Assembly (NCBI GenBank): GCA_964605725.1
Contig: CAZSDQ010000002.1
Span: 5,600-69,599 of the forward strand
DNA from: an uncultured Candidatus Saccharibacteria bacterium
GTDB lineage: Bacteria; Patescibacteriota; WWE3; UBA101185; UBA10185
Direction of reading: 5' to 3'
Length of the DNA: 64,000 bases
Shown here: piece after piece, positions 1 to 64,000 of the stretch
Numbering within the stretch: the first letter of the stretch is position 1
How the letters are laid out: each line of letters begins with the position of its first letter
The notes under the pieces: model-generated
What the model was told of the DNA's origin: nothing
What the model saw: the letters and a program-made list of their open reading frames with translations, nothing else
The model's database searches: none
Translations under genes and position numbers: made by a program

Positions 1-231
1 TAAATATCTTGTAGCATTGGCGTCTTTTGCAAGTTTTGATAATGTGTCTTCAGCAGATCCGAAAAGAAGGTCCCCCTGAGCTACACTTCCGCTTACTTGA
101 GTAAAATCGTGTCCGGGGTTTGGTTTTGCAGCATAAACCATTTTTATAACGATTACACCAGCAAGAATTATTGAGAGGATGAGAAAGGCGGTTTTTTCAC
201 TGGTGTTTTTTCTTTTTTTTGTATTACTCAT
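1..231 (-). CDS. hypothetical membrane-anchored protein, partial (the start codon lies at 229-231 and the C-terminal end runs past position 1, off the window)
   Basis: Reverse-strand ATG at 229-231 with the reading frame open to position 1. Translates MSNTKKKKNTSEKTAFLILSIILAGVIVIK..., with one TM helix after a basic N-terminus. Confidence 0.35.
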   Translation of the reverse strand, partial: MSNTKKRKNTSEKTAFLILSIILAGVIVIKMVYAAKPNPGHDFTQVSGSVAQGDLLFGSAEDTLSKLAKDANATRYL

Positions 232-439
232 ACTATATATAGAATATATTAAGTTCCTCAAAATTTCCACATAATATTGTACTGGCAACTACACGTCCGG
301 AAAATTGTAACAGTTACTTTTTGAGTTTCTGTTTTTCATATCAATAAGGCTTTAAAACCTTATATTTTCGTGATATATAGTTCTTATCAAAGGATATTCA
401 CGCACTTTCTGCCTTTTTGCGGTAATATTAAATAAAAAA

Positions 440-2218
440 ATGGAAGATATCGTTACTCAAATAAAACAAAAGTTAGATATTGTGGATGTAATAAATAGTT
501 ATGTAAGTGTGAAAAAATCGGGAAGAAATTATAAAGCCGTTTGCCCTTTTCATAATGAAAAAACCCCATCTTTTATGGTTTCTCAGGAATTGCAGATATA
601 TAAATGTTTCGGATGTGGTGCGGCAGGAGACATGTTCAATTTTGTTCAGGCTATAGAGGGCGTTGATTTTCCAAGATCTCTAGAGATTCTTGCTGACAGG
701 GCGGGGGTGAAGATTCCAAAATCCGAAGGTTTTGATAATCAAAACCAAATTAAGAAAAAAATATTTCAAATTAATGAAATATCAACAAAATTTTACCAAT
801 ACGTTCTTCTTAATCAAAAAGCCGGAAAGAAAGCTTTAGATTATTTATTAAAAGAAAGAAAAATAAGTGAAAAATCCATCAAAGATTTTAGATTGGGTTA
901 CGCTCCCGATTCATGGGATATTCTTACCAAGTTTTTAAGATCCAAAGGTTTTAAAGATGAAGATTTAATATTATCGGGAGTTGCCGTAAAGAGAAATGTT
1001 GGTGAAGGTATTATCGATAAGTTTAGAGGGAGAGTGGTGTTCCCGTTTGTTGGAGTAGATGAAAAAATACTTGGATTTACCGGAAGAACACTTTTTAACA
1101 GAGATCCAAAATATTTAAATACTGGTGAGACCCCTGTTTTCCATAAATCTTTCTTTTTGTTCGGTCTTAATAAAAGCAGATTAAATATTAAAAAAGAGGG
1201 TGCTGTTTTTGTTGAAGGTCAGACTGATGTTATCAGTGCACATCAAAACGAAGTAGGGAATGTCATATGTGTTTCAGGAACATCCCTTACGGATAATCAA
1301 TTGGACATACTATCAAGGTATACCCAGGATATCACATTTTGTTTCGATTCCGATTTTGCCGGAATAGAGGCTTCTTACAGAGCGATTGAAATGGCTGGTG
1401 ATAAGAATTTCAACGTCAAGATTGCGGTAATCCCGGAACCTTATAAAGATCTTGATGAGCTTTTTAGAAATGACCCCGCCAGAGCTAAAAAAATATTAAA
1501 AACCCCGATTCCGGTGTATGATTTTTTCCTCGCCATTGCTCTGAAAAGAAATAATAAGGAAACTGCTCTGGGCAAGAAGGCGATCATGGAGGAGCTGGTG
1601 CCGGTTTTCTCAAAAATATCTAATCCTGTTGTTTTTGAACACTACGCTAAACAGTTAGCATCCGAGCTTGATATTTCTGAAAATACTGTTTTTAGTATGT
1701 TGGAGAAAGGGAAGTCTTCAAAAAGTGAGGAATTCCCGGAGTTTGAAGATTTTGGTCAAAAATTTCCTTTAAAGGATAGGAAAATAGAAGGTTACCTCAT
1801 ATCCTTGCTTTTAAAATCACCGGTTGAGAAAAGTAAGGAGATTATAAAAAAAATAAATAAAGAAGATTTCCTTAACGAGAATCTCTCTGAAATTTTCGAA
1901 AAACTAGAAGATTATATAAAGGACAGGAAATCAGATATTAATGTAAAAGCATTTACAAATAAATTCGAAGACGAGCAGAAGAACTTAATATCCGAACTTT
2001 ATATGTGGGATTCTGAAGAAGACACAGAAAACAACGAATTCCCTAAAAATCTGGAAAAAGAGTTAGAGGAGGTGGCCGAGAGACTTAAAAAGGACTCTAT
2101 AAGAAAGCAGTTGAAAAAATTGTCAGAAAGTATTAAAATAGCCGAGATTGAAAAGGAGGAGGACGAATTAGAGAGGCTTACTAAAAAGTTCGAAAAATTG
2201 TCAAAAAGCCTTTTATAG
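440..2218 (+). CDS. dnaG: DNA primase DnaG
   Basis: Zinc-ribbon motif CPFHNEKTPSF...CFGCG, a TOPRIM region (EGQTDVIS...DSDFAG), and the conserved dnaG-rpoD gene order. Confidence 0.9.
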   Translation: MEDIVTQIKQKLDIVDVINSYVSVKKSGRNYKAVCPFHNEKTPSFMVSQELQIYKCFGCGAAGDMFNFVQAIEGVDFPRSLEILADRAGVKIPKSEGFDNQNQIKKKIFQINEISTKFYQYVLLNQKAGKKALDYLLKERKISEKSIKDFRLGYAPDSWDILTKFLRSKGFKDEDLILSGVAVKRNVGEGIIDKFRGRVVFPFVGVDEKILGFTGRTLFNRDPKYLNTGETPVFHKSFFLFGLNKSRLNIKKEGAVFVEGQTDVISAHQNEVGNVICVSGTSLTDNQLDILSRYTQDITFCFDSDFAGIEASYRAIEMAGDKNFNVKIAVIPEPYKDLDELFRNDPARAKKILKTPIPVYDFFLAIALKRNNKETALGKKAIMEELVPVFSKISNPVVFEHYAKQLASELDISENTVFSMLEKGKSSKSEEFPEFEDFGQKFPLKDRKIEGYLISLLLKSPVEKSKEIIKKINKEDFLNENLSEIFEKLEDYIKDRKSDINVKAFTNKFEDEQKNLISELYMWDSEEDTENNEFPKNLEKELEEVAERLKKDSIRKQLKKLSESIKIAEIEKEEDELERLTKKFEKLSKSLL

Positions 2219-2296
2219 AGTATAAAATTCCTATATTAAATTCATTTACAATATTCTCTGCGTCTTAACGAGGCGCTGTTTCTATAATAAAAAATT

Positions 2297-3841
2297 ATGC
2301 CAAAAATAATAAAGAAAGAAATTTCTAAAAAGTCAGTTCCTGCTAAGGGAAATAATAAGAAAATAGTTTCAGATAAGAAGAAAACATCTGTTAAGAAGGA
2401 AGTAAAAAAACCAAAAAATTCCTCAAAAAAGGTTATTATAAAAGCATCTGTAAAAAAGCTAATCAAAACAAATGTAAATCTACCTAAAAAACCCATTCAG
2501 AAAAAAGAAGTAATTAAGGTAGTTACTAAAAACGAAAAGGAATCGAAGACGCCTGTTAAAAAAATTGAAAAAGAGGAAAAGAAGGAAAAGAAGATTCAAG
2601 AATCTGAGGCAAAAGAAAGTAGATTGAAAATAAATTCTCAGGAATTAGGTATTAAAAAACTTATTAAAAAAGGTAAGAAACAAGGGTATTTAAATCTTGA
2701 TGACCTACTAACTTTATTTCCGAACGCAGAAGAAGACATTGAAACTTTGGATTTCCTTTACGAGAAATTGATGGAATCGGGTATAGACGTTTTTGATATT
2801 GGTTCCGAAAAAGAAGCTGAAAAAGTTGCAAAGCTCGAAGAGATAGATTTATCCAAGATAAAATTAGATAAAACCACCACCTCCGATCCTGTAAGAATGT
2901 ATCTAAAAGAAATCGGAACATACGATCTTTTAACTAAAGATGAGGAAGTAGTGCTGGCTCAAAAAATTGAAACCTTGAGACTACGGGGTTTGATATCCGA
3001 ATTACAAAAATCTTTATCAAGGAAACCAACAAACAAAGAACTTGCAAGAGAGATTGAAGCTACTGAAAAAGTTGTTGAAGATATAATATCTAATTTTAAG
3101 AAATATACCGATATCGAAGGAGAAAGAGCAAAAGAAATCCTTGCGAGGGCTAACCTAAGACTAGTTGTTTCTATTGCTAAGAAGTATATGGGTAGAGGCC
3201 TTCAATTCTTGGATCTTATTCAGGAAGGTAATATCGGTTTGATGAGAGCTGTTGATAAGTTTGACTGGAGAAGAGGTTTTAAATTTTCCACGTATGCTAC
3301 TTGGTGGATTAGACAAGCTATAACAAGGGCAATAGCCGACCAAGCAAAAGTTATTCGAATTCCCGTGCATATGGTTGAGACTATCAATAAGTATAAAAAG
3401 ATTGAAAGACAGTTGGAGCAGAAATATGAAAGAGCCCCAACTCCGGAGGAAGTGGCAAAAGTTATGGGTATCGAACCTGAAAAAGCTCACGAGATCATAA
3501 AAATATCTCAAAACACTACATCTTTGGAAACTCCTGTAGGTAAGGAAGAAGACACAAGACTTAAGGAATTTATTGAAGATGAGGCTACCTTATCTCCTTT
3601 TGAGGCAGCTAGCAGGGAGCTTCTAAAAGATCATATTGGGGATGTTTTGCATACATTAAACGCACGTGAAAAAAGAGTCTTAGAGCTTAGATTTGGCTTG
3701 AAAGATGGAAGAACAAGAACTCTTGAAGAAGTTGGTAAGGAGTTCGGAGTTACACGAGAAAGAATCAGGCAGATAGAAGCCAAAGCTCTTAGAAAACTAA
3801 GACATCCTTCAAGAAGCAAAAAACTCAGAGACTACCTGTGA
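2297..3841 (+). CDS. rpoD: RNA polymerase sigma-70 factor RpoD, with a ~120-aa lysine-rich N-terminal extension
   Basis: Region 1.2/2 motifs ([35 protein letters not shown]) and region 4 ([11 protein letters not shown]...TLEEVG...[16 protein letters not shown]). Lies downstream of dnaG. Confidence 0.9.
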
Positions 3842-3889
3842 TAGTGGGTGAGAAAAAGTCCCATAAAAGATGTATAATAACCTATAATT

Positions 3890-5872
3890 ATGCAAGGTAC
3901 TATCTATTTAAGCAAAATTAAAAAATTTGTTGGTCAGGAAGAAGAACCTACTGAATCTGATAATTTAAAAGAAGACGAACAAGAAGGAAATTCGTCAGAT
4001 TCAGGTGTGTATGAAGCTGAAGATCTATCCAAAGAAGATGAAAATAAAATGGTTTGGAAACCCGGGTTTCTTCAGCCTAAAGAGAAGTTGGAAGAAGAAG
4101 CAGATAAACTATCGGAATATAAAAACTACACAAAACCTCCTGTACAACCCAAACCCTCTTTTGTGGAGGAGGTGTCTGTTGAGGATAATAAAATTCAAGA
4201 AGATTTTAACAACATGCCTTCCAATTTTTCAGAACCTTTTAAAAAATACCTTATAGATTTCAAGAAAAGTGTTAAGGAGGAGGATAAAAAATCTTCAAAT
4301 CCTATATACGTTGACGAGATTGCTTCCAGGGTAGCGAAAGTCTACGAGACGGTGAGAAGAATAATTGATTGGAAAGAAGAACATCTCATCAGAAGGGCGG
4401 CAATTGAAAGAGTTCTTAAAAGAAGATTTGTTTCTAAGGTTTACGGTATAAGTATTATCCCTGATGTAAAACCTGCTGAAGCAGCAGAGCCTTTTATCTT
4501 GGAATTAATAAGAAGCGGATATTTCCCTAACGGTAAAATTGATAAAGAGAAGACTCCGGAGATTCAAAATTGCTTGGAAAAATATCTCTATATATTGAAT
4601 AACGCTGTAGTGATAAATGACGAGGAATCTAAAACAAAAAAAGAACAAAAAGCAGGAGTTAAGAAAAAAATTAATTTTTATAACTGGGTAATAGAAATTG
4701 CTGCTTGTGAGATAGAAGAGATATTGGACGCTCCTTTGAGAGAATATGCCTTGATGAATTTGATGACAGAATCTTTGATGCAAAGAATAAAAATAATTCC
4801 TGAAAATGAAATTTCCGAAGAAGATAAATATATACAAACTTATATATCTGTTCACAGGACTTTATATAATTTAGACAAACCGATTACAATTTTCCACCTG
4901 TTGAAATACAGATATCCAGAGTTTTTTACCTCATCAGAATATTTACCTGAATTTACTTCAAAAATATTTGATATTTGGAATGAGATTGAAGATTACTTGA
5001 ATTATAAAAAAGGTTCAGAATTTTTCAGAGTAGCTGAAAAATATGATGCTGCATACCTACTTATAGGTGATTCAATGAATTCCATGGAGAAGGAAGTGGA
5101 AATTATTGAGAAAAAGGTTTCTGATAAAGGAATTTTTATTCAAGCCGTTGAAAATAAATATAACGAAAGATTGGCTACTTTGAAAAAAAGATTATCTAAA
5201 CTTGCAATATTTTCTACGCTTTCAATCTTTGTTGCCGGTTTAGCTAGTTTACTGCTTTTTGAAATTCCAATTGCAAGCTGGGTTCGGGGTTATTTCAGCC
5301 CATGGTCAATAGTAGCTGATCTTGCTATACCTACCGCATTGATGTTTATCCTTGTCTGGATGATTAAGCCACCTTCAGGAAATAATTTAGAATCAGTAAA
5401 AGAAGAGGTTTCAAAAGTTGTTTACAAAGTAGATGAGTTAGATATTTACGAAGTTAAGCTTAAGAAAAAAATTAAGAAATTTCTCAATTTTATATTCGCA
5501 ATAATTTACCTAACAGGAGGCATGATATCTTTGTACGGTATATATTGGGTTTTTAAGATTGCAGATGTTCCATGGACTTCTCTGTACATAAACACCGGAA
5601 ATGTGGCTATGGTAGTTTTTTCTGCCATGGTAATAAGACAAAGATCAAGAGAGTTAACAATAGTTGAAAAGGAAAATATTATCGAATTTATTCTGGATTT
5701 CTTCTCAATACCTCTGGCAAAAATAGGTGGGTGGTTATCAGCTAAATGGAAAGAATACAACATCGTAAGTGTGTTTTTTATAGCTTTGGTTGATTTCCCC
5801 TTTTCAAGTTTTGTCGCAATGATAGAAAGCTGGAGAAATTTTATAAAAGAGAAAAGGTCAGAATTAAACTAA
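3890..5872 (+). CDS. hypothetical two-part protein: ~430-aa acidic soluble N-terminal region plus a C-terminal 5-6 TM domain
   Basis: Long ORF with consistent codon usage and hydrophobic helices in the C-terminal third. No motif I recognise. Confidence 0.5.
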   Translation: MQGTIYLSKIKKFVGQEEEPTESDNLKEDEQEGNSSDSGVYEAEDLSKEDENKMVWKPGFLQPKEKLEEEADKLSEYKNYTKPPVQPKPSFVEEVSVEDNKIQEDFNNMPSNFSEPFKKYLIDFKKSVKEEDKKSSNPIYVDEIASRVAKVYETVRRIIDWKEEHLIRRAAIERVLKRRFVSKVYGISIIPDVKPAEAAEPFILELIRSGYFPNGKIDKEKTPEIQNCLEKYLYILNNAVVINDEESKTKKEQKAGVKKKINFYNWVIEIAACEIEEILDAPLREYALMNLMTESLMQRIKIIPENEISEEDKYIQTYISVHRTLYNLDKPITIFHLLKYRYPEFFTSSEYLPEFTSKIFDIWNEIEDYLNYKKGSEFFRVAEKYDAAYLLIGDSMNSMEKEVEIIEKKVSDKGIFIQAVENKYNERLATLKKRLSKLAIFSTLSIFVAGLASLLLFEIPIASWVRGYFSPWSIVADLAIPTALMFILVWMIKPPSGNNLESVKEEVSKVVYKVDELDIYEVKLKKKIKKFLNFIFAIIYLTGGMISLYGIYWVFKIADVPWTSLYINTGNVAMVVFSAMVIRQRSRELTIVEKENIIEFILDFFSIPLAKIGGWLSAKWKEYNIVSVFFIALVDFPFSSFVAMIESWRNFIKEKRSELN

Positions 5873-5906
5873 CCCCTATCCTCAAAATTCATTTTAAATT
5901 AAGTTT

Positions 5907-6380
5907 TTAATTTAGTATGGCTATCGACAGATTAAGAACAGAGGCAAACGATACCCACAAAATATAAGGAATCAAGAGATATGAAGCTTTTCGATCTATT
6001 TTCCTAAATAGAATTATTGTATAGAGTATTGCAAACCAGAGTACGATAATCTCGATAAAAGCTAGGGGTGGGTTTTTTAACCCAAAAAATATTATTGACC
6101 ATAAAGTATTCAATAAAAGTTGCACAAAAAATACCTTGAGAGCTTTAGATCTTCCTTCGTTTTTTTCAGATAACCAAATGATAGAAACCGATATTCCCAT
6201 CATTACAAAAAGAGTCGTCCACACAGGAGCGAATACCCAGCTTGGTGGGTTTAAAGGAGATTTATTAATAGTTGTGTACCAGCCTTTTACCGCGGGCGCC
6301 GTGAATAAAGAACCAATAATTCCAGCCATTTGGCAGACTAATATGAACACAATGTATGTAATTGTTCTTTTATTTTTCAT
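5907..6380 (-). CDS. tspO: TspO/MBR family tryptophan-rich sensory protein
   Basis: 157 aa with 5 TM helices and Trp-rich motifs (PSWVFAPVWTTLFVMMG, LLLNTLWSIIFFG) typical of TspO_MBR. Confidence 0.75.
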   Translation of the reverse strand: MKNKRTITYIVFILVCQMAGIIGSLFTAPAVKGWYTTINKSPLNPPSWVFAPVWTTLFVMMGISVSIIWLSEKNEGRSKALKVFFVQLLLNTLWSIIFFGLKNPPLAFIEIIVLWFAILYTIILFRKIDRKASYLLIPYILWVSFASVLNLSIAILN

Positions 6381-6398
6381 ATCTAAATTGTATCATTT

Positions 6399-7391
6399 TT
6401 GGCTATTTTAAAAGGATGCCATATAATAAATTACATGGCTGCCTATTTAATAAAATTTTTCTTCGGGGTAATTATTTTACTTTTAGCCACGCAGTTATTT
6501 GTAAAACTTGCGGTTAAACTTTCTGAAGTTTTTAGGTTATCTCCATTAGTAATAGGTATGTTAGTGGTATCTTTTGGCACTACGTTACCCGAACTTTCAG
6601 TTTCAATCACGTCTTCAAGCTCGGGAAGTGTCGGTTTAGCCGCCGGAACCATTCTTGGTTCAACGATCGTAAATTTTATATTAGTGTTACCCGCGGCAAT
6701 TTTATTGGGAAAAGATATAAGAATTGGTACTACAAAGACCCAGAAGAATGCAATGGTGTTAATTATCGCAACGATTTTGTTTGTTTTACTACAGCAGCTG
6801 CCTATCCCACCGTTTGTTTCAGGATTAATCTTATTGTTTGGGTTGTTAATTTCAAATTATCTTGAATATAGATGGGGAGCGTTGGGAAGACTTCAGGAAG
6901 ATAAAACAGTAATAGATTTATTTAAAAAAAGAAAAATTACACCCGACCTGATTTTTGGTTTATTTTTTTCGGTTATTTGCGTTACTGTGGGTGGTCTTTT
7001 AGTAGTGAGATCCATGGAAGATTTAGCTGTTATATCAGGATATTCCACCACTGTTTTAGGTTTAACTTTAACAGGAATTGCCACCTCCCTGCCCGATATT
7101 TTTACAGCAGTGATGAGTCAGAAAAAGGACGAGGATAAGTTAACCATAGGGCATATCACAGGCGGTAGTCTGTACAATCTTTTATTTATTGGCGGAGTCA
7201 CTAACGTTTTAGGAGCTGATATGAATTTGGGTATTACTGAGACGCTTTTTTTATTCGGAACAGTATTTTTATTTCTTTTAATAATAAGATTTTATAAGGA
7301 TAAAAATATACCTAAGTGGGTAGGTCTGGTGTTACTGTTAATTTTCTTTTTGTACATATACACCACTTCTTTTTTAGGTAAAAATTTTTAA
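6399..7391 (+). CDS. Ca2+/Na+ (cation:Ca2+) antiporter, CaCA/YrbG family
   Basis: Duplicated alpha-repeat signatures GTTLPELSVSITSS and GIATSLPDIFTAVMS. About 10 TM helices. Confidence 0.75.
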   Translation: MAILKGCHIINYMAAYLIKFFFGVIILLLATQLFVKLAVKLSEVFRLSPLVIGMLVVSFGTTLPELSVSITSSSSGSVGLAAGTILGSTIVNFILVLPAAILLGKDIRIGTTKTQKNAMVLIIATILFVLLQQLPIPPFVSGLILLFGLLISNYLEYRWGALGRLQEDKTVIDLFKKRKITPDLIFGLFFSVICVTVGGLLVVRSMEDLAVISGYSTTVLGLTLTGIATSLPDIFTAVMSQKKDEDKLTIGHITGGSLYNLLFIGGVTNVLGADMNLGITETLFLFGTVFLFLLIIRFYKDKNIPKWVGLVLLLIFFLYIYTTSFLGKNF

Positions 7392-7486
7392 TTTAAATTT
7401 TACCTCGCTCTCGTTTTATGTTTCTGATACCCTGAATTTATTAATCAGGCATTGACGCAGTAATCAAAAATTAATAGACTAAGTTA

Positions 7487-10357
7487 ATGCCCAAAAACCT
7501 AAATGTTCTTTTTTCACCAAAATCTATAGCTATTGTCGGAGCTTCAAGATCACCTAAAAAGGTTGGGGCGGTAATTCTTAAAAATCTCATTGAATCAGGA
7601 TACAAGGGTTTTTTATATCCAATTAATCAGGAAGCCAAGACTATTAGCAAAATTAAATGTTATAAAAGAATTCTAGATCTTCCGGAGACACCTGATTTAG
7701 TTATTATTTCAATCCCCTCACCCTTTGTTTCCCAGATATTGAAGGAAGTGGGTGAAAAAGGTTCTAAGAATGTAGTAATTATTTCAGCAGGGTTTAAAGA
7801 AACAGGTGCGGAAGGAGAAGCACTTGAAAAAGAAATTATTTCCATTTCAAAAGATTTTGGAATAAACATTTTAGGGCCTAATTGTTTAGGTTTTGTAAAT
7901 AACGAAAATAATGTTAATGCTACATTTGGAAAAGCTAATTCCCTTAACGGTAACTTAAATTTTATAACCCAGTCGGGGGCTATTGCCACTTCGCTTTTTG
8001 ACTGGTGTAGTTCGGTAGGAATTGGTTTTTCAAATTTTGTGACTTTGGGAAATAAAGCAGATATTAATGAAAACGATGTTATGGAATATTTATTTGAAAA
8101 ATATCACGGCTCTTTAACTTCCCTGTCTTATGAAAATGATTCTAGTACTCATCCGTTGGGTTTATATCTGGAATCGATTGTTAATGGAAGGGGGTTTTTG
8201 GAAATATGTAAAAAATTTACCAAACACGAACCTGTTTTTATAATCAAGCCGGGTAAAAGCCAGGCCGCCGCAAGTGCAATGCAGTCACATACTGGTGCTA
8301 TTGCTGGGGCTGATGATGTTTTTGATTCAGCTTTAAAAGAAGCTGGGGTTATAAGATGCAATTCCTTAGAGGATTTTTTCGATTTATCAAAAGCATTTTC
8401 ATGGGCCAACTTACCTTCGGGATCTAGAGTGGCAATTATTTCTAATGCCGGAGGCCCTGCAGTTATAAGTGCTGACAGCGTTGTAGAAAATGGCTTAGAG
8501 ATGGTAGATCTCGGGGAAGAAACAAGAAAAAAATTATTAGAAGTACTTCCAAGATCTGCGAGCATTATGAATCCGGTAGATGTCTTGGGTGATGCTTTGG
8601 CCCAAAGATATGCTGATGCATCGGAGATAGTTCTTAAAAATGAAAACTGCGATGCTTTGGTAGTGCTTCTAACTCCACAAATAATGACACAGATAAAAAA
8701 GACTGCAGAGATGATTGGCGATGTTTCCAAGAAATACCAAAAACCGGTTTTATGTTCATTTATCGGAGGGTCTCTAGTTGGCGATGGTGAGAAAATTCTA
8801 AACAATATGCATATCCCATCATTTAGATTTCCCGAAAGAGCGATATACGCTTTAGGTAAAATGCGGGAGTTTAAGAAAAGACAAGAAGAAAACACATCTA
8901 CCCAGATGGATATTTATCAGGTTTTAAATTTTGATGTTATGCCTGAAAAGGTTAATAAATTGGTAAAAGAAGCTATCGATAAGAAGCAACCTGCCCTTAA
9001 CAACATTGAATCTGATATTGTGATTTCAGCAATTGGTATAAACACACCCCCAACTTTGGGTGTGGAATCCTTAGAAGATGCCAAAAAATTTGCCATTGTT
9101 CAAGGTTATCCCTTGGTTTTAAAACTCTCTTCTCCAGGACTACTACATAAGAAAAATGTGGGCGGGGTTGTTTTGAATATTAAAAATGAGGATGAACTTG
9201 AAGAGGCATGGGATATTTTGGAAAGAAAAAAACGTAGTTTATCTCCAGAAATATTAGCTACAACTAACTTTCAAGTACAGAGAGAAGTTCCTTCGGGAAC
9301 CGAGGTAATTGTGGGAGTAAAAAGTGACCCGACGTTTGGACATTTTATGCTTTTTGGAGCCGGAGGTTCATTAGCTGAGTTAATTTCTGATAAAAATATC
9401 GCGCTTCTTCCGATGGATCTTAACAAAGCCAAAAAACTTGTAGAAGGTTCGAAAATTTTTAAATCATTAAAAGATAAAGATGGAAAAACAGATTATGCCT
9501 TAGAAAAACTTTATGAACTTATGGTTAAAGTAAGCAAGGTTGTTGAGGGTGAGCCCGGAATTCAGGAGATAGAAATAAATCCTGTGATTATAAATATTAA
9601 CGATGTGTGGGCAGTAGACACAAAGGTAATTTTAAGAGAAAATAAACAGATGCCCCAGGGCCCGAAGTTTAAAACTGCAAAAGTATTAAAAGCTGAAAAC
9701 CTAACTCCAAAAATGCACTTTTTGGAATTCGAAACAGAGGAAGAATTTAAAGTAATTCCCGGACAATATTTAAGTGTAAAGGTTTCAGATTCCAGAGTAA
9801 ATTGCTACTCTGTTGCTGGTTTTAAAAATCCTAATAGATTTAATTTACTCGTAGATTCAACTCCCGGTGGTCCCGGATCAAAGTTTTTTGAAAGTTTAAA
9901 GGTTGGGGATAAGATGACGTTTTTAGGGCCTTTTGGAAATTTCACATTAAAACAAGACGAAGATGTTGAAAATATGCTTTTCTTTGCAACAGGTTGTGGT
10001 ACAGCTCCATTAAAATTTATGTTAGAAAGCGCTTTGAAGGAAGGTAAAAAAGATAGAAAAATAAAACTTTATCTTGGGGTAAATAATTATTGCGATGTTT
10101 TTTTTAAAGATTATTTTAGTGATTTGCAAAAAGAATATGAAAATTTTTCTTATGAAATTGCGGTAAATAATCCTGATCCAAAATGGGATGGCCCCACAGG
10201 TTTTATAACTGAATTGGTAAAAAAAGATTTCTCAGACGCTTCAAAATGTTCCGCTTATTTGTGCGGGAATAAATTTATGATTGAGGATGTTTCGAAAGTT
10301 TTAATAGAAAGAGGTTGCCCGGAGGAAAGGATATATTTCGAAAAATATGGTAAATAA
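7487..10357 (+). CDS. acetyl-CoA synthetase (ADP-forming), fused alpha/beta, with a C-terminal FNR-like FAD/NAD(P)-binding oxidoreductase domain
   Basis: N-terminal CoA-binding domain (SIAIVGASRSPKKVGAVILKNL, GPNCLGF), phosphohistidine loop (MQSHTGAIAG) and an ATP-grasp beta domain. The last ~250 aa carry FNR-family motifs: RVNCYSVAG (RxYS-like), GGPGSKFFESLKVGD (GGxxS..L), GCGTAPL (GxGxxP) and C-terminal CGNKFMIEDV. Confidence 0.8.
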   Translation: MPKNLNVLFSPKSIAIVGASRSPKKVGAVILKNLIESGYKGFLYPINQEAKTISKIKCYKRILDLPETPDLVIISIPSPFVSQILKEVGEKGSKNVVIISAGFKETGAEGEALEKEIISISKDFGINILGPNCLGFVNNENNVNATFGKANSLNGNLNFITQSGAIATSLFDWCSSVGIGFSNFVTLGNKADINENDVMEYLFEKYHGSLTSLSYENDSSTHPLGLYLESIVNGRGFLEICKKFTKHEPVFIIKPGKSQAAASAMQSHTGAIAGADDVFDSALKEAGVIRCNSLEDFFDLSKAFSWANLPSGSRVAIISNAGGPAVISADSVVENGLEMVDLGEETRKKLLEVLPRSASIMNPVDVLGDALAQRYADASEIVLKNENCDALVVLLTPQIMTQIKKTAEMIGDVSKKYQKPVLCSFIGGSLVGDGEKILNNMHIPSFRFPERAIYALGKMREFKKRQEENTSTQMDIYQVLNFDVMPEKVNKLVKEAIDKKQPALNNIESDIVISAIGINTPPTLGVESLEDAKKFAIVQGYPLVLKLSSPGLLHKKNVGGVVLNIKNEDELEEAWDILERKKRSLSPEILATTNFQVQREVPSGTEVIVGVKSDPTFGHFMLFGAGGSLAELISDKNIALLPMDLNKAKKLVEGSKIFKSLKDKDGKTDYALEKLYELMVKVSKVVEGEPGIQEIEINPVIININDVWAVDTKVILRENKQMPQGPKFKTAKVLKAENLTPKMHFLEFETEEEFKVIPGQYLSVKVSDSRVNCYSVAGFKNPNRFNLLVDSTPGGPGSKFFESLKVGDKMTFLGPFGNFTLKQDEDVENMLFFATGCGTAPLKFMLESALKEGKKDRKIKLYLGVNNYCDVFFKDYFSDLQKEYENFSYEIAVNNPDPKWDGPTGFITELVKKDFSDASKCSAYLCGNKFMIEDVSKVLIERGCPEERIYFEKYGK

Positions 10358-12089
10358 AGATGATGTAGTGTCAGTAAAAATAGGAGGTCCGGCAGGAACA
10401 GGTGTTAAATCTGTAGGTTTGATGTTGGCAAAAATAGCAGCAAGGTCGGGTTACCAAATTTGTGATAACACAGAGTATCCGTCTTTAATTAGAGGTGGTC
10501 ACAATGTGATGCAAGTAAATTTTTCAGAAAGAGAAGTTACATCACCAAGAGTAAAGTCTGATCTTCTAATAGCTTTTGATCAGTTAACAATTGACCTGCA
10601 TTTTTCAGAAATCGAAAGCGGGGGAGGAATAATTTTTGATTCAAATTCAAAAATGGATGTTTCAAAAGTTTCAAAAGACGTTTCCCTTTACGGTATTCCT
10701 TTAAAAAAACTAGCATTTGAAGCCGGTGAAAAAAATATCTTTTTAAATATTGTGGCTTTGTCTTCCGCAATTTGTCTTTTAGGTGGAAATATTGAAACAT
10801 TTAAAAAATTAATCGAAGAAGAATACGGTGATAAAGGAGAAAAGATTATTGAGGCTGACAAAAAAGCCGCTGATTTAGGATACAACTTTGTTTTGGATAA
10901 TTTTAAAAATGACCTTCACGATTATATGACTGTGATTGATTCTTTTAGTTCCCCTGCTCCTTATATGGTTATAAGTGGGAATGAGGCGGCCGCTTTAGGT
11001 GCTATATCCGCAGGTATGCAGTTTGCCGCAATATACCCAATGTCTCCCATCAACAATATCCTCCATGTCTTGGCCGCCAATCAGCAGAAATTTGGTTACA
11101 TTTACAAACAACCAGAAGATGAGATATCGGCAATAAACATGTCCATCGGCGCGTCTTTTGCTGGAGTTCGTTCTATGACCGCAACTTCAGGAGGTGGATT
11201 TTGTTTGATGACAGAGGCTTATGGACTTGCGGGAATTACCGAAACACCTTTGGTAATAGTTGAGGGGATGAGAGGTGGCCCTGCCACCGGTCTTCCTACT
11301 TGGAGTGGGCAAGGTGACCTTCAAATGATTTTGCACTCTCATCAAGACGAATTTCCAAGATTAGTTTTAGCTCCTGGAGATGTTGAAGAAACTTACAATC
11401 TCACAGCAAAAGCTTTTGATTTGGCTGACAAATATCAAACTACCGTAGTTGTTTTGTTAGATAAAAATATTTGTGAAAACGACAGAACCGTTTTATTTCC
11501 GGATGTTTCAAATATAAAAATTGATAGAGGAAAGTTTACAAAAGAAAAAGTTGAAGATTTCAAAAGATATGAATTTTCAGAAGACGGTGTTTCTACAAGA
11601 AGTATTCCAGGAGTTGGAAATTATTTTCTTGCTAACTCTGATGAGCATGATGAATACGGTTATTCCACAGAAGAAATTGAACTTCGAAATAAAATGATGA
11701 AAAAAAGAATGCAGAAGCTTATTACATGCGCTCAAAACGACATGCTAGAACCAGAAGTTTTTGGTCCTGAGAATGCTGATATAACGGTACTTTCGTGGGG
11801 TAGTAATAAAGGAAGTATTATCGAAGCTGTTAAACGTTTTTCTAATGTAAATTATGTTCACGTTACATGGATGAATCCTTTTCCCGCAGAATTTTTAACA
11901 AAGGTTTTATCTAAGGCTAAGCATGTAGTTGATATTGAGTGTAATTATTCCGGCCAACTAGCAGATCTTGTAAGAGAAAAAACAGGAATTGATATAAAAG
12001 ATAGATATTTAAGATCAGACGGCAGGGTGATTTATCCGGAGGAAATAGTAGAGAAATTAAATTCAGTGGAAGGAGTTAAAAAAATATGA
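10347..12089 (+). CDS. 2-oxoacid (pyruvate/2-oxoglutarate):ferredoxin oxidoreductase, fused gamma-alpha subunit
   Basis: N-terminal gamma-domain motif GGPAGTGVKSVGLMLAKIAARSGY followed by alpha-subunit regions (GNEAAALGAISAG, YPMSPI, TETPLVIV). Overlaps the upstream gene by 11 nt. Confidence 0.8.
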   Translation: MVNKDDVVSVKIGGPAGTGVKSVGLMLAKIAARSGYQICDNTEYPSLIRGGHNVMQVNFSEREVTSPRVKSDLLIAFDQLTIDLHFSEIESGGGIIFDSNSKMDVSKVSKDVSLYGIPLKKLAFEAGEKNIFLNIVALSSAICLLGGNIETFKKLIEEEYGDKGEKIIEADKKAADLGYNFVLDNFKNDLHDYMTVIDSFSSPAPYMVISGNEAAALGAISAGMQFAAIYPMSPINNILHVLAANQQKFGYIYKQPEDEISAINMSIGASFAGVRSMTATSGGGFCLMTEAYGLAGITETPLVIVEGMRGGPATGLPTWSGQGDLQMILHSHQDEFPRLVLAPGDVEETYNLTAKAFDLADKYQTTVVVLLDKNICENDRTVLFPDVSNIKIDRGKFTKEKVEDFKRYEFSEDGVSTRSIPGVGNYFLANSDEHDEYGYSTEEIELRNKMMKKRMQKLITCAQNDMLEPEVFGPENADITVLSWGSNKGSIIEAVKRFSNVNYVHVTWMNPFPAEFLTKVLSKAKHVVDIECNYSGQLADLVREKTGIDIKDRYLRSDGRVIYPEEIVEKLNSVEGVKKI

Positions 12090-12940
12090 CACTAGAAGAA
12101 TTGAAAACTCCATATACTCCTAACTGGTGTCCTGGATGTGGAAATTTTAATATTTGGGCTGCTTTTAAAAATGCGGCAGTAAAAGAAGGTTGGGATAATA
12201 CTAATACAGCTTTAGTTGCAGGAATAGGTTGCCACGGACATATTTTAAATTTTGTAAAACTTACATCTTTTGAAGGTTTGCATGGTAGGGCAATTCCTGT
12301 GGCTTCCGGTCTAAAAATGGCAAACCACAGACTTAATGTTTTTGCTCATGTTGGCGATGGTGACTGTTTAGGTGAAGGTGGTAATCATTTTGTTCATGCG
12401 GCCCGAAGAAATCATAATATTACAGTACTTTTGCACGATAATGCTCTATATGCTTTGACTGCCGGACAGACCTCTCCTGCTACTGGAAAAGGTGTGAAAA
12501 CTAAATCTACTCCTGCAGGAAACCCCGATGAGCCGATTTATCCTATGGCTTTGGCAATTGCCTCTGGGGCTACGTTTGTTGCTCGGGCTTATTCTGGTGA
12601 CATGCCAAAACTTACAGAGCTAATTATTGAGGCTAATAAACACAGGGGTTTTGCGTTTATAGACATTCTTCAGCCGTGTGTCACTTTTAATAAAATATGT
12701 ACACATGCAATGTTTCTACAAAATACTTATTATCTTGGAAAAGACTATGATCCGACAAATAAAAAAGAAGCTTTTGAGAAAGCTCACGAGTTTGGGGAAA
12801 AGAAAATTCCCGTTGGTATTTTTTACAGAGAAGAAAAACCAACCGTAGAGGATGGTTACCCACAAATTTCAGAAATTCCGCTGGTTAATCAAAAACCAAA
12901 ATTAAACAGCCTTACTGATTTATTCAAAAAATATACTTGA
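12086..12940 (+). CDS. 2-oxoacid:ferredoxin oxidoreductase beta subunit (TPP-binding)
   Basis: N-terminal WCPGCG motif and TPP-binding GDGDCLGEGGNHF. Start is translationally coupled to the alpha-subunit gene. Confidence 0.8.
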   Translation: MTLEELKTPYTPNWCPGCGNFNIWAAFKNAAVKEGWDNTNTALVAGIGCHGHILNFVKLTSFEGLHGRAIPVASGLKMANHRLNVFAHVGDGDCLGEGGNHFVHAARRNHNITVLLHDNALYALTAGQTSPATGKGVKTKSTPAGNPDEPIYPMALAIASGATFVARAYSGDMPKLTELIIEANKHRGFAFIDILQPCVTFNKICTHAMFLQNTYYLGKDYDPTNKKEAFEKAHEFGEKKIPVGIFYREEKPTVEDGYPQISEIPLVNQKPKLNSLTDLFKKYT

Positions 12941-12984
12941 TAAGGTAGTATTTAATTAGTCAGATAATTTAAAAAGGATTAAAA

Positions 12985-13230
12985 ATGGAAGATAAAGAAG
13001 TTCAAATTGGAAAGTATAAAGTAAAAGTTTTAAGAGATGTTTGTATTAGCGCCGCCTCTTGTGTAGCTTTTTCCCCGGCTGTTTTTGAATTAGACGGAGA
13101 GTCAAAAGCTGTTATAAAAGATGGGGCGACCGATGAAGAAACAAACATTTTACTTGCAGCTCAATCATGCCCAACAGGTGCTATTGTAATAACTGATGCC
13201 GAGACAGGTGAGAGAGTTTGGCCTAAGTAA
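12985..13230 (+). CDS. small single-cluster ferredoxin (Fer4_13/15-like, 3-Cys type)
   Basis: 81 aa. Pattern DVCISAASC...ELDGESKAV...AAQSCPTGAIVI matches the CxxxxxC...CP single [3Fe/4Fe-4S] ferredoxin family. Sits directly downstream of the OFOR genes. Confidence 0.65.
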   Translation: MEDKEVQIGKYKVKVLRDVCISAASCVAFSPAVFELDGESKAVIKDGATDEETNILLAAQSCPTGAIVITDAETGERVWPK

Positions 13231-13323
13231 GAAGTTTTTTTCAAATATAGCATTTTTCGTAAAACAGCTACCTTACTTGTATTCAGTATTGCCAAAATAC
13301 TTTACCAAATGTAAAAAGAAAGT

Positions 13324-13725
13324 ATGAAGATTTATGTATTCGGAAATGAAGATTTAGATTTTGATAATAAAGCCATCATTGTTTCGAAAAAACTTGAAAA
13401 AGCCATAAAAAATTGTGATTTTATTTATGTTAAGCCAAATCAAGACCTTCCATTTGTGGGTGAGGAAGAAGTTGTAATTATGGATACAATTGAAGGGATT
13501 GAGGATATAACGGTAATAAATAATGATCAGGTTAAGAATATATCACTTGAAAAAAGAACTACCGCACACGATTTTGATTTAGGCTTCCAACTCAAGTATT
13601 TAAAAAAGATAGGGAAGATTGGAAAAGTAACAATAATTGGTCTGCCGATGCAAAAAGACGTAGATTATTTACGAATCCAATCAATCTTAAGGAAGTTAGT
13701 TGCGCAGGACATGCAAGGATCGTAG
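13324..13725 (+). CDS. hydrogenase maturation endopeptidase (HycI/HoxW-like)
   Basis: 133 aa. Segments VVIMDTIEG..ITVI, KRTTAHDFDLGFQLKYL and VTIIGLPM align to the HycI pattern (LLIVDA..., MTTHNMPLNYL, VIFLGIQP). Convergent with the hydrogenase large subunit gene. Confidence 0.55.
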   Translation: MKIYVFGNEDLDFDNKAIIVSKKLEKAIKNCDFIYVKPNQDLPFVGEEEVVIMDTIEGIEDITVINNDQVKNISLEKRTTAHDFDLGFQLKYLKKIGKIGKVTIIGLPMQKDVDYLRIQSILRKLVAQDMQGS

Positions 13726-14966
13726 GCTCTGATTATACTTTCTGCATCAACTTTTAATTTTTCTTCGTCTTTATCTAAGTTTTCATTAAAATACTTTTTA
13801 AGGTCGTTCTCTATTGCTATTTGATTCTGAGAAGTTGGTACAATCACATCGTAATCAACGACTATACCTTTTTCATCTACTACAGCTTTGTGATACAGTG
13901 TGCCTCTAGGAGCTTCTATTACGCCAATCCCAACCCCAGCTTTTAGTGTTTTTTTAATTGGCTTTTCATCAACGATTTTTATGTTTTTCAAAATTTCTAT
14001 TGCATCATCTACACAATGAAGTATTTCTATAGCTTGTGCCAAATTGTTGTGATAAATATTTTTCGAAGGAAACACATCAAGAAATTCTTTTGTGTTTTCT
14101 AAAGTTCTTGGATTTAGCTGGTCTTTATTTAAATTAATTCTTGCTAAAGCGCCTAAAACATAATTTCCGTGATTATCTGAAAAAACGTACCCTTCTGATT
14201 GTGAATATGGAACTACCACAACATCAAAATGTTCTAAGAATTTATCAGGAGGTATTTTTCTACCGTCTAAACTAATCAGAGTACCCTCTAGAAAATCAAA
14301 TTTATTTTCATTTCTTAAAGCTACATAATCTACATCTTGTTCAAGAGAAGCACCGTAATCGTAAAAAGCTTTAATTCCCCTTAATACTTGAGGCCTTATT
14401 TTTTCCAATCTTTCCAAAAGTTTCGGGAACCTTGATTCGTCAGGTAGTTTTAAAAATCCTCCGATAGTTGGTATAGGAGCATGTATAGCCGCACCGATAA
14501 CTACTTCTGATATATCAGTACCGAGTTGTTTTATATCAAAAGAATCATGAAGAAGAGTATGGCCCAAATCACCGTGGTCGTCGGGAATATCCAAAATAGA
14601 ATCCAATCCTAATAAATCCGGTAGAACAAAAAAATATAAATGAAGGGCATGGTCTCTAATTATTAGAGCGTCATAAGCTAATCTTCTTAAAGTTTTTGTT
14701 TGTTCTGTAACTTCAATTCCCTGCGAATTTTCTATTGCTTTGATGGTAGCAAAAAGATGAGCAACAGAGCACGTTCCGCATATTCTTGATAAAAATGACG
14801 GAGCAGAGATCAGTGGTTTTTTCTTTACAGCGTCAGTATAAAATCGTCTAGAGTCCTGGATCTTAAATTTCACATCAGTTACCTTTCCGTTTTCAATTGT
14901 GACGTCAAGGCCCGCAGAGCCTTCGATTTTAGTGATATTTTCGATTGTGATATTTCCGCTGTGCAT
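13665..14966 (-). CDS. [NiFe]-hydrogenase large (alpha) subunit, group 3-like
   Basis: N-terminal L1 motif RICGTCSVAH and C-terminal DPCMSCATN followed by a 9-aa extension. At 433 aa it matches the size of group 3b alpha subunits. Confidence 0.8.
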   Translation of the reverse strand: MHSGNITIENITKIEGSAGLDVTIENGKVTDVKFKIQDSRRFYTDAVKKKPLISAPSFLSRICGTCSVAHLFATIKAIENSQGIEVTEQTKTLRRLAYDALIIRDHALHLYFFVLPDLLGLDSILDIPDDHGDLGHTLLHDSFDIKQLGTDISEVVIGAAIHAPIPTIGGFLKLPDESRFPKLLERLEKIRPQVLRGIKAFYDYGASLEQDVDYVALRNENKFDFLEGTLISLDGRKIPPDKFLEHFDVVVVPYSQSEGYVFSDNHGNYVLGALARINLNKDQLNPRTLENTKEFLDVFPSKNIYHNNLAQAIEILHCVDDAIEILKNIKIVDEKPIKKTLKAGVGIGVIEAPRGTLYHKAVVDEKGIVVDYDVIVPTSQNQIAIENDLKKYFNENLDKDEEKLKVDAESIIRAYDPCMSCATNFLKIDWIRK

Positions 14967-14969
14967 TTT

Positions 14970-15473
14970 TTATATTATATTAAACAACTTTAAATATTTA
15001 TCCATTACGGATAGGAATTTTGTCACATTCATCGGACACCCCTCTATCTTATCGTCTACTTTTACCACATCTTCGAGTTTTTGTACCTTTTTATTATAGT
15101 CAAAATGCTCTAAATACCATCTAATTCTGTCATCAATATCTTTTTCTTCAAAAGCATTTCTGCTGGCCGAGGGCATTCCTGTACAGGCGCATTGTCCTAC
15201 AGCTACAACATATTTTGCATTATCTCTTATTTTTTTTACTTCATCTTCTTGAGTCTTTGATGAGATAGCTCCTTCTACAAATGCTACATCAAGGTCTTCC
15301 GATTCGTTTTTGGTTTTTAAAGGTCTGATGTATTTGAAATCTATGAGTTTCTTCCACTCGTCAAAGTGTTTATTTAAAAGTTCAGTAAAAAGTATAGTGC
15401 TGTCCTCACTGCACGTAAAACAAAACCATCCGATTGCTAATTTTTTATTTTTTTGAATTTGGGAGGCTTCCAT
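14970..15473 (-). CDS. [NiFe]-hydrogenase small (delta) subunit
   Basis: Motifs CFTC, GQCACTGMP and GCPM typical of NuoB-like hydrogenase small subunits. Lies immediately upstream of the large-subunit gene on the same strand. Confidence 0.7.
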   Translation of the reverse strand: MEASQIQKNKKLAIGWFCFTCSEDSTILFTELLNKHFDEWKKLIDFKYIRPLKTKNESEDLDVAFVEGAISSKTQEDEVKKIRDNAKYVVAVGQCACTGMPSASRNAFEEKDIDDRIRWYLEHFDYNKKVQKLEDVVKVDDKIEGCPMNVTKFLSVMDKYLKLFNII

Positions 15474-15690
15474 TTTTTAATTTTTTTAATACCGGAACAT
15501 TAAATTTGTACTTATCCAGTATTAAATAAACAATCTCAACTATACCCAAGGTGTTGAAGAACAAAATAACTGCAAAAAATATTTTATGATTATTTTTTGA
15601 TGCTCTCCAAAGGGTGTAGCCTTTCAAACCAACAAGTATAAGCGTTAGTAAAGTAAACAAAGCAGGGTTCATATTTTTTATAAATTCCAT
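15445..15690 (-). CDS. small hypothetical membrane protein (2 TM)
   Basis: ORF only; two predicted TM helices. Confidence 0.3.
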   Translation of the reverse strand: MEFIKNMNPALFTLLTLILVGLKGYTLWRASKNNHKIFFAVILFFNTLGIVEIVYLILDKYKFNVPVLKKLKNGSLPNSKK

Positions 15691-15780
15691 AGTTGAATTG
15701 TATCAGATTTATTTTTACTTATTTAAGATAAGTTAATGTGTTTGTTTGTAAATATAGATTTTTAGTTTTATCATTTATGT

Positions 15781-16740
15781 ATGAAAAAAACATTCTCAAT
15801 ATCAGAAGCCATTTCGTTCGGTTGGAGAACTTTCAAGTCAAATTGGAAGTTTTGGATTGTTGCATCTTTGATAACCGGTATGGCCACCGGGTCCTCAAGT
15901 TTACCAGGTGTCGGTAATTTAAATAGATCAAGTTCTACACAGACTTCTTCTATTACTAAAACGGTAGGTCGGGATTTACCTTACCCAAAGGAACCGATTA
16001 TTTATGATAAGGTACTTGGAGCTAGTACCGCTGTCCAAAAATTACCTATGTCAGATAAAGGACAATCTTCAAACTCGATGTTTATATTAATTCCTTTTGT
16101 AATCATTACAGTCGTCGGATTTGTAGCTGTTGGTGTTATAGGAATATTAGTATCAACAGCACTTAGAATGGGTTATGTAAATCTAACTTTGGATTCTGTC
16201 AGAAATAAACAGGTTTATTACAAAACAATATTGAATCAGATGAGTTTAAAAAAAGCATGGAGATTTTTGATAGCGAATTTTCTTGTTACATTAAACATAA
16301 TAGTTGGCTTAATTCTCTTTATAATCCCAGGAATTTTATATGCTCTAAAATACTATTTTGTTTCGTACTTAATTGTTGATAAAGATATGAAACCAAGAGA
16401 GGCTATGAAGGAGAGTGGTAGATTAACAAAAGGTGTGAGGTTTAAACTCGTTTCTTTAACAGTCGTTTATTTTCTAATTGCTATTTTAGGATTTTTAGTT
16501 TTTGGGGTTGGCGTAATTCCTGCTTCTATAGTTATTTCAATTGCTAATGCTTATATTTTTAATAAACTTCTTGAACAGAGTGAACCCGCGGTTGTTCCTC
16601 CAAGTCCTATAATTCCCGATGTACCTGCTATTGAGACGCCACTTCCTCCATCTATTGAAGTACCTTCGATTAATTCAGGAAATCTTTTGGCTGAAAACCA
16701 AACTCTTAATGAGAGTTCATCTATAAAAACAGAAAATTGA
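15781..16740 (+). CDS. hypothetical integral membrane protein (DUF975-like topology) with a Pro-rich C-terminal tail
   Basis: ORF with 5-6 TM helices and an ST-rich loop; followed by a hairpin terminator. Confidence 0.5.
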   Translation: MKKTFSISEAISFGWRTFKSNWKFWIVASLITGMATGSSSLPGVGNLNRSSSTQTSSITKTVGRDLPYPKEPIIYDKVLGASTAVQKLPMSDKGQSSNSMFILIPFVIITVVGFVAVGVIGILVSTALRMGYVNLTLDSVRNKQVYYKTILNQMSLKKAWRFLIANFLVTLNIIVGLILFIIPGILYALKYYFVSYLIVDKDMKPREAMKESGRLTKGVRFKLVSLTVVYFLIAILGFLVFGVGVIPASIVISIANAYIFNKLLEQSEPAVVPPSPIIPDVPAIETPLPPSIEVPSINSGNLLAENQTLNESSSIKTEN

Positions 16741-16750
16741 TAAAAAAATT

Positions 16751-16794
16751 AGCGACAATCTTTGTTTTATCAAATGATTGTCGCTTCTTTTTTA
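16751..16794. terminator. rho-independent terminator hairpin, possibly bidirectional
   Basis: agcgacaatc...gattgtcgct inverted repeat followed by a T-run. Located between two convergent ORFs. Confidence 0.5.
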
Positions 16795-17004
16795 AAAAGG
16801 TTTTGGTAAGCAGCACCCCCGGCCTTTATTATAGCAGTGATAATTTCCGCTTGTTCCTTCACAGCCCGGGCACTCACAATGACACTCCCCCTCTACATAT
16901 GGCTCTCTATGCGGAGCTGGTATAGTTTTTCCTTGTGGAATCACTATATCGTAATTTAAGGGTAACGGTAACTGAACATCAACTCTCTTTCTCTTTCTCT
17001 TCAT
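16792..17004 (-). CDS. small cysteine-rich protein (70 aa) with a KRKRKR N-terminus
   Basis: Strong RBS (agaaagaggagaag 4 nt before the ATG). Contains 7 Cys in the stretch ECHCECPGCEG...HCY...GCC. The region is locally GC-rich. Confidence 0.4.
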   Translation of the reverse strand: MKRKRKRVDVQLPLPLNYDIVIPQGKTIPAPHREPYVEGECHCECPGCEGTSGNYHCYNKGRGCCLPKPF

Positions 17005-17126
17005 CTTCTCCTCTTTCTATTTTTTTGGATTATTGCCTGAATTTTATAGCACTCACTACAATATGTCAAAAACTACAGGATATTAAATATTTATAGGTAA
17101 CTATTGTGTATGAGTTGTGTTGTAGA

Positions 17127-17774
17127 TTAGTCCCAGCCTTTTGAAAGCATTTCTCTGATCTTATTTTTGTACTCACCAATTTTATCTTCTGCATCTTCCT
17201 TATCTTCTCTGGCGTCTTCACAGGAATCTTTAAAAAATTCTCTTGCTGATTCAGTATCAGCTTCGCAAGTCATTTCTATTCTGCTTTCGGCCGAATCACG
17301 CATCATCCTGTTTTTATCTAACTCAAAGAGATAATCCTCGAGCTTTACCATGTTATCCCATGAATAACATTTATTACTCTTAAACTCATCTTCCTCAATT
17401 TCAACTCTGTAACATTTTCTTTCGGTCACAGGCTCTGATTGTACTGTTGTATTAGTATTGTATTGTGTATTAGAGTTCTGATTAGTACTTGGTTGTTGTG
17501 GTGTTTGCTGTACTGAAGGTTCAGTTTTGGAAACGGTCTTTTTATTTCTTTCAAGTGAAGTCAGTTCTTTTATTAACTTTTCATTTTCTACATTTCTTTG
17601 TTGAAGTAAGCTGTATTCTTTTATTGGGCTTATTAGCTTGTCTTGTATTAAGTTACTTTTTGAGACCTCGTTGATAGTTAATCCAAATAATATTAAGAAA
17701 ATGACATATGAAATAGTAATAACAATCAAACCTTTGTTAAAAATTTTATTTTCAACTAATTTTTTTTCTTTCAT
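17127..17774 (-). CDS. hypothetical membrane-anchored protein with an N/Q/T-rich linker
   Basis: N-terminal TM helix and a low-complexity QQTPQQPSTNQNSNTQYNTNTT segment. Confidence 0.45.
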   Translation of the reverse strand: MKEKKLVENKIFNKGLIVITISYVIFLILFGLTINEVSKSNLIQDKLISPIKEYSLLQQRNVENEKLIKELTSLERNKKTVSKTEPSVQQTPQQPSTNQNSNTQYNTNTTVQSEPVTERKCYRVEIEEDEFKSNKCYSWDNMVKLEDYLFELDKNRMMRDSAESRIEMTCEADTESAREFFKDSCEDAREDKEDAEDKIGEYKNKIREMLSKGWD

Positions 17775-17779
17775 TTCTC

Positions 17780-18316
17780 TTATAAAGAAGGGTCGAAAAG
17801 ATCTTCTGACTCAAAACCAAATAATCTCGCAGCTACTAGTCCCGGGAACGTTTGCACTGAGTTGTTATATCCCATTACAGTTCTGTTATATTCTTCCCTA
17901 TAGGCAGCGATGAGATTTTCAATATTTTTTAAATCTTCGGTAAGAGAAAGGAAATTTTGGTTAGCTTTTAATTCGGGATTACTTTCCACTACCATCATTA
18001 ATGACCTCAAGGTATTACTAAGCATGTTTTCTGTTTTAGCGGCTTCGGTAGCAGTGCTGGGTGTATTAACAGATGATCTCATTTCAGCTACACCCTTAAA
18101 GGTGTCTTTTTCATGAGTAGCGTAGTCTTTTGTTAGGTTGATAAGATTTTCTACAAGATCAGCTTTCTTCCTAATTTGTACGTTGATATCAGAAAGATCT
18201 GTTTTAACCTGATTTCTTTTTTTAACGAAATTATTATAAGTAGACCAGAGGTAAAGTAAGGTGAAAAGAACTACTACTAGAGCATACATTAGAATTGGTG
18301 ATAAATATTCTTGCAT
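17780..18316 (-). CDS. lemA: LemA family protein
   Basis: LemA motifs (NNFVKKRNQV, ESNPELKANQNFLSL, TFPGLVAARLFGF). The start is placed at the internal Met (MQEYLSP..., ATG at 18314-18316) because the upstream 99 codons of the longer ORF have no LemA similarity. Confidence 0.7.
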   Translation of the reverse strand: MQEYLSPILMYALVVVLFTLLYLWSTYNNFVKKRNQVKTDLSDINVQIRKKADLVENLINLTKDYATHEKDTFKGVAEMRSSVNTPSTATEAAKTENMLSNTLRSLMMVVESNPELKANQNFLSLTEDLKNIENLIAAYREEYNRTVMGYNNSVQTFPGLVAARLFGFESEDLFDPSL

Positions 18317-18655
18317 AAGATAATTATACAGATGTTGGAAAAATAACAATACGATTTGCGCATTTGATTTGTTTATATTAAGGTCTACTTGGCTCGCCGA
18401 CCGTAACCTTACTATAAACAAATATTTATCCCAATCTATCAAGGTTTTTGAAGATTTTAAATTGATGGCTGAGACAAGACAGGAGATTGATAAGTTGAAC
18501 AATGTGGTGAAAATGAGTGAGTTTGCTAATTGATTAGTGAAGTAAACAAAATTTTGAGTCTTTAAGGTTCCATCTATAAAAACGATATGTCTTGAATTTA
18601 TATCATTGAGCATTTTTTGATATGATTAAAAAGTATTAAATTAAAAGGAGGTTTT

Positions 18656-19159
18656 ATGGGAGATGAAAAGGTTGATAATAACAGTTTGGAAGAGAAATTA
18701 ACTTCTGAGCAGTTAGAGTCTTTTAATAACAGCGTCAGCAACCTTGGTAGTGTTTTGCATGACGAGTGGAGAAAGACACGTTTAAAGGAAGATGGTACAT
18801 ATGAGCCAAGGATAAAGCATACTAAGGATGAGGGTTGGATTGAATCTCACGGAACAGACGAGATTGACATTGCTAATACAAGTTTTGAAGATTTGCCTTC
18901 GGATTGGCAGTACGAAAATAGAGCTTCCGCATATGTGACAATGAGTTTAATATATGAAGCCGGCATGTCGGGAGAAAACTTAGATGATAGTTTTGTCGAT
19001 AAAGCAAGTTCAAAATTACATGATGCTTGGTTGGACAGGAATGGTTCTTGGGCCCCTGCGGAACAAAAAGTTAGTTTTGACGAATTATCGGAGGAAGAGA
19101 AGGATAAAGATAGGGTGATTATTCAAAAGGGATTGGAGATAATAGGTAAGAAAGAGTGA
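18656..19159 (+). CDS. hypothetical acidic protein
   Basis: ORF with RBS aaaggaggtttt upstream. Confidence 0.45.
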   Translation: MGDEKVDNNSLEEKLTSEQLESFNNSVSNLGSVLHDEWRKTRLKEDGTYEPRIKHTKDEGWIESHGTDEIDIANTSFEDLPSDWQYENRASAYVTMSLIYEAGMSGENLDDSFVDKASSKLHDAWLDRNGSWAPAEQKVSFDELSEEEKDKDRVIIQKGLEIIGKKE

Positions 19160-19252
19160 TAAATATTTTATAAATCTCTCTAGACATTGGCTGTGAGTAA
19201 AACATACATAGTTTTGTGAGATAAGGAATTAGTTTTTATATTAAGGTCTTCT

Positions 19253-19327
19253 TGGCTCCCCCGCGTGGACTCGAACCACGAACCTGCCGGTTAACAGCCG
19301 GACGCTCTACCATTGAGCTACAGGGGA
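19253..19327 (-). tRNA. tRNA-Asn (anticodon GUU)
   Basis: Reverse complement reads TCCCCTGTAGCTCAATGGTAGAGCGTCCGGCTGTTAACCGGCAGGTTCGTGGTTCGAGTCCACGCGGGGGAGCCA. This folds as a cloverleaf with a GTT anticodon, a U1 start as in E. coli tRNA-Asn, and an encoded CCA. Confidence 0.85.
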
Positions 19328-19496
19328 TCAAGTTAAAAAACACGAATCTATTTATTTATCAAACTTTCATCTAAAGAATTAACATTTCTTAAGCTCAATC
19401 GCAAGGTTCCCGAGCGAAGCGAGATGGTTCTTCCCATTGAGCTCAGCGAACTACTTACAGCGTAGAGATTATAGCAATTCAAATTTAAATCCTCAA

Positions 19497-20357
19497 TTAC
19501 TCTTTATTTATTTTTTTCAAACCGGTATCTTCTTCCATTCTAAATCTAAAGAACAAAGAAACCGCCAATATAATAAATAAAAGCCAATTTAGAATAAATC
19601 CGTAAACAACAGGCGATACTGTAGAAAAAGCTCTTACTATCATAGGTATTGTTGATGCATGTATACATATTTGAAAAGCAGACTTAAAATCAATTTTTTT
19701 TCTAGTAGAAATAGATGCAATATATACACCCACTGCTGAAATCAAAATTATAAATATTGAACCACCGACATATTCAAATAAAAAAGTTGGTATAAGCAAT
19801 GCTAAGGGTAGAAGGTACGGTAGAAACCCGATTACCTTTTTCACCGTTTGCATTTTTTCATTCAAAAGATTCTTATCCAGTTTTCCATTCGGAATATTTT
19901 TAAGTGGTTGTGCAACCACACCTTCGGTATCTGTTTTACATAAAATATTTTCTGAATTAATTAAAAACATCGTGTTGTACTCATCAATTTTTTCAATTGT
20001 TCCCTCTTTATCAAAAACAAACAAATTCTGAGGTAACTTATTGTCTTTCCCTAAATCTATCTTTTTAATAATTACCGGCTCTTCCTTATTAGAACTCCAC
20101 GAACCATCCTTAAATTCAATAACAAAATCTTCAGGAAAACCCTCCTCGATACTTTGATAAGAAATTTTTATTTCAGAAATATATTTTGGAAGGTAAATAA
20201 TTGAGTATCCAATAACTGATATAACGGAGACTAAGAAAGATAAAGCTAAAAAATATTTTATTGAGAAATTAATTTTAGATTTAACGATGTCGTTGTAGTA
20301 TTTTGGTGAAGATATGCTGTTTTTAAGAACATATACAAAGGTTTTTAGTTTTTTCAT
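19497..20357 (-). CDS. hypothetical integral membrane protein
   Basis: ORF with TM helices at the N-terminus and in the C-terminal third. Confidence 0.5.
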   Translation of the reverse strand: MKKLKTFVYVLKNSISSPKYYNDIVKSKINFSIKYFLALSFLVSVISVIGYSIIYLPKYISEIKISYQSIEEGFPEDFVIEFKDGSWSSNKEEPVIIKKIDLGKDNKLPQNLFVFDKEGTIEKIDEYNTMFLINSENILCKTDTEGVVAQPLKNIPNGKLDKNLLNEKMQTVKKVIGFLPYLLPLALLIPTFLFEYVGGSIFIILISAVGVYIASISTRKKIDFKSAFQICIHASTIPMIVRAFSTVSPVVYGFILNWLLFIILAVSLFFRFRMEEDTGLKKINKE

Positions 20358-20394
20358 AAAGTCATTTTATCAGAAGGGATGGTAAAATGTATTT

Positions 20395-20748
20395 ATGCAA
20401 TATCAAATAACATCAGATAATATCGAACTGTCTCCAAGCATGGAGGCTTTAACGAAAGAGAAGTTTGAAAGGATAGAAAGCAGGGTGAAACATTTACCCG
20501 AGGGTTCGTGTTTTGCAAGAGTAGTTTTAAATTCAGTACCCGAGGAACAATTTGAAGCTAAAGTTAATTTAGATCTTAGCGGCAAAGAATATTTTTCTGA
20601 TGAAACCGCTTTTACACTTGAAAATGCTTTAGTTGAGGTGGTAGAAGAATTGCTTGAGATGATTGAAAAAGATAGTATAGTCCAGCGCAGAAAGGATTTG
20701 AAAAAAGAAGTTGATTTGGAAGAGTTTTTGACAGACCAGGCACAGTAG
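20395..20748 (+). CDS. hpf: ribosome hibernation promoting factor / RaiA (YfiA) family, short form
   Basis: 117 aa. Motifs ITSDNIELSPSMEALTKEKFERI...AKVNLDLSG match the ribosomal subunit interface protein family. Confidence 0.7.
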   Translation: MQYQITSDNIELSPSMEALTKEKFERIESRVKHLPEGSCFARVVLNSVPEEQFEAKVNLDLSGKEYFSDETAFTLENALVEVVEELLEMIEKDSIVQRRKDLKKEVDLEEFLTDQAQ

Positions 20749-20776
20749 TATAATACGATTTTTAGGTAATAAGCTT

Positions 20777-21302
20777 AGCGAAGTTGACCAAGAAAGGGGA
20801 GATTTAAGTACTTTAAAAAATTTACTTTGAAATAGGCACGGGTGATTAGCTCCTGTTGGAGTGAAACGACAACCGTTACCAACGTATAGTTGAAAATTAA
20901 CTTAAAAATAAACGAGCTTTAGCGATTGAGTAAGTGTGAGAAGAAATTGGATTTTAGTTGGTGCGTTGGTAAGATTGGCAGAGCAAGCGTCTTTAGTAAG
21001 CGAACGTTAGTGAAGCTGACCAAGACGGGAGTTGAAGTTTGTTAACAACATTTACTTAGGGATTATTTAGGGTGATTAGCTCCTGTTGGAGTGAAACGAC
21101 AACCGGAGATAATCTAGATAAAGAAACTTAAATTAGATGATTTGAGCGTAAGCGAAAGAGATAAAAGAAGATAGGTAAGGTTAAAACATGGGTGATTAGC
21201 TCAATTGGCAGAGCAAGCGTCTTTAGTCAACAAGCGGTAGCGAAGTTGACCAAGAGAGGTGAGGTTTAAGTGCGTTAAAAAGATTTACTTAGAAATCGTT
21301 AT
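20777..21302 (+). repeat. array of degenerate, nested 5'-fragments of the downstream tRNA, interleaved with a conserved ~60-nt purine-rich flank motif
   Basis: GGGTGATTAGCTC (tRNA positions 1-13) occurs at 20840, 21070 and 21190. Two copies extend to anticodon-loop position 33 (ATTGGCAGAGCAAGCGTCTT at 20974-20994 and 21203-21223) and then diverge. The motif AGCGAAGTTGACCAAGA.AGG..AG.TTTAAGT...TTAAAAA.ATTTACTT occurs at 20777, ~21009 and 21239. Confidence 0.6.
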
Positions 21303-21378
21303 GGGTGATTAGCTCAATTGGCAGAGCAAGCGTCTTATACACGCTCGGTTCCAGGTTCGAGTCCTGGATCACCCACCA
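21303..21378 (+). tRNA. tRNA-Ile (anticodon UAU, reading AUA)
   Basis: GGGTGATTAGCTCAATTGGCAGAGCAAGCGTCTTATACACGCTCGGTTCCAGGTTCGAGTCCTGGATCACCCACCA. Perfect cloverleaf with anticodon loop CTTATAC (U33, A37) and encoded CCA. Confidence 0.8.
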
Positions 21379-21523
21379 GAAAAGTGGGTATCATCCGCAG
21401 GATGGTAACTAACTCTATAGTGATACAGGACGAGAATGTCGGAGCGAACAAAGTGAGCGAGACGGGGTCGAGAGCCAAGAAGCTCTAGGAACGAAGTGAC
21501 GTAGAGATACTTGGACTAGTGAC

Positions 21524-21570
21524 CGAGTCCTGGATCACCCACCAGAAAAGTGGGTATCATCCGCAGGATG
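21524..21570 (+). repeat. direct repeat of the tRNA-Ile 3' end plus 27 nt of downstream flank (att-like duplication of 21358-21408)
   Basis: gagtcctggatcacccaccagaaaagtgggtatcatccgcaggatgg occurs twice, 115 bp apart. Confidence 0.6.
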
Positions 21571-21580
21571 GATACCACAA

Positions 21581-21994
21581 CTAAGATTTTAAATATTTCC
21601 TCAAAGCCTTATCCAATGTTTTTATCTTTACATTATAGATATTGGAGTATGTGACTATAAAACAATCAATGATACTTAACTTGGGTTTTCGTCCGTAGAT
21701 ATAAAGGATTTCTTTAAGACTATTCTTATCAGTGAATACGTTATCGTAAGAAATTATTGTAAAAACATAATCGACAATCGTTTCTCTAGATTGTTTATAA
21801 AATTTCTCTAGAACAAAAACTGTTTCAAAAAATATTGGCAGTGGGATATGGACCTCGTCGGTATTGGCGATTATTTTTGTAAGTTCCGGGTTTTCATCAA
21901 TTAGAGCTCTTATCAAAATGTTGGTATCTATAACAACTCCCTTAGACAACCGAACCTTATCATCTAACTTCTCATTAATTGTTTTTCTTTTCAT
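21581..21994 (-). CDS. vapC: PIN-domain toxin (VapC-like)
   Basis: Motif VVIDTNILIRAL and a later acidic IIDCFIV. The ORF overlaps the upstream small antitoxin ORF. Confidence 0.7.
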   Translation of the reverse strand: MKRKTINEKLDDKVRLSKGVVIDTNILIRALIDENPELTKIIANTDEVHIPLPIFFETVFVLEKFYKQSRETIVDYVFTIISYDNVFTDKNSLKEILYIYGRKPKLSIIDCFIVTYSNIYNVKIKTLDKALRKYLKS

Positions 21995-22223
21995 TTACGA
22001 TATGTCTTTCCGTCCAAGTACTTTCTATCTTTTGTTTACTTAATTTGACATTAGAGTCCTTTAGTAGTCCCCTGAAATCGTCTATGGATTTAAGTTTAGA
22101 TACTTTGATTGTTTCACCGGATTCATAAAAAACCAACCTGTCACTTGGTTTAAGTTTTAATTTATCTCTTACCTTTATTGGTACTGTTATTTGATTTTGT
22201 TTAGTTAATGTTGCGTACTCCAT
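21975..22223 (-). CDS. AbrB/MazE (SpoVT-AbrB) family antitoxin
   Basis: 82 aa. MEYATLTKQNQITVPIKVRDKLKLKPSDRLVF matches the swapped-hairpin AbrB/MazE fold. Overlaps the vapC start by 20 nt. Confidence 0.55.
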   Translation of the reverse strand: MEYATLTKQNQITVPIKVRDKLKLKPSDRLVFYESGETIKVSKLKSIDDFRGLLKDSNVKLSKQKIESTWTERHIVNEKKNN

Positions 22224-22313
22224 ATTAATGATAAAGTATCATATACATTAAAAATGTAAATAATTAATGAAAGAACTTCAGATAAGTTAGTTATGTTATT
22301 ATATTAGCAGGGG

Positions 22314-22661
22314 GTGAAATTAATGTTAAAAAATATAATAAAATTCATAGTAAATGGTTTTGCGGTTTATGCTACTGCATATCTTCTTTCAGGAGTAACC
22401 GTTTCTTCATTCAAAGTTGCTTTAATTGTTGCCTTAGTTTTAGCAGCCTTAAATATTTTAGTAAAACCAATTCTTTTGATTCTCTCCCTTCCAGTAACTA
22501 TTATAACTTTAGGTCTATTCACCTTTGTGATAGATGCTTTAATGGTGATTATTGTCTCAAAAATTGTTCTGGGATTTAGTGTAGACAGTTTCTTAACAGC
22601 AATTGTGTTTTCAATAGTATTGACAATACTGTCATACATTTTGCACAAACTGATTGATTGA
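22314..22661 (+). CDS. DUF360 / phage holin family 4 (Phage_holin_4_2) membrane protein
   Basis: 115 aa with 4 TM helices. Pattern LLSGVTVSSFKVALIVALVLAALNILVKPILLILSLPVTIITLGLFTFVIDALMV matches PF04020-type proteins. Confidence 0.55.
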   Translation: MKLMLKNIIKFIVNGFAVYATAYLLSGVTVSSFKVALIVALVLAALNILVKPILLILSLPVTIITLGLFTFVIDALMVIIVSKIVLGFSVDSFLTAIVFSIVLTILSYILHKLID

Positions 22662-22714
22662 AGTTAGCCTAAAAATTAACCTTTTTAAAAAAGTATTTCG
22701 TTACAAAGTCTATT

Positions 22715-23590
22715 TTAGAGTGTTGTCAACTCTGTCTTATCCATTTTTTCCGGTTTTTTGATGTATTCTAGGTATTTTTCAGTAGTAGATTCTCTTTTAT
22801 GTCCTGCAACCTTCGCTAAATAAGAGATATTCACACCGTTTTCAAGATGAAAAGCTACAAATGTATGTCTCAAGTCATTTACTTTTGCCTTTTCAATACC
22901 TGCAATTCTAAAAAACCTGTCTATAGTCGATCTGATATTTCTAATTAGCAATCCCTTTCCTGTCTTTGTAATAAAAAGATTCGCTGAAGCCCCTGATACA
23001 TTGGCTCTATCTTTTTCTATATATTTCTTCACTGCTTCTGACGCAGGTTTATTAACCGGAATATTTCTCGATTCTTTGTTGTTTCTTTTAGGAATAAACA
23101 AAGAAGCTGTTTCATCCTTTATTTCAAAATCTTTCATTTCAATCCCGGCTAGTTCTGAAATAGTAATTCCTGTTTGAAGTAGAAGTTCAATCATAGCGTA
23201 GCTTCTGACATCATTTTTTGCAGAGTCTCTCAAAGCTCTGTACTCCATTTTTGAAAGTATTCTTGGAGCACCTGTTTCAAATTTTGGATGTTTCAATTGG
23301 GGTGAAATATCTTCTTTAAGATAACCTTCTTTTGCTAAATATTTAATGAAAGTTCTGGCTGCATTAGTTTTTCTGGAAATTGATTTTGGTGTGTAATTTT
23401 TCTCACCTAAATCCTTCATAAATGCAACAATTGGTTCAATTGAAATTTTTTCAACCTCATCAATTTTTTTAGACGACAAAAAAGATAGAAGTTGCTCAAT
23501 GTCCTTGTTATAGGCAACAACCGTAGCTCCCGACTTTCCCTCGGACTTTAATTCTTCGATAAACTTTTTTTGTGCAATATCTAGTTTCAT
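22715..23590 (-). CDS. tyrosine recombinase XerC/XerD-like with non-canonical active-site residues
   Basis: Box I ELLLQTGITISELAGI aligns with XerD VLYATGLRVSELVGL, so catalytic Arg-I is replaced by Thr. Box II VNDLRHTF aligns with SPHVLRHAF, so His-II is replaced by Asn. GHKRESTTEKYLEYI retains the His and the Tyr nucleophile. Confidence 0.75.
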   Translation of the reverse strand: MKLDIAQKKFIEELKSEGKSGATVVAYNKDIEQLLSFLSSKKIDEVEKISIEPIVAFMKDLGEKNYTPKSISRKTNAARTFIKYLAKEGYLKEDISPQLKHPKFETGAPRILSKMEYRALRDSAKNDVRSYAMIELLLQTGITISELAGIEMKDFEIKDETASLFIPKRNNKESRNIPVNKPASEAVKKYIEKDRANVSGASANLFITKTGKGLLIRNIRSTIDRFFRIAGIEKAKVNDLRHTFVAFHLENGVNISYLAKVAGHKRESTTEKYLEYIKKPEKMDKTELTTL

Positions 23591-23720
23591 AATATTATTT
23601 TTTTGAGCAGATGTATTTTCTAAGGGGGCTTTTAGACAAAAGAAAATATTAAGTAAATTCTATGGGCTTATCTTACCAAAACCGTTGAAAACTGTCAATT
23701 AATTAACTATTATAGGTTTA

Positions 23721-24122
23721 ATGTCCTCAATAAGCAGATTAAAATATATTTTAGGTATCGTATTTTTTACAGTGTTATCGGTAAACACCATCAAATCAGC
23801 ACTAAATGTTTTAAAAAGTAAGGATAGGTTGGATCAGGTTAAAAATGAAGTAGCCGTGTTGGAAGAAGACAAGAAGAAGATAGAAGAGGAGATAGAGTTT
23901 AAAAAAACAGATGAATATATTGAAGAAAAGGCAAGGAACGATTTAAATCTTATTAAGCCGGGGGAGAAGGTCTATGTTGTGAAAACCACTGAAAAGGACA
24001 CCGCAGGAAATGTTTTATCTGAAACAGACACTGCTGCTTCAGAAAAAGGTTTGGATAAAGGTAATGAGGAAAAAAAGAATGAAAATTGGTATTCCTGGTA
24101 CAGACTTTTCTTTGATAATTAA
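23721..24122 (+). CDS. septum formation initiator (FtsB/DivIC family)
   Basis: N-terminal TM helix, a coiled-coil (VKNEVAVLEEDKKKIEEEIEF) and the motif ARNDLNLIKPGEKVYVV. Confidence 0.55.
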   Translation: MSSISRLKYILGIVFFTVLSVNTIKSALNVLKSKDRLDQVKNEVAVLEEDKKKIEEEIEFKKTDEYIEEKARNDLNLIKPGEKVYVVKTTEKDTAGNVLSETDTAASEKGLDKGNEEKKNENWYSWYRLFFDN

Positions 24123-24127
24123 GGATT

Positions 24128-24156
24128 TTGACACTTCTGGGTTTATCTGTTAGATT
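24128..24156 (+). promoter_or_regulatory. sigma-70-like promoter for tRNA-fMet
   Basis: TTGACA followed by a 17-bp spacer and TAGATT, ending 21 nt upstream of the tRNA 5' end. Confidence 0.35.
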
Positions 24157-24177
24157 ATCAAAGAATTAAAAAAACAT

Positions 24178-24251
24178 CGCGGGATGGAGGAATGGCACCT
24201 CACCGGGCTCATAATCCGGGGGTCCTGGTTCGAGTCCAGGTCCCGCAACCA
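24178..24251 (+). tRNA. initiator tRNA-fMet (anticodon CAU)
   Basis: CGCGGGATGGAGG...GGGCTCATAATCCGGG...TCCCGCAACCA. The C1-A72 mismatch and anticodon-stem G-C pairs are initiator hallmarks. Confidence 0.85.
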
Positions 24252-24264
24252 AGAAAAAAATAAC

Positions 24265-24289
24265 AAGCACTTATAAAAGTGCTTTTTTT
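24265..24289 (+). terminator. rho-independent terminator
   Basis: aagcactt-ataa-aagtgctt hairpin followed by TTTTTTT. Confidence 0.45.
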
Positions 24290-24335
24290 ATTTGTGTTTA
24301 ATCTTGTATAATACGGGTGCTATCTATTGAATCTT

Positions 24336-24411
24336 GCCAATGTAGCTCAGGGGTTAGAGCGGGCGTTTCATAAGCGCTAGGTCGGTGGTTCAAGTCCACC
24401 CATTGGCACCA
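24336..24411 (+). tRNA. tRNA with CAU anticodon (elongator Met or lysidine-type Ile2)
   Basis: GCCAATGTAGCTCAGGGGTTAGAGCGGGCGTTTCATAAGCGCTAGGTCGGTGGTTCAAGTCCACCCATTGGCACCA. Cloverleaf with a CAT anticodon; a TATAAT -10 box lies upstream. Confidence 0.8.
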
Positions 24412-24462
24412 ATAAATTGAAGATTTTGAACCCGGTATTTTTATGAAAAAATCCTTCTTTTA

Positions 24463-26376
24463 ATGTATACTCTTAAAGCTATGGCAGAACAAAAAGAAAA
24501 AAATCAAAAAGATAATAAAAAACAATCAAAAAACGGCAAAAAAACCCAAAAAATAAAATTGCCTAACAAAATGGTAATTGAGGTAAAAAGACCAAACATT
24601 TTCACCAATGTATTTTTCTACATATTTCTACTATTTGCCGCTTACATGATTTTTGGATCAATGAAAGATAGTGTGCTGGTTCAGGAAGAGATTCCAATTG
24701 GTCAGGTAGTAAATTTAATAAATGAAGAAAAAGTACAGGACGTCATTGTTACCGGAGATAAAATAGAAGTTCTGGAAAGAAGTGGTACAAAAGTATATTC
24801 CAAAAAAGAAACCTCAATAAGTTTTGATCAGATTCTAAGCAACAACAACGTCGACAGGTCAAAAATTTCCGGAAAATTAGAGGTAAAACAACAAGTTAGT
24901 ATAGGAGAAATTCTCTCTCCCTTACTGATGTTCGGACTTCCTTTCTTGGTTCTTTTTTACTTTTTAAGACAAATGAAAGGTCAGAACGGAGATATTATGT
25001 CTTTTGGAAAATCACGAGCAAAGCTTTTTGTTAAAGGTCAACAAAAAATTACATTTAATGATGTCGCAGGTTGTGAGGAAGCCAAAAGAGAAATGGCTGA
25101 AATAGTTGATTTTCTTAAATTTCCTACAAAATACAGAAAACTTGGGGCAAGAATTCCAAAAGGAGTTTTACTGGTAGGCCCCTCGGGGGTTGGTAAGACT
25201 TTATTAGCCAGAGCAATAGCCGGGGAAGCGGAGGTTCCTTTTTTTAGTGTTGCCGGGAGCGAGTTTATGGAAATGTTAGTCGGTGTAGGATCATCTAGAG
25301 TGAGAGATCTTTTTGCAATGGCCAGAGAAAAACAGCCCAGCTTAATTTTTATTGATGAAATTGACGCTATCGGAAGACAAAGAGGAATGGGAATTGGAGG
25401 AGGCCACGATGAGAGAGAACAAACCCTAAATCAAATTTTAACCGAAATGGACGGTTTTGATGTTAGAACAAGCGTCATCGTGTTGGCAGCAACAAACAGA
25501 CCGGATATGCTGGATTCTGCTTTAATCAGACCCGGAAGGTTTGATAGAAGAATTTCAATCCCCCTTCCTGATTTAAAAGACAGAGAAGAGATAATTAAAA
25601 TTCACATGAGAGGAAAGCCAATAAATCCAGATGTTAGTGTGGAAAAATTGGCTAAAAAGACAGTAGGTTTCAGTGGGGCTGACATTGAAAATATGTTAAA
25701 CGAAGCTGCAATTCTTACTGCCAGGGAAAACAGAGAATCCATTACCGACAAAGATTTAGATGAGGCATCGTTAAAAGTTACTATTGGTTCAGAGAGAAAA
25801 ACATTGCAGAGTGACGAGGAAAAAAGAATGACTGCTTATCATGAAGCAGGCCACGCTCTCGTTGCAGTAAATGTAAAAGATATGGATCCGGTTCAGAGAG
25901 TTTCTATTGTTGCCAGAGGTCAAACACTTGGTCACACAGATCTTCCCCCTGAAAGAGACAGGTACCAACTAACAAAAACAAGAATCGAATCATTGATAAC
26001 CACTATGCTCGGGGGAAGAGCCGCAGAAGAAATAGTTTTTGGCGAACTTACTGCGGGAGCGTCTGATGATATAAAAAGATGTACTGAACTCGCCAGAAAA
26101 ATGGTAACTGAATATGGTATGAGTTCTTTAGGTCCGATCTTCTTTGAAGGACGAAGTGAATTCTCATGGCTTGCCGAAGAATTTGGGGAAGGCTCCTCGA
26201 TCAGTGAAGAAATGTCCTCTAAGATTGATAAGGAAATTTCTGGTATTGTTGAAAAATCATACCAAGAAGCAAAGAAAATTCTAAAAGAAAATAAGGAAAA
26301 ATTAGATAAGGTCGTTGCAAAATTATTAGAAGTAGAAACTATCGGAGGGGACGAGTTTAAGGAACTTGTTTCTTAA
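24463..26376 (+). CDS. ftsH: ATP-dependent zinc metalloprotease FtsH
   Basis: Walker A GPSGVGKT, Walker [13 protein letters not shown] region, and the zinc-binding HEAGHAL motif. Confidence 0.9.
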
Positions 26377-26392
26377 TTAAAATAATAGTCAC

Positions 26393-27184
26393 ATGTTTAT
26401 AGATTCCCATTGTCATCTAACTCACGAGTTCTACGAAAATAATCTTGAAGAGTTGATTAAAGATTCTATCGAATTAGGAATTTCAAATTTTATTACCATA
26501 GGTACTTCAGTATTAGAAAATCAAAAAGTAATTCAAGTATCCGAAAATTACGAAAATGTTTTTTGTACTGTTGGTATATATCCGCACGAAAATCAGGAAT
26601 TAACATTTGATAATTTAAAAAAATCACTGGAGGAAAATATTAACTCAAGTAAAAAAATTGTTGGTATAGGAGAGTGCGGCATAGATATAACAAACAGGGA
26701 CAGTCAAAGAAAGTTGGAGGATCAAAAGTCTTTATTCGAAATGCAACTTTCTTTAGCAGTAAAATACGGTATTCCCGTTACGGTACACAATAGAAATGGA
26801 GACGAAATAATTCTAAATATTTTGAAAAAGTATTCAAGTAATAATCTAAGGGGTGTGATTCATTGTTTCGATTCAAACTGGTCTTTTGCAAAAAACGTGC
26901 TGGATCTCGGTTTTTATATTTCTTTTTCAAATATGGTTACTTATCCTAAAAAAGATGCACTTTTAGAAGTTGTTAAAAATGTACCTAAAGATAGATTTTT
27001 AATCGAAACTGACTCCCCGTATCTTCCACCCCAATCTATGCGTGGTGAGATAAATTATCCTAAGTATGTTAAAATCGTTGCAGAGAAAGTCGCACAGATA
27101 AAGCAAAAAACATTTAATGAAGTCTCGGAGCTTTCTTTTAAGAATACCTGCTCTCTTTTTAATATATGTTGTCAAAATTTGTAG
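26393..27184 (+). CDS. tatD: TatD family metal-dependent DNase
   Basis: MFIDSHCHL at the N-terminus plus conserved GECGID and ETDSPYL motifs. Confidence 0.85.
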   Translation: MFIDSHCHLTHEFYENNLEELIKDSIELGISNFITIGTSVLENQKVIQVSENYENVFCTVGIYPHENQELTFDNLKKSLEENINSSKKIVGIGECGIDITNRDSQRKLEDQKSLFEMQLSLAVKYGIPVTVHNRNGDEIILNILKKYSSNNLRGVIHCFDSNWSFAKNVLDLGFYISFSNMVTYPKKDALLEVVKNVPKDRFLIETDSPYLPPQSMRGEINYPKYVKIVAEKVAQIKQKTFNEVSELSFKNTCSLFNICCQNL

Positions 27185-28710
27185 AAAAACACGATCGACT
27201 GGTTAGTAGAATATTGGAGATAATGCTGGGTATTTTAACCTGGAGCCTGCTTCTATCACCTGTATGGCTAGGGATATTATTTCCTCAAGCAGTTGTTTAC
27301 GTTTTGACATTGCTTACAGTTTATTGGAGTTATATGGCTTTCACCCATACCTTCGGTTTATTTATGGGGTATAAACAATATAGGGAGGAAATGGCTACAG
27401 ATTGGTACCTAAAATGTCAAAAGTTAGATTTTTCCAGTCTTCCAGAACCAGAAACACGTCCTAAATATTTATCTGATATCAGACATATGATTTTAATTCC
27501 CGTTGTAAATGAGCCCGAGGCTGTTTTAAGAGATTCTATATTTAGTATTTTTAATCAGACTCTTCCTACATCTCAAATTTGTATGGTTTTTACTGTAGAG
27601 CAAAAATATTCTGAAGAAGTTATAGAGCGAATTAAAAATATTATTGGTGATAAGGATAAAGATCTACATAGTTTAATGTTTTTTATCCATCCTGCAGGAA
27701 TACCGGGTGAAGCCATTGGCGACGGTGGTGCTAACCGTGCTTGGGGTTCTTCTCACGCGGTAGAGGAGTTGAAAAAAAGAGGTGATAATTTAAGGAATTT
27801 TATTTTTAGTAATATAGACTCGGATCACGTTTTAGATAAACAATATCTTTCGAGGCTGACATATCTTTATTTGACTACAGACAGGAGAGACAACCATTTT
27901 TATTCTTCTGCCGTTCCTTTATTTGATAACAATCTTTGGAGAGTTCCCCTTATGATGAGGTTAGAAGCTAATTCGGTTACTTTAGGCGTCATCTCAGACT
28001 GGGCAGTTTCAAAAGGAAAAATAAGAAAGTGTTTTTCAGCTTTTTCAGTTTCTTTGCAAACTCTAATAGATGCCAATTTTTTTGATGTGGCGTTAGGGGC
28101 AGACGATACTATATTTTATTGGAGAGCTTTTTTTGCACGAAACGGAGATTTTGACGGTGTGGGTCATTTTATACCTTACTCAGCTGATGCCGTTGAGGGT
28201 AAGAACTTTAGAGACTCTCACAGGAGCTTATACAAACAACTTTTAAGATGGGGTTGGGGAGCCGTTGACTTTCCTTTATCAATTAAAACATTTTTGAAAG
28301 ACCACAACATTGAGTTTGCAAAAAAATTCAGATGGGTGATAAGACACATAAAAGAGAGGGTTATTTTGACAAACATAGTTTTTCTAATCACTTTTGGTTT
28401 TGCCATTGTTACACTGGTGAACCCATATGTAAAACAATCAAATTTTGCCTACAGTCTCCCTAAAATTATGAGTTTCATACTAACATTAACAATGTCGTTT
28501 ATGATTCCCGGCGTATATTTCAGAAAAAAGTTTTCAGTTGCCCCTCCAAAAGAATGGAACCGATTTAGAAAATTTTTAACTTATTTTGAAGCACCGTTAA
28601 TTACTATTAATCTTTTGACTTATTCTTTCTTTCCGACACTTCATGCTCAAACCATGTTGATTTTCGGGAAGAGATTTAAGGATTTGTACCATACACAAAA
28701 GATTAGGTAG
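27166..28710 (+). CDS. processive family-2 glycosyltransferase (cellulose/chitin-synthase-like) membrane protein
   Basis: TM-flanked cytoplasmic domain with DxD-like NIDSDH, the motif GADDTIFYWRAF, and the signature QLLRWGWG (Q(Q/R)xRW). Confidence 0.6.
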   Translation: MLSKFVEKHDRLVSRILEIMLGILTWSLLLSPVWLGILFPQAVVYVLTLLTVYWSYMAFTHTFGLFMGYKQYREEMATDWYLKCQKLDFSSLPEPETRPKYLSDIRHMILIPVVNEPEAVLRDSIFSIFNQTLPTSQICMVFTVEQKYSEEVIERIKNIIGDKDKDLHSLMFFIHPAGIPGEAIGDGGANRAWGSSHAVEELKKRGDNLRNFIFSNIDSDHVLDKQYLSRLTYLYLTTDRRDNHFYSSAVPLFDNNLWRVPLMMRLEANSVTLGVISDWAVSKGKIRKCFSAFSVSLQTLIDANFFDVALGADDTIFYWRAFFARNGDFDGVGHFIPYSADAVEGKNFRDSHRSLYKQLLRWGWGAVDFPLSIKTFLKDHNIEFAKKFRWVIRHIKERVILTNIVFLITFGFAIVTLVNPYVKQSNFAYSLPKIMSFILTLTMSFMIPGVYFRKKFSVAPPKEWNRFRKFLTYFEAPLITINLLTYSFFPTLHAQTMLIFGKRFKDLYHTQKIR

Positions 28711-28712
28711 AT

Positions 28713-30221
28713 ATGAAATTAAATAAGAGGATTGAGAAAACAACTGAATATATTTTAGTGAAGCTTAAAGATAAAAATCTCTCAAATTTTCTTGTTAATA
28801 CCATCATAGATATTTTTCTATTTATATACATTCGTTCAAGGTTTCAGTATTTAAATAACGATATACCGTTGTGGTACACAAAGATTTGGGGCGATGCTCA
28901 ACTAGCTCCAAAATTTAACCTTTATCTAATACCTTTGGTGGCAATGGCAGTCAATGTTGTAGCTCTAATATTTACACTTCTTAATAGATACTACCTTAGA
29001 TATTTGGAGGATGTTCTTTGGTATTGCGTATTATTCTTTAACATTTTTATAGTGGGTTCTGTTTTAAGAATAATCAGAATATCCTCAATACCTTTTAGCT
29101 CTTTTATAAATCCACTATATGTAAAATTGCTCGTTCCTATGTCATTTTCATTAATTTTTATGCTTATAACGATGCCCTACTTTATAGATTTCGCAAAAAA
29201 GAAAAAGTTAATAACAAACCCGCAAGTGCATTCGCATCCCGGCATGATATTAAGAGCACCTTCTGCAAGGGGCGGGGGTCTCCTTTACTCAATAATTTTA
29301 ATGATTTCAGCAATCATATTTATAGGATTCAGTAAACAATTTTCAGGTTTATACATATCTCTAATAATGATTTCTGTTTTAAGTTTTGTAGATGATTATC
29401 AAAACACACATCCTAAATCTAGCTATAGATTTCTTGAAAACCCAGTTCTTAGGCTATTTCTGTTATTTTTAAGTGTAATCCCTGTCGTTTTTTCAGGAGT
29501 TATGATTCATACAGTAAGTAATCCTTTTGGTAGTTTTGTTAAATTAGATGTTATTGAAATAAATATTTTAAATAATTCCATTCCCCTCATATCTCTTCTA
29601 GTTACTTCTCTTTGGATAGTTTGGCTAATGAATGTTCTTTCTTGGTCAAACGGTGTTGACGGCCAGTTTCCAGGTATAGTAGGAATAGCGTCTCTCTTAG
29701 TTGCCTTGTTGGCACTGAGATTTGAGGAACTTACAGATTCTCATTATCAAATTGCTGTTTTTTCAGCAATTAGTGCAGGCGCAGCTTTTGGCTCGGTAAG
29801 ATACAATTGGCACCCCTCAAAAATTATGTGGGGCTTTGGAGCAATGTCAGCTGGTTTGGTGATAGCAAGTTTGGCAATATTGGCCCAGGCTAAAATTGCT
29901 GTATCCGTATTAATACTACTAATACCTTTTTTGGATGCGTTATTCACTGTTAGTAGGAGGATTCTTCATGGTAAAAACCCGTTCAAAGGAGATAGGGGAC
30001 ACTTACATCATTTACTGTTAGATAAGGGTTGGAGTGTTAGCAAGGTGGCAATTTTCTACTGGTTAGCAACTGCTTTATTTGGTCTAGTTGGTTTGTTTTC
30101 TCCTGAAAGAATAGTTTTAAAACTCACTTTTTTAATAATGGGCGTGGTTGCTTTCGGTCTCATAGTTTTAAATATCAGTTTAAACACAAGAAAGAAAGAG
30201 ACTCCTCCCACAGTCTTGTAA
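28713..30221 (+). CDS. polyprenyl-phosphate N-acetylhexosamine-1-phosphate transferase (MraY/WecA, GT4 family) with an N-terminal TM extension
   Basis: 10+ TM helices, VDDYQN (DD motif) and the C-terminal GDRGHLHHLLLDKGW histidine motif. Confidence 0.65.
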   Translation: MKLNKRIEKTTEYILVKLKDKNLSNFLVNTIIDIFLFIYIRSRFQYLNNDIPLWYTKIWGDAQLAPKFNLYLIPLVAMAVNVVALIFTLLNRYYLRYLEDVLWYCVLFFNIFIVGSVLRIIRISSIPFSSFINPLYVKLLVPMSFSLIFMLITMPYFIDFAKKKKLITNPQVHSHPGMILRAPSARGGGLLYSIILMISAIIFIGFSKQFSGLYISLIMISVLSFVDDYQNTHPKSSYRFLENPVLRLFLLFLSVIPVVFSGVMIHTVSNPFGSFVKLDVIEINILNNSIPLISLLVTSLWIVWLMNVLSWSNGVDGQFPGIVGIASLLVALLALRFEELTDSHYQIAVFSAISAGAAFGSVRYNWHPSKIMWGFGAMSAGLVIASLAILAQAKIAVSVLILLIPFLDALFTVSRRILHGKNPFKGDRGHLHHLLLDKGWSVSKVAIFYWLATALFGLVGLFSPERIVLKLTFLIMGVVAFGLIVLNISLNTRKKETPPTVL

Positions 30222-30265
30222 TAGTTAGTTACTCATACGTCTTCTAAATATTTAATTTTCATTTA

Positions 30266-30979
30266 ATGTTCGTTGGAAAGAATATTGAAAGTGTGCCAAA
30301 ACAAAAAATGAGGATACTTTTGGTTTCAAGTGACAATAAATTAATTGAAAAATTAAACCTCAATTTGAGGGGTTGTTACATTGTCGATACAGCTCGAGGG
30401 GCTTCGCAAGCTGTCAGTCTGTCTGAAACTAATTATTACGATTCTATTGTTGTTGATACTTATTTAGATGATATAGAAGGCTTGGAGTTATGTAAAATGA
30501 TAAGAGATTACGATGTTGATTCTCCTACCGCGTATTTATCAAATAAAGAAGATCGTTCCGATAGAGTTATGTGCTTAGATGCAGGTATTGATGTGATAAT
30601 ACCAAGATACGCAGGTGTGGAGGAAATACTTGGACAGATTCACGCACTAGCGAGGAGAAACGGCAATCACAAAAATGGTAGAAATGTTTTGAAGATCAGG
30701 AACATCTCACTCGATATGAAAAATAGAATTTTTTATATAGATGGAAGGTGCCTTCATTTGAGAAGGAAGGAGTTTGATCTTATGGAGTACCTTATGATAA
30801 ATAAAGGAAGAGCTGTTTCAAAAGAAGAATTACTGGAGCATGTTTGGGAGAAAGGATTGGATGTTATGAGCAATACTGTTGAGGTACATATTAGAAGTCT
30901 TCGGAAAAATTTTGAATCTATGTTAGGTGAAAAAATAATTAGAACTAACAGAGGCTTCGGATATGAAATTGAGACTTGA
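30266..30979 (+). CDS. OmpR-family winged-helix response regulator with an atypical receiver domain
   Basis: C-terminal Trans_reg_C motifs (LHLRRKEFDLMEYLMINKGRAVSKEELLEHVW, NTVEVHIRSLRKNF). The receiver retains Asp (VVDTYLDD), but the N-terminal acidic pair is SSD and the conserved Lys position reads IIPRY. Confidence 0.65.
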   Translation: MFVGKNIESVPKQKMRILLVSSDNKLIEKLNLNLRGCYIVDTARGASQAVSLSETNYYDSIVVDTYLDDIEGLELCKMIRDYDVDSPTAYLSNKEDRSDRVMCLDAGIDVIIPRYAGVEEILGQIHALARRNGNHKNGRNVLKIRNISLDMKNRIFYIDGRCLHLRRKEFDLMEYLMINKGRAVSKEELLEHVWEKGLDVMSNTVEVHIRSLRKNFESMLGEKIIRTNRGFGYEIET

Positions 30980-31959
30980 GAAAAAGTTATAAAACCCCTA
31001 TTATCAACATAATGATGAGAAAAATTTACCACATATTAAGAACAGCCCGACCAAGGCAGTGGCTAAAGAATGCCAGCGTTTTTGCAGCTCCATTCTTCGC
31101 TGGAACATTGTTGGATGGTGAGGTTTTTTCATGGTCTTTGAAAGCTTTTGTGGCATTTTGCGCAATATCTTCCGGGGCGTATTTTCTTAACGATTTAGTT
31201 GATGCTCCAAGGGACAGACTACACCCTGTAAAGAAAAACAGAGCCATAGCTTCGGGAGAAATATCTCCTTTATTAGCGATAATTATTTCTTTAGCTTTAA
31301 TTTCTTTCTCAATAATATATTCCATCATTTACCTGGATGATTATTTCGTAGCTATGCTTTTTATCTATATAGCTATGCAATTTGCTTACTCTTTTTATCT
31401 TAGAAATGTAATCATCCTTGACTCTTTAATTGTAGCTTCCGGATTCATAATTAGGGTGTTTTCGGGAGGTTTTGTTTCCAGAACCTCAATTTCATCTTGG
31501 TTAATACTTACAACCATAGGCATATCTATGTTGTTAGCCTTTGGAAAAAGGAGATCTGAAAAAACCATTTTAGCAAAATATTCTGTGGCAAACGATGATA
31601 TAAAAACCAGAGAAACCTTGAGACGTTATCCTGATACCTTGCTTGATAGTATGATATCAATGTCCGCATCTTATACTATACTTACATATTCACTTTTTAC
31701 TTTTATGGTTTCTCCGGGTGAGGTAGGGGATAGAATATCCAGTTTTCTACCCACAGTGTTAAAGAGCCCGAAATTGATGATGCTTACAATTCCTTTGGTT
31801 ATTTACGGAATAGCAAGGTATCTTTATGTAATTTATGAAAAAGAGGAGGGAGAATCTCCTGAGAGAGTTTTATTATCGGACAAGCCCTTACTACTTACAG
31901 TATTAATCTGGGGTTTGGTAGCATCAGTGATAATATTTTACTTGCCGATTCTTAGTTAG
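30976..31959 (+). CDS. UbiA-family prenyltransferase (decaprenyl-phosphate phosphoribosyltransferase-like)
   Basis: ARPRQWLKNASVFAAPFFAG at the N-terminus, the Asp-rich motif YFLNDLVDAPRDRLHPVKKNRAIASG, and 8-9 TM helices. Confidence 0.65.
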   Translation: MRKSYKTPIINIMMRKIYHILRTARPRQWLKNASVFAAPFFAGTLLDGEVFSWSLKAFVAFCAISSGAYFLNDLVDAPRDRLHPVKKNRAIASGEISPLLAIIISLALISFSIIYSIIYLDDYFVAMLFIYIAMQFAYSFYLRNVIILDSLIVASGFIIRVFSGGFVSRTSISSWLILTTIGISMLLAFGKRRSEKTILAKYSVANDDIKTRETLRRYPDTLLDSMISMSASYTILTYSLFTFMVSPGEVGDRISSFLPTVLKSPKLMMLTIPLVIYGIARYLYVIYEKEEGESPERVLLSDKPLLLTVLIWGLVASVIIFYLPILS

Positions 31960-32312
31960 TTTTTTTCTGATACATTAGAATTTTCTTCTACTGTTTCTTC
32001 TTTATTCTCTGTAGTTTGTTCATTTAATTTTTCAATTTCATCTGTCCTATTAATATCCCCAAAAAATTTATCTTGTTGTTCTTGATAATATTCTCTTTCC
32101 ATTTTTAATATCATTTCTTTAACATCTAAAGGAACTTCAGGGTTATCAATTGATTTTATTGAGGATTCTTCATAAATTGAATCTTGTGCGGAAAGAACAT
32201 TTGAATTTTCCTCAAAGCTCATTAATCCCATAAACCCAGCTGGAAGTACAAGCATTCCTAAAAACATTGTTAATAAAACCGTATTAAAACCAATTTTAAA
32301 TACTGTTTTCAT
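31956..32312 (-). CDS. hypothetical secreted acidic protein
   Basis: Signal-peptide-like N-terminus and an acidic, low-complexity C-terminal region. Confidence 0.35.
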   Translation of the reverse strand: MKTVFKIGFNTVLLTMFLGMLVLPAGFMGLMSFEENSNVLSAQDSIYEESSIKSIDNPEVPLDVKEMILKMEREYYQEQQDKFFGDINRTDEIEKLNEQTTENKEETVEENSNVSEKN

Positions 32313-32881
32313 TAAAGATCTCCCGGTAATTCAATTAAACTTTTATCTGTATCATATTCAACATCTTTATCCTTTTTTATCTTCATTTCCTCTTCTACGT
32401 CAAATACAAACAATAATGTTGTTAATAGAGTAACACCAGTAATTATGTAGAACACCCATTTATACATAAGATTGGACATGGCCATTATCCCTGAAACTAA
32501 AAGAAGCATATATGAGTAGGACACCCAGACCGCTCCCTGAGTATATATTTCATATGAATTTTGAATTAACGATTCCGCTTTAATTGAGAATAGCTTGGCT
32601 GTTATGGTTGGTTTTATGTGAGAATCGTGGAAGAACAATGATTTTATTAATACATAAAATAATCCTATAACCAACATAGTGGTCATAAATAATACCGAAT
32701 AGGAGTTTACCTTTATGTAATCATAGGAATTTTGGACAATAAGTCCGCGATCGGTTATTTTAAAAGCTACTCCTAAATATTTGGACACAAGTACTATTGA
32801 AATCAGTCTGGATGCTATAAGCAACACTGCTGGAATTATGGCTTTATCTATTAATCTTGCTAGTATTTTGGACAGGGTCAT
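32312..32881 (-). CDS. hypothetical integral membrane protein
   Basis: ORF with 4-5 TM helices; translationally coupled to the downstream ORF. Confidence 0.4.
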   Translation of the reverse strand: MTLSKILARLIDKAIIPAVLLIASRLISIVLVSKYLGVAFKITDRGLIVQNSYDYIKVNSYSVLFMTTMLVIGLFYVLIKSLFFHDSHIKPTITAKLFSIKAESLIQNSYEIYTQGAVWVSYSYMLLLVSGIMAMSNLMYKWVFYIITGVTLLTTLLFVFDVEEEMKIKKDKDVEYDTDKSLIELPGDL

Positions 32882-32946
32882 TTTAATTTACCCTAAACAT
32901 GATTTTTCAAGCAAACATTGATCAGGGCTGATATTATATTACTACT

Positions 32947-34848
32947 ATGAGAACAATACAGTCAATCGAGGATATTCTAAAAAAGCCATATTTTTTGCTT
33001 TTTTCAATTTTATTGTTTTTTACACCCTTAGTTTTTAGTCAGAATACCAACGAGCTGTTTGAGTTTCCAAAAATGTTCTTTGTTTTTGTTATAGGGCTTT
33101 TCATAATTCTCTTTTTTGCGATAGACACAATAGTAAAATCCAAAAAAATTATCAGTCCCGGTGTTTTGGTTGTTTTATTTTTGTTATTTACTTCCATCTC
33201 AACATTTTTTTCTACTCACAAATACACATCTTTGGTTGGGTATTACTCAAGATTTAACGATTCTTTATTTTCATATTTTATATACTTTTTTCTTTATCTT
33301 ATATGTATAAACAGAATTACCAAAGAAGATTACGAAAAGTTAATAAGATTGATTTTGATATCAATAATTCCAGTTAGTCTCTACGGAATTGCCCAAAGCA
33401 TCAGTGGTGTAACCAGAGTCTACTCCACCTTCGGTCAACCTAATTGGTTATCGCAGTATTTAGGAATGCTACTCCCAATGACTGCTTACTATTTTTTTAC
33501 TGAAAAGGGCGAAAGATTTAAATTGTGGGGATTGATGTATATTTTTGGCTTCTATTGTTTATGGGTAACCTTTTCAGTTTCAGGTTTATTAGGTTTCTTT
33601 GCTGGTGTATTCTATCTGATTGTAAAATATTTTAGAAAAATTTTTGAAAATAAAGTATATAAAACGAAGTTGATTTTTCTCATTTCGATAACAGCCTTGA
33701 TAGCGTTGCTTAATATCGGGTTATATAAAGAAAAATTTTATGATTTTTATTTAGATGTTCAAAAGCAATTTGTTTTAATAAAAAAGGCCTGTGCTTCAGA
33801 AAATATTAATAAGTTATCTGACCCGGGGTTTATTAGATTAGAGTTATGGAAAAGTACATTCGATTTAATAACTTCTTCTCCAAAGGTTTTTCTATTTGGT
33901 ACGGGTCCGGAGACATTTCCTTATGTATTTCAAAATTATCGTAACGGGAAACTAAATTATTCTTCGGAATGGGATTTTGTTTTTAATAAACCCCACAATT
34001 ATTATTTAGAGATTTGGTCTGAATCCGGAATTTTAACCTTGGTAATTTTTATTGCCTTAATTTACACATGTGTTAAAAAATTACCTAATCACATGGCTTC
34101 GGCAATTGTAGTTTTTTCTGTAACAAATATTTTTGGGTGGCCGGTTGTTCCTACAAGTTTACTGTTTTGGTTATTTCTTAGCGGATTAGAAATTAATGAT
34201 GTTAAATTAAAACCTTTTGAAACTGAGACAGCTAACAAATTAAAACTCAATAAAGTACGGTTACTTTATAAGACTTTATTAATAACACTGATCGTTGGTG
34301 TTTATTTATATTTAAATTTTTATATTTTCAAATTTTATAATGCCGATATTTATTATAAAAAAGGACAGGAATATATTAAAAAAGGTGAAGAGAAAAAAGC
34401 TTTATATTTTGCAGACAAGGCAGTGATAGCTAACCCACTTGAGCCAAATTATTATCGTGGGAGAGCGAAAGTGAATACAGTTTTACTAGTCTCATCACAG
34501 GATAAACAAAAAATAAAACAGAAAATATTTGAAGATCTTACAAAATCATTTGAACTAAATAAAAATAATTTAGTCACCATTAGAAATTCCATTCCAATAT
34601 ACTATTTTCTGGCTGTGGGAGATATTTATAAAGCTCCCAGCAATAATAATTACGACGAAAGATATATAGGTTATGTTAAAGAGTTTTATAATGAAACAAA
34701 AAATAACTATCCAAATGATGCGGGAGTGATATTAGGTGTAGCAAAGTATGAAAAAAAACTAGGTTTGGAGGAGTCATACCAAAATAGTGTAGAAAGAATA
34801 AAATTTCTTAGACCAGACTTATTAGATTGGAACGAGCTATTCAGATAA
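32947..34848 (+). CDS. O-antigen ligase-like (Wzy_C) membrane protein with C-terminal TPR repeats
   Basis: Multiple TM helices and the Wzy_C signature PHNYYLEIWSESGILTLVIF. The C-terminal ~200 aa are TPR-like (YYKKGQEYIKKGEEKKALYFADKAV..., YYRGRAKVN). Confidence 0.65.
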   Translation: MRTIQSIEDILKKPYFLLFSILLFFTPLVFSQNTNELFEFPKMFFVFVIGLFIILFFAIDTIVKSKKIISPGVLVVLFLLFTSISTFFSTHKYTSLVGYYSRFNDSLFSYFIYFFLYLICINRITKEDYEKLIRLILISIIPVSLYGIAQSISGVTRVYSTFGQPNWLSQYLGMLLPMTAYYFFTEKGERFKLWGLMYIFGFYCLWVTFSVSGLLGFFAGVFYLIVKYFRKIFENKVYKTKLIFLISITALIALLNIGLYKEKFYDFYLDVQKQFVLIKKACASENINKLSDPGFIRLELWKSTFDLITSSPKVFLFGTGPETFPYVFQNYRNGKLNYSSEWDFVFNKPHNYYLEIWSESGILTLVIFIALIYTCVKKLPNHMASAIVVFSVTNIFGWPVVPTSLLFWLFLSGLEINDVKLKPFETETANKLKLNKVRLLYKTLLITLIVGVYLYLNFYIFKFYNADIYYKKGQEYIKKGEEKKALYFADKAVIANPLEPNYYRGRAKVNTVLLVSSQDKQKIKQKIFEDLTKSFELNKNNLVTIRNSIPIYYFLAVGDIYKAPSNNNYDERYIGYVKEFYNETKNNYPNDAGVILGVAKYEKKLGLEESYQNSVERIKFLRPDLLDWNELFR

Positions 34849-36024
34849 TTCGATATAAGCGTCGGAGACCCAACCTTCAACTGTTTCGGAAACTTTTATC
34901 TTAATCCAACCTGTTTCTTTATCCAGAACATCATAACTTTCTCCGGTATTCACCTTTGTTATTTCAGCTCCGTTGAGGCTCGGTGTTTCTCTTACTCTTA
35001 ACCAACCTAATGGGGTAGGTTTAACCTTGGCAATTTCCTTTTTTACAGTTTCAACTCCAACTGACGATAAACTTTCCAAAGCGCTCTTCGCCTCTTGCGA
35101 AATTCTCCCGCCCGAGCTTTTTAACCCTAAATACGCACCTCTTTTTAGATCCTTAAGTTTTGCAAAATCCTCTTGTTTTGTAATCGGGTTGCCGTTTGCA
35201 TCAAATAATCCGCCTTTATAATCAATAAAATAATCAAATAACTTATCTTTATTAATTCCTACATTGTCTATGTTTATACCCCTTGTAGTATTCCAGTAAA
35301 CTACCCCTTTTGCCCACGAAACGGTATCAGAAGTAATGTCCGGATTATCAGAGGATATGTTGTAAAGATTTGGAGAGTCTTTAAACATTTCTACTATTGG
35401 GTCGACGGGGAAGGGGAAAAGTTTAACCGAAACGTTTAAGGTATAACCTTTCTGTATATTTATGTTTGTTTCATTTGATTCATACCCGGCAAGCGCGACT
35501 TTTAAGTTATAGTCACCGCTTGTTATAGCTGCGGAAGAAAAAGGAGTAGTTCCTATCTTTGACCCATCAACATAGACATCAGCTCCGGAAGGTTCAGAAA
35601 CAATTCTAAGGGTATTATCAGAACCGTCTTTATCAAACCAAAGTTCTCTTCCTGATGAGAATAAATCTGATATTCCCAAATCTCTTTCTATTCCCACAGT
35701 ATATATGGTGTCTTTTTTGGAAGGTAAAAATTTTATTTCAGTCTGATATTGTCTTGTGTCGCTTCTAATTGCTATTACATTTGTTCCGGGCTTTATGTCC
35801 TTAGATTCAAAAGGAGTGTTTCCTACAACCTCGTTATTTATAAGTACTTGGGCCTCACCGCTTGCTACTCTTACTTCTAACGCAGATCTATTTCCTATTC
35901 CGGTAAGATTTCTAATTAATTCACCACCAAAAAATACTACTAAAGCCACACCTACAATTCCTAAAAAATACAGTAGGGCGGTTGAAAGTGGTTTCTCGTC
36001 ATTGCTTATTGTAGATACTGCCAT
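34837..36024 (-). CDS. membrane-anchored protein with PEGA-like beta domains and a C-terminal bacterial SH3 domain
   Basis: N-terminal TM helix and two PEGA-like segments (VYVDGSKIGTTPF, VLINNEVVGNTPF). C-terminal SH3b-like segment LRVRETPSLNGAEITKVNTGESYDVL..GWIKIKV. Confidence 0.5.
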   Translation of the reverse strand: MAVSTISNDEKPLSTALLYFLGIVGVALVVFFGGELIRNLTGIGNRSALEVRVASGEAQVLINNEVVGNTPFESKDIKPGTNVIAIRSDTRQYQTEIKFLPSKKDTIYTVGIERDLGISDLFSSGRELWFDKDGSDNTLRIVSEPSGADVYVDGSKIGTTPFSSAAITSGDYNLKVALAGYESNETNINIQKGYTLNVSVKLFPFPVDPIVEMFKDSPNLYNISSDNPDITSDTVSWAKGVVYWNTTRGINIDNVGINKDKLFDYFIDYKGGLFDANGNPITKQEDFAKLKDLKRGAYLGLKSSGGRISQEAKSALESLSSVGVETVKKEIAKVKPTPLGWLRVRETPSLNGAEITKVNTGESYDVLDKETGWIKIKVSETVEGWVSDAYIELSE

Positions 36025-36091
36025 ATGTACCTAAATTATCACGATGGTGGTAAAATATCAACATCGAGATTTCCTTTTAAAAGGCTTAAAA

Positions 36092-37912
36092 ATGACTACA
36101 AATGAACTAAAACAAAAATTTATAAAGTTTTTTCAGGAAAGGAATCACGCTTTAATCCCTTCTGCTTCACTTATCCCTGAAAACGACCCAACGGTGCTTT
36201 TTACTACTGCCGGTATGCACCCTTTGGTTCCTTATCTTTTAGGAGAAAATCACCCTTTAGGAAATAGACTTGTGAATGTTCAAAAGTGTTTAAGAACAGA
36301 TGATATTGATGAGGTTGGAGACGACACCCATGTTACGTTTTTTGAAATGCTCGGTAATTGGTCACTCGGTGATTACTGGAAAAAAGAATCGATTTCTTGG
36401 AGTTTTGATTTTTTAACTAAAGAACTTGGGATACCTGTTGAAAAGCTCGCGGTGACCTGTTTTGCAGGAGATGATAATGCGCCAAGGGACGAAGAGTCTG
36501 CAGAAATTTGGAGATCCGTTGGCATACCCGAAAATAGAATATTCTTTCTAGGAAAAATAGATAATTGGTGGGGACCGGTAGGTAGCTCGGGGCCTTGTGG
36601 TCCGGATACGGAAATTTTCTACTGGACTGGAGATGGCGAGCCTGAAAATCTTGATTCAGCTGAAGGCTCTAGTGATTGGGTAGAAATATGGAATAACGTA
36701 TTTATGCAATATGAAAAGACATCTGACGGTAAATTTTTACCCTTAAAACAAAAAAATGTGGATACAGGTATGGGTGTAGAAAGAACTACAGCAGTTTTAA
36801 ACAATAGAAAAAGTGTTTACGAAACGGATGCTTTTTTAGAAATTTATAAAAAAGTTAGTGAACTTTCGGATTCTTCAGATGAGATTGCTAAAAGAATAAT
36901 ATGTGATCATGTTAGAGCTTCTACATTTTTATTAGGAGATCAGCGATGTATTACACCTTCAAATGTTGATCAGGGATATGTTTTAAGAAAGCTTATAAGA
37001 AGAGCGATAAGAAAAGCCAAAAAAATAGGAATTAACGAACCTTTTCTTCTATCTTTGTCAAAAATTATTATTAATCAATATTCTAAAGATTATTCTGAAC
37101 TCAAAGAAAACCAGAATTTTATAGAAAAATACTTAGGCCTTGAGGAAGAAAAATTTAATAAAATACTAAACGAAGGTCAGAAAGAATCCTTTAAAGAAAT
37201 TGAAAAAATATCGGATGTAAATGAAATTGTTAATGTAGCAGGTATTGAAGTTTTAAGAGCTGCAAAAATATCATTTGATCTGTATCAATCCCAAGGTTAT
37301 CCAATGGAGATGTTTGTTGAAGATATGAAAGAAAAAAAGAATATCGAAGGAAGTATGTCTGAGAAAATTTGTGGAGACGTCGGAAGGTTAATTTCAACCC
37401 ACCAAAATGTTTCTAGAAAAGGTGCTGAAAGAAAGTTTAAAGGAGGTCTTTCTGATGATAGTGAAGAAGTTGTTAGATATCACACCGCCACTCACCTTTT
37501 AAATAAGGCTTTAAAAGAAGTTTTAGGAGACCATGTCAGACAAATTGGAAGCAATATCACTCCCGAAAGATTAAGGTTTGACTTTCCGAATAGTTCAAAA
37601 TTAACACAAGAAGAAATCGAAAGAGTTCAAAATATTGTGAATGATGTAGTAGATAAAGAACTTCCTGTAAATTTTCTTGTTTGCTCGCACGAAGATGCCG
37701 TAAGTTGCGGAGCAACTCATCTTGAAGGTGAAAAATATCCCGATCAAGTTAAGGTTTATTTTATCGGTGATAGTTTAGAATCTAGTTTTAGCAAAGAGTT
37801 TTGTGGAGGTCCCCATGTTAAAAATACTAAGGATATTGGGAAAATTGAGATTTATAAACAAGATAAAATAGGCGAGGGAAAGATGAGAGTTTACGCAAGA
37901 TTTAAGAGTTAA
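36092..37912 (+). CDS. alaS: alanyl-tRNA synthetase, short form lacking the C-terminal C-Ala domain
   Basis: Catalytic motifs FFQERNHALIPSASLIP.NDPTVLFTTAGM and FFEMLGNWSLGDY, plus editing-domain HTATHLL and CGGPHV. The start is set at MTTNEL (36092) by alignment to AlaRS N-termini; an in-frame ATG also exists at 36044. Confidence 0.8.
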   Translation: MTTNELKQKFIKFFQERNHALIPSASLIPENDPTVLFTTAGMHPLVPYLLGENHPLGNRLVNVQKCLRTDDIDEVGDDTHVTFFEMLGNWSLGDYWKKESISWSFDFLTKELGIPVEKLAVTCFAGDDNAPRDEESAEIWRSVGIPENRIFFLGKIDNWWGPVGSSGPCGPDTEIFYWTGDGEPENLDSAEGSSDWVEIWNNVFMQYEKTSDGKFLPLKQKNVDTGMGVERTTAVLNNRKSVYETDAFLEIYKKVSELSDSSDEIAKRIICDHVRASTFLLGDQRCITPSNVDQGYVLRKLIRRAIRKAKKIGINEPFLLSLSKIIINQYSKDYSELKENQNFIEKYLGLEEEKFNKILNEGQKESFKEIEKISDVNEIVNVAGIEVLRAAKISFDLYQSQGYPMEMFVEDMKEKKNIEGSMSEKICGDVGRLISTHQNVSRKGAERKFKGGLSDDSEEVVRYHTATHLLNKALKEVLGDHVRQIGSNITPERLRFDFPNSSKLTQEEIERVQNIVNDVVDKELPVNFLVCSHEDAVSCGATHLEGEKYPDQVKVYFIGDSLESSFSKEFCGGPHVKNTKDIGKIEIYKQDKIGEGKMRVYARFKS

Positions 37913-38004
37913 TATCGGGGGTTGAATTAACCCACTTGAAAGTGTTATATATTTGTTTGATTTACTAACTTACATAATTCATATTTAAAACAGGAGGTAT
38001 TTTT

Positions 38005-38307
38005 ATGACCAGTATAGAAAAAATAAAGCCTTTGTCAGATTATTTACTTATAGAGCCTCTTGAAAAAGAGACGGTTCTTCCTTCGGGAATTGTTGTTCCT
38101 GATACTGCTAAAGACAAACCTTCCGAAGGTAAGGTTTTGGCCGTAGGTGCTGGAAAAAAGGATGAAAAGGGAAACCTCATACCAGTACAAGTTTCAGTCG
38201 GTTCTGTTGTTATGTACAAAAAATGGGGCGGTACTGAAATAAAAGCAGAAGGAAAAGAACTTCTCTTAGTAAAAGAAGAGGATGTTATAGCAATAATTGA
38301 AGGTTAA
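38005..38307 (+). CDS. groES: co-chaperonin GroES
   Basis: Motifs IKPLSDYLLIEPLE and GKVLAVGAG; lies upstream of groEL. Confidence 0.9.
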   Translation: MTSIEKIKPLSDYLLIEPLEKETVLPSGIVVPDTAKDKPSEGKVLAVGAGKKDEKGNLIPVQVSVGSVVMYKKWGGTEIKAEGKELLLVKEEDVIAIIEG

Positions 38308-38329
38308 TTAATTTAAAGGAGAAATTATT

Positions 38330-39958
38330 ATGTCAGCAAAAGATATTATTTACGGAGAGAATGCTAGAGAAAAATTAAAAAAAGGTGTTGAAAAACTTGC
38401 CAAAGCTGTAGTAACAACCTTGGGTCCGAAGGGTGGTAATGTAGCCCTAGATAAAAGCTGGGGGACACCTCAAGTTGTAAATGACGGAGTGACAATTGCC
38501 AAAGAAATTGACCTAGAAGATAAGTTCGAAAATATGGGTGCACAGATTGTAAAGGAAGCTGCATCTAAAACTAATGATTTAGCAGGAGATGGAACCACAA
38601 CAGCCGTAGTGCTTGCCAGAGCCGTTGTTAATGAAGGTTTGAAAAATATTTCAGCAGGTACTAATGCTATGGTATTAAGAGGTGGTTTGGAAAAAGCTAC
38701 CAAGGCTTTAGTAGAAGAAATTGCTAAATTTGCCAAAAAGATTTCCAGCAAAGAAGAAAAAATCCAAGTTGCTACTATTTCAGCCCAAAACAAAGAAGTT
38801 GGAGAATTAATTGCCGAAGCCATGGAAAAAGTCGGTGAAGCAGGAGTTATTACGGTAGATGAATCAAAAGGTTCCAACATCGAATTGGAATACAAAGAAG
38901 GAATGCAGTTCGATAAAGGATATCTTTCACCCTATTTTGTTACTAATCCTGAAAAAATGGAATCTGTTTTGGAAAATCCTTACATTTTATTAACTGATGC
39001 CAAAATTTCCAATATGCAGGATATGCTGCCTTTGTTAGAAAGTTTGATGAAAGTGTCTAAAGATTTGGTAATCATATCTGATGATGTTGATGGGGAAGCT
39101 TTAGCTACATTGGTGGTCAATAAATTAAGAGGTGTATTAAATGTTTTGGCTATTAAAGCACCCGGTTTTGGAGATAACAGAAAAGCTTTACTTGAGGATA
39201 TTTCAATTCTTACCGGAGCTACTTTGATAAGCGAAGAAATGGGCAAAAAGATTAGTGGAGCTACTGTAGAAGATTTGGGAAGAGCTGACCGAGTTATATC
39301 AGACAAGGATAGCACCACTGTAGTTGGAGGTAAGGGCAACGAAGCAGAAATAAAAGATAGAGTAAAGATGATTCAAACCCAAATTGAAAATGAAACATCA
39401 ACTTACGAAAAAGAAAAACTTCAGGAAAGATTAGCTAAACTTAGTGGCGGGGTGGCAGTAGTTAAGGTCGGAGCCGCTACAGAAGCTGAGTTAAAAGAAC
39501 TAAAACTTAGAGTTGAGGATGCAGTTAACGCTACCAAAGCAGCTGTGGAAGAAGGTATAGTGCCAGGAGGCGGGATAGCCTTTTTAAGAGCAAGAAAAGT
39601 CTTAAAAGATTTACATTTTGAAGGTGACGAACAAGTGGGAGTAAGTATTCTTGAAAAAGCATTGGAGCAACCAATAAGAATGATTGTTAAAAATACCGGA
39701 GGAGATGACGGGAAAGTCATGGCTGAAATTGAAAGAAGGGCAAAAGAAGAAAACAATGAAAACATTGGTTACGACGTGTTAAAAATGGATTATGTCGATA
39801 TGGTTGAATCAGGAATTATTGATCCCGCTAAGGTCACCAGAAGTGCCTTACAGAATGCAGTATCTGCGGCAACTATGATAATAACAACAGAATGCCTGGT
39901 TACAGAGTTGCCTAAAAAAGATGAAAAAGCCCCGATGCAAATGCCCGAGGATTACTAG
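38330..39958 (+). CDS. groEL: chaperonin GroEL
   Basis: [22 protein letters not shown] and [10 protein letters not shown] motifs. 542 aa. Confidence 0.95.
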
Positions 39959-39986
39959 AAATTTCGTAATTATCAAAAAAGCAAAA

Positions 39987-40021
39987 AAAGGGGGAGGGGG
40001 CGAAGCCCCCTCCCCCTTTTT
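39987..40021. terminator. strong GC-rich bidirectional rho-independent terminator
   Basis: aaaaagGGGGAGGGGGCgaaGCCCCCTCCCCCttttt lies between convergent groEL (+) and a nucleotidyltransferase gene (-). Confidence 0.6.
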
Positions 40022-40030
40022 CCCATTTAT

Positions 40031-41041
40031 TTATTTTTCCCCCTTTGATTCTGTTTGTTTAATTTGTTTTGTTATTTTTTTGGTATCTTTCCTTTTTCTG
40101 GTAATATCTTTACTTCCAACTTCAATTTGCGGATTTTTGATTTTATCTCTTTTTTCCAAATCCTTTTCTAATTTTTTTAATGTGTCTTTGTATATTTTTT
40201 TATATCCAGACAAAATCCTCTTACTTGAATCATTTTTATTAAAATGTATTAACTTCTTGTTTACAGTTTCAGTGGTAATATCTTTTTTCATGTGCAGTAT
40301 TTGTACTTTCATTGCCAAAGATTCGATGAAATTCATAATAAAATTTTTCCTCAACTTTTTCTTTTTAACATCTTTTGAAAAATCGATTATAAAATTTGGG
40401 TAATATTTACCTACCCACCTATTTGCATTGATGAAATTTAAATATATCTCGTCTCTCCATAAATAAGGTTTCATCGATATTATGTTTTGAGCTACATAAA
40501 GATTTCTTTTCTTTTTAGGCCAGCCCATATTACCTTCTTCTATGAAAATGTTGGGGCAGATATCTCTTTTACTCTTGTCTGAAGGAAGTTGCCCAACTAT
40601 TTTAAGAACTATAAAAACCAACCCTCTACATATCCATAATCTATTACTTTCGGTAATAAACAACAAATCTATGTCTGCCTTTTTATCACTGTTTTGGTTA
40701 GCAACAGATCCTGTCAGAGCAATCATTTTTATCCATGGGATTCTAGACAATATTTTCAAATAAGATTTATTTTTTTCAATAATTTCAGAAGTATTTTTTA
40801 ACCTTTTTTCTCGATCTATATTTTTAACTCCGGAAATTATGTATCTTCCTTTTGTTTTTCTTACAATCTTTGCATTTACAAGTTCTTCTAAGTTTTTTTT
40901 AATTAATTTATCTGAAAAATTATTTTGCGAAATTAAATTTTTGATAATCTCATCGATACTTAAAGGAAATCCGAAAAAACTACTGTACGAGAGAGTTTTA
41001 ATTACGGAAATCTTACAAGGATTAATGCTGTTTTTCTTCAT
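40031..41041 (-). CDS. nucleotidyltransferase (Pol-beta superfamily) domain protein with a lysine-rich C-terminal tail
   Basis: Core motif ALTGSVANQNSDKKADIDLLFITE (GS...DxD). N-terminal wHTH-like region and a K-rich, low-complexity C-terminus. Confidence 0.5.
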   Translation of the reverse strand: MKKNSINPCKISVIKTLSYSSFFGFPLSIDEIIKNLISQNNFSDKLIKKNLEELVNAKIVRKTKGRYIISGVKNIDREKRLKNTSEIIEKNKSYLKILSRIPWIKMIALTGSVANQNSDKKADIDLLFITESNRLWICRGLVFIVLKIVGQLPSDKSKRDICPNIFIEEGNMGWPKKKRNLYVAQNIISMKPYLWRDEIYLNFINANRWVGKYYPNFIIDFSKDVKKKKLRKNFIMNFIESLAMKVQILHMKKDITTETVNKKLIHFNKNDSSKRILSGYKKIYKDTLKKLEKDLEKRDKIKNPQIEVGSKDITRKRKDTKKITKQIKQTESKGEK

Positions 41042-41047
41042 TTTAAT

Positions 41048-41446
41048 TTAAATTGTATCAAGTACTTCGTTCACTATTTTGTCGGCTATATAATTCTTCT
41101 CTCTAGGTACGTGGTTATATTTAACTGATTCAAAATCTTTCTCGATCATTTTTGCTTCGTTAAAGAAGGTTTTCATTCGGGGTTCTTTTACTTTGAATTT
41201 TCCATTAAGCTGACTGACCACCAGCAGGCTGTCTATATAAAAAACAATCTCACTTCCTTTTAAATCTTTTGCCGCTTTCAATCCTTCTATGACAGCCTTA
41301 TATTCAGCCTCATTATTTGTTGATTTACCAATAAATTTTCCAATCTCTTTGATAACTTTCTTTTTTTCATCCAACACCACTACTCCAATAGCTCCGGGAC
41401 CGGGGTTACCTCTTGCTCCTCCGTCTGTGTGAATAAATAGTTTCAT
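41048..41446 (-). CDS. rnhA: ribonuclease HI
   Basis: HTDGGARGNPGPGAIGVV, TNNEAEYKAVIEGL and YIDSLLVV motifs carry the conserved D/E/D residues. Confidence 0.8.
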   Translation of the reverse strand: MKLFIHTDGGARGNPGPGAIGVVVLDEKKKVIKEIGKFIGKSTNNEAEYKAVIEGLKAAKDLKGSEIVFYIDSLLVVSQLNGKFKVKEPRMKTFFNEAKMIEKDFESVKYNHVPREKNYIADKIVNEVLDTI

Positions 41447-41450
41447 ATAA

Positions 41451-42107
41451 TTAGTCCTTAAAATATTCTTTGAGGCTGATTATGAAAATACCCAAAGAAA
41501 AACCAACAAGAATTCCCGCAACACTTGTAATCAAGAGTGGTTTGTAAAATTGTTTAATAAAAGGTTCTTCAGAGATTTTTACTACCGTAAGTTTCCCATC
41601 TCCATCTCTATTTATTTCCTTAGAGGTTTTAATCAGTATGTCTGCTATATTTTCCCAAATTGTTTTAGCCCTGTTTAAATCTTTGTCTTTAAGAGCAATA
41701 TTAATTATTTGAGGGCCGGTTTTCTTTACAGACATCGATTTACTAATTTTTCTTATATTGTAACCGTCCTCTGGTAAATCTAATTTATTTAAAACTTGCT
41801 TTTTAACATCTTCGCTTTCTGCTAGGGCCACTACTGAGTTAGTATACGTTGACGCTGTCTGTTGAGAGTAGTAACCCTCATATGTAAAAAATGACTCAGA
41901 ATTATCTTCTTTTCTCGTTATATAAAAAGAACCTGAAGCAGTGTAATTAGAGGGTAGGAAATGAATAAGAACACCTGTTATTAACCCGATTAAAGCACAT
42001 AAAGATAGTACTTGTCGGTTTTTCCTTATTTTTTTAAATATTTCTCTAAATTCCATAAGTCTAATTATACCAGCAAAAAGGTTAATAAAATAAGCGATAA
42101 ACCGCAA
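41451..42107 (-). CDS. Wzz-like polysaccharide chain-length determinant family protein
   Basis: N-terminal TM helix followed by a periplasmic region (SGSFYITRKED...VVALAESEDVKKQVLNKLDL) and a C-terminal TM helix. Resemblance is to the Wzz N-terminal domain only. Confidence 0.4.
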   Translation of the reverse strand: MRFIAYFINLFAGIIRLMEFREIFKKIRKNRQVLSLCALIGLITGVLIHFLPSNYTASGSFYITRKEDNSESFFTYEGYYSQQTASTYTNSVVALAESEDVKKQVLNKLDLPEDGYNIRKISKSMSVKKTGPQIINIALKDKDLNRAKTIWENIADILIKTSKEINRDGDGKLTVVKISEEPFIKQFYKPLLITSVAGILVGFSLGIFIISLKEYFKD

Positions 42108-42181
42108 AAAAGTGATGAAGTTAAGTATTAAATTATGTATACTTTAGTAAATTTATTAAAATTTAAAACATTACTGCCCAG

Positions 42182-45100
42182 ATGCCAAAACAACAAACTA
42201 TAACTAAATCTTCTCTCATTCCCACGGTGTTGATATCCGGAGGTGCAGGTTTTATTGGATCTCACTTAGCAGAATATCTTCTTCAAAACAAGTCCAGGGT
42301 AGTTGTTTTAGATAATTTTAAAACCGGTAAGGATATACACGTAAAGCATTTGTTATCAGATAAAAATTTTGCTCTTTATGATGTTGATATAAATGAAGGT
42401 ATTCCTTCGGAGATTCAAAGTGTTGACTATATTTTTCATTTGGCCGGATTGGAGGAATACTTTTATAGTAAGGATTATTTAAATCTGGAATCTCTTTTTA
42501 CCAATTCTTTAGGAACAAAAAATCTTCTAGATCTAGCAAAAAAATCTTCTGCTAAATTTTTACTTGCTTCCACGATAGATATTTATCAAGGAAGGTTGTC
42601 CCAAGTCGATCTTGGAAAATATTTCGGTTCTTCCGGCGGTGAGGAAAATAGGTTTAGTTTGCTCGAGGCAAAAAGATTTGCTGAAGCCGTAGTTTGGGAG
42701 TATTTCAAAAGACATAATTTAGATGCCCGTATTGTAAGACTACCGGAAGTTTACGGTCCAAGAATGGACCTTTCTTCGAGTGGTTTTTTAGGTGGTTATA
42801 TTAAAAATGTATTAGATGGCTCCTCAATTGATATTTACGGTGAAGGCGAGGAAAAAGAATTTTATTTGTATATCTCTGATGTGATTTCAGGGTTAGTTAA
42901 GGCTCAGTTTAGCGAGGGTACTTCAGGAGATATTTACTCGCTTGTACCTGAAAACCCCGTTTCATCTTTGGAAACCGCCTATCTAGTAAGAAGCCTGGCG
43001 GATTCTAAGCTTTCAATACAATTTAAAAAGGGTTTGTCTGAAATAAGAGAGCCGTTGAGTATACCCGAGAGTTTTAATGTTAAATCTATTGGATGGAAGC
43101 CTAAGGTTCAACTAAAAGAGGGTGTAATGAAAACACTGGAGTTTTTTGACTATTCTCCGAATACAAATGCTTTTAAGCCGGCAAAATATTTAGAGCAAAA
43201 ACTTAAAAAAGTTGAGTCAGTGCCTGAAAGCATAGTTTCTTTACAGGGAGTTAAAATATCAAACCTTCCTAAAAATGATGAGTCCGAAAGATTTTTTAAT
43301 AATACTTTTAAAGAGACTGCCGAAAATCAAATTGAACCAAACAATGCTTTGCCTGAGAAAAAAATAAAAAATAAATTTAAATTTTCTTTATTTAATAAGT
43401 CTTCAAAAAAATCAAATATAAAGGATTTTAGTAATAAGGTTAGAACCGACCTAGGTTATTTTAACGCTATATTGGGTATTGTAATCTCGGCGCTTTTGGT
43501 TTTTATCGGAGTTCCCTCTTTGAGCACTTATATTAATATCAAAAAAGGTTACTCCTCTTTAAATAAAGTAAAACAAAATATTATGTCTCTGGACTCTGCT
43601 AATTTAAGCTCAGATACCCTCTCTGCATATAACGGTTTTAAGAACGGAAAATCCTCACTAAAGAGAATTAGATGGGTATTTAAGATTATCGGTAAGGATG
43701 AAAATTATGTAACTTATGACAAGCTTTTAAGTTCGTTAATGTTTTTTTCAAAAGCAGGTAATCTCGGTTCAGATGCTTTGAAACCTGTTGAATCTATGTT
43801 GGAGACGTTGAAGCCGGGAAGTACATTGACTTTGGACGCTACTCTGTTTGATAGGGCAAAGATTGGGATTGTCGGAGCTAGAGATTATATTAGGATGGCT
43901 GAAGCTGATTTAGTTGGTATTGATAACTCTCTAATTCCTGAAAAATACAAAAATTATCTTGATGAGTATCGAGGAGTACTCAGCCAGTCTCAAGAATTTG
44001 CAGATTCCGCATCTGTTGTTATGAGCGGGCTTCCACAACTTTTAGGTATGGAAGGTGAAAAAAAATACATTATTTGGTTTCAGAATTCCAACGAAATAAG
44101 ACCAACCGGTGGATTTATCGGTTCTTACGCTACAGTGAGTATTGATTCGGGAAAGATTAAAAATATACTTATTGATGATATATATAACCCCGATGGTCAG
44201 ATTGATGTTAGAAATATTAAAACTACCCCTCCAGAACCTATTAAAAAATTTCTTAATGAGGAAGTATTATATCTAAGAAATTCCAATTGGGATCCCGACT
44301 TTACCAAATCAGCCAAGGTTTTTGATGATATTTACTTTAAAATAACAGGTGAAAGTGTAGATGGTTACATAGCTCTTGATTTGAAATTTGTTGAGAGTCT
44401 TCTTAGAGTAACAGGGCCGGTATTTTTAGCCTCGTATAACGAAGATATTAATTCAGAAAATCTTGACGAAAGAGCTCAATATTATAGTGGGTTTGATTAT
44501 AAAGAGGGTTCGACAGATAAAAAATCCTTTTTGACAATTCTTGGAGGGAAGCTTCTTGAAAAAATATTTTCTTTGAAAAAAGAGGATTTTCCTAAACTTG
44601 TAACAGAGCTGGGGAGGTCGCTTGAAGAGAGACACCTTCAGATTTCTCTTAATAATAATCAAATAAATTCTCTGTTGTCTGAAAATAAGTGGGATGGTAG
44701 TTTAGTCGATACCGAAGGGGATTATCTATATGTGGTTAATGCGAACCTCGGTGGTACCAAATCTAATTATTACGTCGAAAATAAAATGACCTACGAAATT
44801 AATTCTATGACCAGAGATGGTTTATTAAGAGCAAATTTGTATTTGGATTATAAAAATAATGCTGAAAACGATGCTTGGCCCGGCGGTCCTTATACTGATT
44901 ATGTTAGAGTTTTAGTAAAAGACGGTTCTAAGCTGACTGGGGCTAAAATAATTAATAATACAGGTGAGGAAACGGACATATTTAAGGATGTAGTAGTTTC
45001 GAAGGTTGGTGTTTACTCTTCTTTTGAAACTAGTTTCAAGTTGCTTCCAAAAGAATCAATTAGGTTGGTTATTAGTTACGATCTTCCCCAGAAAGCATCG

Positions 45101-45301
45101 ATGACTAAAGAGGGTAGTTCATACAGCTTGTATTGGCAAAAACAGCCCGGAACCAGTAAGGACAATTATTCTTTTATTTTTAACCCTCCTTTTGGTTCAG
45201 TCACTCAAAACTTATCAAATAATTTACAAGTTGATGGTACATCAATAAAATCCTCGGGAATTCTGATAAAAGATATGGAGTACTACATAAGTTTTAAATA
45301 A
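42182..45301 (+). CDS. giant fusion protein: N-terminal NAD-dependent epimerase/dehydratase domain plus a TM segment and an extracellular DUF4012 domain
   Basis: Rossmann motif VLISGGAGFIGSHLAEYLL and SDR-like YxxxK region in the first ~330 aa, then a TM helix near aa 430. DUF4012 signature IIWFQNSNEIRPTGGFIGSYATVSIDSGKIKNILIDDIYNPDGQ. Confidence 0.65.
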   Translation: MPKQQTITKSSLIPTVLISGGAGFIGSHLAEYLLQNKSRVVVLDNFKTGKDIHVKHLLSDKNFALYDVDINEGIPSEIQSVDYIFHLAGLEEYFYSKDYLNLESLFTNSLGTKNLLDLAKKSSAKFLLASTIDIYQGRLSQVDLGKYFGSSGGEENRFSLLEAKRFAEAVVWEYFKRHNLDARIVRLPEVYGPRMDLSSSGFLGGYIKNVLDGSSIDIYGEGEEKEFYLYISDVISGLVKAQFSEGTSGDIYSLVPENPVSSLETAYLVRSLADSKLSIQFKKGLSEIREPLSIPESFNVKSIGWKPKVQLKEGVMKTLEFFDYSPNTNAFKPAKYLEQKLKKVESVPESIVSLQGVKISNLPKNDESERFFNNTFKETAENQIEPNNALPEKKIKNKFKFSLFNKSSKKSNIKDFSNKVRTDLGYFNAILGIVISALLVFIGVPSLSTYINIKKGYSSLNKVKQNIMSLDSANLSSDTLSAYNGFKNGKSSLKRIRWVFKIIGKDENYVTYDKLLSSLMFFSKAGNLGSDALKPVESMLETLKPGSTLTLDATLFDRAKIGIVGARDYIRMAEADLVGIDNSLIPEKYKNYLDEYRGVLSQSQEFADSASVVMSGLPQLLGMEGEKKYIIWFQNSNEIRPTGGFIGSYATVSIDSGKIKNILIDDIYNPDGQIDVRNIKTTPPEPIKKFLNEEVLYLRNSNWDPDFTKSAKVFDDIYFKITGESVDGYIALDLKFVESLLRVTGPVFLASYNEDINSENLDERAQYYSGFDYKEGSTDKKSFLTILGGKLLEKIFSLKKEDFPKLVTELGRSLEERHLQISLNNNQINSLLSENKWDGSLVDTEGDYLYVVNANLGGTKSNYYVENKMTYEINSMTRDGLLRANLYLDYKNNAENDAWPGGPYTDYVRVLVKDGSKLTGAKIINNTGEETDIFKDVVVSKVGVYSSFETSFKLLPKESIRLVISYDLPQKASMTKEGSSYSLYWQKQPGTSKDNYSFIFNPPFGSVTQNLSNNLQVDGTSIKSSGILIKDMEYYISFK

Positions 45302-45308
45302 ATTTTTA

Positions 45309-47057
45309 TTGCTTAATGTTTTGTTGAGCAATATAATTACCTTAATGGCTTCAGCTTACATGCCCCAATCCAATAGACAACATCCGGTTCCTCAGAATAT
45401 TATGGATGTTGAGTTTAAACTTATAGGTGAGTTGACGATGCGTCAGTTTTCTTATCTATTAGTATTTGGTTTAGCTTCTTACCTAAGTCTGAAAGGAATA
45501 CCGGGCCTATTTAGAGTACCCACAGCCTTGTTTTTTGGTTTACTTGCTTTGGGTTTAGCTTTTGTTCCTGTTGGGGAAAGGGGTTTGGACGAGTGGATAG
45601 TAAATTTTTTTAAATCAATTAATTCTCCTACTCAAAGAAAATGGTTGAAAGAGCCTCAATTACCCACGGCGTTTTTGTATGATAACTTGGCTATTGTTCA
45701 GCACGAGATGATTACACTTGCTCCTACTTCCAGTCGTAGAAAACTTGAAGAGTATTTAAAATTTAAATCTTATGAGAGTGACGAGGATCCCCTCGATATT
45801 CCTGAAAAATCCTATGTTATGAAACTAAAACAAATTTATCAGGATACTTACAGCCCCGAACTAACTGGCGGTGTTGGAGTACTTGTGGATGAGCCCGAAG
45901 TATCGGTAGGTCCAGAAATCCCAAATATCCCGGGTGTTCCTGTTATTCCGGAGGATGCAGAACCCAAATATAATTTAGAAAATGAAGAACCTAATAAAGA
46001 AACAGATAAGTTAACTTCGGAATATAAAGCATTTTCTAGTACTGAAGATTTTGGTAAGGAAGTTTTAAAAGAAGCTAAGGTAAGCGAAGAGTTTAAAACC
46101 GAGCAAACACCGCCGGTTCCCCCGATTTTACAAAAATCAAAATTTGTTGATACCGGTGTTAACAGACAAAGGATGAGAAGGGGGAGTGTTTCCGCAAAAA
46201 CTAGTATGCGAAATATTTCTCAACCACCAAGCGAATTGGATATGTATTCATACAGTTCAGTTACACCTGATATGCATTCAGGAAGAAAGTTTACTAATTT
46301 GGTACCTTCAGAAGGTGAGATAGTGTTGCCAATCAGGGGTGAGAGAGTGTTGAGTACTTCCGTAGAGCAGTCAATCGATAGCGATATTCAGGAAAAAGCC
46401 AGAAAACTCGAGGAACTTTTACAAAAAATTAGTCAGGAGGAGGGCGTGGTAATTAAAAAACCCCCTGTCCAAAAACCTGTTGCAACTCCAGTAGATAGGA
46501 TAGCGGAGGAAATGGCAGAGAAACTTAAAAAACAAAATGAAGAGCTAAACATTGAAATTAAGAGATTAAAAGATCAAATACAGAAAGGGAAATCTTCTTC
46601 AGTAGAAACCAGTGAGCAGGAAAATCTTCTTCAAAAACTTGAATCTCAAAAAGGCGATATATCATCCAGTTATTCCGAATTAAGAAAGCAAGTTCAGGAT
46701 TTACAAATGAAGTTGGATGAAAAAGTTAAAGTTTCTACGGGCGAGGAGTTTTTAAATAAGGTAAAAAAACAACTTCCTGTTTTGACTGACACACCTAATG
46801 TTCTGACAGGTGTGGTAAGGGATGCAGAAGGAAAAAATTTAGGTGACACACTTCTGATAGTAAAGAACAGCAGAGGAGATACTATTAGAGCATTGAAAAC
46901 AAATTCTTTGGGTCAATTTGTTGTATCTACACCTCTTCAGAACGGAACCTATACTGTAGAAGTAAGTCCGGTTAACAAAACTAATTTAACATTTGCTATA
47001 ATTCCTATTGAAGTAAAAGGAGAAGTAATACCTACATTAGATGTGATAGGAAAATAA
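45309..47057 (+). CDS. PrgI/VirB3-like membrane protein with a long coiled-coil extension and a C-terminal carboxypeptidase-regulatory-like beta domain
   Basis: N-terminus LTMRQFSYLLVFGLASYL...ALFFGLLALGLAFVPVGERGLDEWIVNFF...QRKW resembles PrgI-family T4SS components. A coiled-coil follows, then the C-terminal GVVRDAEGKNLGDTLLIV...GTYTVEVS segment. Likely real starts are internal Mets at ~45360 or 45402. Confidence 0.45.
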   Translation: MLNVLLSNIITLMASAYMPQSNRQHPVPQNIMDVEFKLIGELTMRQFSYLLVFGLASYLSLKGIPGLFRVPTALFFGLLALGLAFVPVGERGLDEWIVNFFKSINSPTQRKWLKEPQLPTAFLYDNLAIVQHEMITLAPTSSRRKLEEYLKFKSYESDEDPLDIPEKSYVMKLKQIYQDTYSPELTGGVGVLVDEPEVSVGPEIPNIPGVPVIPEDAEPKYNLENEEPNKETDKLTSEYKAFSSTEDFGKEVLKEAKVSEEFKTEQTPPVPPILQKSKFVDTGVNRQRMRRGSVSAKTSMRNISQPPSELDMYSYSSVTPDMHSGRKFTNLVPSEGEIVLPIRGERVLSTSVEQSIDSDIQEKARKLEELLQKISQEEGVVIKKPPVQKPVATPVDRIAEEMAEKLKKQNEELNIEIKRLKDQIQKGKSSSVETSEQENLLQKLESQKGDISSSYSELRKQVQDLQMKLDEKVKVSTGEEFLNKVKKQLPVLTDTPNVLTGVVRDAEGKNLGDTLLIVKNSRGDTIRALKTNSLGQFVVSTPLQNGTYTVEVSPVNKTNLTFAIIPIEVKGEVIPTLDVIGK

Positions 47058-47059
47058 AT

Positions 47060-47767
47060 ATGTCTGCCCAAGAGATTATATCTACAACTCAAGATCATTT
47101 AGACATCTTTGATATTAAGGATAATTTCGCTGTATTAAAAAACGGAACAGTTTGTGCAGTCATACAAACTACTGCAGTAAATTTTGACCTGCTTTCAGAA
47201 ATTGAACAGGACGCGATAATTGCGGCTTTTTCAATGCTATTAAATTCCATTACATTTCCATTACAAGTAGTCATCAGATCAAGAAAATTGGATATATCAA
47301 AATACGTAGAAAAAGTTAGAAAAGTAGAATCCAAAATAATAGACCCCCTCCTAAAACATCAGGCTGAGTCATACAGAAAATTTGTTCAAGATGTAATTAA
47401 GGTTAATGAAGTTTTAGATAAGAAATTTTATGTTGTAGTTTCGACAACTAACGTAGTTGTAACTCAAAAAGGAGGCGGTGCTTTTGATTGGATGTTAAAG
47501 CTATCTGGGATGCAAAATAAAAGAGTTGGTGTTGTTAATGTTGAAAAAATATTGCAGGACGGACGTACCCAACTTAGCCCTAGAATTGACCATGTAATTA
47601 GAGAATTTGGAAGAATAGGAATTAAATGCAAACAACTAACCACACAAGAATTAGTGGAACTTTATTTTGATATCTATAACCCAAGTAATATTCACGGTCA
47701 GAGAATAAGAACCAATTTAGATGATTATAAGACTGCCATTGTAAACCCGGCAATCATAGAGGAATAG
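47060..47767 (+). CDS. VirB4 N-terminal-domain-like protein (no ATPase domain)
   Basis: IFDIKDNFAVLKNGTVCAVIQTTAVNFDLLSEIEQDAIIAAFSMLLNSITFPLQVVIRS parallels the N-domain of Gram-positive VirB4 homologs and of the downstream ORF. Translationally coupled to its neighbours. Confidence 0.4.
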   Translation: MSAQEIISTTQDHLDIFDIKDNFAVLKNGTVCAVIQTTAVNFDLLSEIEQDAIIAAFSMLLNSITFPLQVVIRSRKLDISKYVEKVRKVESKIIDPLLKHQAESYRKFVQDVIKVNEVLDKKFYVVVSTTNVVVTQKGGGAFDWMLKLSGMQNKRVGVVNVEKILQDGRTQLSPRIDHVIREFGRIGIKCKQLTTQELVELYFDIYNPSNIHGQRIRTNLDDYKTAIVNPAIIEE

Positions 47768-47770
47768 AAT

Positions 47771-50317
47771 ATGGCGTTAAATATTTTTGATTTATTTAAA
47801 AAAAGTACAAAAAAAACTGTAAGTAACACGGGCGACACGGCTGAGGTGGAGAAAACTCCACCTGAAATATTGGCTGAAGGAATGATGAATGTTAGAGATA
47901 TAATCGCTCCTTCGGCTATTGAAGTTGACTTCAACGATATAAGAATCGGCGATATGTATTACAGAACTTTTTTTGTTTCCGGATACCCGAGATTTGTCGG
48001 TGCAAACTGGCTCTCTCCGGTTATAAATTTTGATCACACTCTTTTGATTTCAATGTTTTATTATCCGGTAAAATCAAAAGTAATTTTAGATGATTTAAGA
48101 AAAAAAATAACTGAATTGGAAGCAACAACAATGACTAACAGGGAGAAGGGAAAAATTTCTGACCCTGTGGTAGAGGCGGCGCTTGAGGATGCAACTGCCT
48201 TACAAGAACAGTTAGTCAAGGGAGTTGAAAAGTATTTTCAATTTTCTTTTTACATTACTATTCCGGCATACGAGAAAGAAGAGTTAGATAATGTTAGTTC
48301 TAAGCTCGAATCTCTTCTTGCATCTTTATTGTTGATATCAAAAACTTCTGCCTTGCAAATGGAGGATGCATTTAGATCTTGTATACCTACTGGGATAGAC
48401 AGATTGATGGTTACAAGAAATATGGATACGACAAGTTTAGCAACTACGTTTCCTTTTACGTCATCTGATTTAACTATGGAAGAAGGGATAATGTATGGAA
48501 TAAATAAACATAATGGATCACTAGTAATATTTGACCGTTTCTCGATGGAAAACGCTAATTCAGTTGTATTTGCTAAATCCGGTGCTGGAAAATCTTACTT
48601 CGTGAAATTGGAGGCTTTAAGACACTTAGTATTTGGTGCGCACGTGATGATAATTGATCCGGAAGAAGAGTACTATAATCTTTGCGAAGTTGTTGGCGGA
48701 AATTATATTGGTTTTTCGGCTAATTCTAAACATAAAATAAACCCATTTGATCTTTCCGGAATTGCTACTGAAGGGGAGAACGAATTGGGTCAGAAACTTA
48801 TTTCCTTGGTAACTTTACTAAAATTAATGATGGGTCAGCTAAATTCAACCGAGGAGGCGATTCTCGACCGAGCTTTAATTGAGACTTACAGAATGAAGGG
48901 TATCACCACAGATCCTGATACACAAAGTAGTAAAGAACCACCTGTAATGGAGGATTTATACAAGGTTTTATTGGGTGGTAGTGAGCCTGAATCTAAAACT
49001 ATGGCTGATAGATTAGAGAAATTCATTAAAGGTTCAATGGCAGGGATTTTTGATTCGCAGTCAAATATAAATCTGGAAAGTAGTATGACGGTGTTTTCAA
49101 CTAAGAACCTTGAGGATGCATTAAGACCAATTGCTTTTTATATGATATTGGATTTCGTCTGGACTACTATTAGGAGGGATTTAAGGAAAAGAATATTGAT
49201 AGTAGAGGAGGCTTGGTATTTAATGCAAAATCCCGATAGTGCAAGATTTATATACGGTATAGCTAAAAGAGCCAGAAAATATTATTTAGGTTTGACTACT
49301 ATATCTCAGGATGTAGATGACTTTTTGACATCCGAATATGGGAAAGCTGTAGTTACAAACTCATCTATTCAGATGTTATTTAAACAGCATCCCGCAGCCA
49401 TAGATAAAGTTGTTGAAACATTCTATCTTTCTGAAGGAGAGAAAAGATTTTTACTATCAGCGGGTGTTGGGGAGGGTCTGTTTTTCGCTGGATCCAATCA
49501 CGTAGCTATAAAGGTTATGGCTTCGGAATCAGAACATAAGCTTATAACTACAAATCCCGAGGAAGTTTTAAAATTAAAAGAAGAAAGACGACTTGAAGAG
49601 AAAAAAGGACAGTTGGATTTGGCAAGGAAAGAGGAACTTAGAATGGAGTATAAACCTTATAAAGCTCCTGAACCGATGGACAAGTACACAACATTTGATG
49701 AATTAGGGGAAACTAAACAGGAATTTAAATCTATCAAAAATTATGAGAATGAAAATATAAATTCTGAAGTTAATAAAACGGTACCAATTGAAACTAAACC
49801 TGTACTGGAGCCAAAAAGTGATTTAACAATAAAATCCAAAATTGTTGACAAAGTTGTTCCGGAGCCTCAGAAAACTGTTCAGAAACCTATGAACGAGACT
49901 AATCTTCAAAAAGATCAGAAGCCTATTGTTATAGATTTGAATAAAAAAAATCAGACTTTTGATGCTGGAATAACTAACAATCCCGCACCTACTTTTAAAT
50001 CTGCACCTGCTCCTGAAAATGTCTCTGTTTCTAAGCCTACTCCAGCGCCCACACTTACACCTTCACCTGTTCCTACACCTACGCAGGTTATTAATCAAAA
50101 TAATCAACAGTCTCAACCATCTGCACAAAAACCTAAAAATATCCTCGACAATAAAGTCATTGAGTTAAGGAAAAGGATGTTACAGGACGAGGATAGTTTC
50201 TTAGATAACGCTCCATCTGCAAATGAGATTATGGACTCTGTAGAGGAGATGAAAAGAAACAAACCAATGATTAATAACCAGCCGCCGATTCAGAATAACC
50301 CAACAATCCAACAATAA
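47771..50317 (+). CDS. VirB4/TraE/CagE-like type IV secretion/conjugation ATPase with a Pro/Thr/Gln-rich C-terminal tail
   Basis: VirB4 N-domain pattern (IAPSAIEVDFNDIRIGDMYYRTFFVSGYPRFVGANWLSPV), Walker A VVFAKSGAGKSYF and Walker B ILIVEEAWYLM (DEAW-type). The last ~200 aa are low-complexity (APAPTFKSAPAPENV...PTPAPTLTPSPVPTPTQ). Confidence 0.7.
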   Translation: MALNIFDLFKKSTKKTVSNTGDTAEVEKTPPEILAEGMMNVRDIIAPSAIEVDFNDIRIGDMYYRTFFVSGYPRFVGANWLSPVINFDHTLLISMFYYPVKSKVILDDLRKKITELEATTMTNREKGKISDPVVEAALEDATALQEQLVKGVEKYFQFSFYITIPAYEKEELDNVSSKLESLLASLLLISKTSALQMEDAFRSCIPTGIDRLMVTRNMDTTSLATTFPFTSSDLTMEEGIMYGINKHNGSLVIFDRFSMENANSVVFAKSGAGKSYFVKLEALRHLVFGAHVMIIDPEEEYYNLCEVVGGNYIGFSANSKHKINPFDLSGIATEGENELGQKLISLVTLLKLMMGQLNSTEEAILDRALIETYRMKGITTDPDTQSSKEPPVMEDLYKVLLGGSEPESKTMADRLEKFIKGSMAGIFDSQSNINLESSMTVFSTKNLEDALRPIAFYMILDFVWTTIRRDLRKRILIVEEAWYLMQNPDSARFIYGIAKRARKYYLGLTTISQDVDDFLTSEYGKAVVTNSSIQMLFKQHPAAIDKVVETFYLSEGEKRFLLSAGVGEGLFFAGSNHVAIKVMASESEHKLITTNPEEVLKLKEERRLEEKKGQLDLARKEELRMEYKPYKAPEPMDKYTTFDELGETKQEFKSIKNYENENINSEVNKTVPIETKPVLEPKSDLTIKSKIVDKVVPEPQKTVQKPMNETNLQKDQKPIVIDLNKKNQTFDAGITNNPAPTFKSAPAPENVSVSKPTPAPTLTPSPVPTPTQVINQNNQQSQPSAQKPKNILDNKVIELRKRMLQDEDSFLDNAPSANEIMDSVEEMKRNKPMINNQPPIQNNPTIQQ

Positions 50318-50320
50318 AGA

Positions 50321-51427
50321 CTAGATTTGCATCGGCATAATAATATGGATGAAGTCTTTAATCCCGTCCGGTACAAATGTACAGGGTGATAAGTTGCCGT
50401 TAGATTTAAATTCAATATTTTCTGATTTCACATTTCCCAAGAAATCTAAAAGATACTTCGAGTTGAATGCAATTTCTACAAGCTCCCCTTCAACTTCAGC
50501 ATTTAGATTGCTTTCGTGCTGGCCAGTCTCTTCTGAAAGTGATGTGATTTTAATTTTTCCTTCAGGATCAAATCTAACTTTGATAGTACTGTTCCCCTCC
50601 TTTGCAAAGATGTCAGTTAACCTAACCGCCTCTGTAAATTCCAAAGTTGAAAAATTTGCTTTGACTACGTGTTCAGTCGGTATTATCTTTTTATAATCAG
50701 GATAGTCTCCATCAAGCACTCTAGTGGCAATTAAAGTATCTTCCGCTCTAAACAACCCTAAGTTTTCATCTTGGTTTAATGTAAACTCAATTGGTTCCGA
50801 AGAAGTTGAAAATATTTTAGCTACCTCAAGGAGTGTTTTGGCCGGTATTACAACCTTAAAGTCGCTAATCTCACCTTTAATTTTAATATTTTTTTCCGAT
50901 AGTCTAAAACCATCCGTTGATGTTATTGTTAGCTTCTCTTTCGAGTAGTCCATATAAATTCCTGTAAATATTGGTCTGCTGGTATCTACTCCGGAGGCAA
51001 AAGCTACAACCCCAACCACACTGTTTAATAATCCGGGATCTATAGATAAACCTTTAGCATTTTTAGGAAAAGACGGTAATTCAGGAAAATCTTTTGCACT
51101 GCTTCCGTTAAATTTGGATTTTGTAGATTTTGAATTTACAACGAGTATCTCATCTTTGACAGTTGCGTTAATGGTACCGGGCGACAGATTAGATATAAAA
51201 TCTTTTAATAATCTTGCCGGAACTGTAATAGAACCTTCCTCTTCAATGGATGCACCTACATATGTAGTTATAGCGGTTTCCAAATTTGTCGCCGACAGTT
51301 TTATTCTTCCCTTATCGGTTTCTATTAAAACATTTGATAAAATAGGCAAAGAACTTTTAGCCGGTATGGCGTGCATTATGGTCTGTAGACCTTTAGAAAG
51401 ATTTTCCTGCAGGAAAGAAAATTTCAT
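50321..51427 (-). CDS. dnaN: DNA polymerase III beta subunit (sliding clamp)
   Basis: MKFSFLQENLSKGLQTI...LPILSNVLIE...LSATNLE N-terminus and a three-domain length of 368 aa. Confidence 0.85.
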   Translation of the reverse strand: MKFSFLQENLSKGLQTIMHAIPAKSSLPILSNVLIETDKGRIKLSATNLETAITTYVGASIEEEGSITVPARLLKDFISNLSPGTINATVKDEILVVNSKSTKSKFNGSSAKDFPELPSFPKNAKGLSIDPGLLNSVVGVVAFASGVDTSRPIFTGIYMDYSKEKLTITSTDGFRLSEKNIKIKGEISDFKVVIPAKTLLEVAKIFSTSSEPIEFTLNQDENLGLFRAEDTLIATRVLDGDYPDYKKIIPTEHVVKANFSTLEFTEAVRLTDIFAKEGNSTIKVRFDPEGKIKITSLSEETGQHESNLNAEVEGELVEIAFNSKYLLDFLGNVKSENIEFKSNGNLSPCTFVPDGIKDFIHIIMPMQI

Positions 51428-51436
51428 TTTTTATAT

Positions 51437-51910
51437 TTATTCCTTTTTACCTTTATTTAATTTTTTTGGTTTTAATACAACTCTTCTATCCTCTCCTTCG
51501 CCCGTGCTTTCCGATTCTATATCATCGTATTCAGAAACTAGAACATGAATTTGTCTTCTCTCCCAGGGACTCATTCTTGGCATCTCCACATCTTTTTGAA
51601 AAAACCTGACTTTGTCAATGAAGGTTTTGGCCATGTCCTGAATTTTTTCGGTTTTTCTACTTTTGTAATCATTGATATCTAAAGTAATTAAAGGTTGTAT
51701 TTGAGTTTCTCTGTATATCATTAACCTTAAAATATTTTGTAATCCATCTAAAGATTGTCCCCTAAAGCCAATTAAAAAATTTAAATCATCCCCTGAAACA
51801 GTAACATTAAAATTATTTTCCTCAATTTCTTCGACGGAAAGTTCAGGCTTAATGCCAATATACTGAAAAATTTTATTCATTTTTTTCTTAATTAGTTCTT
51901 TTGTATCCAT
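51437..51910 (-). CDS. jag: Jag/KhpB RNA-binding protein (KH-like + R3H)
   Basis: C-terminal R3H motif MSPWERRQIHVLV; positioned downstream of yidC. Confidence 0.7.
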   Translation of the reverse strand: MDTKELIKKKMNKIFQYIGIKPELSVEEIEENNFNVTVSGDDLNFLIGFRGQSLDGLQNILRLMIYRETQIQPLITLDINDYKSRKTEKIQDMAKTFIDKVRFFQKDVEMPRMSPWERRQIHVLVSEYDDIESESTGEGEDRRVVLKPKKLNKGKKE

Positions 51911-51944
51911 ATTAATTAGTAATTAAGGTAAGTTAGCAGAATAA

Positions 51945-52721
51945 CTACGAACTCTTTTTACCAGATTTCAACTTATTAATAAAGGGTTTTAAACCACCCC
52001 AGCCTGAGAAGAAATAAGTTTGTCCAATCTGAAACACTGTTGATATGAAGATATAGAGCATAACTCCCGACGGCAAAGTGATACCGAATATGAAAAACAT
52101 TAAGGGCATGATGTATTGGTTTTGCTTCTGCATCGCTTGCATCATATCGTCTGCCTGTCCGGGTGTTTGTTTTACAGCTTTATTTGAAACTTTTGTGAAA
52201 GGAGACATCATTTTTGTGGCAACAAATTGAGCCACTACAGTAAGGATTGTCAGTATCAAATAAGGATCAGGTTTTGTTAAATTTAAATGTAAAAATTTTG
52301 TAGCAAGTGCTTCATCGTGTGCAAATTTAAAAGAATCTATATAAATTCTACTGTTTAGAGCCACTAGATCGCTCGCAGTTGTCAAAGTCGTCAAAGACCT
52401 GTAAATAGCAATCATTAGAACAAATGTAATTAAGGTTGTTATACAGCCCGCACCGGGGTTAATTCCGTGTTTCTTGAAAAGATCCATCTGAAGCTCGGCT
52501 TGTTTTTTCTTATCATATTTGAATTTTTGTTTTATTTTCTCTAATTCAGGTTGAATGTCCCTTTGCTTTTTTGCCATCTTTATAGAAGGCATTGTAGCTG
52601 GGATTAGGGCAGCCTTAGCAATTATTGTGAACAAGATTATTGAAACACCGAGGTTGCCGAATATCCTGTACAAAACTATGAGTAGATTAAATATCGGATT
52701 TATTAATATTGTATTCCACAT
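51945..52721 (-). CDS. yidC: membrane protein insertase YidC (short form)
   Basis: YidC/Oxa1 core with 5 TM helices (ALIPATMPSIKMAKKQRDIQPELEKIKQKFKYD) in the conserved rnpA-yidD-yidC context. Confidence 0.8.
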   Translation of the reverse strand: MWNTILINPIFNLLIVLYRIFGNLGVSIILFTIIAKAALIPATMPSIKMAKKQRDIQPELEKIKQKFKYDKKKQAELQMDLFKKHGINPGAGCITTLITFVLMIAIYRSLTTLTTASDLVALNSRIYIDSFKFAHDEALATKFLHLNLTKPDPYLILTILTVVAQFVATKMMSPFTKVSNKAVKQTPGQADDMMQAMQKQNQYIMPLMFFIFGITLPSGVMLYIFISTVFQIGQTYFFSGWGGLKPFINKLKSGKKSS

Positions 52722-52744
52722 AATTATTTAAATATCTTTCTAAT

Positions 52745-52969
52745 TTACTTCACAGGATCGTGCCCACCCTTAGAAAAAGGATTGCATCTTAGTATTCTAC
52801 CAAATCCCATCAAGCTTCCTTTTAAAACTCCGTATTTTTCAATCGCTTGATAAGTATATTCAGAGCAGGTTGGGGTGTACCTGCACACTTTAAACCCTTT
52901 GTTATCAAGAGAAAGATGCTTCTTGTAAAATTTTATTAAATTCAGAGCTAATTTCTTCATATTCGACAT
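52745..52969 (-). CDS. yidD: membrane protein insertion efficiency factor YidD
   Basis: [23 protein letters not shown]...[12 protein letters not shown] matches the YidD/DUF37 signature. Confidence 0.75.
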
Positions 52970-53252
52970 TAGTACAGGCAGTTTTGGGATGAATAACTAC
53001 CCATAAACCTTTATCACTAACTGATTCAAAATTTTTTCTAATTATATCCCTAAATATTCTTTTTATTCTATTTCTTACAACAGCTCTTTTATCAAATTTA
53101 TTGGAAACCACCACCCCGGCTTTTGTTGGTCCCTCGTAATTTTTTGGCTTAAGAAAATAAATATGAAAATATTTACCTTTGTAATACTTACCGTATTTTC
53201 TGGTAACGTTAAATTCAAAATTAGAAGATAGTCTATTTTCCTTTTTAAGCAT
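52905..53252 (-). CDS. rnpA: RNase P protein component
   Basis: Basic protein with [35 protein letters not shown]; downstream of rpmH. Confidence 0.75.
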
Positions 53253-53272
53253 TAGAAGGTTTAAAGAGCGGT

Positions 53273-53446
53273 TTATCTTTTATGGTCTACTTTACTTCTC
53301 TTCGAGACAACAAGTTTTTTTCTTCCTTTAGCCATTCTTCTTTTAATAACATTTTTACCGCCCGGTGTGGACATTCTTTCCATAAATCCGTGCTTTTTTA
53401 TTCTTTTTCTTTTTTTAGGCTGCCATGTTCTTTTTGTTTTCGGCAT
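53273..53446 (-). CDS. rpmH: 50S ribosomal protein L34
   Basis: Not in the supplied ORF track. The reverse strand encodes [47 protein letters not shown]... with an aggag RBS. Confidence 0.75.
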
Positions 53447-53505
53447 AATTATTACTCCTTAATTACAGGTGGAGTTTATAAGATAATTGCGGTATAGTCA
53501 ACAAT

Positions 53506-53847
53506 ATGAACGAACAAAAACCGTTAATAAAATTTGATGATTTTTCAAAAGTGGACATGAGAATTGGTTATGTAGAGAGTGCCGAGGAAATTGAAGGTTC
53601 CGATAAGCTAATAAAAATGCAGGTAGATTTTGGGGATATGGGTAAAAGACAAATACTGGCGGGAATTAAATCTAATTACACTCCTGCAGATTTGGTCGGA
53701 AAAAAACTTCCGTTTGTGGTTAATATTGAACCCAGGAAAATTATGGGAAATGAGTCTCAAGGAATGATTTTAGCTGCAGATTTTGAAGATAAGCCTGTAA
53801 TATTCCATTTAGAAAAAGATGTAAGCAACGGTACTCTAATTAGATAA
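53506..53847 (+). CDS. csaA: tRNA-binding protein (CsaA/Trbp111 EMAP-like OB fold)
   Basis: DFSKVDMRIGYVESAEEIEGSDKLIKMQVDFGD...QILAGI...VGKKLPFVVNIEPRKIMGNESQGMILAA matches the MetRS-C/CsaA tRNA-binding domain. Confidence 0.75.
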   Translation: MNEQKPLIKFDDFSKVDMRIGYVESAEEIEGSDKLIKMQVDFGDMGKRQILAGIKSNYTPADLVGKKLPFVVNIEPRKIMGNESQGMILAADFEDKPVIFHLEKDVSNGTLIR

Positions 53848-53852
53848 TTAAA

Positions 53853-55118
53853 ATGGTTCTCCGACTTCGAAAATCAAAGAAATATTATACAAAAACATTT
53901 GGCTGTTATGCTAATGAAGTTGACTCCGATTATATTGCGGGATTACTTGAGGATTTGGGTTTTTCTGAACTAAAAAAGAAAGGACGTAATGAGACCGAAG
54001 AGATTGAATACGCTTTGAAAAATGCCGATATCTTGGTTATAAACTCTTGTTCCGTCAGACAAAAAAGTGAGGATAAAGTTTACGGAATCGGGAAGATGAT
54101 AAAAAATAATCCTAAAGCCCGGGCTAAAGTGGTGTTAACCGGATGTATGGTCGGAAGTGTCACCGGAGATAGAAAAAGGTTTTCCGAAAAACAATTAAAA
54201 ATGAAAACAAAGGATTTTGATGGTTATTTCCCTCCATCAGATATTAAAAGTTTTTTAACTGTACTTAGGGAATTAAATTTAATATCAAAAGATTTAGTTT
54301 TTGATAAAAAAGGTTTGAAAAGACGACAGAGAGACAAGAACCATGCCTACGTAAATGTTTCCTATGGATGTGATAATTTTTGTTCTTATTGTGTTGTACC
54401 TTACTCGCGAGGTTGTGAGATTTCCAGAAGTAAAAAAGAAATACTTGAAGAAATAAAGTGCCTTGTAGAAAAAGGTGTTTGTGATTTTACTTTTTGCGGT
54501 CAGAACGTTAATTCTTGGGGGTTGAGTATGGAGGAGAAGTTTAAAGTCAGGTCCGCGGGACGCAAAGATACAGATAATAAAAAACAAAGTAAGCTACCTT
54601 TTGCTCAATTATTGAGAGAAATTCATAATATCAAAGAAATAAATAATATTGATTTTATTTCATCCAATCCTTTTGATTTCACACAAGATTTAGTTGATGT
54701 TTTAAAACTTCCTAAGATTTCCAATTATGTTCACATAGCTGTTCAATCAGGGAACAATAAGATTTTAAAGGCGATGAATAGAAGACATACTTCTGAAGAG
54801 TTTGTAAATTTAGTTGAACGGATTAGGAAGGTAAGACCCGGTATTGAAATAGGTACGGATATTATTGTCGGTTTTCCTGGAGAAACCAGAGAGCAATTTA
54901 TGGATACTGTTAAATTGATTGAAAAAGTAAAGTTTTCTGTCGCTTTTATTTCGATGTATTCTTCAAGAAAAGGTACCTTTGCAGAGATAAACTTAAAAGA
55001 TGATGTTCCCTTAAAGGAGAAGAAATGGAGACATATGTATCTAACGAAAGCATGGCGAAAAAACAAACCAAAAGTAAAAAGTAATTATTCACATTCTCGA
55101 TGGGTCAGTTCTGAATAA
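53853..55118 (+). CDS. miaB: MiaB-family radical-SAM methylthiotransferase, apparently lacking the C-terminal TRAM domain
   Basis: MTTase N-domain (YTKTFGCYANEVDSDYIAGLL) and radical-SAM CxxxCxxC (VSYGCDNFCSYCVVPYSRG). The ORF ends 6 nt before miaA, with no TRAM-like segment. Confidence 0.75.
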   Translation: MVLRLRKSKKYYTKTFGCYANEVDSDYIAGLLEDLGFSELKKKGRNETEEIEYALKNADILVINSCSVRQKSEDKVYGIGKMIKNNPKARAKVVLTGCMVGSVTGDRKRFSEKQLKMKTKDFDGYFPPSDIKSFLTVLRELNLISKDLVFDKKGLKRRQRDKNHAYVNVSYGCDNFCSYCVVPYSRGCEISRSKKEILEEIKCLVEKGVCDFTFCGQNVNSWGLSMEEKFKVRSAGRKDTDNKKQSKLPFAQLLREIHNIKEINNIDFISSNPFDFTQDLVDVLKLPKISNYVHIAVQSGNNKILKAMNRRHTSEEFVNLVERIRKVRPGIEIGTDIIVGFPGETREQFMDTVKLIEKVKFSVAFISMYSSRKGTFAEINLKDDVPLKEKKWRHMYLTKAWRKNKPKVKSNYSHSRWVSSE

Positions 55119-55124
55119 AAAAGT

Positions 55125-56060
55125 ATGAGCAAAAATTCAAAAATTTTTATTATCTTAGGTCCTACATCTTCGGGTAAAACATCTATAGCACTTGATTTAT
55201 GCAAAATATTTGACGGGGAAATTATCTCCGCAGATTCCAGACAGGTGTGTAAGTTTATGGATATTGGTACGGGAAAAGTACCTGTAAAATCAGATATAAA
55301 TCTTAAAAAATATACAGATCATTGGGAACTTAACGATGTAAAGGTTTGGGGATACGACCTTGTGAGTCCAGATGATTTTTTTTCAGGATATGATTTTGCT
55401 GATTACTCTTTAAAAAAGGCTAAGGAAATATTAGAAAAAGGAAAAACAGTATTTTTAGTTGGCGGTACGGGTTTTTACGTTGACCTTTTTACCGGAAAGA
55501 TGAAACCTTCGAAAGTTTTGCCTGATTTAAATCTTAGAGATTCCTTAGAAAAATTAAGTTTGTCCGATTTACAAACCAAGTTGAAAGCGCTTAATGAAAA
55601 AGCTTTCCAAAACATTGATCAAAAAAATAAAGTTAGGTTAATTAGGGCAATCGAAAAAGAATTATCTATAGATGTTAGAAACGAACAACTTCCCTATCTT
55701 GATGATGCAAAATTTACCTATATAGGTTTAACAGGAGATAGAGACTATTTATATAAAAGAGTTGATAATTGGGTAGATGAAATTTGGGATGGTGGTTTGA
55801 TAGATGAGGTAAAATCACTAGTGGAAATGGGTTACGGAGACAGCTCTAAGATTAAAGGTATAGTTTACAAAGAGGTTTTTGATTACATAGAGGGAAATTT
55901 AAAAAAATCGGAAGCTATACAGAAAACCAAATTCAACCTACATTCCTATATAAGAAGGCAACAGACTTGGTTTAAGAAAAATAACTTAATAGAGTGGTTT
56001 GATATTACTAAGGACGATTTTAAAGAAATAATATACAATAGAATAAAGGAGAACTTATAA
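55125..56060 (+). CDS. miaA: tRNA dimethylallyltransferase
   Basis: P-loop GPTSSGKTSIALDL, ISADSRQVCKFMDIGTGK and VGGTGFYVD motifs. Confidence 0.85.
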   Translation: MSKNSKIFIILGPTSSGKTSIALDLCKIFDGEIISADSRQVCKFMDIGTGKVPVKSDINLKKYTDHWELNDVKVWGYDLVSPDDFFSGYDFADYSLKKAKEILEKGKTVFLVGGTGFYVDLFTGKMKPSKVLPDLNLRDSLEKLSLSDLQTKLKALNEKAFQNIDQKNKVRLIRAIEKELSIDVRNEQLPYLDDAKFTYIGLTGDRDYLYKRVDNWVDEIWDGGLIDEVKSLVEMGYGDSSKIKGIVYKEVFDYIEGNLKKSEAIQKTKFNLHSYIRRQQTWFKKNNLIEWFDITKDDFKEIIYNRIKENL

Positions 56061-57050
56061 ATGGATAAACAAATAGTAATATCAATTAAAACTATAATTC
56101 TTTTTCTGCTGACAATCTTAGGTCTTTTTGTAATTTACAGATTAGGGCCAATCATAGGAATACTTTTATTATCAACATTGCTGGTTATATCTATGGAACA
56201 ACCTGTGAGGTATTTCATGAGAGGTTTTCTATTCAATAAAAGAATATCCAGAGGACTTGCGGTCTTAATTTCTTATTCTCTGTTTGTTTTAATAATATTA
56301 GGAGTTCTCACATTTGTTGTTCCTCCTTTAATTACAGAGCTTCAAAAAATGATTGTTAGCATCCCTTACATGCTTCAAAATGTTAAAATTCCGCAGGAGT
56401 GGCAGTCATCCGTTCCGAATATGATTCCCGATACGTCTAAAATATCTACTGGAGTAATAAATGCAACATTTTCAATTTTTTCAAATTTTGCCACTTTCTT
56501 GAGTGTTCTTGTCATATCAATTTACATGTCATTGGATTGGGAAAATATCAAAAAGGGTTTTATTTCTCTTTTTCCTAAGAATAATGAGGATATAGTACAA
56601 GAGACTATAGAAGATATCGAAAAAAATGTCGGGGCTTGGATAAAAGGTCAATTACTTTTAATGCTGGTAATTGGAGTAGCAAGTTTTATTGGTCTTTCTA
56701 TTTTAGGAGTTAGATATTCTGTTGGTTTGGGTTTATTGTCAGGTATTTTTGAAGCTATTCCGAACGTTGGTCCTGTTCTATCTGCTATAGTAGCCGGTTT
56801 AATAGGTTTTACAGACAGTCCTATAAAAGGTATCGGAGTAGTGTCTCTTTTTGTGATAATTCAGCAGTTGGAAAACAACTTACTTGTTCCAAAGATTATG
56901 GGTAAGGTTTCCGGATTTAGACCCCTTGTTATTTTGCTTGCTTTACTTGTAGGGGCAAATTTTTTTGGAATAATTGGGGCTGTGTGCGCTGTTCCGGTAA
57001 CAATGATAGCCTCAACTATCTTGAAGAAATTTTTCGGGACAAACAATTAA
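56061..57050 (+). CDS. AI-2E family (PerM/UPF0118) transporter
   Basis: 8 TM helices and conserved C-terminal region LLVPKIMGKVSGFRPLVILLALLVGANFFGIIGAVCAVPV. Confidence 0.6.
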   Translation: MDKQIVISIKTIILFLLTILGLFVIYRLGPIIGILLLSTLLVISMEQPVRYFMRGFLFNKRISRGLAVLISYSLFVLIILGVLTFVVPPLITELQKMIVSIPYMLQNVKIPQEWQSSVPNMIPDTSKISTGVINATFSIFSNFATFLSVLVISIYMSLDWENIKKGFISLFPKNNEDIVQETIEDIEKNVGAWIKGQLLLMLVIGVASFIGLSILGVRYSVGLGLLSGIFEAIPNVGPVLSAIVAGLIGFTDSPIKGIGVVSLFVIIQQLENNLLVPKIMGKVSGFRPLVILLALLVGANFFGIIGAVCAVPVTMIASTILKKFFGTNN

Positions 57051-57060
57051 TATAAATAGG

Positions 57061-57401
57061 CACGGGAAGCCTATAAGCCAGATTCTGTATTATCCGATCA
57101 TCTATCTACGCCCCATCTTTGTACCTTGCCGAGCCGACTCAAAGCGGTACGTTCGTGGGTTTCTGCAGGGTGGGATTGCCCGTTTCATATCTTTTCCGTG
57201 CTTAAGCTTACGGAAAAAGCTCGTCTCTGTTGCTCTCGGAAGATGTTAATTCACCATCCGTTTCCATTAATTTTCATTAATGAAACACCAGCGATTACGC
57301 GTCGGAGGTTACCCTCCGTCCCCTTGCTCTGTGCAGTCTGGACTTTCCTCTTCTAATCCGGGTTCACACCTTTCATAAAAGCGATCAGTCAGCTTCCCGT
57401 G
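57061..57401 (-). ncRNA. rnpB: RNase P RNA, bacterial type A
   Basis: Reverse complement contains P1 CACGGGAAGCTGAC...GCTTCCCGTG, CR-I GAGGAAAGTCCAGACTGCACAGAGCA and CR-V ACAGAATCTGGCTTAT. Locally GC-rich. Confidence 0.8.
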
Positions 57402-57485
57402 CCGTTATTATAACATTTTCTACCTTTTTTTGTTTTGTTAAAACTGTGATAGAATGCTAGAAAAATCTTAGAAAGGATAGAATAA

Positions 57486-57836
57486 ATGGTAAACCTTCTT
57501 TTTAAAAGAAAAAAACGTAATCAAGAAAATGTTTTTAGACCTACCGAGGAACTTATTCTCGAAGAGTGTCTGCGGACATCCTTAGCTTTGAAGGGGTTAA
57601 TACTGGGCAAGGAGTATCAGGATAGTTTTAAAATTTTAACCTACTCGATTACCAAGCCTGGTTTTCTTCGCTTTCTGTCTATTGGATCAATAATTATTCG
57701 CAACCAGCTTCAAGAAGTGGATCTTTGGGTTTACAGGTTGGGTAATTATTGGGTTGATGATCTGAAGAATACTTTGTCTGCTTTACAAAATGAAATTGGA
57801 CACAGTATTAAAATTGAAGTTTTCGAAAGCTTTTAA
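57486..57836 (+). CDS. hypothetical protein
   Basis: ORF only. Confidence 0.35.
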   Translation: MVNLLFKRKKRNQENVFRPTEELILEECLRTSLALKGLILGKEYQDSFKILTYSITKPGFLRFLSIGSIIIRNQLQEVDLWVYRLGNYWVDDLKNTLSALQNEIGHSIKIEVFESF

Positions 57837-57905
57837 TAGATTTTCATGATAGGCGTCCGGTTTTAGATTTTTCTCCGGACGCTTTTTGTATGCTAAAATA
57901 CTTGC

Positions 57906-58988
57906 ATGGCTGAAGATTTGGATCCGGAAAAATATCACGTGTTAACACCTAAAAAGAAAAAATTAGTAGTGTTTTTTCTATTATTTTTATTCCTTTTCTT
58001 TATACCTCTGATGTCTCTCATTTATTATAAGAGCGCTGTTCACAGACCTTCCCAAACAGCAAAAGAAGCTAATTTTGAAATAGGATCGGGAGATGATGTT
58101 TTTGAAATAGCCCAAATGCTTTATGAAAAAGAGGCGATAAATTCTGAATTTCTCTTTATTTTTTATGTCTTTTTGAATAGGTCCGATACAAACATTCAAG
58201 CTGGTACATACAAAATTCCAGCGGGTACCTCGTTGGTAACTTTAGTTGATATGTTAAAAAATGGGAGAAACGACATATCTTTGACATTTTTAGAAGGTTG
58301 GAGATTGGAACAATTCGCAATCTATGCTTCACAAAAACTTAAGAATTTTAACTACCAGGATTTTATGGAAATTGCCAAACCATATGAAGGTTATCTTTTC
58401 CCCGATACCTATTTTTTTAATTTAGATGCAGAAGAGGAGGAAGTTTTTAATAAGCTAAGAGATACTTTTGATAAGAAGACTGCAAGTATCCTTAAAGGTG
58501 AAGATTTGGATAAAGTCGGTTTATCAAAACAAGAAGCAGTAATTTTCGCTTCTATGGTTGAAAGAGAGGTATCTAACCCCGAAGATGCTCCTGTTGTTGC
58601 TGGTATTTTAATAAAAAGATGGAGAGAAGGTATGAAGCTAGATGTTGATGCTACAACTCAATATAGTGTTGTTTATAAAAGACTTTGCGGTGGAGATGGA
58701 AGTGACACACCCTGCATTCCCACCTTAGAAGATGTGTACGATGTTGACTGGTGGCCTCATAATCTAACCCGTGAGGAATTAGACACAGAAAATCCTTATA
58801 ACACCCGAGCTGTAGTTGGTCTCCCCCCGACTCCCATCTCAAGTTTTAGTTTATCGTCACTATCTGCAGTTATAAATTATGAGAAAACTCCTTATTACTA
58901 CTATTTAACCGGAAAAGACGGAGTAATGAGATACGCTGTTAGCCTAAGAGAACACGAACAAAATATTTCAAACTATCTGTCAAATTAA
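57906..58988 (+). CDS. mltG: endolytic murein transglycosylase MltG (YceG family)
   Basis: N-terminal TM helix, YceG motifs IPAGTSLVTLVDML and EGYLFPDTYFF, and LPPTPISSFS near the C-terminus. Confidence 0.8.
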   Translation: MAEDLDPEKYHVLTPKKKKLVVFFLLFLFLFFIPLMSLIYYKSAVHRPSQTAKEANFEIGSGDDVFEIAQMLYEKEAINSEFLFIFYVFLNRSDTNIQAGTYKIPAGTSLVTLVDMLKNGRNDISLTFLEGWRLEQFAIYASQKLKNFNYQDFMEIAKPYEGYLFPDTYFFNLDAEEEEVFNKLRDTFDKKTASILKGEDLDKVGLSKQEAVIFASMVEREVSNPEDAPVVAGILIKRWREGMKLDVDATTQYSVVYKRLCGGDGSDTPCIPTLEDVYDVDWWPHNLTREELDTENPYNTRAVVGLPPTPISSFSLSSLSAVINYEKTPYYYYLTGKDGVMRYAVSLREHEQNISNYLSN

Positions 58989-58994
58989 TTCTAA

Positions 58995-59396
58995 TTAATC
59001 CGAATCTTTAAGACTTTTAATTATTAAATCTTTAGTAATTTTTATTCCATAATTTTCCAATATTTTATCTTTGACAAAGATTGGAATAGCTGTCTCTTTT
59101 GAGATTTCTAACGCATCTTTTATTCCAATATTAAAGTCAAATTCCCTGCCGTCTTTTCTCAATGTAAGATAAGCGTAATAATTACTACAATAGCAGTGAT
59201 AAATTTTTATATGAGCTATATCAATTCCGCACCCGTGTAAAATTCTCTTAACACTGTTGTAGATGGAGGGAGCTGTGGACTTAGTGTTAAATACAATTTC
59301 TATCGGTAGTAGAGTTTTTAAGGATTTACAAAATAAATATAGTGTAGAAAAATCTGTGTAAGGGACTTCAGTTATAAATTTTACTGGCTTATACAT
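58995..59396 (-). CDS. bifunctional nuclease (BFN/DUF151) family protein
   Basis: YAYLTLRKDGREFDFNIGIKDALEISKETAIPIFVKDKILENYGIKI parallels the BFN pattern (...AELHL..DG.E..IDARPSDAIALAL....PIYV.EEVL...GI). Confidence 0.45.
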   Translation of the reverse strand: MYKPVKFITEVPYTDFSTLYLFCKSLKTLLPIEIVFNTKSTAPSIYNSVKRILHGCGIDIAHIKIYHCYCSNYYAYLTLRKDGREFDFNIGIKDALEISKETAIPIFVKDKILENYGIKITKDLIIKSLKDSD

Positions 59397-59430
59397 ATTT
59401 TTTTAAATGTAATATATAATTGTTATAAAT

Positions 59431-59865
59431 ATGTCTAACTTGCTCAAAAATACTTACGACAAAATGGAAGCTATTAAGGGCAAAAGGCTCGTTTATATGC
59501 TTTTGGCCATTTTTGTCTCTTTTACCATAGTAGGTCTTTCAATTGGATATCTTATGTCACCAAAATTAAATCAAGATGAAGCACCTGTGAAGACATATTC
59601 AGGAAACTTACCAAAACCTGAAAAAACAGAAGCTTCGGGAAAAATTACTTATGTAAATCCTGAAATGTACCCAATAGACGAAATATCGTATTCTCTTACT
59701 GATGGTTCTGGTAAAGATATTTACTTATTATCTGCAAAGGATAATAAATTAGAAATTTCCGAAGGTTTGTACGTTAAAGTAATTGGTACTTTAAGTACAC
59801 TGAAGGATGGGAAAACTCCCGTTCTTTTGGTTGAGGAGGTAATAATAAACAATGTCTCAAATTGA
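59431..59865 (+). CDS. hypothetical membrane-anchored protein
   Basis: One TM helix near the N-terminus; overlaps the ftsE start. Confidence 0.4.
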   Translation: MSNLLKNTYDKMEAIKGKRLVYMLLAIFVSFTIVGLSIGYLMSPKLNQDEAPVKTYSGNLPKPEKTEASGKITYVNPEMYPIDEISYSLTDGSGKDIYLLSAKDNKLEISEGLYVKVIGTLSTLKDGKTPVLLVEEVIINNVSN

Positions 59866-60538
59866 ATTTAAAAATGTTACTAAAGAATATATTTCTGGAA
59901 ATAAAGTTTTGGATGATGTGTCTTTTTCAATTGAAAAAGGAGAGTTTATTTTTATAATCGGGCCTTCGGGAGCGGGGAAATCAACAATTATTAAACTACT
60001 GACTCGAGAGGAAAAACCTGAAGAGGGTCAAGTTGTTTTTAATAACCAAGATATCTCAAACATTAAACCCGAAGAGATGCCCGATTACAGAAGAAAAATA
60101 GGTGTGGTTTATCAGGATTATAAACTTCTCAATTCTAAGACGGTTTATGATAATGTTGCTGTTTCATTAGAAGTGGTGGATTCAGACGAACAGGAAATTA
60201 AAAGCGTCGTTCCAAATGTTTTAAGTCTGGTAGGTCTTTTAGACCATTCTTCATACTACCCTCAAGAATTATCGGGAGGTGAAAAACAAAGAGTTGCAAT
60301 CGCCCGAGCTTTAGCTCACGAGCCCGATGTTTTAATTGCTGATGAAGCTACCGGAATGATTGATCCTGATGTCTCAGACGAGATAGTGGAGTTATTAGAA
60401 AAAATTAACTCCTTGGGAACCACTGTTATTATGGCAACACACGATCAAAGAATTGTTGATAAATTGACTAAAAGAGTTATAAAAATTCAAAAGGGTAAGC
60501 TAGTATCTGATAAAAAGGGAGGTAAATATCGTGCCTAA
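59852..60538 (+). CDS. ftsE: cell division ABC transporter ATP-binding protein FtsE
   Basis: Walker A GPSGAGKST, ABC signature LSGGEKQRVAIARAL and Walker B VLIADE. Confidence 0.85.
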   Translation: MSQIEFKNVTKEYISGNKVLDDVSFSIEKGEFIFIIGPSGAGKSTIIKLLTREEKPEEGQVVFNNQDISNIKPEEMPDYRRKIGVVYQDYKLLNSKTVYDNVAVSLEVVDSDEQEIKSVVPNVLSLVGLLDHSSYYPQELSGGEKQRVAIARALAHEPDVLIADEATGMIDPDVSDEIVELLEKINSLGTTVIMATHDQRIVDKLTKRVIKIQKGKLVSDKKGGKYRA

Positions 60539-61418
60539 AGTTTGGAACATATTAAAAAACTATATACAGAAAGAAAGATTAATGACGATCTCTAATATTT
60601 TAGTTATGGGAGTGACCTTCCTGCTCCTTGGGATTTTTATTGAGGTGGTAGTGTTGTCACAAACAATGTTGAAATATTTAGAAGATCAAGCCCAGATTAC
60701 CGTATTTTTTAAAGATGAGTTCGGAGAAGATAAGATAATTCCTTTTAAAGATAGTTTACTTTCAGACGAAAGAATATCTGAAGTAACCTATATCTCTAAA
60801 GAGGAAGCTCTGAAGATTTTCAAAGATATAAATCAAGATCAACCGGTTTTATTGGAATCAATTTCTGCAAGTGTACTGCCAGCCAGCTTGGAGATTAAGA
60901 CAAAGAAAATTACCGATCTCGATGGACTTACAAATGAACTTCAGTCAAAGGACGGTGTCGAGGAGGTCAGGTTCTATAAAGATGTTATCCAAAAATTTAA
61001 ATCGGTTAGTAACACTGTGTATATAGTTGGTTTTATATTAGTGGTCGTGTTTTTCCTAATTTCATATTCGGTAATTATTTCTTCTTTAAGGACAGCAATA
61101 AACTCACGTGGCCAGGAACTTGAGGTAATGAGATTAGTTGGAGCTAAGGATTCTTACATAACCAAACCGTTTATGTATCAAGGTGTGTTTTTTAGTACAA
61201 TATCAGCCTTTTTAGCGTCGATTATAGTCTTTATTTTGGGTTTTGTTGAAAGTAAGTTAGGTGTATTTTCCAGGGGTTTGTCCTTTGGTTTTCTACCTAA
61301 AGTGTTCATGAATCCTGTTATATTTTCCTTGATTTTAGCCTTTATTCTCATCCTGTCCGGATTTGTTTTGGGATACTTCGGAAGCAAGGCTGCGGTCAAG
61401 AAATATTTAAAATATTAA
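60531..61418 (+). CDS. ftsX: cell division permease FtsX
   Basis: 4 TM helices with a large first extracellular loop; translationally coupled to ftsE. Confidence 0.75.
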   Translation: MPKVWNILKNYIQKERLMTISNILVMGVTFLLLGIFIEVVVLSQTMLKYLEDQAQITVFFKDEFGEDKIIPFKDSLLSDERISEVTYISKEEALKIFKDINQDQPVLLESISASVLPASLEIKTKKITDLDGLTNELQSKDGVEEVRFYKDVIQKFKSVSNTVYIVGFILVVVFFLISYSVIISSLRTAINSRGQELEVMRLVGAKDSYITKPFMYQGVFFSTISAFLASIIVFILGFVESKLGVFSRGLSFGFLPKVFMNPVIFSLILAFILILSGFVLGYFGSKAAVKKYLKY

Positions 61419-61425
61419 AAGGCCT

Positions 61426-62676
61426 ATGAAAATCAAAAAACATTTTTTCTTAGTAATAGCTGTAATTTTTGCTTTTTTGCTACCTTTCAATATTCCTTCT
61501 TTTGCTCAAGAGGAAATTTCTGACGAGGATGAGGAAGAGATTCAAGATATTCAGGAAAAAATCGAAAAATATGAGAAAAAGATTAGTGATTTACGTGGAA
61601 AGGCTAATACTTTACAAAATGAGATTGATTATATGGACAGTCAGATTGGTCTTACTCAATTAAAAATACAAAGCTCCATTGCCAACATTGTAAAAACGGA
61701 AGATAGGATTAAAGAACTATCAGAGGGCATAGAAAACCTTGGTATAAGAATAGACAAGCTAGTTAAATCAATTGAATATCAAGAAATGATTTTAGGTTCA
61801 AGAATGAGAGAAAGATACAAGGATAGAGGAAACAGTATGTTGATGCTTTTATTTGGAAGTAATACTTTAAACTCTTTAGTAAAAAAGACAGAGTACTTAA
61901 GAGCTTTAGAGGAAAATGATAATAAATTAATCGACCAGATGGCGGAAACAAGAACGAGTTTTGAGCAGCAGAAGGATATTTTTCAAAATAAAAAGATAGA
62001 GCAGGAAGAGCTAAAAAACAAGCTTCAGATTGAAAAGGCGAATTTGGATAGTTATCAAAGAAGCCTCGATAGTCAAAAAGAAGCAAAAGAGAAGTTATTG
62101 GCCGATACTCAAAACGACGAAGCAAAATATCAGGAATTGTTGGCTGAAGCAGAGAAGGAGCTTGCTTCTTTTGCAGGATTCGTTCAGAGCGCTGGAGGAG
62201 GAATCATCGGAAGTAACGAATTTGGTTCGGGAAAGGAAGGTTGGTATTTGTCCCAAAGGGATGCAAGATGGGCTAATCAAAAAATAGGAAATTCAAACTA
62301 TACAGTTTTTGAGGTGGGGTGTTTGATTACAAGCGTCGCTATGTATAACAGATATTATGGAAATAACATTTCTCCGGGTGACATAGCAAAAGATGATAGC
62401 AGGTTTTTTTCAAATACTGCAATGATGCTTATACCTTGGAAAGCACCTCCCGGAAAGAGTTACAAAGCTATTACCGCATCTTCCATAAGTGATGAGTTAG
62501 AGAAACGGCCTGTTATTGTAGGTGTTTACGCAGGTCCTTATGGTACACATTTTGTTGTACTTTCTAAAAAATCAGGTAGCGATTATATTATGTATGATCC
62601 TTGGTACGGGCCTGATCTGAAGTTTTCGGATTATTATCAAAAATCATCTATCTACAGTGCTGTTGTTTTTAAATAG
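61426..62676 (+). CDS. PcsB/EnvC-like coiled-coil protein with a C-terminal papain-like (Peptidase_C39_2/CHAP-like) cysteine peptidase domain
   Basis: Signal peptide and ~250 aa of coiled-coil. C-terminal domain has a putative catalytic Cys (VFEVGCLITSVAMY) and His (GTHFVVL). Lies immediately downstream of ftsEX. Confidence 0.6.
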   Translation: MKIKKHFFLVIAVIFAFLLPFNIPSFAQEEISDEDEEEIQDIQEKIEKYEKKISDLRGKANTLQNEIDYMDSQIGLTQLKIQSSIANIVKTEDRIKELSEGIENLGIRIDKLVKSIEYQEMILGSRMRERYKDRGNSMLMLLFGSNTLNSLVKKTEYLRALEENDNKLIDQMAETRTSFEQQKDIFQNKKIEQEELKNKLQIEKANLDSYQRSLDSQKEAKEKLLADTQNDEAKYQELLAEAEKELASFAGFVQSAGGGIIGSNEFGSGKEGWYLSQRDARWANQKIGNSNYTVFEVGCLITSVAMYNRYYGNNISPGDIAKDDSRFFSNTAMMLIPWKAPPGKSYKAITASSISDELEKRPVIVGVYAGPYGTHFVVLSKKSGSDYIMYDPWYGPDLKFSDYYQKSSIYSAVVFK

Positions 62677-62740
62677 AATATCCTACTAAAAATAGAAATT
62701 TGCATCTTTTGATCTTTATTTTTTATCCTAGAATCAATTT

Positions 62741-63427
62741 GTGAGGAAGATGATATTTATTGCTCTAATAGTATTCTACAGAATATTGTGTATTGCTGAA
62801 AATAACTACTTTGACTTTTCATTAAATAGATATCTTATAGATGAAAATAAAGAAACGGTGGTCAATTTTAAGTATAAGCTGGAAGGTTACGATGAAAAAT
62901 TATTTTTGGTTAAACCTTTTATAGAAAATGGAATTATAGAAGTATTTAATCCGGAAAATAATTTGTGGGTTTCGTCTTTTTCATTAGTGTCTGACCTTCC
63001 TGATATACAAAAAGAAATGTTAATAAGAATAAAAGGTTTTGGGACAGAGAAAACCGAACTATATTTTGAAATATTAAATTTATCTAATGGTCAGGTTTAC
63101 ATAACTCCTAAAAAGTATGTTTGGTCCAAAAAAGTGTATGAAAAATATCTGGAGGATTTAAATAAAAAAATTAAGGGGGATTTAGTATTAAAAAACGAAG
63201 GTGAGGGCGTCCAAGAAGAAACTTTAGATGGTGTATTTTTAAAAGATTCTAGTAGAGAAAGTATTTATAAAAAATTATATGAAAAAATCACGGAAGATTA
63301 TTTTTATCTTTTAGTATTTTTTGAATTTTTAATTTTCTTTAATTTAGGTTTCAGGAAGAGTAAAAACAGTGTTAAAAGAATTGATATTGAGTCCCGAACT
63401 TATGGTGTAAATGGTAAAATACCATAG
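62741..63427 (+). CDS. hypothetical secreted protein
   Basis: ORF with a signal-peptide-like N-terminus. Confidence 0.4.
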   Translation: MRKMIFIALIVFYRILCIAENNYFDFSLNRYLIDENKETVVNFKYKLEGYDEKLFLVKPFIENGIIEVFNPENNLWVSSFSLVSDLPDIQKEMLIRIKGFGTEKTELYFEILNLSNGQVYITPKKYVWSKKVYEKYLEDLNKKIKGDLVLKNEGEGVQEETLDGVFLKDSSRESIYKKLYEKITEDYFYLLVFFEFLIFFNLGFRKSKNSVKRIDIESRTYGVNGKIP

Positions 63428-63798
63428 TGAAAAAAATTATTAACTGGCTCCCGGCTTTAGTGGTGATGACTATAATTTTTATACTTTCTTCCCAGCCTGG
63501 GGAGGTGGTTAATTCCACTGTGGCAAATACAGAGTCTGTACAAAAAATTGGTCATGTAATAATGTTTATGATTCTCTGTGTTTCCTATTTTAAAGCTACA
63601 AAAAACATACCTCTTTCTATATTGCTTTCGCTTCTGTATGCAATTTTTGATGAGTATCATCAGTCATTTACCGTCGATAGATCTTCCAGTATTAGTGATG
63701 TATTTATTGATGTTCTGGGGGCATCAGTTTCGGGAATATTTTTATGGAAAGTATTACCAAATCTACCGAAGAAACTAAAAGACTTGCTATTGAATTAG
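63427..63798 (+). CDS. VanZ-like family membrane protein
   Basis: 4 TM helices with KIGHVIMFMILCVSYF and LYAIFDEYHQSF motifs. Confidence 0.65.
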   Translation: MKKIINWLPALVVMTIIFILSSQPGEVVNSTVANTESVQKIGHVIMFMILCVSYFKATKNIPLSILLSLLYAIFDEYHQSFTVDRSSSISDVFIDVLGASVSGIFLWKVLPNLPKKLKDLLLN

Positions 63799-64000
63799 CT
63801 GGTAAAGTACATAAGGGATCTGTTTTAGCTTTGTATGGAAATCTTGGAAGTGGTAAAACAACTTTTACCAGATACTTTGTTGAAGCATTGGGTTTAAATA
63901 ATAGGGTTCAAAGCCCAACCTTTGTGGTAGCTCGAAAATACGGTTATGTAAATCACGTAGATCTTTACAGACTAACTAGTGAAAACGAAGCCAAGGATAT
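63744..64000 (+). CDS. tsaE: tRNA threonylcarbamoyladenosine biosynthesis protein TsaE (partial; continues past the window end)
   Basis: MESITKSTEETKRLAIELAGKVHKGSVLALYGNLGSGKTTFTRYFVEALGL..VQSPTFVVARKY...HVDLYRL. Contains the P-loop and SPTF motif; starts 55 nt inside the previous ORF. Confidence 0.75.
   Translation, partial: MESITKSTEETKRLAIELAGKVHKGSVLALYGNLGSGKTTFTRYFVEALGLNNRVQSPTFVVARKYGYVNHVDLYRLTSENEAKD

Follow-up and report, generated by a model that had tools for sequence, protein, structure and literature searches.

Why should an ATP-forming enzyme carry a flavin oxidoreductase at its C-terminus, in an operon that also encodes an OFOR and a ferredoxin and that lies beside a hydrogenase? 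The question is raised by a 956-aa protein encoded in a 64,000-nucleotide stretch of contig CAZSDQ010000002.1 from an uncultured Candidatus Saccharibacteria bacterium; this whole stretch is what we call the window. A preliminary description had read the protein as a complete ADP-forming synthetase (ACD) alpha/beta unit with the loop SHTGAIAG, extended by an FNR-like domain bearing an FNR/PyrK/HydG-type motif set, and had named a fused gamma-alpha OFOR, an OFOR beta subunit and a 3-Cys ferredoxin downstream of it, next to a hydrogenase lacking a gamma subunit. The features of the locus are:

7487-10357, forward strand: ACD-FNR fusion gene, 956 aa plus stop (ORF and Pfam)
7487-9634, forward strand: predicted ADP-forming acyl-CoA synthetase part, a fused alpha-beta unit, residues 1-716 (Pfam)
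8279-8308, forward strand: putative phosphohistidine loop M265-G274, MQSHTGAIAG with H268 (homologue alignment)
9635-9670, forward strand: inter-domain linker LRENKQMPQGPK, residues 717-728 (low AF2 pLDDT)
9671-10354, forward strand: FNR-type module, residues 729-956 (Pfam, PDB search, AF2, Foldseek)
10347-12089, forward strand: OFOR fused gamma-alpha subunit, 580 aa (Pfam POR, POR_N, PFOR_II)
12086-12940, forward strand: OFOR beta subunit (TPP and [4Fe-4S]), 284 aa (Pfam TPP_enzyme_C, PFO_beta_C)
12985-13230, forward strand: predicted single-cluster ferredoxin, 81 aa, CxxAxxC...CP (Pfam Fer4_13, sequence)
13324-13725, forward strand: HycI-like hydrogenase maturation protease (Pfam HycI, 24.7 bits against a cut-off of 23)
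13665-14966, reverse strand: 'hyd2'-type, group 3b-related [NiFe]-hydrogenase large subunit, 432 aa (PDB matches)
14970-15473, reverse strand: truncated hydrogenase small subunit, 166 aa (alignment to SHI delta)

The fusion gene overlaps the gene for OFOR gamma-alpha by 11 nt, the latter overlaps the beta gene by 4 nt, and 44 nt separate OFOR beta from the ferredoxin gene. The gene for the HycI-like protease, which is kept across related clusters, is convergent with that for the hydrogenase large subunit and overlaps it by 61 nt. By Pfam and sequence, the genes downstream of the fusion are those that had been named, and the hydrogenase is encoded by large- and small-subunit genes only.

Pfam assigns CoA_binding_2 (residues 12-138), Succ_CoA_lig (155-304), Ligase_CoA_2 (315-450) and ATP-grasp_5 (496-716) to the first part of the protein, all Pfam domains of the 956-aa chain exceeding their gathering cut-offs. 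The subdomain set of the ACD superfamily (CoA-binding, flavodoxin-like Succ_CoA_lig, Ligase_CoA_2 and ATP-grasp) is fully present. The SHTGAIAG motif occupies residues 267-274, and M265, S267, H268, T269, G270 and A273 are unchanged in all 120 best homologues; AF2 gives low pLDDT at 267-273, in keeping with a mobile phosphohistidine loop. H554 in the 'LLHKK' of the ATP-grasp domain, which we take to be equivalent to the second histidine of P. furiosus ACD, is also invariant among homologues. These results bear out the alpha/beta unit of the preliminary description. The ACD part looks complete and catalytically competent and, because the catalytic histidine is kept, is probably a true synthetase. 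Its top PDB match is 8wzu, 4-hydroxybutyrate-CoA ligase [ADP-forming] (E 4.8e-123, residues 8-702). It lies under every NCBIfam equivalog cut-off (AcCoA-syn-alpha, 503.8 bits against 567; HydDutCoALig, 500.7 against 1300), so that no specific acyl substrate can be assigned; given the pairing with a broad-type two-subunit OFOR, pyruvate and other 2-oxoacids are all possible candidates.

HMMs, sequence search against the PDB and fold search agree that the C-terminal part genuinely belongs to the FNR family. FAD_binding_6 (732-819, 36.2 bits against a cut-off of 21.1) and NAD_binding_1 (833-936, 60.9 against 22) describe an FAD beta-barrel at 729-816 followed by an NAD(P) Rossmann domain at 829-951. 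In the PDB sequence search NqrF was found at E 5.7e-26; the module modelled alone reached an AF2 pLDDT of 89, and its best Foldseek match was again NqrF (2r6h, E 4e-22, TM 0.80), other top matches being the ferredoxin reductases of dioxygenases and P450 systems, b5R and Fre. By sequence and fold together, its nearest relatives are NqrF, BenC and MmoC. A short, disordered linker (pLDDT <50 at 720-725) joins the two parts, both confidently modelled.

All the motifs quoted for the module were found: NCYSVAG at 772-778, GGPGSKFF at 794-801, GCGTAPL at 836-842 and CGNKFM at 926-931. Among the best 120 homologues, Y774, S775, G795, G797, S798, T835, G836, G838, G927 and M931 are invariant, C926 is present in 116, and the end residue is F or Y in 97. 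In the RxYS motif, which binds flavin, 91 of 120 members have Asn in place of the canonical Arg, and this could weaken or alter flavin binding. Residues 894-899 are variable and do not discriminate between NADH and NADPH. The PyrK/HydG label that had been attached to these motifs does not hold. Pfam detects neither a DHODB_Fe-S_bind domain nor a cysteine cluster after the NAD domain, since the protein stops at residue 956, with the last FNR strand only 5 residues before the end; and the module scores far under the NCBIfam cut-offs for HydG (47.4 against 650), ShyC (67.7 against 600), PRK08345 (77.9 against 395) and the PyrK models (at most 48 against at least 219).

The preliminary description called the architecture non-standard; far from being a one-off, it belongs to a large, conserved family of Patescibacteria that is already in databases. 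Each of the 120 best database homologues (51-100% identity), from NCBI, JGI, ENA and Logan assemblies, has the fused architecture, with all seven Pfam domains in 936-990 aa, and the complete genome CP006914.1 carries it too. In the locus survey ACD and FNR were fused in 62 of 83 loci, or 62 of the 71 that could be classified. In public databases its members carry the unspecific label 'acetate--CoA ligase family protein'.

The fusion is real and widely conserved, yet dispensable. The two parts are separate genes in three loci. In L067 they lie 10 bp apart, ACD ending at the equivalent of residue ~719 and FNR starting MPDFKTA (compare GPKFKTA in the window); in L066 and L079, 1.7-3 kb of inserted genes stand between them. 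The inserts in the latter two include a flavodoxin and an NDH-2-like gene beside the FNR gene. Six further close family members are free FNRs of 230-249 aa, immediately 5' of OFOR, with no ACD gene found within up to 10 kb upstream. More distant FNR paralogues (33-37% identity) in four loci (L078, L080, L082 and L083) each directly precede a CxxAxxC..CP ferredoxin, and in the two whose neighbours were inspected, L078 and L082, the pair belongs to an operon for SUF Fe-S assembly, where a reductase and a ferredoxin classically serve together as electron donor. The split, ACD-less and SUF-paired variants indicate that the constant partner of the FNR module is ferredoxin rather than ACD, and the split and ACD-less forms that the flavin module functions independently of its attachment to the ATP-forming enzyme. 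The fusion looks like operon neighbours that were joined, fixing stoichiometry or co-localization, and mechanistically it is not required; if it brings no mechanistic benefit, its prevalence needs another explanation.

The OFOR is, judged by its domains, of the two-subunit type, a gamma-alpha fusion plus beta (KorAB/archaeal a-b type): gamma-alpha scores 613 bits with NCBIfam OAFO_sf (cut-off 483) and beta 315 bits with PorB_KorB (cut-off 262), and neither the ORFs nor Pfam gave a delta-type (2x[4Fe-4S]) subunit gene in the cluster. The ferredoxin has three Cys ligands and is predicted to hold one [3Fe-4S] cluster; 59 of 61 cluster ferredoxins share the CxxAxxC/CP pattern. OFOR gamma-alpha lies 3' of the FNR module in 59 of 62 loci, OFOR beta is found in 58 of 60, and the 3-Cys ferredoxin in 54 of 59 close-family loci and in 16 of 16 hyd2-seeded loci with FNR. 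Linkage to this ferredoxin points to NAD(P)H-dependent ferredoxin reduction as a candidate activity of the module.

The hydrogenase large subunit has its best PDB matches in T. kodakarensis 5yxy (4.9e-61) and P. furiosus SHI alpha, and its RICGTC and DPCMSC motifs are invariant. The small subunit aligns solely with residues 47-150 of the 261-aa SHI delta, and its cysteines (C18, C21, C95, C97 and C146) are those of the proximal cluster only. No beta or gamma hydrogenase gene lies alongside the two subunit genes; HypC occurs near the hydrogenase in related loci. Jaffe et al. (2020; PMC7304191) had independently described the CPR-specific hyd2, with a truncated small subunit of mean 164 aa and no beta/gamma; they left its redox partners unknown and saw NAD-binding matches near hyd2 on the other strand. 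By this description, the window hydrogenase is assigned to hyd2.

Linkage between FNR and hyd2 runs in both directions: 16 of 20 hyd2-seeded loci have both the FNR module and the ferredoxin no more than 10 kb from the hydrogenase, and hyd2 is near FNR in 33 of 44 FNR-seeded loci. It is not universal, as about a quarter of the family loci (11 of 44) have no hydrogenase within 10 kb while retaining FNR, OFOR and ferredoxin, and four of the 20 hyd2 loci have no FNR nearby. In L131 and L151 ferredoxin, ACD-FNR and hyd2 are present without OFOR. Gene linkage alone is no proof of physical or electron-transfer interaction.

The reading that we favour, and hold on balance to be modestly probable, is that the module is an NAD(P)H:ferredoxin oxidoreductase through which OFOR, NAD(P)H and hyd2 are connected. 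The 956-aa chain would then be two enzymes in one. Its ACD part (residues 1-716) would convert acyl-CoA from the downstream OFOR to acid and ATP, and its C-terminal 228 residues would act as an independent FNR-type flavoenzyme, passing electrons between NADH or NADPH and the 3-Cys ferredoxin as its substrate. The ferredoxin would be the electron hub of the cluster, reduced by OFOR and re-oxidized either through the FNR module to give NAD(P)H or through hyd2 to give H2; in the reverse direction, glycolytic NAD(P)H could be vented as H2 when H2 pressure is low. The potential of a [3Fe-4S] ferredoxin may be too positive for H2 evolution unless H2 pressure is very low. With ferredoxin as a hub between OFOR, FNR and hyd2, FNR and ferredoxin would stand in for missing subunits, replacing in trans the beta, gamma and lost C-terminal half of delta of a canonical group 3b hydrogenase, and they are probably the redox partner that the stripped-down hyd2 lacks. 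Both earlier suggestions, ferredoxin/NAD(P)H balancing and a substitute for the gamma subunit, fit the evidence and are merged in this model; what falls away, given the split and ACD-less forms, is the need for physical attachment to ACD.

Four other readings of the fusion, and one of the sequence itself, were weighed against this model. The FNR module might dock directly on hyd2 alpha-delta as a gamma-like diaphorase, its FAD beside the proximal cluster with no ferredoxin intermediate, in which case ACD would be physically inside an NAD(P)-linked hydrogenase complex. This would accord with the two-way gene linkage and with a small subunit that has lost the medial and distal clusters, so that a partner must come up to the proximal one; SHI gamma is, moreover, detectable as a structural relative (Foldseek rank 32, TM 0.77). 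Nevertheless, we consider docking unlikely: the module lacks the [2Fe-2S] domain of a true gamma and falls far below the HydG/ShyC cut-offs, its gene belongs to the OFOR operon, not to that of the hydrogenase, and is on the opposite strand, the hydrogenase-free quarter of family loci keeps FNR with OFOR and ferredoxin, and the SUF-operon paralogues are paired with ferredoxin alone.

Unlikely, too, is a stable complex of ACD-FNR, OFOR and ferredoxin, in which 2-oxoacid dehydrogenation with NAD(P)+ would be coupled to ATP synthesis, with ferredoxin as a bound subunit and the hydrogenase as a loose overflow valve. Such a complex would be a prokaryotic counterpart of pyruvate:NADP+ oxidoreductase, spread over several proteins. 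The persistence of FNR-OFOR in ACD-less lineages, which makes ACD dispensable as a scaffold, argues against it, as do the two loci with ferredoxin, ACD-FNR and hyd2 but no OFOR, even though OFOR is the tightest neighbour (95-97% of loci), the overlapping or abutting genes suggest co-translation and the fusion would tether the reductase beside the consumer of OFOR's other product.

We give rather less credence to a general NAD(P)H reductase of flavin or another acceptor, whether Fre-like or acting on flavodoxin, on rubredoxin or on proteins of O2 detoxification, with no part in ferredoxin or hydrogen metabolism. At about 232 aa, free-standing relatives equal E. coli Fre in length, and one is named 'NAD(P)H-flavin reductase' in IMG; Fre also matches the module well in structure (1qfj, target TM 0.88), the Arg-to-Asn change might mean loosely bound flavin, and the flavodoxin and NDH-2-like gene beside FNR in L066 and L079 could be read in the same sense. 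Yet the 3-Cys ferredoxin co-occurs near-universally, in three paralogue contexts, the NCBIfam Fre model gives 89 bits against a cut-off of 230, and the C-terminal aromatic residue, x-Y-S and GxGS are retained, as in tight FAD binders.

A regulatory role, with FNR as a redox sensor tuning ACD via NAD(P)H or ACD as a Pat-like acyl-CoA sensor regulating the reductase, seems highly improbable. Although ACD-like scaffolds with added C-terminal domains, Pat (9it0, 9isq) and DddX (7cm9), are homologous to the ACD part, the catalytic histidine and all five ACD subdomains are conserved here, the FNR motifs show the conservation seen in active enzymes, a short disordered linker separates the two parts, the halves exist as separate genes and FNR exists without ACD. 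An assembly or frameshift artefact joining two genes, which the split forms of some lineages might have suggested and which the preliminary description had wished to see excluded, is refuted by the uninterrupted ORF in the window and by the same architecture across assemblies from four sources, down to 51% identity and including a complete genome (L013).

How, then, does the ACD-FNR protein compare with known systems? The fused alpha-beta ACDs of N. maritimus (8wzu) and Ca. Korarchaeum (ACD1, 4xyl) have the same five subdomains, in the order of 8wzu, and the phosphohistidine loop; the window protein adds a 228-aa C-terminal flavoenzyme. Pat/PatZ (9it0) and DddX (7cm9) share a homologous ACD-like body of ~700 aa (E 5.7e-89 and 5.9e-59) and provide examples of this scaffold with added or changed functions; in contrast to Pat, the domain appended here is FNR rather than GNAT, and the catalytic histidine is kept.

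The gamma subunit of P. furiosus SHI (HydG/ShyC, 9nez/9nf0 chain C) has the same FNR-like two-domain FAD/NAD(P) fold and, like the module in the window, is encoded next to a large subunit of group 3b type as the likely entry or exit point of NAD(P)(H). The sequence relation is distant (E 6.6e-10, compared with 5.7e-26 for NqrF), and the window module has no C-terminal [2Fe-2S] domain, the alignment with 9nez_C stopping at residue 244 of 292; it is fused to ACD in an OFOR operon on the other strand, with no beta subunit. NqrF, BenC, MmoC and carbazole dioxygenase reductase follow the same logic, NAD(P)H to FAD to a one-electron Fe-S carrier. In that class a plant-type [2Fe-2S] domain is present in cis, and the NCBIfam BenC match accordingly spans the FNR part only (positions 106-330 of 333), whereas the window has a separate 3-Cys ferredoxin and an N-terminal ACD.

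PNO unites PFOR and a P450-reductase-type FMN+FAD module on one polypeptide. The likeness to PNO of Euglena and Cryptosporidium (cited in PMC6856725) is a functional analogy only: a flavin/NADP module is built into the step from pyruvate to acetyl-CoA, and electrons go to NADP+ rather than to free ferredoxin. The window protein, by comparison, has a minimal FNR without a flavodoxin domain, fused to ACD, with a two-subunit OFOR and a separate ferredoxin. With the hyd2 of PMC7304191 the locus shares the large subunit, the truncated small subunit of ~164 aa and the lack of beta and gamma; the difference is that the nearby NAD-binding matches here are the FNR module, mostly fused to ACD, in a conserved OFOR-ferredoxin operon.

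The ADP-forming acyl-CoA synthetase (ACD) and its C-terminal flavin part (the FNR module) are encoded by one reading frame, and the genes that the preliminary description had placed in an operon with it are present downstream: a fused gamma-alpha subunit and a beta subunit of a 2-oxoacid:ferredoxin oxidoreductase (OFOR) and a ferredoxin with three cysteines.

Genes of the ACD-FNR region in the window
7487-10357, + strand, ACD-FNR fusion, 956 codons, uninterrupted
10347-12089, + strand, OFOR gamma-alpha fused subunit (Pfam)
12086-12940, + strand, OFOR beta subunit (Pfam)
12985-13230, + strand, 81-aa Fer4_13 ferredoxin with CxxAxxC...CP, giving three cysteine ligands (Pfam, sequence)
13324-13725, + strand, HycI-like protease, weak match (Pfam)
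13665-14966, - strand, NiFe hydrogenase large subunit, 432 aa, converging on the HycI-like gene
14970-15473, - strand, hydrogenase small subunit, 166 aa

The reading frames overlap by 11 nt (ACD-FNR and OFOR gamma-alpha) and by 4 nt (gamma-alpha and beta). A scan of 7300-15800 found fewer promoter-like sites than shuffled controls (17 versus 29.7) and no convincing terminators; we therefore draw no operon boundaries from it. Further upstream, at 3890-5872 (+ strand), rpoD and a TspO gene flank an ORF of 660 aa for which Pfam gave no match at E<=0.01.

The 956-aa protein contains seven Pfam domains, all above their gathering cut-offs.

Pfam domains of the 956-aa protein
Residues 10-138, CoA_binding / CoA_binding_2
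Residues 155-304, Succ_CoA_lig
Residues 315-450, Ligase_CoA_2
Residues 496-716, ATP-grasp_5
Residues 732-819, FAD_binding_6
Residues 833-936, NAD_binding_1

Each motif that had been quoted for this protein was recovered in its place in the sequence, and the ACD is complete as described, both in its Pfam domains and in end-to-end alignment with fused alpha-beta ACDs. The best PDB match of the ACD half is the 4-hydroxybutyrate-CoA ligase of N. maritimus (8wzu, E 4.8e-123), and the half falls below every NCBIfam equivalog cut-off, so no acyl substrate is assigned to it. All 120 homologues share its phosphohistidine loop, M-x-S-H-T-G-x-x-A, without change; AF2 predicts this loop at low confidence, as expected of a swinging loop. 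The scaffold also has homologues among Pat acetyltransferases and in DddX, but the retention of the catalytic His argues for a true synthetase.

That the C-terminal part is FNR-like is borne out by Pfam, by PDB sequence search, and by the fold matches of an AF2 model made of the isolated module (pLDDT 89). The 'PyrK/HydG-type' label is wrong: no Fe-S domain follows the NAD domain and curated-model scores lie far below cut-off, which together rule out that assignment. The sequence search places the FAD/NADH domain of NqrF first (5.7e-26), followed by the reductases of MMO and benzoate dioxygenase, with the gamma subunit of P. furiosus sulfhydrogenase I (SHI) reaching only 6.6e-10. The model matches NqrF, carbazole dioxygenase ferredoxin reductase, the P450 reductase GcoB, cytochrome b5 reductase and Fre, SHI gamma ranking 32nd; NCBIfam gives the same order of relatives, with no curated cut-off reached. 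The cofactor motifs are conserved (Y-S, G-x-G-S, T-G-x-G-x-x-P, C-G-x-x-M and a C-terminal aromatic residue), with the sole exception of the Arg of RxYS, which is Asn in 91 of 120 members. Residues 862-871 and 890-905, which bear on NADH versus NADPH specificity, are too variable across the family for a call. A second FNR is absent from the 64-kb window.

The fusion is not an artefact. In a search of 5.8 billion proteins, the best 120 matches (936-990 aa, 51-100% identity) all had the same seven domains; they came from NCBI, JGI, ENA and Logan assemblies, the named members belonging to WWE3, Roizman-, Woese- and Levyibacteria, under generic database names only, such as 'acetate--CoA ligase family protein'. 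Conservation across these four sources and the complete WWE3 RAAC2 genome, which is among the surveyed loci, rules out a frameshift or assembly error, an explanation that we regard as practically discounted. A survey of GTDB species representatives seeded with the FNR module alone yielded 80 loci, and the search of related genomes that had been proposed found the same fusion in 62 of 83 classified loci.

The exceptions are informative about the module. Residues 720-725 form the single disordered linker of the full-length AF2 model, and it is exactly there that the split forms divide the protein. In one locus (L067), the ACD stops right after the ATP-grasp domain; a gap of 10 bp separates it from the gene for a 230-aa FNR, whose start MPDFKTA aligns with GPKFKTA of the window protein. 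In two others the ACD and FNR genes lie 1.7-3 kb apart, with genes for an NDH-2-like Pyr_redox_2 flavoprotein (407-430 aa) and, on the opposite strand, a 157-aa flavodoxin inserted (L066 8270-9964, identified by Pfam; L079 4461-7269, by sequence resemblance only). Six close family members are free FNRs of 230-249 aa (L051, L061, L063, L068, L072 and L075), directly upstream of OFOR in all but the truncated L075 and with no ACD in the upstream sequence, of which up to 10 kb was covered; a cluster look-up of names for free-standing relatives gave one generic IMG name only. Judged by these variants, the ACD is often fused to the FNR module but dispensable to it, and this speaks against either part being a regulatory appendage of the other.

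Among close family loci with enough flanking sequence, OFOR gamma-alpha was present in 59/62, OFOR beta in 58/60, the ferredoxin in 54/59 and the hydrogenase large subunit in 33/44. The usual order is ACD-FNR, OFOR gamma-alpha, OFOR beta, ferredoxin, EamA, DUF6390 (minus strand), HycI-like, hydrogenase large and small subunits (minus strand) and HypC. The EamA transporter and DUF6390 genes between the ferredoxin and HycI-like genes are conserved in L001 (15729-17723) and most related loci. No EamA, DUF6390 or HypC homologue was found in the 64-kb window, and by this comparison the first two have been lost in its lineage. In some loci, the stretch between the OFOR beta and ferredoxin genes encodes, on the opposite strand, a second and very divergent NAD_binding_1 protein (L004/L044, 16979-17680, - strand; also L035, L037, L045, L061, L104 and L124). 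It has 223-245 aa and 20-25% identity to the FNR module, and since it lacks the RxYS and GxxS motifs it may not bind flavin.

With intact NiFe cysteine motifs, the hydrogenase large subunit is group 3b-like and matches T. kodakarensis 5yxy and P. furiosus SHI alpha best. Of the 261 residues of SHI delta, the small subunit aligns to 47-150 alone, in the N-terminal part, and it has the cysteines of the proximal cluster only. As had been noted, this hydrogenase has no gamma subunit, and no beta gene is present either. NiFe hydrogenases usually have His or Arg just before the protease-cleaved tail; here the C-terminus is DPCMSCATN-FLKIDWIRK (13665-13694), with Asn invariant at the pre-tail position. 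The 3' ends of the HycI-like and large-subunit genes overlap by exactly 61 nt (13665-13725), as they do in 102 of 106 related loci from very divergent lineages, an unusually strict conservation. Just upstream of the small-subunit gene and on the same strand, a DUF5652 gene (15445-15690, - strand) overlaps its start by 29 nt. Together with the closest homologues, the DUF5652 gene assigns the window to Patescibacteria/CPR, close to WWE3.

By its description, this enzyme belongs to 'hyd2' (Jaffe et al. 2020, PMC7304191), a CPR-specific clade in which the small subunit is truncated (mean 164 aa), HypC lies nearby and the beta and gamma subunits, which would connect the enzyme to NAD(P)H, have been lost. 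Near hyd2 the same study also noted one PF07992 and one Fe-S family; the latter is plausibly the ferredoxin or OFOR beta, and the former the NDH-2-like gene of L066 and L079, which is probably the 'fam013' of Jaffe et al. Berkelbacteria and Moranbacteria, other CPR, have canonical four-subunit hydrogenases (PMC10811913). In a reciprocal metagenome scan seeded with the large subunit, the small subunit was found in 62/62 loci (mean 175 aa). Among the 20 loci in which 6.5 kb or more of sequence extended past the large subunit, 16 carried the FNR module (15 fused, 1 split), 16 the ferredoxin and 14 OFOR. In L131 and L151 the ferredoxin is directly followed by ACD-FNR, with the hydrogenase present and no OFOR genes between, so the association of FNR, ferredoxin and hydrogenase can exist without OFOR in the cluster.

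A distant free-standing FNR paralogue (33-37% identity) in L078, L080, L082 and L083 has a CxxAxxC..CP ferredoxin immediately after it. In both loci with neighbours examined, a SUF Fe-S assembly operon encloses the pair (L078 2131-9959, with SufB/SufD/SufS/SufU, a DsbA-like protein and FeS_assembly_P; L082 7700-11024, with SufS/SufU). This arrangement suggests that Fe-S biogenesis in Patescibacteria has a dedicated supply of electrons from NAD(P)H by way of ferredoxin. Fused, free and SUF contexts all share a small ferredoxin; on gene content, this ferredoxin is the sole partner kept in all three and travels with the FNR subfamily.

The most likely reading as a whole, which we favour with modest assurance, is that OFOR would oxidize pyruvate or another 2-oxoacid to acyl-CoA, reducing the 3-Cys ferredoxin, while the ACD part would use the acyl-CoA to form ATP. 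The FNR part would equilibrate ferredoxin with NAD(P)(H) and hyd2 would exchange electrons between ferredoxin and H+/H2, so that FNR and ferredoxin, acting in trans, would take the place of the beta/gamma diaphorase and of the cluster relay that delta has lost. The domain identities, the conserved motifs, the fused, split and free series and the gene linkage seen from both seeds are observations, from which we infer ferredoxin as substrate, the nucleotide, the direction of flow and any physical complex. From archaeal two-subunit OFORs of this kind, electrons pass to the [3Fe-4S] cluster of the ferredoxin (about -280 mV); at that potential the carrier would lie near the NAD(P)H couple, and H2 evolution would be feasible only at low H2 pressure.

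It is unlikely that the FNR module docks directly on hyd2 alpha-delta in the manner of a gamma subunit. A stable PNO-like complex of OFOR, ACD-FNR and ferredoxin seems to us just as improbable. Equally doubtful is a single 'fermentation terminal' complex that also holds hyd2 alpha-delta, in which fused FNR and ferredoxin would stand in for group 3b beta, gamma and half of delta. Were it true, one particle would carry out 2-oxoacid + ADP + Pi -> acid + CO2 + ATP + H2 and equilibrate the NAD(P)H pool; it would be a new modular way to build an NAD(P)-linked hydrogenase and would name the missing hyd2 partners. Less likely again is a reductase that is Fre-like or serves another acceptor; Fre is among the fold matches, and ferredoxin is the constant neighbour. 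A regulatory flavin domain is very improbable, given fused, split and free FNR forms and a dispensable ACD.

Patescibacteria (CPR) are abundant, mostly uncultured and of minimal metabolism. Redox balancing in their fermentation is poorly understood. The hyd2 partners proposed here, the FNR module, usually hidden in an 'acetate--CoA ligase family protein', and the 3-Cys ferredoxin, both lie in a conserved operon with OFOR; automated annotation of the family misses the redox function, a systematic gap. The fused, split and free forms are a natural 'Rosetta stone' series that can inform the design of expression constructs, and a stated open question on CPR hydrogen metabolism becomes directly testable.

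All the parts are of known kinds: an ACD, a minimal FNR, a two-subunit OFOR, a single-cluster ferredoxin and a 3b-type hydrogenase. For WWE3, Kantor et al. (2013) named the ACD, the OFOR and a 'type 3B-like' hydrogenase as separate items and mentioned neither a fusion nor a link. No ACD-FNR fusion was described in the literature searched, most subscription journals being outside its coverage, so that novelty is not proven; a conserved family of such fusions, the family's place in the hyd2 cluster and the proposal that FNR and ferredoxin are the missing hyd2 partners all appear undescribed there. As a functional analogue, the eukaryotic pyruvate:NADP+ oxidoreductase (PNO) comes closest, although its architecture is different.

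Follow-up and report, generated by a model that had tools for sequence, protein, structure and literature searches.

A conserved Xer-like tyrosine recombinase with substituted catalytic residues between ftsB and tRNA-Ile in WWE3 bacteria

The locus described here lies in a 64,000-nt window (the whole stretch of DNA that was analysed; positions 5,600-69,599 of the forward strand of contig CAZSDQ010000002.1, assembly GCA_964605725.1) from an uncultured Candidatus Saccharibacteria bacterium, the genome of which is placed in the WWE3 class of the Patescibacteria (CPR). A recombinase gene (xer), a divergent division gene and a convergent tRNA gene form its frame, as follows (coordinates within the window):

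20395..20748, + strand: hpf/raiA (S30AE), a conserved gene on the far side of the locus (Pfam, synteny)
21303..21378, + strand: tRNA-Ile(UAU), convergent with xer, next to which it is conserved in both WWE3 and Microgenomates
21358..21405, + strand: copy 1 of a 48-nt perfect direct repeat, comprising the 21-nt tRNA end (T-loop to CCA) and 27 nt downstream
21524..21571, + strand: copy 2 of the 48-nt repeat, its end 9 nt short of the PIN stop codon
21581..21994, - strand: PIN-domain toxin, VapC-like (Pfam PIN, 39.5 bits)
21975..22223, - strand: AbrB/MazE-type antitoxin, VapB-like (Pfam MazE_antitoxin, 28.7 bits; TIGR01439)
22314..22661, + strand: DUF360/Phage_holin_4_2 membrane protein with four TM segments (Pfam Phage_holin_4_2, 99.5 bits)
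22715..23590, - strand: xer, Xer-like tyrosine recombinase of 291 aa (Pfam Phage_integrase, 86.8 bits; Phage_int_SAM_1, 49.1 bits); active-site positions Thr143 (Arg-I), Lys168/Arg169 (hairpin), Asn238 (His-II), Arg241, His264 and Tyr273
23591..23720, no strand: ftsB/xer divergent intergenic region, with a promoter-like pair and no dif-like palindrome
23721..24122, + strand: ftsB/DivIC septum-formation gene, the divergent partner of xer (Pfam, synteny)

The four open reading frames named in an earlier note on this DNA (PIN, AbrB/MazE, DUF360 and recombinase) are confirmed, with exact coordinates and a Pfam match for each. The recombinase joins a PF00589 catalytic domain to an N-terminal SAM-like core-binding domain, and its AlphaFold model (pLDDT 92.5) has a confidently predicted two-domain, Xer-like fold, for which the best PDB matches found by Foldseek are XerA, lambda Int, XerH and XerD (probability 1.00). 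It falls far short of the cut-offs of the XerC and XerD equivalogs (TIGR02224 and TIGR02225; 149.4 vs 335.15 and 156.4 vs 329.6 bits), and its match to NF002685 (streptococcal XerD-like) is weak (31 bits vs a cut-off of 178).

Catalytic positions were assigned by phmmer alignment to XerD (1a0p), XerA (5hxy and 4a8e) and XerH. In these alignments TGITISE stands opposite TGLRVSE, which places Thr143 at the Arg-I position, and NDLRHTF stands opposite HVLRHAF, which places Asn238 at the His-II position; Arg241, His264 and Tyr273 occupy the positions of Arg-II, His-III and the nucleophile. XerD has its hairpin lysine opposite Arg169, which is adjoined by Lys168 and Lys172, and all three basic residues fall in the hairpin turn of the AlphaFold model (residues 167-174). 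Both substitutions, as well as the retention of Arg-II, His-III and the tyrosine, had been proposed in the earlier note and are borne out as more than an alignment artefact: among 120 homologues of 57-100% identity, Thr143 is conserved in 119 and Asn238 in all 120, as are Arg241 (120/120), His264 (120/120) and Tyr273 (119/120), and position 169 is Lys in 58 and Arg in 59. Arg-II, His-III and the tyrosine are also essentially invariant across more than 200 diverged sequences.

We then counted these features across 87 related loci (88 for the tRNA count) from WWE3 and Microgenomates, with the complete genomes CP006914.1 and MEWB01000001.1 included in the WWE3 sampling. The xer gene is present in all related loci (that is, its distribution is not patchy), ftsB is divergent to it in 83 of the 87, and a convergent tRNA-Ile(UAU) lies downstream in 62 of the 88, at gaps down to 5-60 nt; xer is a core, vertically inherited gene, held in a fixed ftsB <-> xer -> <- tRNA-Ile(UAU) arrangement in both groups. 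It is under strong purifying selection (dN/dS of 0.047 and 0.041 against the two related loci L008 and L004, respectively). The His-II position is Asn in 87 of 87 loci, and this state is ancestral to the whole clade. At the Arg-I position, Arg is found in 52 loci (Daviesbacteria, Gottesmanbacteria, Woesebacteria, Curtissbacteria and others) and Thr, Ser or Met in 35 (WWE3); Thr/Ser at Arg-I is a WWE3 trait that arose within WWE3. Because the two residues are altered lineage-wide in WWE3, we regard the protein as an evolved variant and not as the decaying relic of a mobile element.

The loss of Arg-I goes together with a basic hairpin. Within the Asn-type clade, Lys or Arg occupies positions 168/169 in 149 of 151 sequences with Thr or Ser at Arg-I, compared with 11 of 79 sequences with Arg, and the sister clade that retains Arg-I usually has no basic residue there. 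A neighbor-joining (NJ) tree sets forms that have Arg at Arg-I (R-type) and a basic hairpin (L054) beside the WWE3 clade, other R-type forms (L031 and L037) fall inside that clade, and the closest R-type representative (P0121) likewise has Lys-Arg at the hairpin positions; this pattern agrees with a gain of the basic hairpin before the loss of Arg-I, an order of events that the sequences would fit. Two independent Thr lineages (P0129 and P0169) are without the basic pair, and the association of the hairpin with Thr/Ser is largely a single phylogenetic event. The hairpin lysine is strictly required in Cre and is seemingly missing from the sister clade, which leaves the catalytic status of the whole clade uncertain. 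Lys236 was considered as a specific compensating residue, being confined to WWE3 in comparison with all R-type sequences, and was rejected because the nearest Arg-I-retaining outgroups carry it.

Other recombinases offer a precedent for Asn at His-II and one for the absence of Arg-I. IntDOT, the CTnDOT integrase, has Ser259 at the Arg-I position and, 26 residues further on, a compensating Arg285; Thr143 and Arg169 are the same distance apart here. As summarized in PMC8138268 (citing Kim 2010), this integrase is active without Arg-I because a downstream arginine substitutes for it. [quoted passage not shown] The idea, also raised earlier, that active recombinases might carry the same substitutions thus holds directly for His-II to Asn and, for the loss of Arg-I, by analogy with the CTnDOT integrase.

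We found no dif-like palindrome in either intergenic region flanking xer. A dif site beside the gene was accordingly discarded as a candidate: the ftsB-xer region contains only conserved, divergent promoter-like hexamers (for xer, on the - strand, the conserved pair TTGACA [23698-23693] N17 TAAGAT [23675-23670]), and the 3' region is unconserved. Across the window a dif-like pattern gave 11 matches against 10.8 expected, which is chance frequency. The GC skew is positive throughout the window and shows no switch, and the terminus should therefore lie elsewhere. The window encodes one tyrosine recombinase only, and no close paralogue of xer was seen in the 87 loci, where a second recombinase appears only as a canonical XerD-like gene in one Microgenomates locus (L066) and as a fragment in another (L076). 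Because these loci sample approximately 1.3 Mb, one randomly placed extra recombinase per genome would yield about that count.

On these sequence comparisons the protein is most likely a functional Xer-like recombinase whose catalytic pocket has been rearranged. We hold, with somewhat more confidence than doubt, that xer encodes a resident, vertically inherited Xer-type recombinase that would work with its pocket charge relocated to the hairpin, would do an Xer-like job and is no islet integrase. Tyr273, together with Arg241 and His264, would still cleave and rejoin DNA; the positive charge of Arg-I would be supplied from the beta2-beta3 hairpin by Lys168/Arg169, as in the CTnDOT integrase; and the enzyme would act elsewhere in the genome, at a dif-type site, to resolve chromosome dimers in a manner coupled to division, a role that fits given the linkage to ftsB. 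The protein probably has its home in the 'Cand' subgroup of Xer-related recombinases, which it matches by description only.

A repurposed, non-catalytic protein, the second option of the earlier note, is possible, yet less supported than a working recombinase, and we give it a clear minority of our confidence. Such a protein would be a sequence-specific DNA-binding or architectural factor, or a structural activator of a second, canonical recombinase, in which Tyr, Arg and His are kept for binding or assembly. Two residues of the pentad are gone, the sister clade apparently has neither the hairpin lysine nor His-II, and the intolerance of Cre to Thr or Ser at Arg-I points the same way. The linkage to ftsB is also compatible with a non-catalytic role in division or segregation, and the unloading of SMC by XerD, which is independent of recombination, is an example of such a role. 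In the account given by PMC12322038 (citing Karaboja 2021), XerD unloads SMC at the terminus in a sequence-specific manner. The related metagenome-assembled genome (MAG) with the canonical XerD-like gene (L066) has it 4 kb from xer, but that XerD has two close relatives only, the next-nearest matches being Chloroflexi proteins, so it does not serve the clade as a general partner. The near-invariance of Tyr, Arg-II and His-III over more than 200 sequences would moreover be unusual for a pseudoenzyme.

The remaining readings turn on the segment between xer and the tRNA. This spacer ranges from 5 nt to 3.3 kb, carries small gene sets that differ by genome, and contained no recombinase in any example examined. 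Here the two 48-nt repeats lie only 118 bp apart, and an Rfam search of positions 20700-21620, at the gathering threshold and at E<=1, returned the tRNA only. A start in the T-loop, as in this repeat, is the pattern of tyrosine integrases. A downstream copy of the 21-nt tRNA end occurs in 10 of 22 WWE3 loci (40-200 nt away, and 95-100% identical to the genome's own tRNA) as against 1 of 28 Microgenomates loci, and in the related locus L008 a 559-aa open reading frame is inserted exactly after the CCA of the copy.

The genes of the spacer are not recent arrivals. The PIN and antitoxin genes overlap by 20 nt at the toxin start, and inspection identifies the PIN acidic residues D23, E57, D110 and D128, in keeping with a VapBC module; a sequence comparison of the PIN protein with the PDB gave nothing significant. 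The pair evolves at a dN/dS of 0.09-0.12, a PIN homologue search finds it at this position in genomes whose Xer is 79% and 63% identical, and the PIN proteins have diverged in step with Xer. A recent VapBC insertion confined to relatives of at least 95% identity was considered and rejected, given homologues at the locus down to 63% Xer identity. The DUF360 gene lies beside xer in several genomes of a WWE3 subclade of at least about 65% Xer identity; its neighbours are xer, VapBC, the tRNA and hpf, with neither a phage nor a lysis gene nearby, which is not the setting of a lysis cassette or prophage. VapBC and DUF360 are long-term residents of the variable xer-tRNA spacer, under purifying selection.

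A more elaborate reading, which we consider unlikely, combines an 'either/or' base in the active site (Arg-I in Microgenomates, hairpin Lys/Arg in WWE3, Asn at His-II in both) with the 3' end of tRNA-Ile as the site of the WWE3 enzyme. If its first part were true, it would represent a rewired tyrosine-recombinase catalytic pocket in a natural family as wide as the class; if its second part were true, it would account for the maintained tRNA-end copies and for variable genes that have no integrase. Less probable again, in our judgement, is that the recombinase treats the adjacent tRNA-Ile 3' end as an attachment site of its own, taking up or releasing integrase-less cassettes in the spacer in a chromosomal, IMEX-like or integron-like way. 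The differing, recombinase-free spacers, the tRNA-end copies concentrated in WWE3 and the insertion after the CCA would all be expected in that case; however, elements with integrases of their own generally target tRNA genes, the variable genes fall beyond the segment between the repeats and have no third repeat, VapBC has long been vertically inherited at the site, the strongest conserved linkage is to ftsB, and Microgenomates have variable spacers without repeats.

Finally, the idea that xer is what remains of the integrase of a decayed integrated element, on its way to becoming a pseudogene, finds almost no credence with us: the position beside a tRNA 3' end with tRNA-end repeats and the absence of two pentad residues would suit it, but it is refuted by the conserved ftsB synteny (83/87), by a dN/dS of 0.04-0.05 and by identical substitutions fixed class-wide, and the gene has normal composition and no relatives above 28% identity in 2.9 million viral contigs. 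The decayed integrative islet with an inactivated integrase that the earlier note had proposed therefore gives way to fixed ftsB/tRNA-Ile synteny, purifying selection and an invariant Arg-II/His-III/Tyr set. Neither its layout nor its expected atypical composition is found: the integrase lies outside the repeat-bounded segment of 118 bp, with no repeat beyond xer, and the four genes (GC 0.30-0.33, GC3 0.23-0.31) are within the window background (GC 0.342+/-0.026, GC3 0.280+/-0.032). What survives of the islet is a variable xer-tRNA-Ile spacer with tRNA-end repeats, and the missing attR (there is no third copy of the tRNA-end repeat at the xer side); the integrase as a relic does not.

The RKHRH-Y pocket is considered to vary hardly at all among tyrosine recombinases and type IB topoisomerases, and in Cre it is Arg-I and the hairpin lysine that are least tolerant of change. 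Here a whole class keeps its nucleophile under strong selection without Arg-I, next to a sister group apparently without the hairpin lysine: a test, set up by nature, of which contacts with the scissile phosphate and the leaving group can be spared or exchanged. The case also bears on chromosome dimer resolution in CPR bacteria (genomes of approximately 1 Mb, unusual division machinery), for which we know of no defined dif/Xer system, and it cautions against labelling such CPR genes 'inactive integrases' or island markers.

Among known systems, XerC/XerD and the single-recombinase systems XerA, XerH and XerS come closest: they likewise have approximately 290 aa, with a SAM-like core-binding domain and a catalytic domain; in sequence and fold the protein described here is nearest to XerD (1a0p), XerA (5hxy/4a8e) and XerH (5jjv); and a conserved chromosomal gene, linked here to the division gene ftsB, is common to all. 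The present protein differs from them in Thr at Arg-I and Asn at His-II, from XerC/XerD in its scores (156 and 149 bits against cut-offs of 330 and 335) and from XerS and XerH in having no dif beside the gene. With the 'Cand' subgroup of simple tyrosine recombinases it shares Xer relatedness, taxonomy (candidate phyla) and architecture (PMC8138268); these proteins occur in candidate phyla alone, and a role as substitutes for Xer has been proposed for them (Smyshlyaev et al. 2021, PMC8138268). Neither the Asn/Thr active-site changes nor the ftsB/tRNA-Ile synteny nor the hairpin pattern is mentioned in the main text of the paper, and its supplementary tables contain no WWE3 entry. IntDOT is, in that paper's account (citing Kim 2010), active and naturally without Arg-I thanks to a downstream arginine, to which Arg169 may correspond, but it is an arm-binding integrase of a Bacteroidetes conjugative transposon, unrelated in subgroup and biology. 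Cre H289N shares the change from His-II to Asn with moderate activity kept (PMC2943603); H289N and H289A, however, are engineered single mutants in an otherwise canonical site, and Cre rejects Thr/Ser at Arg-I. The NF002685 protein and SMC unloading by XerD show Xer-family members in non-catalytic roles, and in contrast to NF002685 the recombinase described here has an invariant nucleophile and two further invariant catalytic residues.

The window has a GC content of 34% and carries housekeeping genes including dnaG, rpoD, PFOR, alaS, groEL, dnaN and ftsH; its source is a member of WWE3-class Patescibacteria, and the nearest proteins carry the label Patescibacteria or candidate division WWE3. 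ORF calling and domain matches bore out the coordinates and domains that an earlier note had assigned to four ORFs, which are flanked by a tRNA-Ile gene at one end and, at the other, by ftsB with two tRNA-Met genes and ftsH:

21303-21378: tRNA-Ile(UAU)
21358-21405: 48-nt perfect direct repeat, copy 1 (the tRNA's last 21 nt plus 27 nt)
21524-21571: 48-nt perfect direct repeat, copy 2
21581-21994, minus strand: PIN toxin (ORF and domain match)
21975-22223, minus strand: AbrB/MazE antitoxin, overlapping the PIN ORF (ORF and domain match)
22314-22661, plus strand: DUF360/Phage_holin_4_2 membrane protein (ORF and domain match)
22715-23590, minus strand: tyrosine recombinase (xer), 291 aa, SAM-like core-binding and catalytic domains (ORF and domain match)
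23721-24122: ftsB/DivIC

Elsewhere, amid housekeeping genes, 45309-50317 encodes a PrgI-family protein and, after it, a TraG/VirB4-like P-loop ATPase; together they form a module of the type IV secretion or competence-like kind.

The xer protein has thousands of homologues, of which the best 120 (57-100% identity, WWE3/Patescibacteria, nearly all 291 aa) keep Thr143 (119/120), Asn238 (120/120), Arg241 and His264 (120/120) and Tyr273 (119/120). The dN/dS ratio of xer is 0.047 against locus L008 and 0.041 against L004, both from close relatives of the window. We compared 87 related loci (80 from a scan with one genome per species, plus seven metagenome loci): ftsB is the immediate upstream neighbour, in divergent orientation, in 83 of the 87, and tRNA-Ile(UAU) lies downstream and convergent at 62 of 88 loci, with shortest gaps of 5-60 nt (57 nt in the complete genome RAAC2_WWE3_1). 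This gene order is common to WWE3 and Microgenomates (Daviesbacteria, Gottesmanbacteria, Woesebacteria, Levybacteria, Woykebacteria and Curtissbacteria). Many TPA 'binchicken'/SRP MAGs with the locus (within L009-L083) are labelled 'uncultured Gammaproteobacteria' or 'Candidatus Saccharibacteria', labels that clash with the genes present at this CPR-specific locus and seem to be taxonomic placeholders. No relative of xer above 28% identity was found among 2.9 million viral contigs, and a check for atypical composition, suggested beforehand, found the GC and GC3 of all four genes inside the window's gene-to-gene spread. Given this conservation, selection, synteny, lack of viral relatives and ordinary composition, xer is a vertically inherited core gene. 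The earlier reading of a decayed islet with a relic integrase fails on the purifying selection, the fixed ftsB synteny, the lack of close viral relatives and the fixation of the substitutions in homologues.

Alignment with phmmer to XerD (1a0p), XerA (5hxy/4a8e) and XerH places Thr143 at the Arg-I position and Asn238 at His-II, confirming both substitutions proposed from the sequence, and equally the retention of Arg-II, His-III and the nucleophile (Arg241, His264 and Tyr273). The XerD hairpin lysine pairs with Arg169, with Lys168 and Lys172 on either side. The AlphaFold model (input of 52 family members) is confident, at pLDDT 92.5; in it the beta2-beta3 turn comprises residues 167-174, and the PDB structures that it matches best are those of XerA, lambda Int, XerH and XerD. 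Separately, PDB 9i5v chain 14 (401 aa), named 'ribosome-associated translation inhibitor RaiA', begins with about 280 residues of a canonical Xer-like recombinase, and in WWE3 hpf/raiA (window 20395-20748) lies close to xer in a conserved arrangement; chance, a fusion in the annotation or a functional link might account for this.

Asn occupies His-II in 87/87 loci and also in the majority of representatives of 50%-identity clusters, as far as about 33% identity, and is the ancestral state of a large CPR clade. Arg-I is kept in 52 Microgenomates-type loci; the WWE3 clade has instead Thr (28), Ser (6) or Met (1). Within the Asn-type clade, Lys or Arg stands at hairpin positions 168/169 in 149 of 151 Thr/Ser sequences versus 11 of 79 Arg-I sequences, which usually have Pro-Phe, Pro-Glu or Ala-Gln there. 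The Microgenomates sister clade that keeps Arg-I (L038-L087; P0122-P0137; Daviesbacteria, Curtissbacteria and others) has hairpins such as IRAYESHPER and seems to be without the canonical hairpin lysine; it has Asn at His-II, yet keeps Tyr, Arg-II, His-III and the ftsB synteny. A neighbour-joining tree without support values sets L054 (Arg-I with a basic hairpin) beside the WWE3 clade and two further Arg-I forms (L031, L037) inside it, and the nearest Arg-I representative, P0121, has Lys-Arg at 168/169. Such a distribution suggests, but does not prove, that a hairpin base was gained before Arg-I was lost: the pattern amounts in essence to a single event in one lineage, and two independent Thr lineages do not have it. 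The homologues also include tandem double recombinases of 620-693 aa (P0168, P0173, P0175, P0184, P0187, P0197, P0200, P0205, P0216, P0218, P0220, P0222, P0238 and P0245), with two complete tyrosine-recombinase units, in one of which His-II is often Cys, Tyr, Phe or Leu; one of these proteins is labelled Candidatus Tectomicrobia.

In our preferred reading, the xer protein is an Xer-like housekeeping recombinase whose catalytic pocket has been rearranged and which is probably still active; strong purifying selection with invariant Tyr, Arg-II and His-III speaks for conserved chemistry. Its linkage to ftsB would fit a role tied to cell division, for example in resolving chromosome dimers. There is no conserved palindrome in the intergenic region on either side of xer, the one towards ftsB having only divergent promoter-like hexamers; dif-like patterns occur in the window at chance frequency, and there is no skew switch within it. 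The window encodes one tyrosine recombinase. The Microgenomates-type MAG L066 has, about 4 kb from its Asn-type xer and beside ftsH, a canonical XerD-like gene (5010-5930; TIGR02225, 278 bits), probably acquired horizontally, since no more than two close relatives of it exist and the matches that come next are XerD proteins of Chloroflexi. Repurposing to a non-catalytic role, which the earlier note had offered as an option, is possible, for instance as a structural partner of another recombinase or as an SMC unloader, a role ascribed to XerD in a passage of PMC12322038 citing Karaboja 2021; we hold it to be rather unlikely, and rank it below an active variant on account of the invariant Tyr, Arg-II and His-III.

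The spacer between xer and the tRNA varies from 5 nt to 3.3 kb across genomes and holds DUF360, VapBC, rubredoxin, SMI1_KNR4 and unannotated ORFs in combinations that differ by genome, never with a recombinase among the loci examined. PIN homologues are few (n = 24), several apparently sharing a contig, going by matched lengths of the longest contig, with Xer homologues of 97, 95, 86, 85, 79, 68 and 63% identity (two cases at the same position were verified directly). Because this co-location reaches down to 63% Xer identity, PIN identity follows Xer identity and the VapBC dN/dS is about 0.1, the pair is not a recent arrival; its absence from L004, L002, L006 and L010 thus reflects repeated loss. 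In the subclade whose Xer identity is about 65% or more, DUF360 is found alongside xer, with no phage-like genes nearby. Its dS between the window (22314-22661) and L008 (9416-9763) is 0.04, far below the 0.34-0.80 of flanking genes, which suggests that the two lineages have recently exchanged this segment.

The tRNA-Ile, which decodes AUA, carries UAU as its genomic anticodon, in place of the usual CAU type with lysidine modification, in the window and 62 related loci across both WWE3 and Microgenomates. The two 48-nt copies bracket just 118 bp. The final 21 nt of the tRNA recur downstream in 10/22 WWE3 versus 1/28 Microgenomates loci (among them the window, L001, L002, L004, L008, L011, L029 and L033), 40-200 nt past the tRNA and 95-100% identical to the genome's own tRNA; this copy is either conserved or renewed continually, not a recent scar. 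At 10497-12467 of L008, the 97%-identical relative, a 559-aa ORF with no Pfam match is inserted precisely behind the CCA of this repeated tRNA end, an insertion absent from the window, with a diverged copy of the 27-nt extension on its far side. Both the recurrent copies and the placement of this ORF would fit action of the resident recombinase itself at the tRNA end, which we nevertheless think very improbable. Upstream of the tRNA (20750-21300) lie about 2.5 tandem units of 230 bp with no Rfam match, each with perfect copies of tRNA 5' pieces (21188-21223, for example, matches 21301-21336 exactly). Conservation of this structure extends to L004 (8460-8900), L008 (12690-13130), L002 and L006, and identity to L006 is 92% over 21079-21255, as against about 70% for coding DNA. 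L004, a 92% relative, also has, directly beside tRNA-Asn, a large serine recombinase (10377-12002; 541 aa, Resolvase and Recombinase domains) that is absent from the window (tRNA-Asn 19253-19327) and may mark an element integrated at tRNA-Asn.

The CTnDOT integrase reportedly has Ser259 and Arg285, which stand at an offset of +26, as do Thr143 and Arg169 in the xer protein. A passage of PMC8138268 citing Kim 2010 describes this integrase and some relatives as naturally lacking Arg-I and using an arginine further downstream. That paper also sets out, for candidate phyla, a 'Cand' subgroup of recombinases related to Xer, and proposes that class-specific recombinases of this sort take the place of Xer (PMC8138268). 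For Cre, only the nucleophile and the hairpin Lys are strictly required, the O5' leaving group is touched by both Arg-I and that Lys, and Arg-I tolerates only His, plus Lys in vivo (PMC2943603). Cre is active with all but five substitutions at His-II, H289N being among the active ones, and this residue is thus 'not strictly required' (PMC2943603). The active, engineered H289N carries the same change from His-II to Asn that the xer protein has at Asn238.

Follow-up and report, generated by a model that had tools for sequence, protein, structure and literature searches.

A VirB3/TrsD/VirB4 gene trio beside dnaN in candidate division WWE3, the probable ATPase core of a Patescibacteria type IV secretion-like system

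Three adjacent genes related to parts of type IV secretion systems (T4SS) lie between a surface-glycan gene cluster and dnaN in a 64-kb window, by which we mean the whole stretch of DNA analysed here. Their presence raises the question of whether they are left over from a mobile element, work alone as a minimal machine, or belong to a larger apparatus of the cell. The source organism belongs to candidate division WWE3, a CPR lineage, in line with a first reading made from the letters alone (the sequence-only reading), which had proposed a T4SS-derived module in such a lineage. The trio is most probably the ATPase core of the T4SS-like machine that is encoded on the chromosome of nearly all ultra-small CPR/Patescibacteria, and consists of a membrane anchor, a split-off N-terminal piece and a motor. 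We hold it about 80% probable that the locus represents the inner-membrane ATPase core of a chromosomal, vertically inherited and non-conjugative system of this kind in WWE3, derived from the Gram-positive-type MPF-FATA class.

Three coupled genes and a VirB4 in two pieces

Based on the ORF calls, genes A (45309–47057), B (47060–47767) and C (47771–50317) all lie in one direction on the + strand, with gaps of 2 nt (A-B) and 3 nt (B-C). A Shine-Dalgarno-like hexamer for C, GAGGAA (47759–47764, +), sits within the last codons of B, indicating translational coupling; the GAGGA-TAA-n-ATG junction is kept in WWE3 loci, and the B-C spacing is tight (typically -14 to +9 nt, ORF start calls allowed for) in 79 related loci. 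The co-directional, coupled layout is thus as the sequence-only reading had described it, and its PrgI, VirB4 N-terminus and VirB4 family assignments were all upheld by Pfam/NCBIfam profile searches.

Gene A encodes an extended PrgI/VirB3-like membrane protein of 582 aa when read from TTG 45309; a later start, at ATG 45345 (570 aa) or ATG 45360 (565 aa), is more likely, since both the homologs and the gene-calling programs point to these lengths. The protein exceeds the gathering score of Pfam PrgI (29.9 bits against 27, aa 26-104) and matches CarboxypepD_reg below its cut-off (26.9 bits against 32.3, aa 499-569). A two-helix transmembrane hairpin (aa 47-88; 45447–45572, +) is predicted from hydropathy and by AF2 (helices 44-63 and 69-85, pLDDT about 80-85). 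It is followed by a juxtamembrane helical region (aa 89-177, ERGLDEW..ITLAPTSSRRKLEEYL..DPLDIPE; 45573–45839, +) marked by invariant alignment columns and AF2 helices, which may, by analogy with VirB3-VirB4 in R388 (PMC12857230), form the docking surface for TrsD/VirB4. A Glu/Pro/Ser-rich linker (aa 178-316; 45840–46256, +), disordered as judged from composition and a pLDDT of 30-45, varies in length and is unalignable among homologs. It leads to the motif ITPDMHSGRKFxNLxPSxGExxLPIRGERVL (aa 317-348; 46257–46352, +), made of invariant or near-invariant columns and detected in all WWE3 loci. A coiled-coil region (aa 351-473; 46359–46727, +) with weak SMC/coiled-coil matches is modelled by AF2 as helices 351-378, 394-429 and 435-473 (pLDDT 80-90). 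The C-terminus is a predicted transthyretin/CarboxypepD_reg/CnaB-like beta-sandwich (aa 495-582; 46791–47054, +; pLDDT about 85), for which Foldseek retrieved the carboxypeptidase D TTL domain and CnaB2 from the PDB (E about 1e-4), and a purpose-built profile of this domain matches every complete related locus. The coiled coil and beta domain of the sequence-only reading are both retained, but they make up part of the extension: of its ~480 residues, about 165 are predicted to be disordered, about 120 to form the coiled coil and about 85 the beta-sandwich. In some lineages the VirB3 extension is a separate gene without signal peptide, and an LPIRGEK-like core is shared by such stand-alone extension proteins. 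We found no published description of a long VirB3 extension or of the bare three-gene layout of WWE3.

Gene B encodes a 235-aa TrsD-family protein that matches VirB4 families solely at N-terminal model positions (NCBIfam VirB4_plasma, E 2e-11) and carries a precomputed PF26593 TraC-like annotation; its profile matched 2,495 representative clusters, each time at the protein N-terminus. In the VirB4_plasma model, B (positions 112-239) and C (265-893) are consecutive and do not overlap. The same colinearity is seen on fused proteins: on P0319, B aligns to aa 1-204 and C to aa 213-774, and on the 754-aa VirB4 CTH_10029 of Carboxydocella, B aligns to aa 8-194 and C to aa 186-753. VirB4 is split here, since B and C together span single full-length VirB4 proteins end to end, and B is the opening portion of its N-terminal domain, encoded separately like TrsD beside TrsE in pGO1. 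The resemblance to the VirB4 N-terminal domain noticed at first sight stands, but the idea of a paralog beside a complete VirB4 is ruled out, as C lacks the first ~180 residues. Structural support for B is weak because its AF2 model is poor (pLDDT 57): the top 11 Foldseek matches in the PDB, and the only meaningful ones, are TrwK/VirB4 chains of R388, at E about 0.01 and TM 0.36.

Gene C encodes an 848-aa VirB4-like ATPase (NCBIfam conju_CD1110; Pfam P-loop_TraG and AAA_10). It scores 362 bits against the CD1110 VirB4 model (cut-off 325) but aligns to positions 183-735 only, so that it lacks the first N-domain segment and is not the "full" VirB4 it had been taken for. The second part of the N-terminal domain (aa 37-231; 47879–48463, +), delimited by the starts of the CD1110 alignment and of the match to PDB 4AG5, precedes the ATPase domain (aa 232-593; 48464–49549, +; phmmer to 4AG5, E 2.4e-50). 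The Walker A motif, looked at in the window's own C, reads AKSGAGKS (48572–48595, +) and contains the GAGKS reported before, whereas Walker B, reported as DEAW, is EEAW (aa 479-482; 49205–49216, +) and is kept in 78 of 79 related VirB4s. The tail (aa 606-848; 49586–50314, +), previously called Pro/Thr/Gln-rich, is in fact a Lys/Pro/Asn/Glu-rich low-complexity segment; it is variable or absent in relatives (about 590-930 aa in total length) and alignable solely in the closest WWE3 loci.

Relation to described systems

The WWE3 locus is a further example of a described system and not a new one, as the Patescibacteria T4SS was published in 2025 (PMC12102498). A VirB4/TrsD/PrgI set was reported there in 2,417 of 3,035 Patescibacteria genomes (Quinonero-Coronel et al. 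2025, Microb Genom), without relaxase and near dnaN/dnaA/rnpA/rpmH, and was viewed as repurposed, non-conjugative and possibly serving import, a view with which the earlier guess of a DNA-uptake or secretion apparatus that is no classical conjugative element agrees. Both loci are chromosomal, have VirB3/PrgI, TrsD and VirB4 adjacent, lack a relaxase and adjoin dnaN/rnpA/rpmH-type genes. Both are also of monoderm, MPF-FATA-like type, the WWE3 genes having CD1110 as best curated model and their best plasmid matches in Bacillota/Actinomycetota. That survey drew on the NCBI "Patescibacteria group", outside which NCBI places candidate division WWE3; "WWE3" does not occur in its text or stored tables, and the coiled-coil/beta-sandwich VirB3 extension of about 480 aa is not mentioned there. 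PrgI, TrsD and VirB6 are essential in the Saccharibacterium Ca. Southlakia epibionticum according to Wang et al. 2023, as cited in PMC12102498, while the function of the saccharibacterial system has been called "completely unknown" (PMC11665869). The saccharibacterial locus has VirB6, a VirB2-like pilin array and hydrolases beside virB4, none of which is found near virB4 in WWE3.

Among plasmids, the order TrsC-TrsD-TrsE in the trs operon of staphylococcal pGO1/pSK41 (MPF-FATA subclass), that is a small VirB3-like membrane protein, TrsD and an N-terminally short VirB4, matches A-B-C. The N-terminus of VirB4 is a remote homolog of TrsD (PMC12102498), and B matches the NCBIfam TrsD/TraD model at E 2e-8, yet with 34 bits, far under the 200-bit curated cut-off. 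Unlike the WWE3 locus, pGO1 is a conjugative plasmid with a relaxase, a coupling protein, about 13 trs genes and a small VirB3-like protein. The best matches outside CPR are adjacent genes for a split TrsD-like protein and a CD1110-family VirB4 on plasmid NZ_CP062975 of Pontibacillus sp. ALD_SL1 (32% identity for B, 37% for C). The cluster around that virB4 also encodes a pilin-like protein, a 779-aa hypothetical protein, a 1050-aa peptidoglycan endopeptidase and, upstream of the TrsD-like gene, a 116-aa hypothetical protein that is VirB3-sized by length alone; none of these is found in the window. On Carboxydocella pCCELLA01, both VirB4 parts form a single chain, whereas B and C are separate in WWE3. 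The paradigm for a two-helix VirB3 holding the VirB4 N-domain at the membrane is TrwM(VirB3)-TrwK(VirB4) of R388 (PDB 7O41, 8RTB/8RTD), a system that, unlike the WWE3 locus, is Gram-negative and conjugative, with a one-polypeptide VirB4 and a VirB3 of about 100 aa.

A putative working model and its partners

In this model, A would insert into the membrane as a two-helix hairpin, its juxtamembrane helices holding the ATPase there. B and C, translated in a coupled manner, would associate non-covalently and rebuild a complete VirB4 with an N-domain made of B and C aa 37-231, and with C aa 232-593 as ATPase. In R388, VirB3 binds VirB4 in a 1:1 ratio (PMC12857230); the rebuilt VirB4 would be expected by analogy to oligomerise as hexamers of dimers. 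ATP hydrolysis could then power the assembly of an envelope-spanning apparatus, transport through it, or both. Rather than in conjugation, the system would most likely act in macromolecule exchange at the site of contact with a host cell; as to substrate and direction, we tentatively put the import of nucleic acid or other macromolecules from the host ahead of effector export or pilus biogenesis only, at somewhat less than even odds.

The remaining parts of such an apparatus (VirB6-like channel, VirB2-like pilins, wall hydrolase, T4CP) would lie outside the window and may be encoded elsewhere, as in other Patescibacteria. As the sequence-only reading had noted for the vicinity, the relaxase, VirD4, VirB6 and VirB8 families have no match among the about 60 ORFs of the window; no pilin, wall hydrolase or coupling protein was found in it either, and for about 55 WWE3 loci a 10-kb neighbourhood likewise yielded no VirB6, VirB8, pilin, wall hydrolase or coupling protein. 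One could imagine a self-sufficient WWE3 translocase in which the three proteins work alone, with no VirB6-type channel or pilus, and the VirB3 extension supplies coupling-protein, VirB8 or adhesin functions. Just these three genes are co-conserved between housekeeping flanks in the about 55 WWE3 loci, Curtissbacteria-like loci continue after virB4 with polytopic/hydrolase genes for which no homolog was found in the window or the WWE3 loci, VirB6 is reported to be scarce in the neighbouring class Microgenomatia (PMC12102498), and A has about 480 extra conserved residues that a classical VirB3 of 10-15 kDa lacks. Yet a two-helix hairpin is not known to serve as a channel, all T4SSs characterised to date depend on a VirB6-type subunit (review PMC12857230), the window covers 64 kb out of about 0.9 Mb of genome, and in other Patescibacteria the partners often lie scattered (T4CP) or have diverged beyond the reach of HMMs (PMC12102498). 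We consider such a stand-alone machine unlikely, and favour the ATPase core of a larger, dispersed apparatus.

Chromosomal synteny and constraint

The order extended PrgI-TrsD-VirB4-convergent dnaN recurs amid housekeeping genes in the complete loci among 80 loci/genomes of WWE3 and Microgenomatia-like lineages (Woyke-, Woese- and Curtissbacteria). Pfam confirmed both neighbours that the sequence-only reading had named. Downstream, the sliding clamp gene dnaN (50321–51427, - strand), whose stop codon is 3 nt from that of C, comes after virB4 in nearly every complete locus among the relatives and is a conserved module boundary. Neither dnaA nor a GC-skew turn, which bear on proximity to the replication origin, is present in the window. 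Upstream, and outside the module, a 1039-aa protein (42182–45301, +) combining an NAD-epimerase/dehydratase, a TM segment and DUF4012 closes the surface-glycan cluster; its gene precedes A in most closer WWE3 loci, and is absent or elsewhere in more divergent ones.

Could the module nevertheless be ordinary mobile DNA, a piece or leftover of an integrated conjugative element of ICE or plasmid origin? Outside CPR, B and C have their closest relatives on plasmids of Bacillota and Actinomycetota, many typed conjugative, the NCBIfam names are those of "conjugal transfer" families, and 22 kb upstream, close to tRNA genes, there is a gene for a tyrosine recombinase. Yet the module occupies the same position between the glycan cluster and dnaN-jag-yidC-rnpA in all complete WWE3 loci, and in most loci of sister lineages it is next to dnaN (or recF-dnaN). 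An ICE can be dismissed, as the window has no relaxase or coupling protein, no repeats flank the module, and GC is uniform at about 0.35, without a shift in composition. Plasmid homologs share only 30-37% identity with C and 20-32% with B, whereas C is about 58-93% identical within Patescibacteria. VirB4 and TrsD also evolve more slowly than DnaN in the same genome pairs: the window shares 82% (VirB4 core), 74% (TrsD) and 60% (DnaN) identity with the complete WWE3 genome CP006914, and about 58-67%, 40-49% and 25-40%, respectively, with Microgenomatia-like loci. These observations effectively refute the reading as mobile DNA, which the sequence-only reading had also discounted and which we regard as very improbable; the module is chromosomal and vertically inherited, under strong purifying constraint.

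Least probable of all is a decaying relic, in which a nonsense mutation broke VirB4 and the genes are heading for loss: here the two genes share a reading frame, with only TAG and one codon between them, and C has a long low-complexity tail, but the frame is a matter of chance given a B-C frame relation of 16:31:32 over 79 loci, the split is ancient, is present in all sampled loci and occurs in Firmicute plasmids as well, and decay is effectively refuted by conservation, with the Shine-Dalgarno sequence and start codon of C conserved, the ATPase motifs intact, and B sharing 60-87% identity in almost all WWE3 loci and showing 82 invariant columns when 28 close WWE3 homologs are aligned.

A three-gene locus convergent with dnaN

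The three co-directional genes that the sequence-only reading had assigned to a minimal T4SS-like module are all recovered on the forward strand by ORF calling, with small corrections. Gene A (45309-47057, 582 aa from a TTG) encodes an extended PrgI/VirB3 protein, gene B (47060-47767, 235 aa) a TrsD-family protein, and gene C (47771-50317, 848 aa) a VirB4-like ATPase. The TTG start of A is probably too early, since homologs and independent gene calls begin the gene at ATG 45345 (570 aa) or ATG 45360 (565 aa). Gaps of 2 nt and 3 nt separate A from B and B from C, respectively, and a GAGGAA within the final codons of B (47759-47764) lies 6 nt 5' of the ATG of C. The stop codons of virB4 and the convergent dnaN are just 3 nt apart (50315-50323), an interval too short for intergenic terminators. 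A promoter and terminator scan of 41-52 kb was uninformative, with counts at or below the shuffled expectation.

The other genes scanned in the 64-kb window are housekeeping genes (dnaG, rpoD, ftsH, alaS, groES/EL, miaA/B, ftsEX) or belong to envelope biosynthesis, and the minus strand carries rnpA-yidD-yidC-jag-dnaN. As neither dnaA nor a turn of the cumulative GC skew is present, a replication origin is not evident in these 64 kb. Directly upstream of the module lies a surface-glycan/envelope cluster (27166-45301) with GT2-like, GT4, UbiA-type prenyltransferase, Wzy_C/O-antigen-ligase-like, PEGA+SH3 protein and Wzz-like genes, the last gene of the cluster encoding a 1039-aa epimerase-TM-DUF4012 protein.

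A genome collection was scanned with the TrsD alignment, yielding 80 loci that include the complete WWE3 genome CP006914, and the ORFs called in these loci were searched with our own profiles. In every locus that is long enough, in WWE3 as well as in Woyke-, Woese- and Curtissbacteria-like genomes, a PrgI protein with a C-terminal beta domain is followed by TrsD and VirB4, and then by a convergent dnaN or recF-dnaN; the gene order seen in the window thus recurs in related genomes. Most of the closer WWE3 loci (L001-L036) have the epimerase-DUF4012 gene as the neighbour upstream of PrgI; in the more divergent loci it is missing or lies elsewhere. Many of the metagenome-assembled genome records that carry a WWE3- or Microgenomatia-type locus (among L004-L083) are titled 'uncultured Candidatus Saccharibacteria', 'Gammaproteobacteria', 'Pseudomonadales' or 'Nanoarchaeia archaeon', which look like taxonomic mislabels in public records.

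Between the window and CP006914, identity amounts to 82% for the VirB4 core, 74% for TrsD, 60% for DnaN and 41% for protein A; compared with Microgenomatia-like loci, it is ∼58-67% for the VirB4 core, 40-49% for TrsD and 25-40% for DnaN. Judged by these identities, the VirB4 motor is constrained more strongly than the replication clamp DnaN, as is TrsD, and both a relic in decay and a recent acquisition of mobile DNA are thereby excluded. An integrative or otherwise conjugative element is rejected as well. No relaxase, VirD4/TcpA, VirB6, VirB8, VirB1 or pilin family was detected in the 64-kb window, no direct or inverted repeats flank the module beyond short AT-rich chance matches, GC content is uniform (∼0.30-0.38 over the whole window and ∼0.35 for the module, with no shift at the module), and the chromosomal position is fixed in all complete relatives. 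The proposal of a T4SS-derived, non-conjugative module of a CPR lineage is upheld by the family matches, the synteny, the lack of a relaxase in the window and the named homologs, which belong to candidate division WWE3 or Patescibacteria.

A VirB4 divided between two genes

Protein C scores above the curated cut-offs of both the NCBIfam model NF045971 (conju_CD1110; 362.1 bits against 325) and Pfam P-loop_TraG (97.6 bits against 25.8), and its residues 232-593 match the crystallised VirB4 C-terminal domain (PDB 4AG5/4AG6, E 2.4e-50). Walker A reads AKSGAGKS (aa 268-275) and Walker B (LIV)EEAW (aa 476-482), not DEAW as had been noted earlier; the D/E-E-A-W of Walker B is kept in 78 of the 79 related VirB4s. 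C had also been taken for a full VirB4, a description that does not hold: its alignment spans only positions 183-735 of 752 in the CD1110 model and 265-893 of 894 in VirB4_plasma, so that the polypeptide lacks a complete N-terminal domain, and the missing segment is supplied by B. At the other end, the Lys/Pro/Asn/Glu-rich tail of C (aa 606-848) can be aligned among the closest WWE3 loci only and is missing from many relatives, the related VirB4s ranging in length from ∼590 to 930 aa. Most probably, this tail is a disordered appendage specific to the lineage.

Protein B is more difficult to place with individual models. It matches positions 17-98 only of the TrsD/TraD model NF041427 (34.3 bits, below the cut-off of 200; E 2e-8), positions 112-239 of 894 in VirB4_plasma (E 2e-11) and positions 19-217 of TIGR00929, the latter two also below the curated cut-offs. 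It has no match in the local Pfam library, from which the PF26593 model was missing; PF26593 ('TraC-like') is the public precomputed annotation of B and all its homologs. The positions matched by B and C in one VirB4 profile are consecutive and do not overlap. A B profile searched against 1.84 billion representative proteins retrieved 2,495 clusters, and in the 150 matches listed the aligned region starts at or near the protein N-terminus. Among the proteins found in this way, P0319 (787 aa) is a fused homolog that also has a P-loop domain: B aligns to its residues 1-204 (40% identity), and residues 45-606 of C align to residues 213-774 (63%). Likewise, one annotated 754-aa protein of the Carboxydocella plasmid pCCELLA01 spans both parts, B aligning to residues 8-194 (E 5e-22) and residues 43-605 of C to residues 186-753 (E 2e-79).

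Structure prediction gave a weaker answer. The AF2 model of B, built from a shallow alignment of 28 sequences, is poor (pLDDT 57), and the B profile found in PDB sequences nothing better than an unrelated protein (E 5.4). The 11 best PDB matches of this low-confidence model in Foldseek are all R388 TrwK/VirB4 chains, with no other structure of similar rank; at E ∼0.01 and from such a model the ranking is a hint only. Four independent lines, i.e., the shared profile, P0319, the Carboxydocella protein and this weak structural hint, support the conclusion that B is the N-terminal part absent from C, and that the two genes encode a split VirB4. B had previously been interpreted as a VirB4 N-domain paralog. 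Its homology is indeed confined to the N-terminal part of VirB4 (112-239 in VirB4_plasma, 19-217 in TIGR00929, 1-204 in P0319), but a paralog is not what the data support, as B and C together map colinearly onto single fused proteins. The B profile never matched the C-type ORFs of the related loci, and each of the 79 loci that have both genes places B immediately 5' of virB4. The protein called TrsD is no more than the opening portion of a divided VirB4, colinear with fused homologs.

The same arrangement is known as TrsD-TrsE in Gram-positive systems of the pGO1 type, and a Pontibacillus plasmid carries the same split TrsD/VirB4, there inside a fuller T4SS cluster. B and C share a reading frame in the window, which is due to chance, since the frame relation over the 79 loci is distributed 16:31:32; the same distribution excludes programmed read-through of an in-frame stop or a recent nonsense mutation. 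At the junction, the C-terminus of B, which is conserved (47741-47767, ..AIVNPAIIEE), and residues 45-53 of C (47903-47929, IIAPSAIEV) align to one and the same short segment of the Carboxydocella VirB4 (TPGVIEI, aa 189-195; L085 11446-13710). This double alignment may reflect a small duplicated junction left by gene fission, or chance.

The extension of the PrgI/VirB3 protein

The assignment of A to the PrgI family stands, with a small margin: Pfam PF12666 matches residues 26-104 with 29.9 bits (gathering score 27), nearly all of the 120 A homologs listed carry the precomputed PF12666 annotation, and the gene adjoins trsD-virB4 directly upstream. Classical VirB3 proteins measure 10-15 kDa and have short cytoplasmic ends (PMC12857230), which makes A, with its 565-582 aa and ∼480 residues after the hairpin, about five times too long. 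From an alignment of 29 homologs and an AF2 model, the protein can be divided into a two-helix hairpin (aa 44-85, with helices at 44-63 and 69-85), a very conserved helical region (aa 89-177), a variable, disordered, Glu/Pro/Ser-rich linker (aa 178-316), an invariant motif (ITPDMHSGRKF..LPIRGERVL, aa 317-348), a coiled coil of ∼120 aa and a confidently modeled beta-sandwich (aa 495-582). The best PDB matches of the beta-sandwich are the transthyretin-like domains of carboxypeptidase D and CnaB2 (E ∼1e-4), and a CarboxypepD_reg match in Pfam (aa 499-569) is sub-threshold.

Four Woykebacteria-like loci encode the extension in a gene of its own, which follows the PrgI gene and is translationally coupled (L064 7974-9981; L069 7203-9977; L071 6489-9316; L082 2818-4961). 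The PrgI gene there encodes 174-268 aa by ORF calls, with a PrgI-like part of ∼170-200 aa. A fifth such locus has an extension-only ORF (L070 211-3258) and no detectable PrgI gene. The stand-alone extension proteins measure 500-1015 aa, and all five are devoid of a signal peptide or N-terminal transmembrane helix.

Two placements of the extension are possible. It could form a cytoplasmic platform under the split VirB4 and recruit substrates in the stead of a coupling protein, or it could be exported by the machine itself and serve at the surface as a stalk or adhesin. The topology of VirB3, a weak positive-inside count (K/R residues numbering 3 ahead of TM1, 2 in the loop and 5 behind TM2) and the stand-alone forms without signal peptide favour the cytoplasm; the Glu/Pro/Ser-rich linker, the fast evolution and the adhesin-like, CnaB-type fold are reminiscent of surface proteins. 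The extension, which Microgenomatia-like lineages share, offers a concrete and testable handle, as its location, partner and dispensability could tell cytoplasmic cargo recruitment from host contact.

Relation to the patescibacterial T4SS

The locus exemplifies a system that is already in the literature. Surveying 3,035 Patescibacteria genomes, Quinonero-Coronel et al. (2025; PMC12102498) found VirB4 in 2,417, and these proteins make up a monophyletic clade within MPF-FATA. Of the components associated with it, TrsD is the most frequent (2,272 homologs, 1,664 of them adjoining virB4), PrgI/VirB3 has 1,649 homologs, relaxases are almost lacking, and the genes lie near dnaA/dnaN/rnpA/rpmH (PMC12102498). 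The window locus likewise combines TrsD and PrgI/VirB3 with virB4, has no relaxase and sits in a chromosomal dnaN/rnpA/rpmH-type context. Its VirB4 core is ∼58-93% identical to Patescibacteria homologs and ∼29-38% to the best plasmid homologs (Bacillota/Actinomycetota), the best curated model for C being the Firmicute CD1110 family. As the same system was published in 2025, our finding is a rediscovery. The name WWE3 does not occur in that survey or its tables (PMC12102498), and NCBI places WWE3 outside the 'Patescibacteria group' on which the survey dataset was based. We found neither the VirB3 extension described (PMC12102498) nor an explicit statement in the patescibacterial T4SS literature that TrsD and the short VirB4 are colinear with one VirB4.

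Genes for VirB6 and VirB2-like pilins occur near virB4 widely, though not universally, in Patescibacteria (PMC12102498); in contrast, the search of the 64-kb window revealed neither. In four Curtissbacteria-like loci, virB4 is followed by a protein of 1,100-1,280 aa and one or two small bitopic proteins (L060 14650-18914; L077 13183-17556; L081 7981-11990; L083 12691-17407). The giant protein is polytopic in three of the four (5-8 predicted TM helices), and two have clear peptidoglycan-hydrolase domains, namely Peptidase_M23 (L077) and Amidase_3 with SLT (L083), resembling the hydrolases that follow virB4 in Pontibacillus and in Saccharibacteria. These proteins are candidates for fused VirB6/VirB1-like and VirB8-like parts, and neither the window nor any WWE3 locus has homologs of them. 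The WWE3 loci keep the housekeeping flanks of the window and represent the barest local layout, three genes between the surface-glycan cluster and dnaN; the window covers ∼7% of a genome of ∼0.9 Mb.

Our preferred explanation, with a probability of about 0.8, is that the locus encodes the motor of the patescibacterial T4SS, a split VirB4 anchored in the membrane, which would act with putative distal partners in the transfer of macromolecules at host contact. It seems improbable that the ∼480-aa VirB3 module is an undescribed, dedicated T4SS subunit of WWE3/Microgenomatia, with which the locus might be a transporter derived from a T4SS but far simpler than those known. Only a few systems have been shown to be essential to ultra-small bacteria living as epibionts, and the patescibacterial T4SS is one of them: in Ca. 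Southlakia epibionticum, its components PrgI, TrsD and VirB6 are essential (PMC12102498). Its function has been called 'completely unknown', with import of host macromolecules or effector delivery put forward as hypotheses (PMC11665869; PMC12857230).

Elsewhere in the window, an ORF after rpoD (3890-5872, 660 aa) has an acidic, low-complexity N-terminal half and four predicted TM helices in its C-terminal third. It was considered as a hidden VirB6 and rejected, as it belongs to no Pfam or NCBIfam family and shows no similarity to the polytopic proteins after virB4 in the Curtissbacteria-like loci. The window also contains a fermentative energy cluster (7487-15473), which encodes an ADP-forming acetyl-CoA synthetase-like protein fused to FAD/NAD-binding oxidoreductase domains (956 aa), a 2-oxoacid:ferredoxin oxidoreductase, the large and small subunits of a NiFe-hydrogenase and a HycI-like maturation protease. 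Rfam annotates four tRNAs in the whole window and nothing else. A tRNA-Ile with anticodon UAU and two adjacent tRNA(CAU) genes are located at 21303-21378, 24178-24251 and 24336-24411, with a PIN-domain gene and a XerC/D-like tyrosine recombinase gene between them; a tRNA-Ile(UAU) is unusual for bacteria, most of which use a lysidine-modified CAU tRNA.
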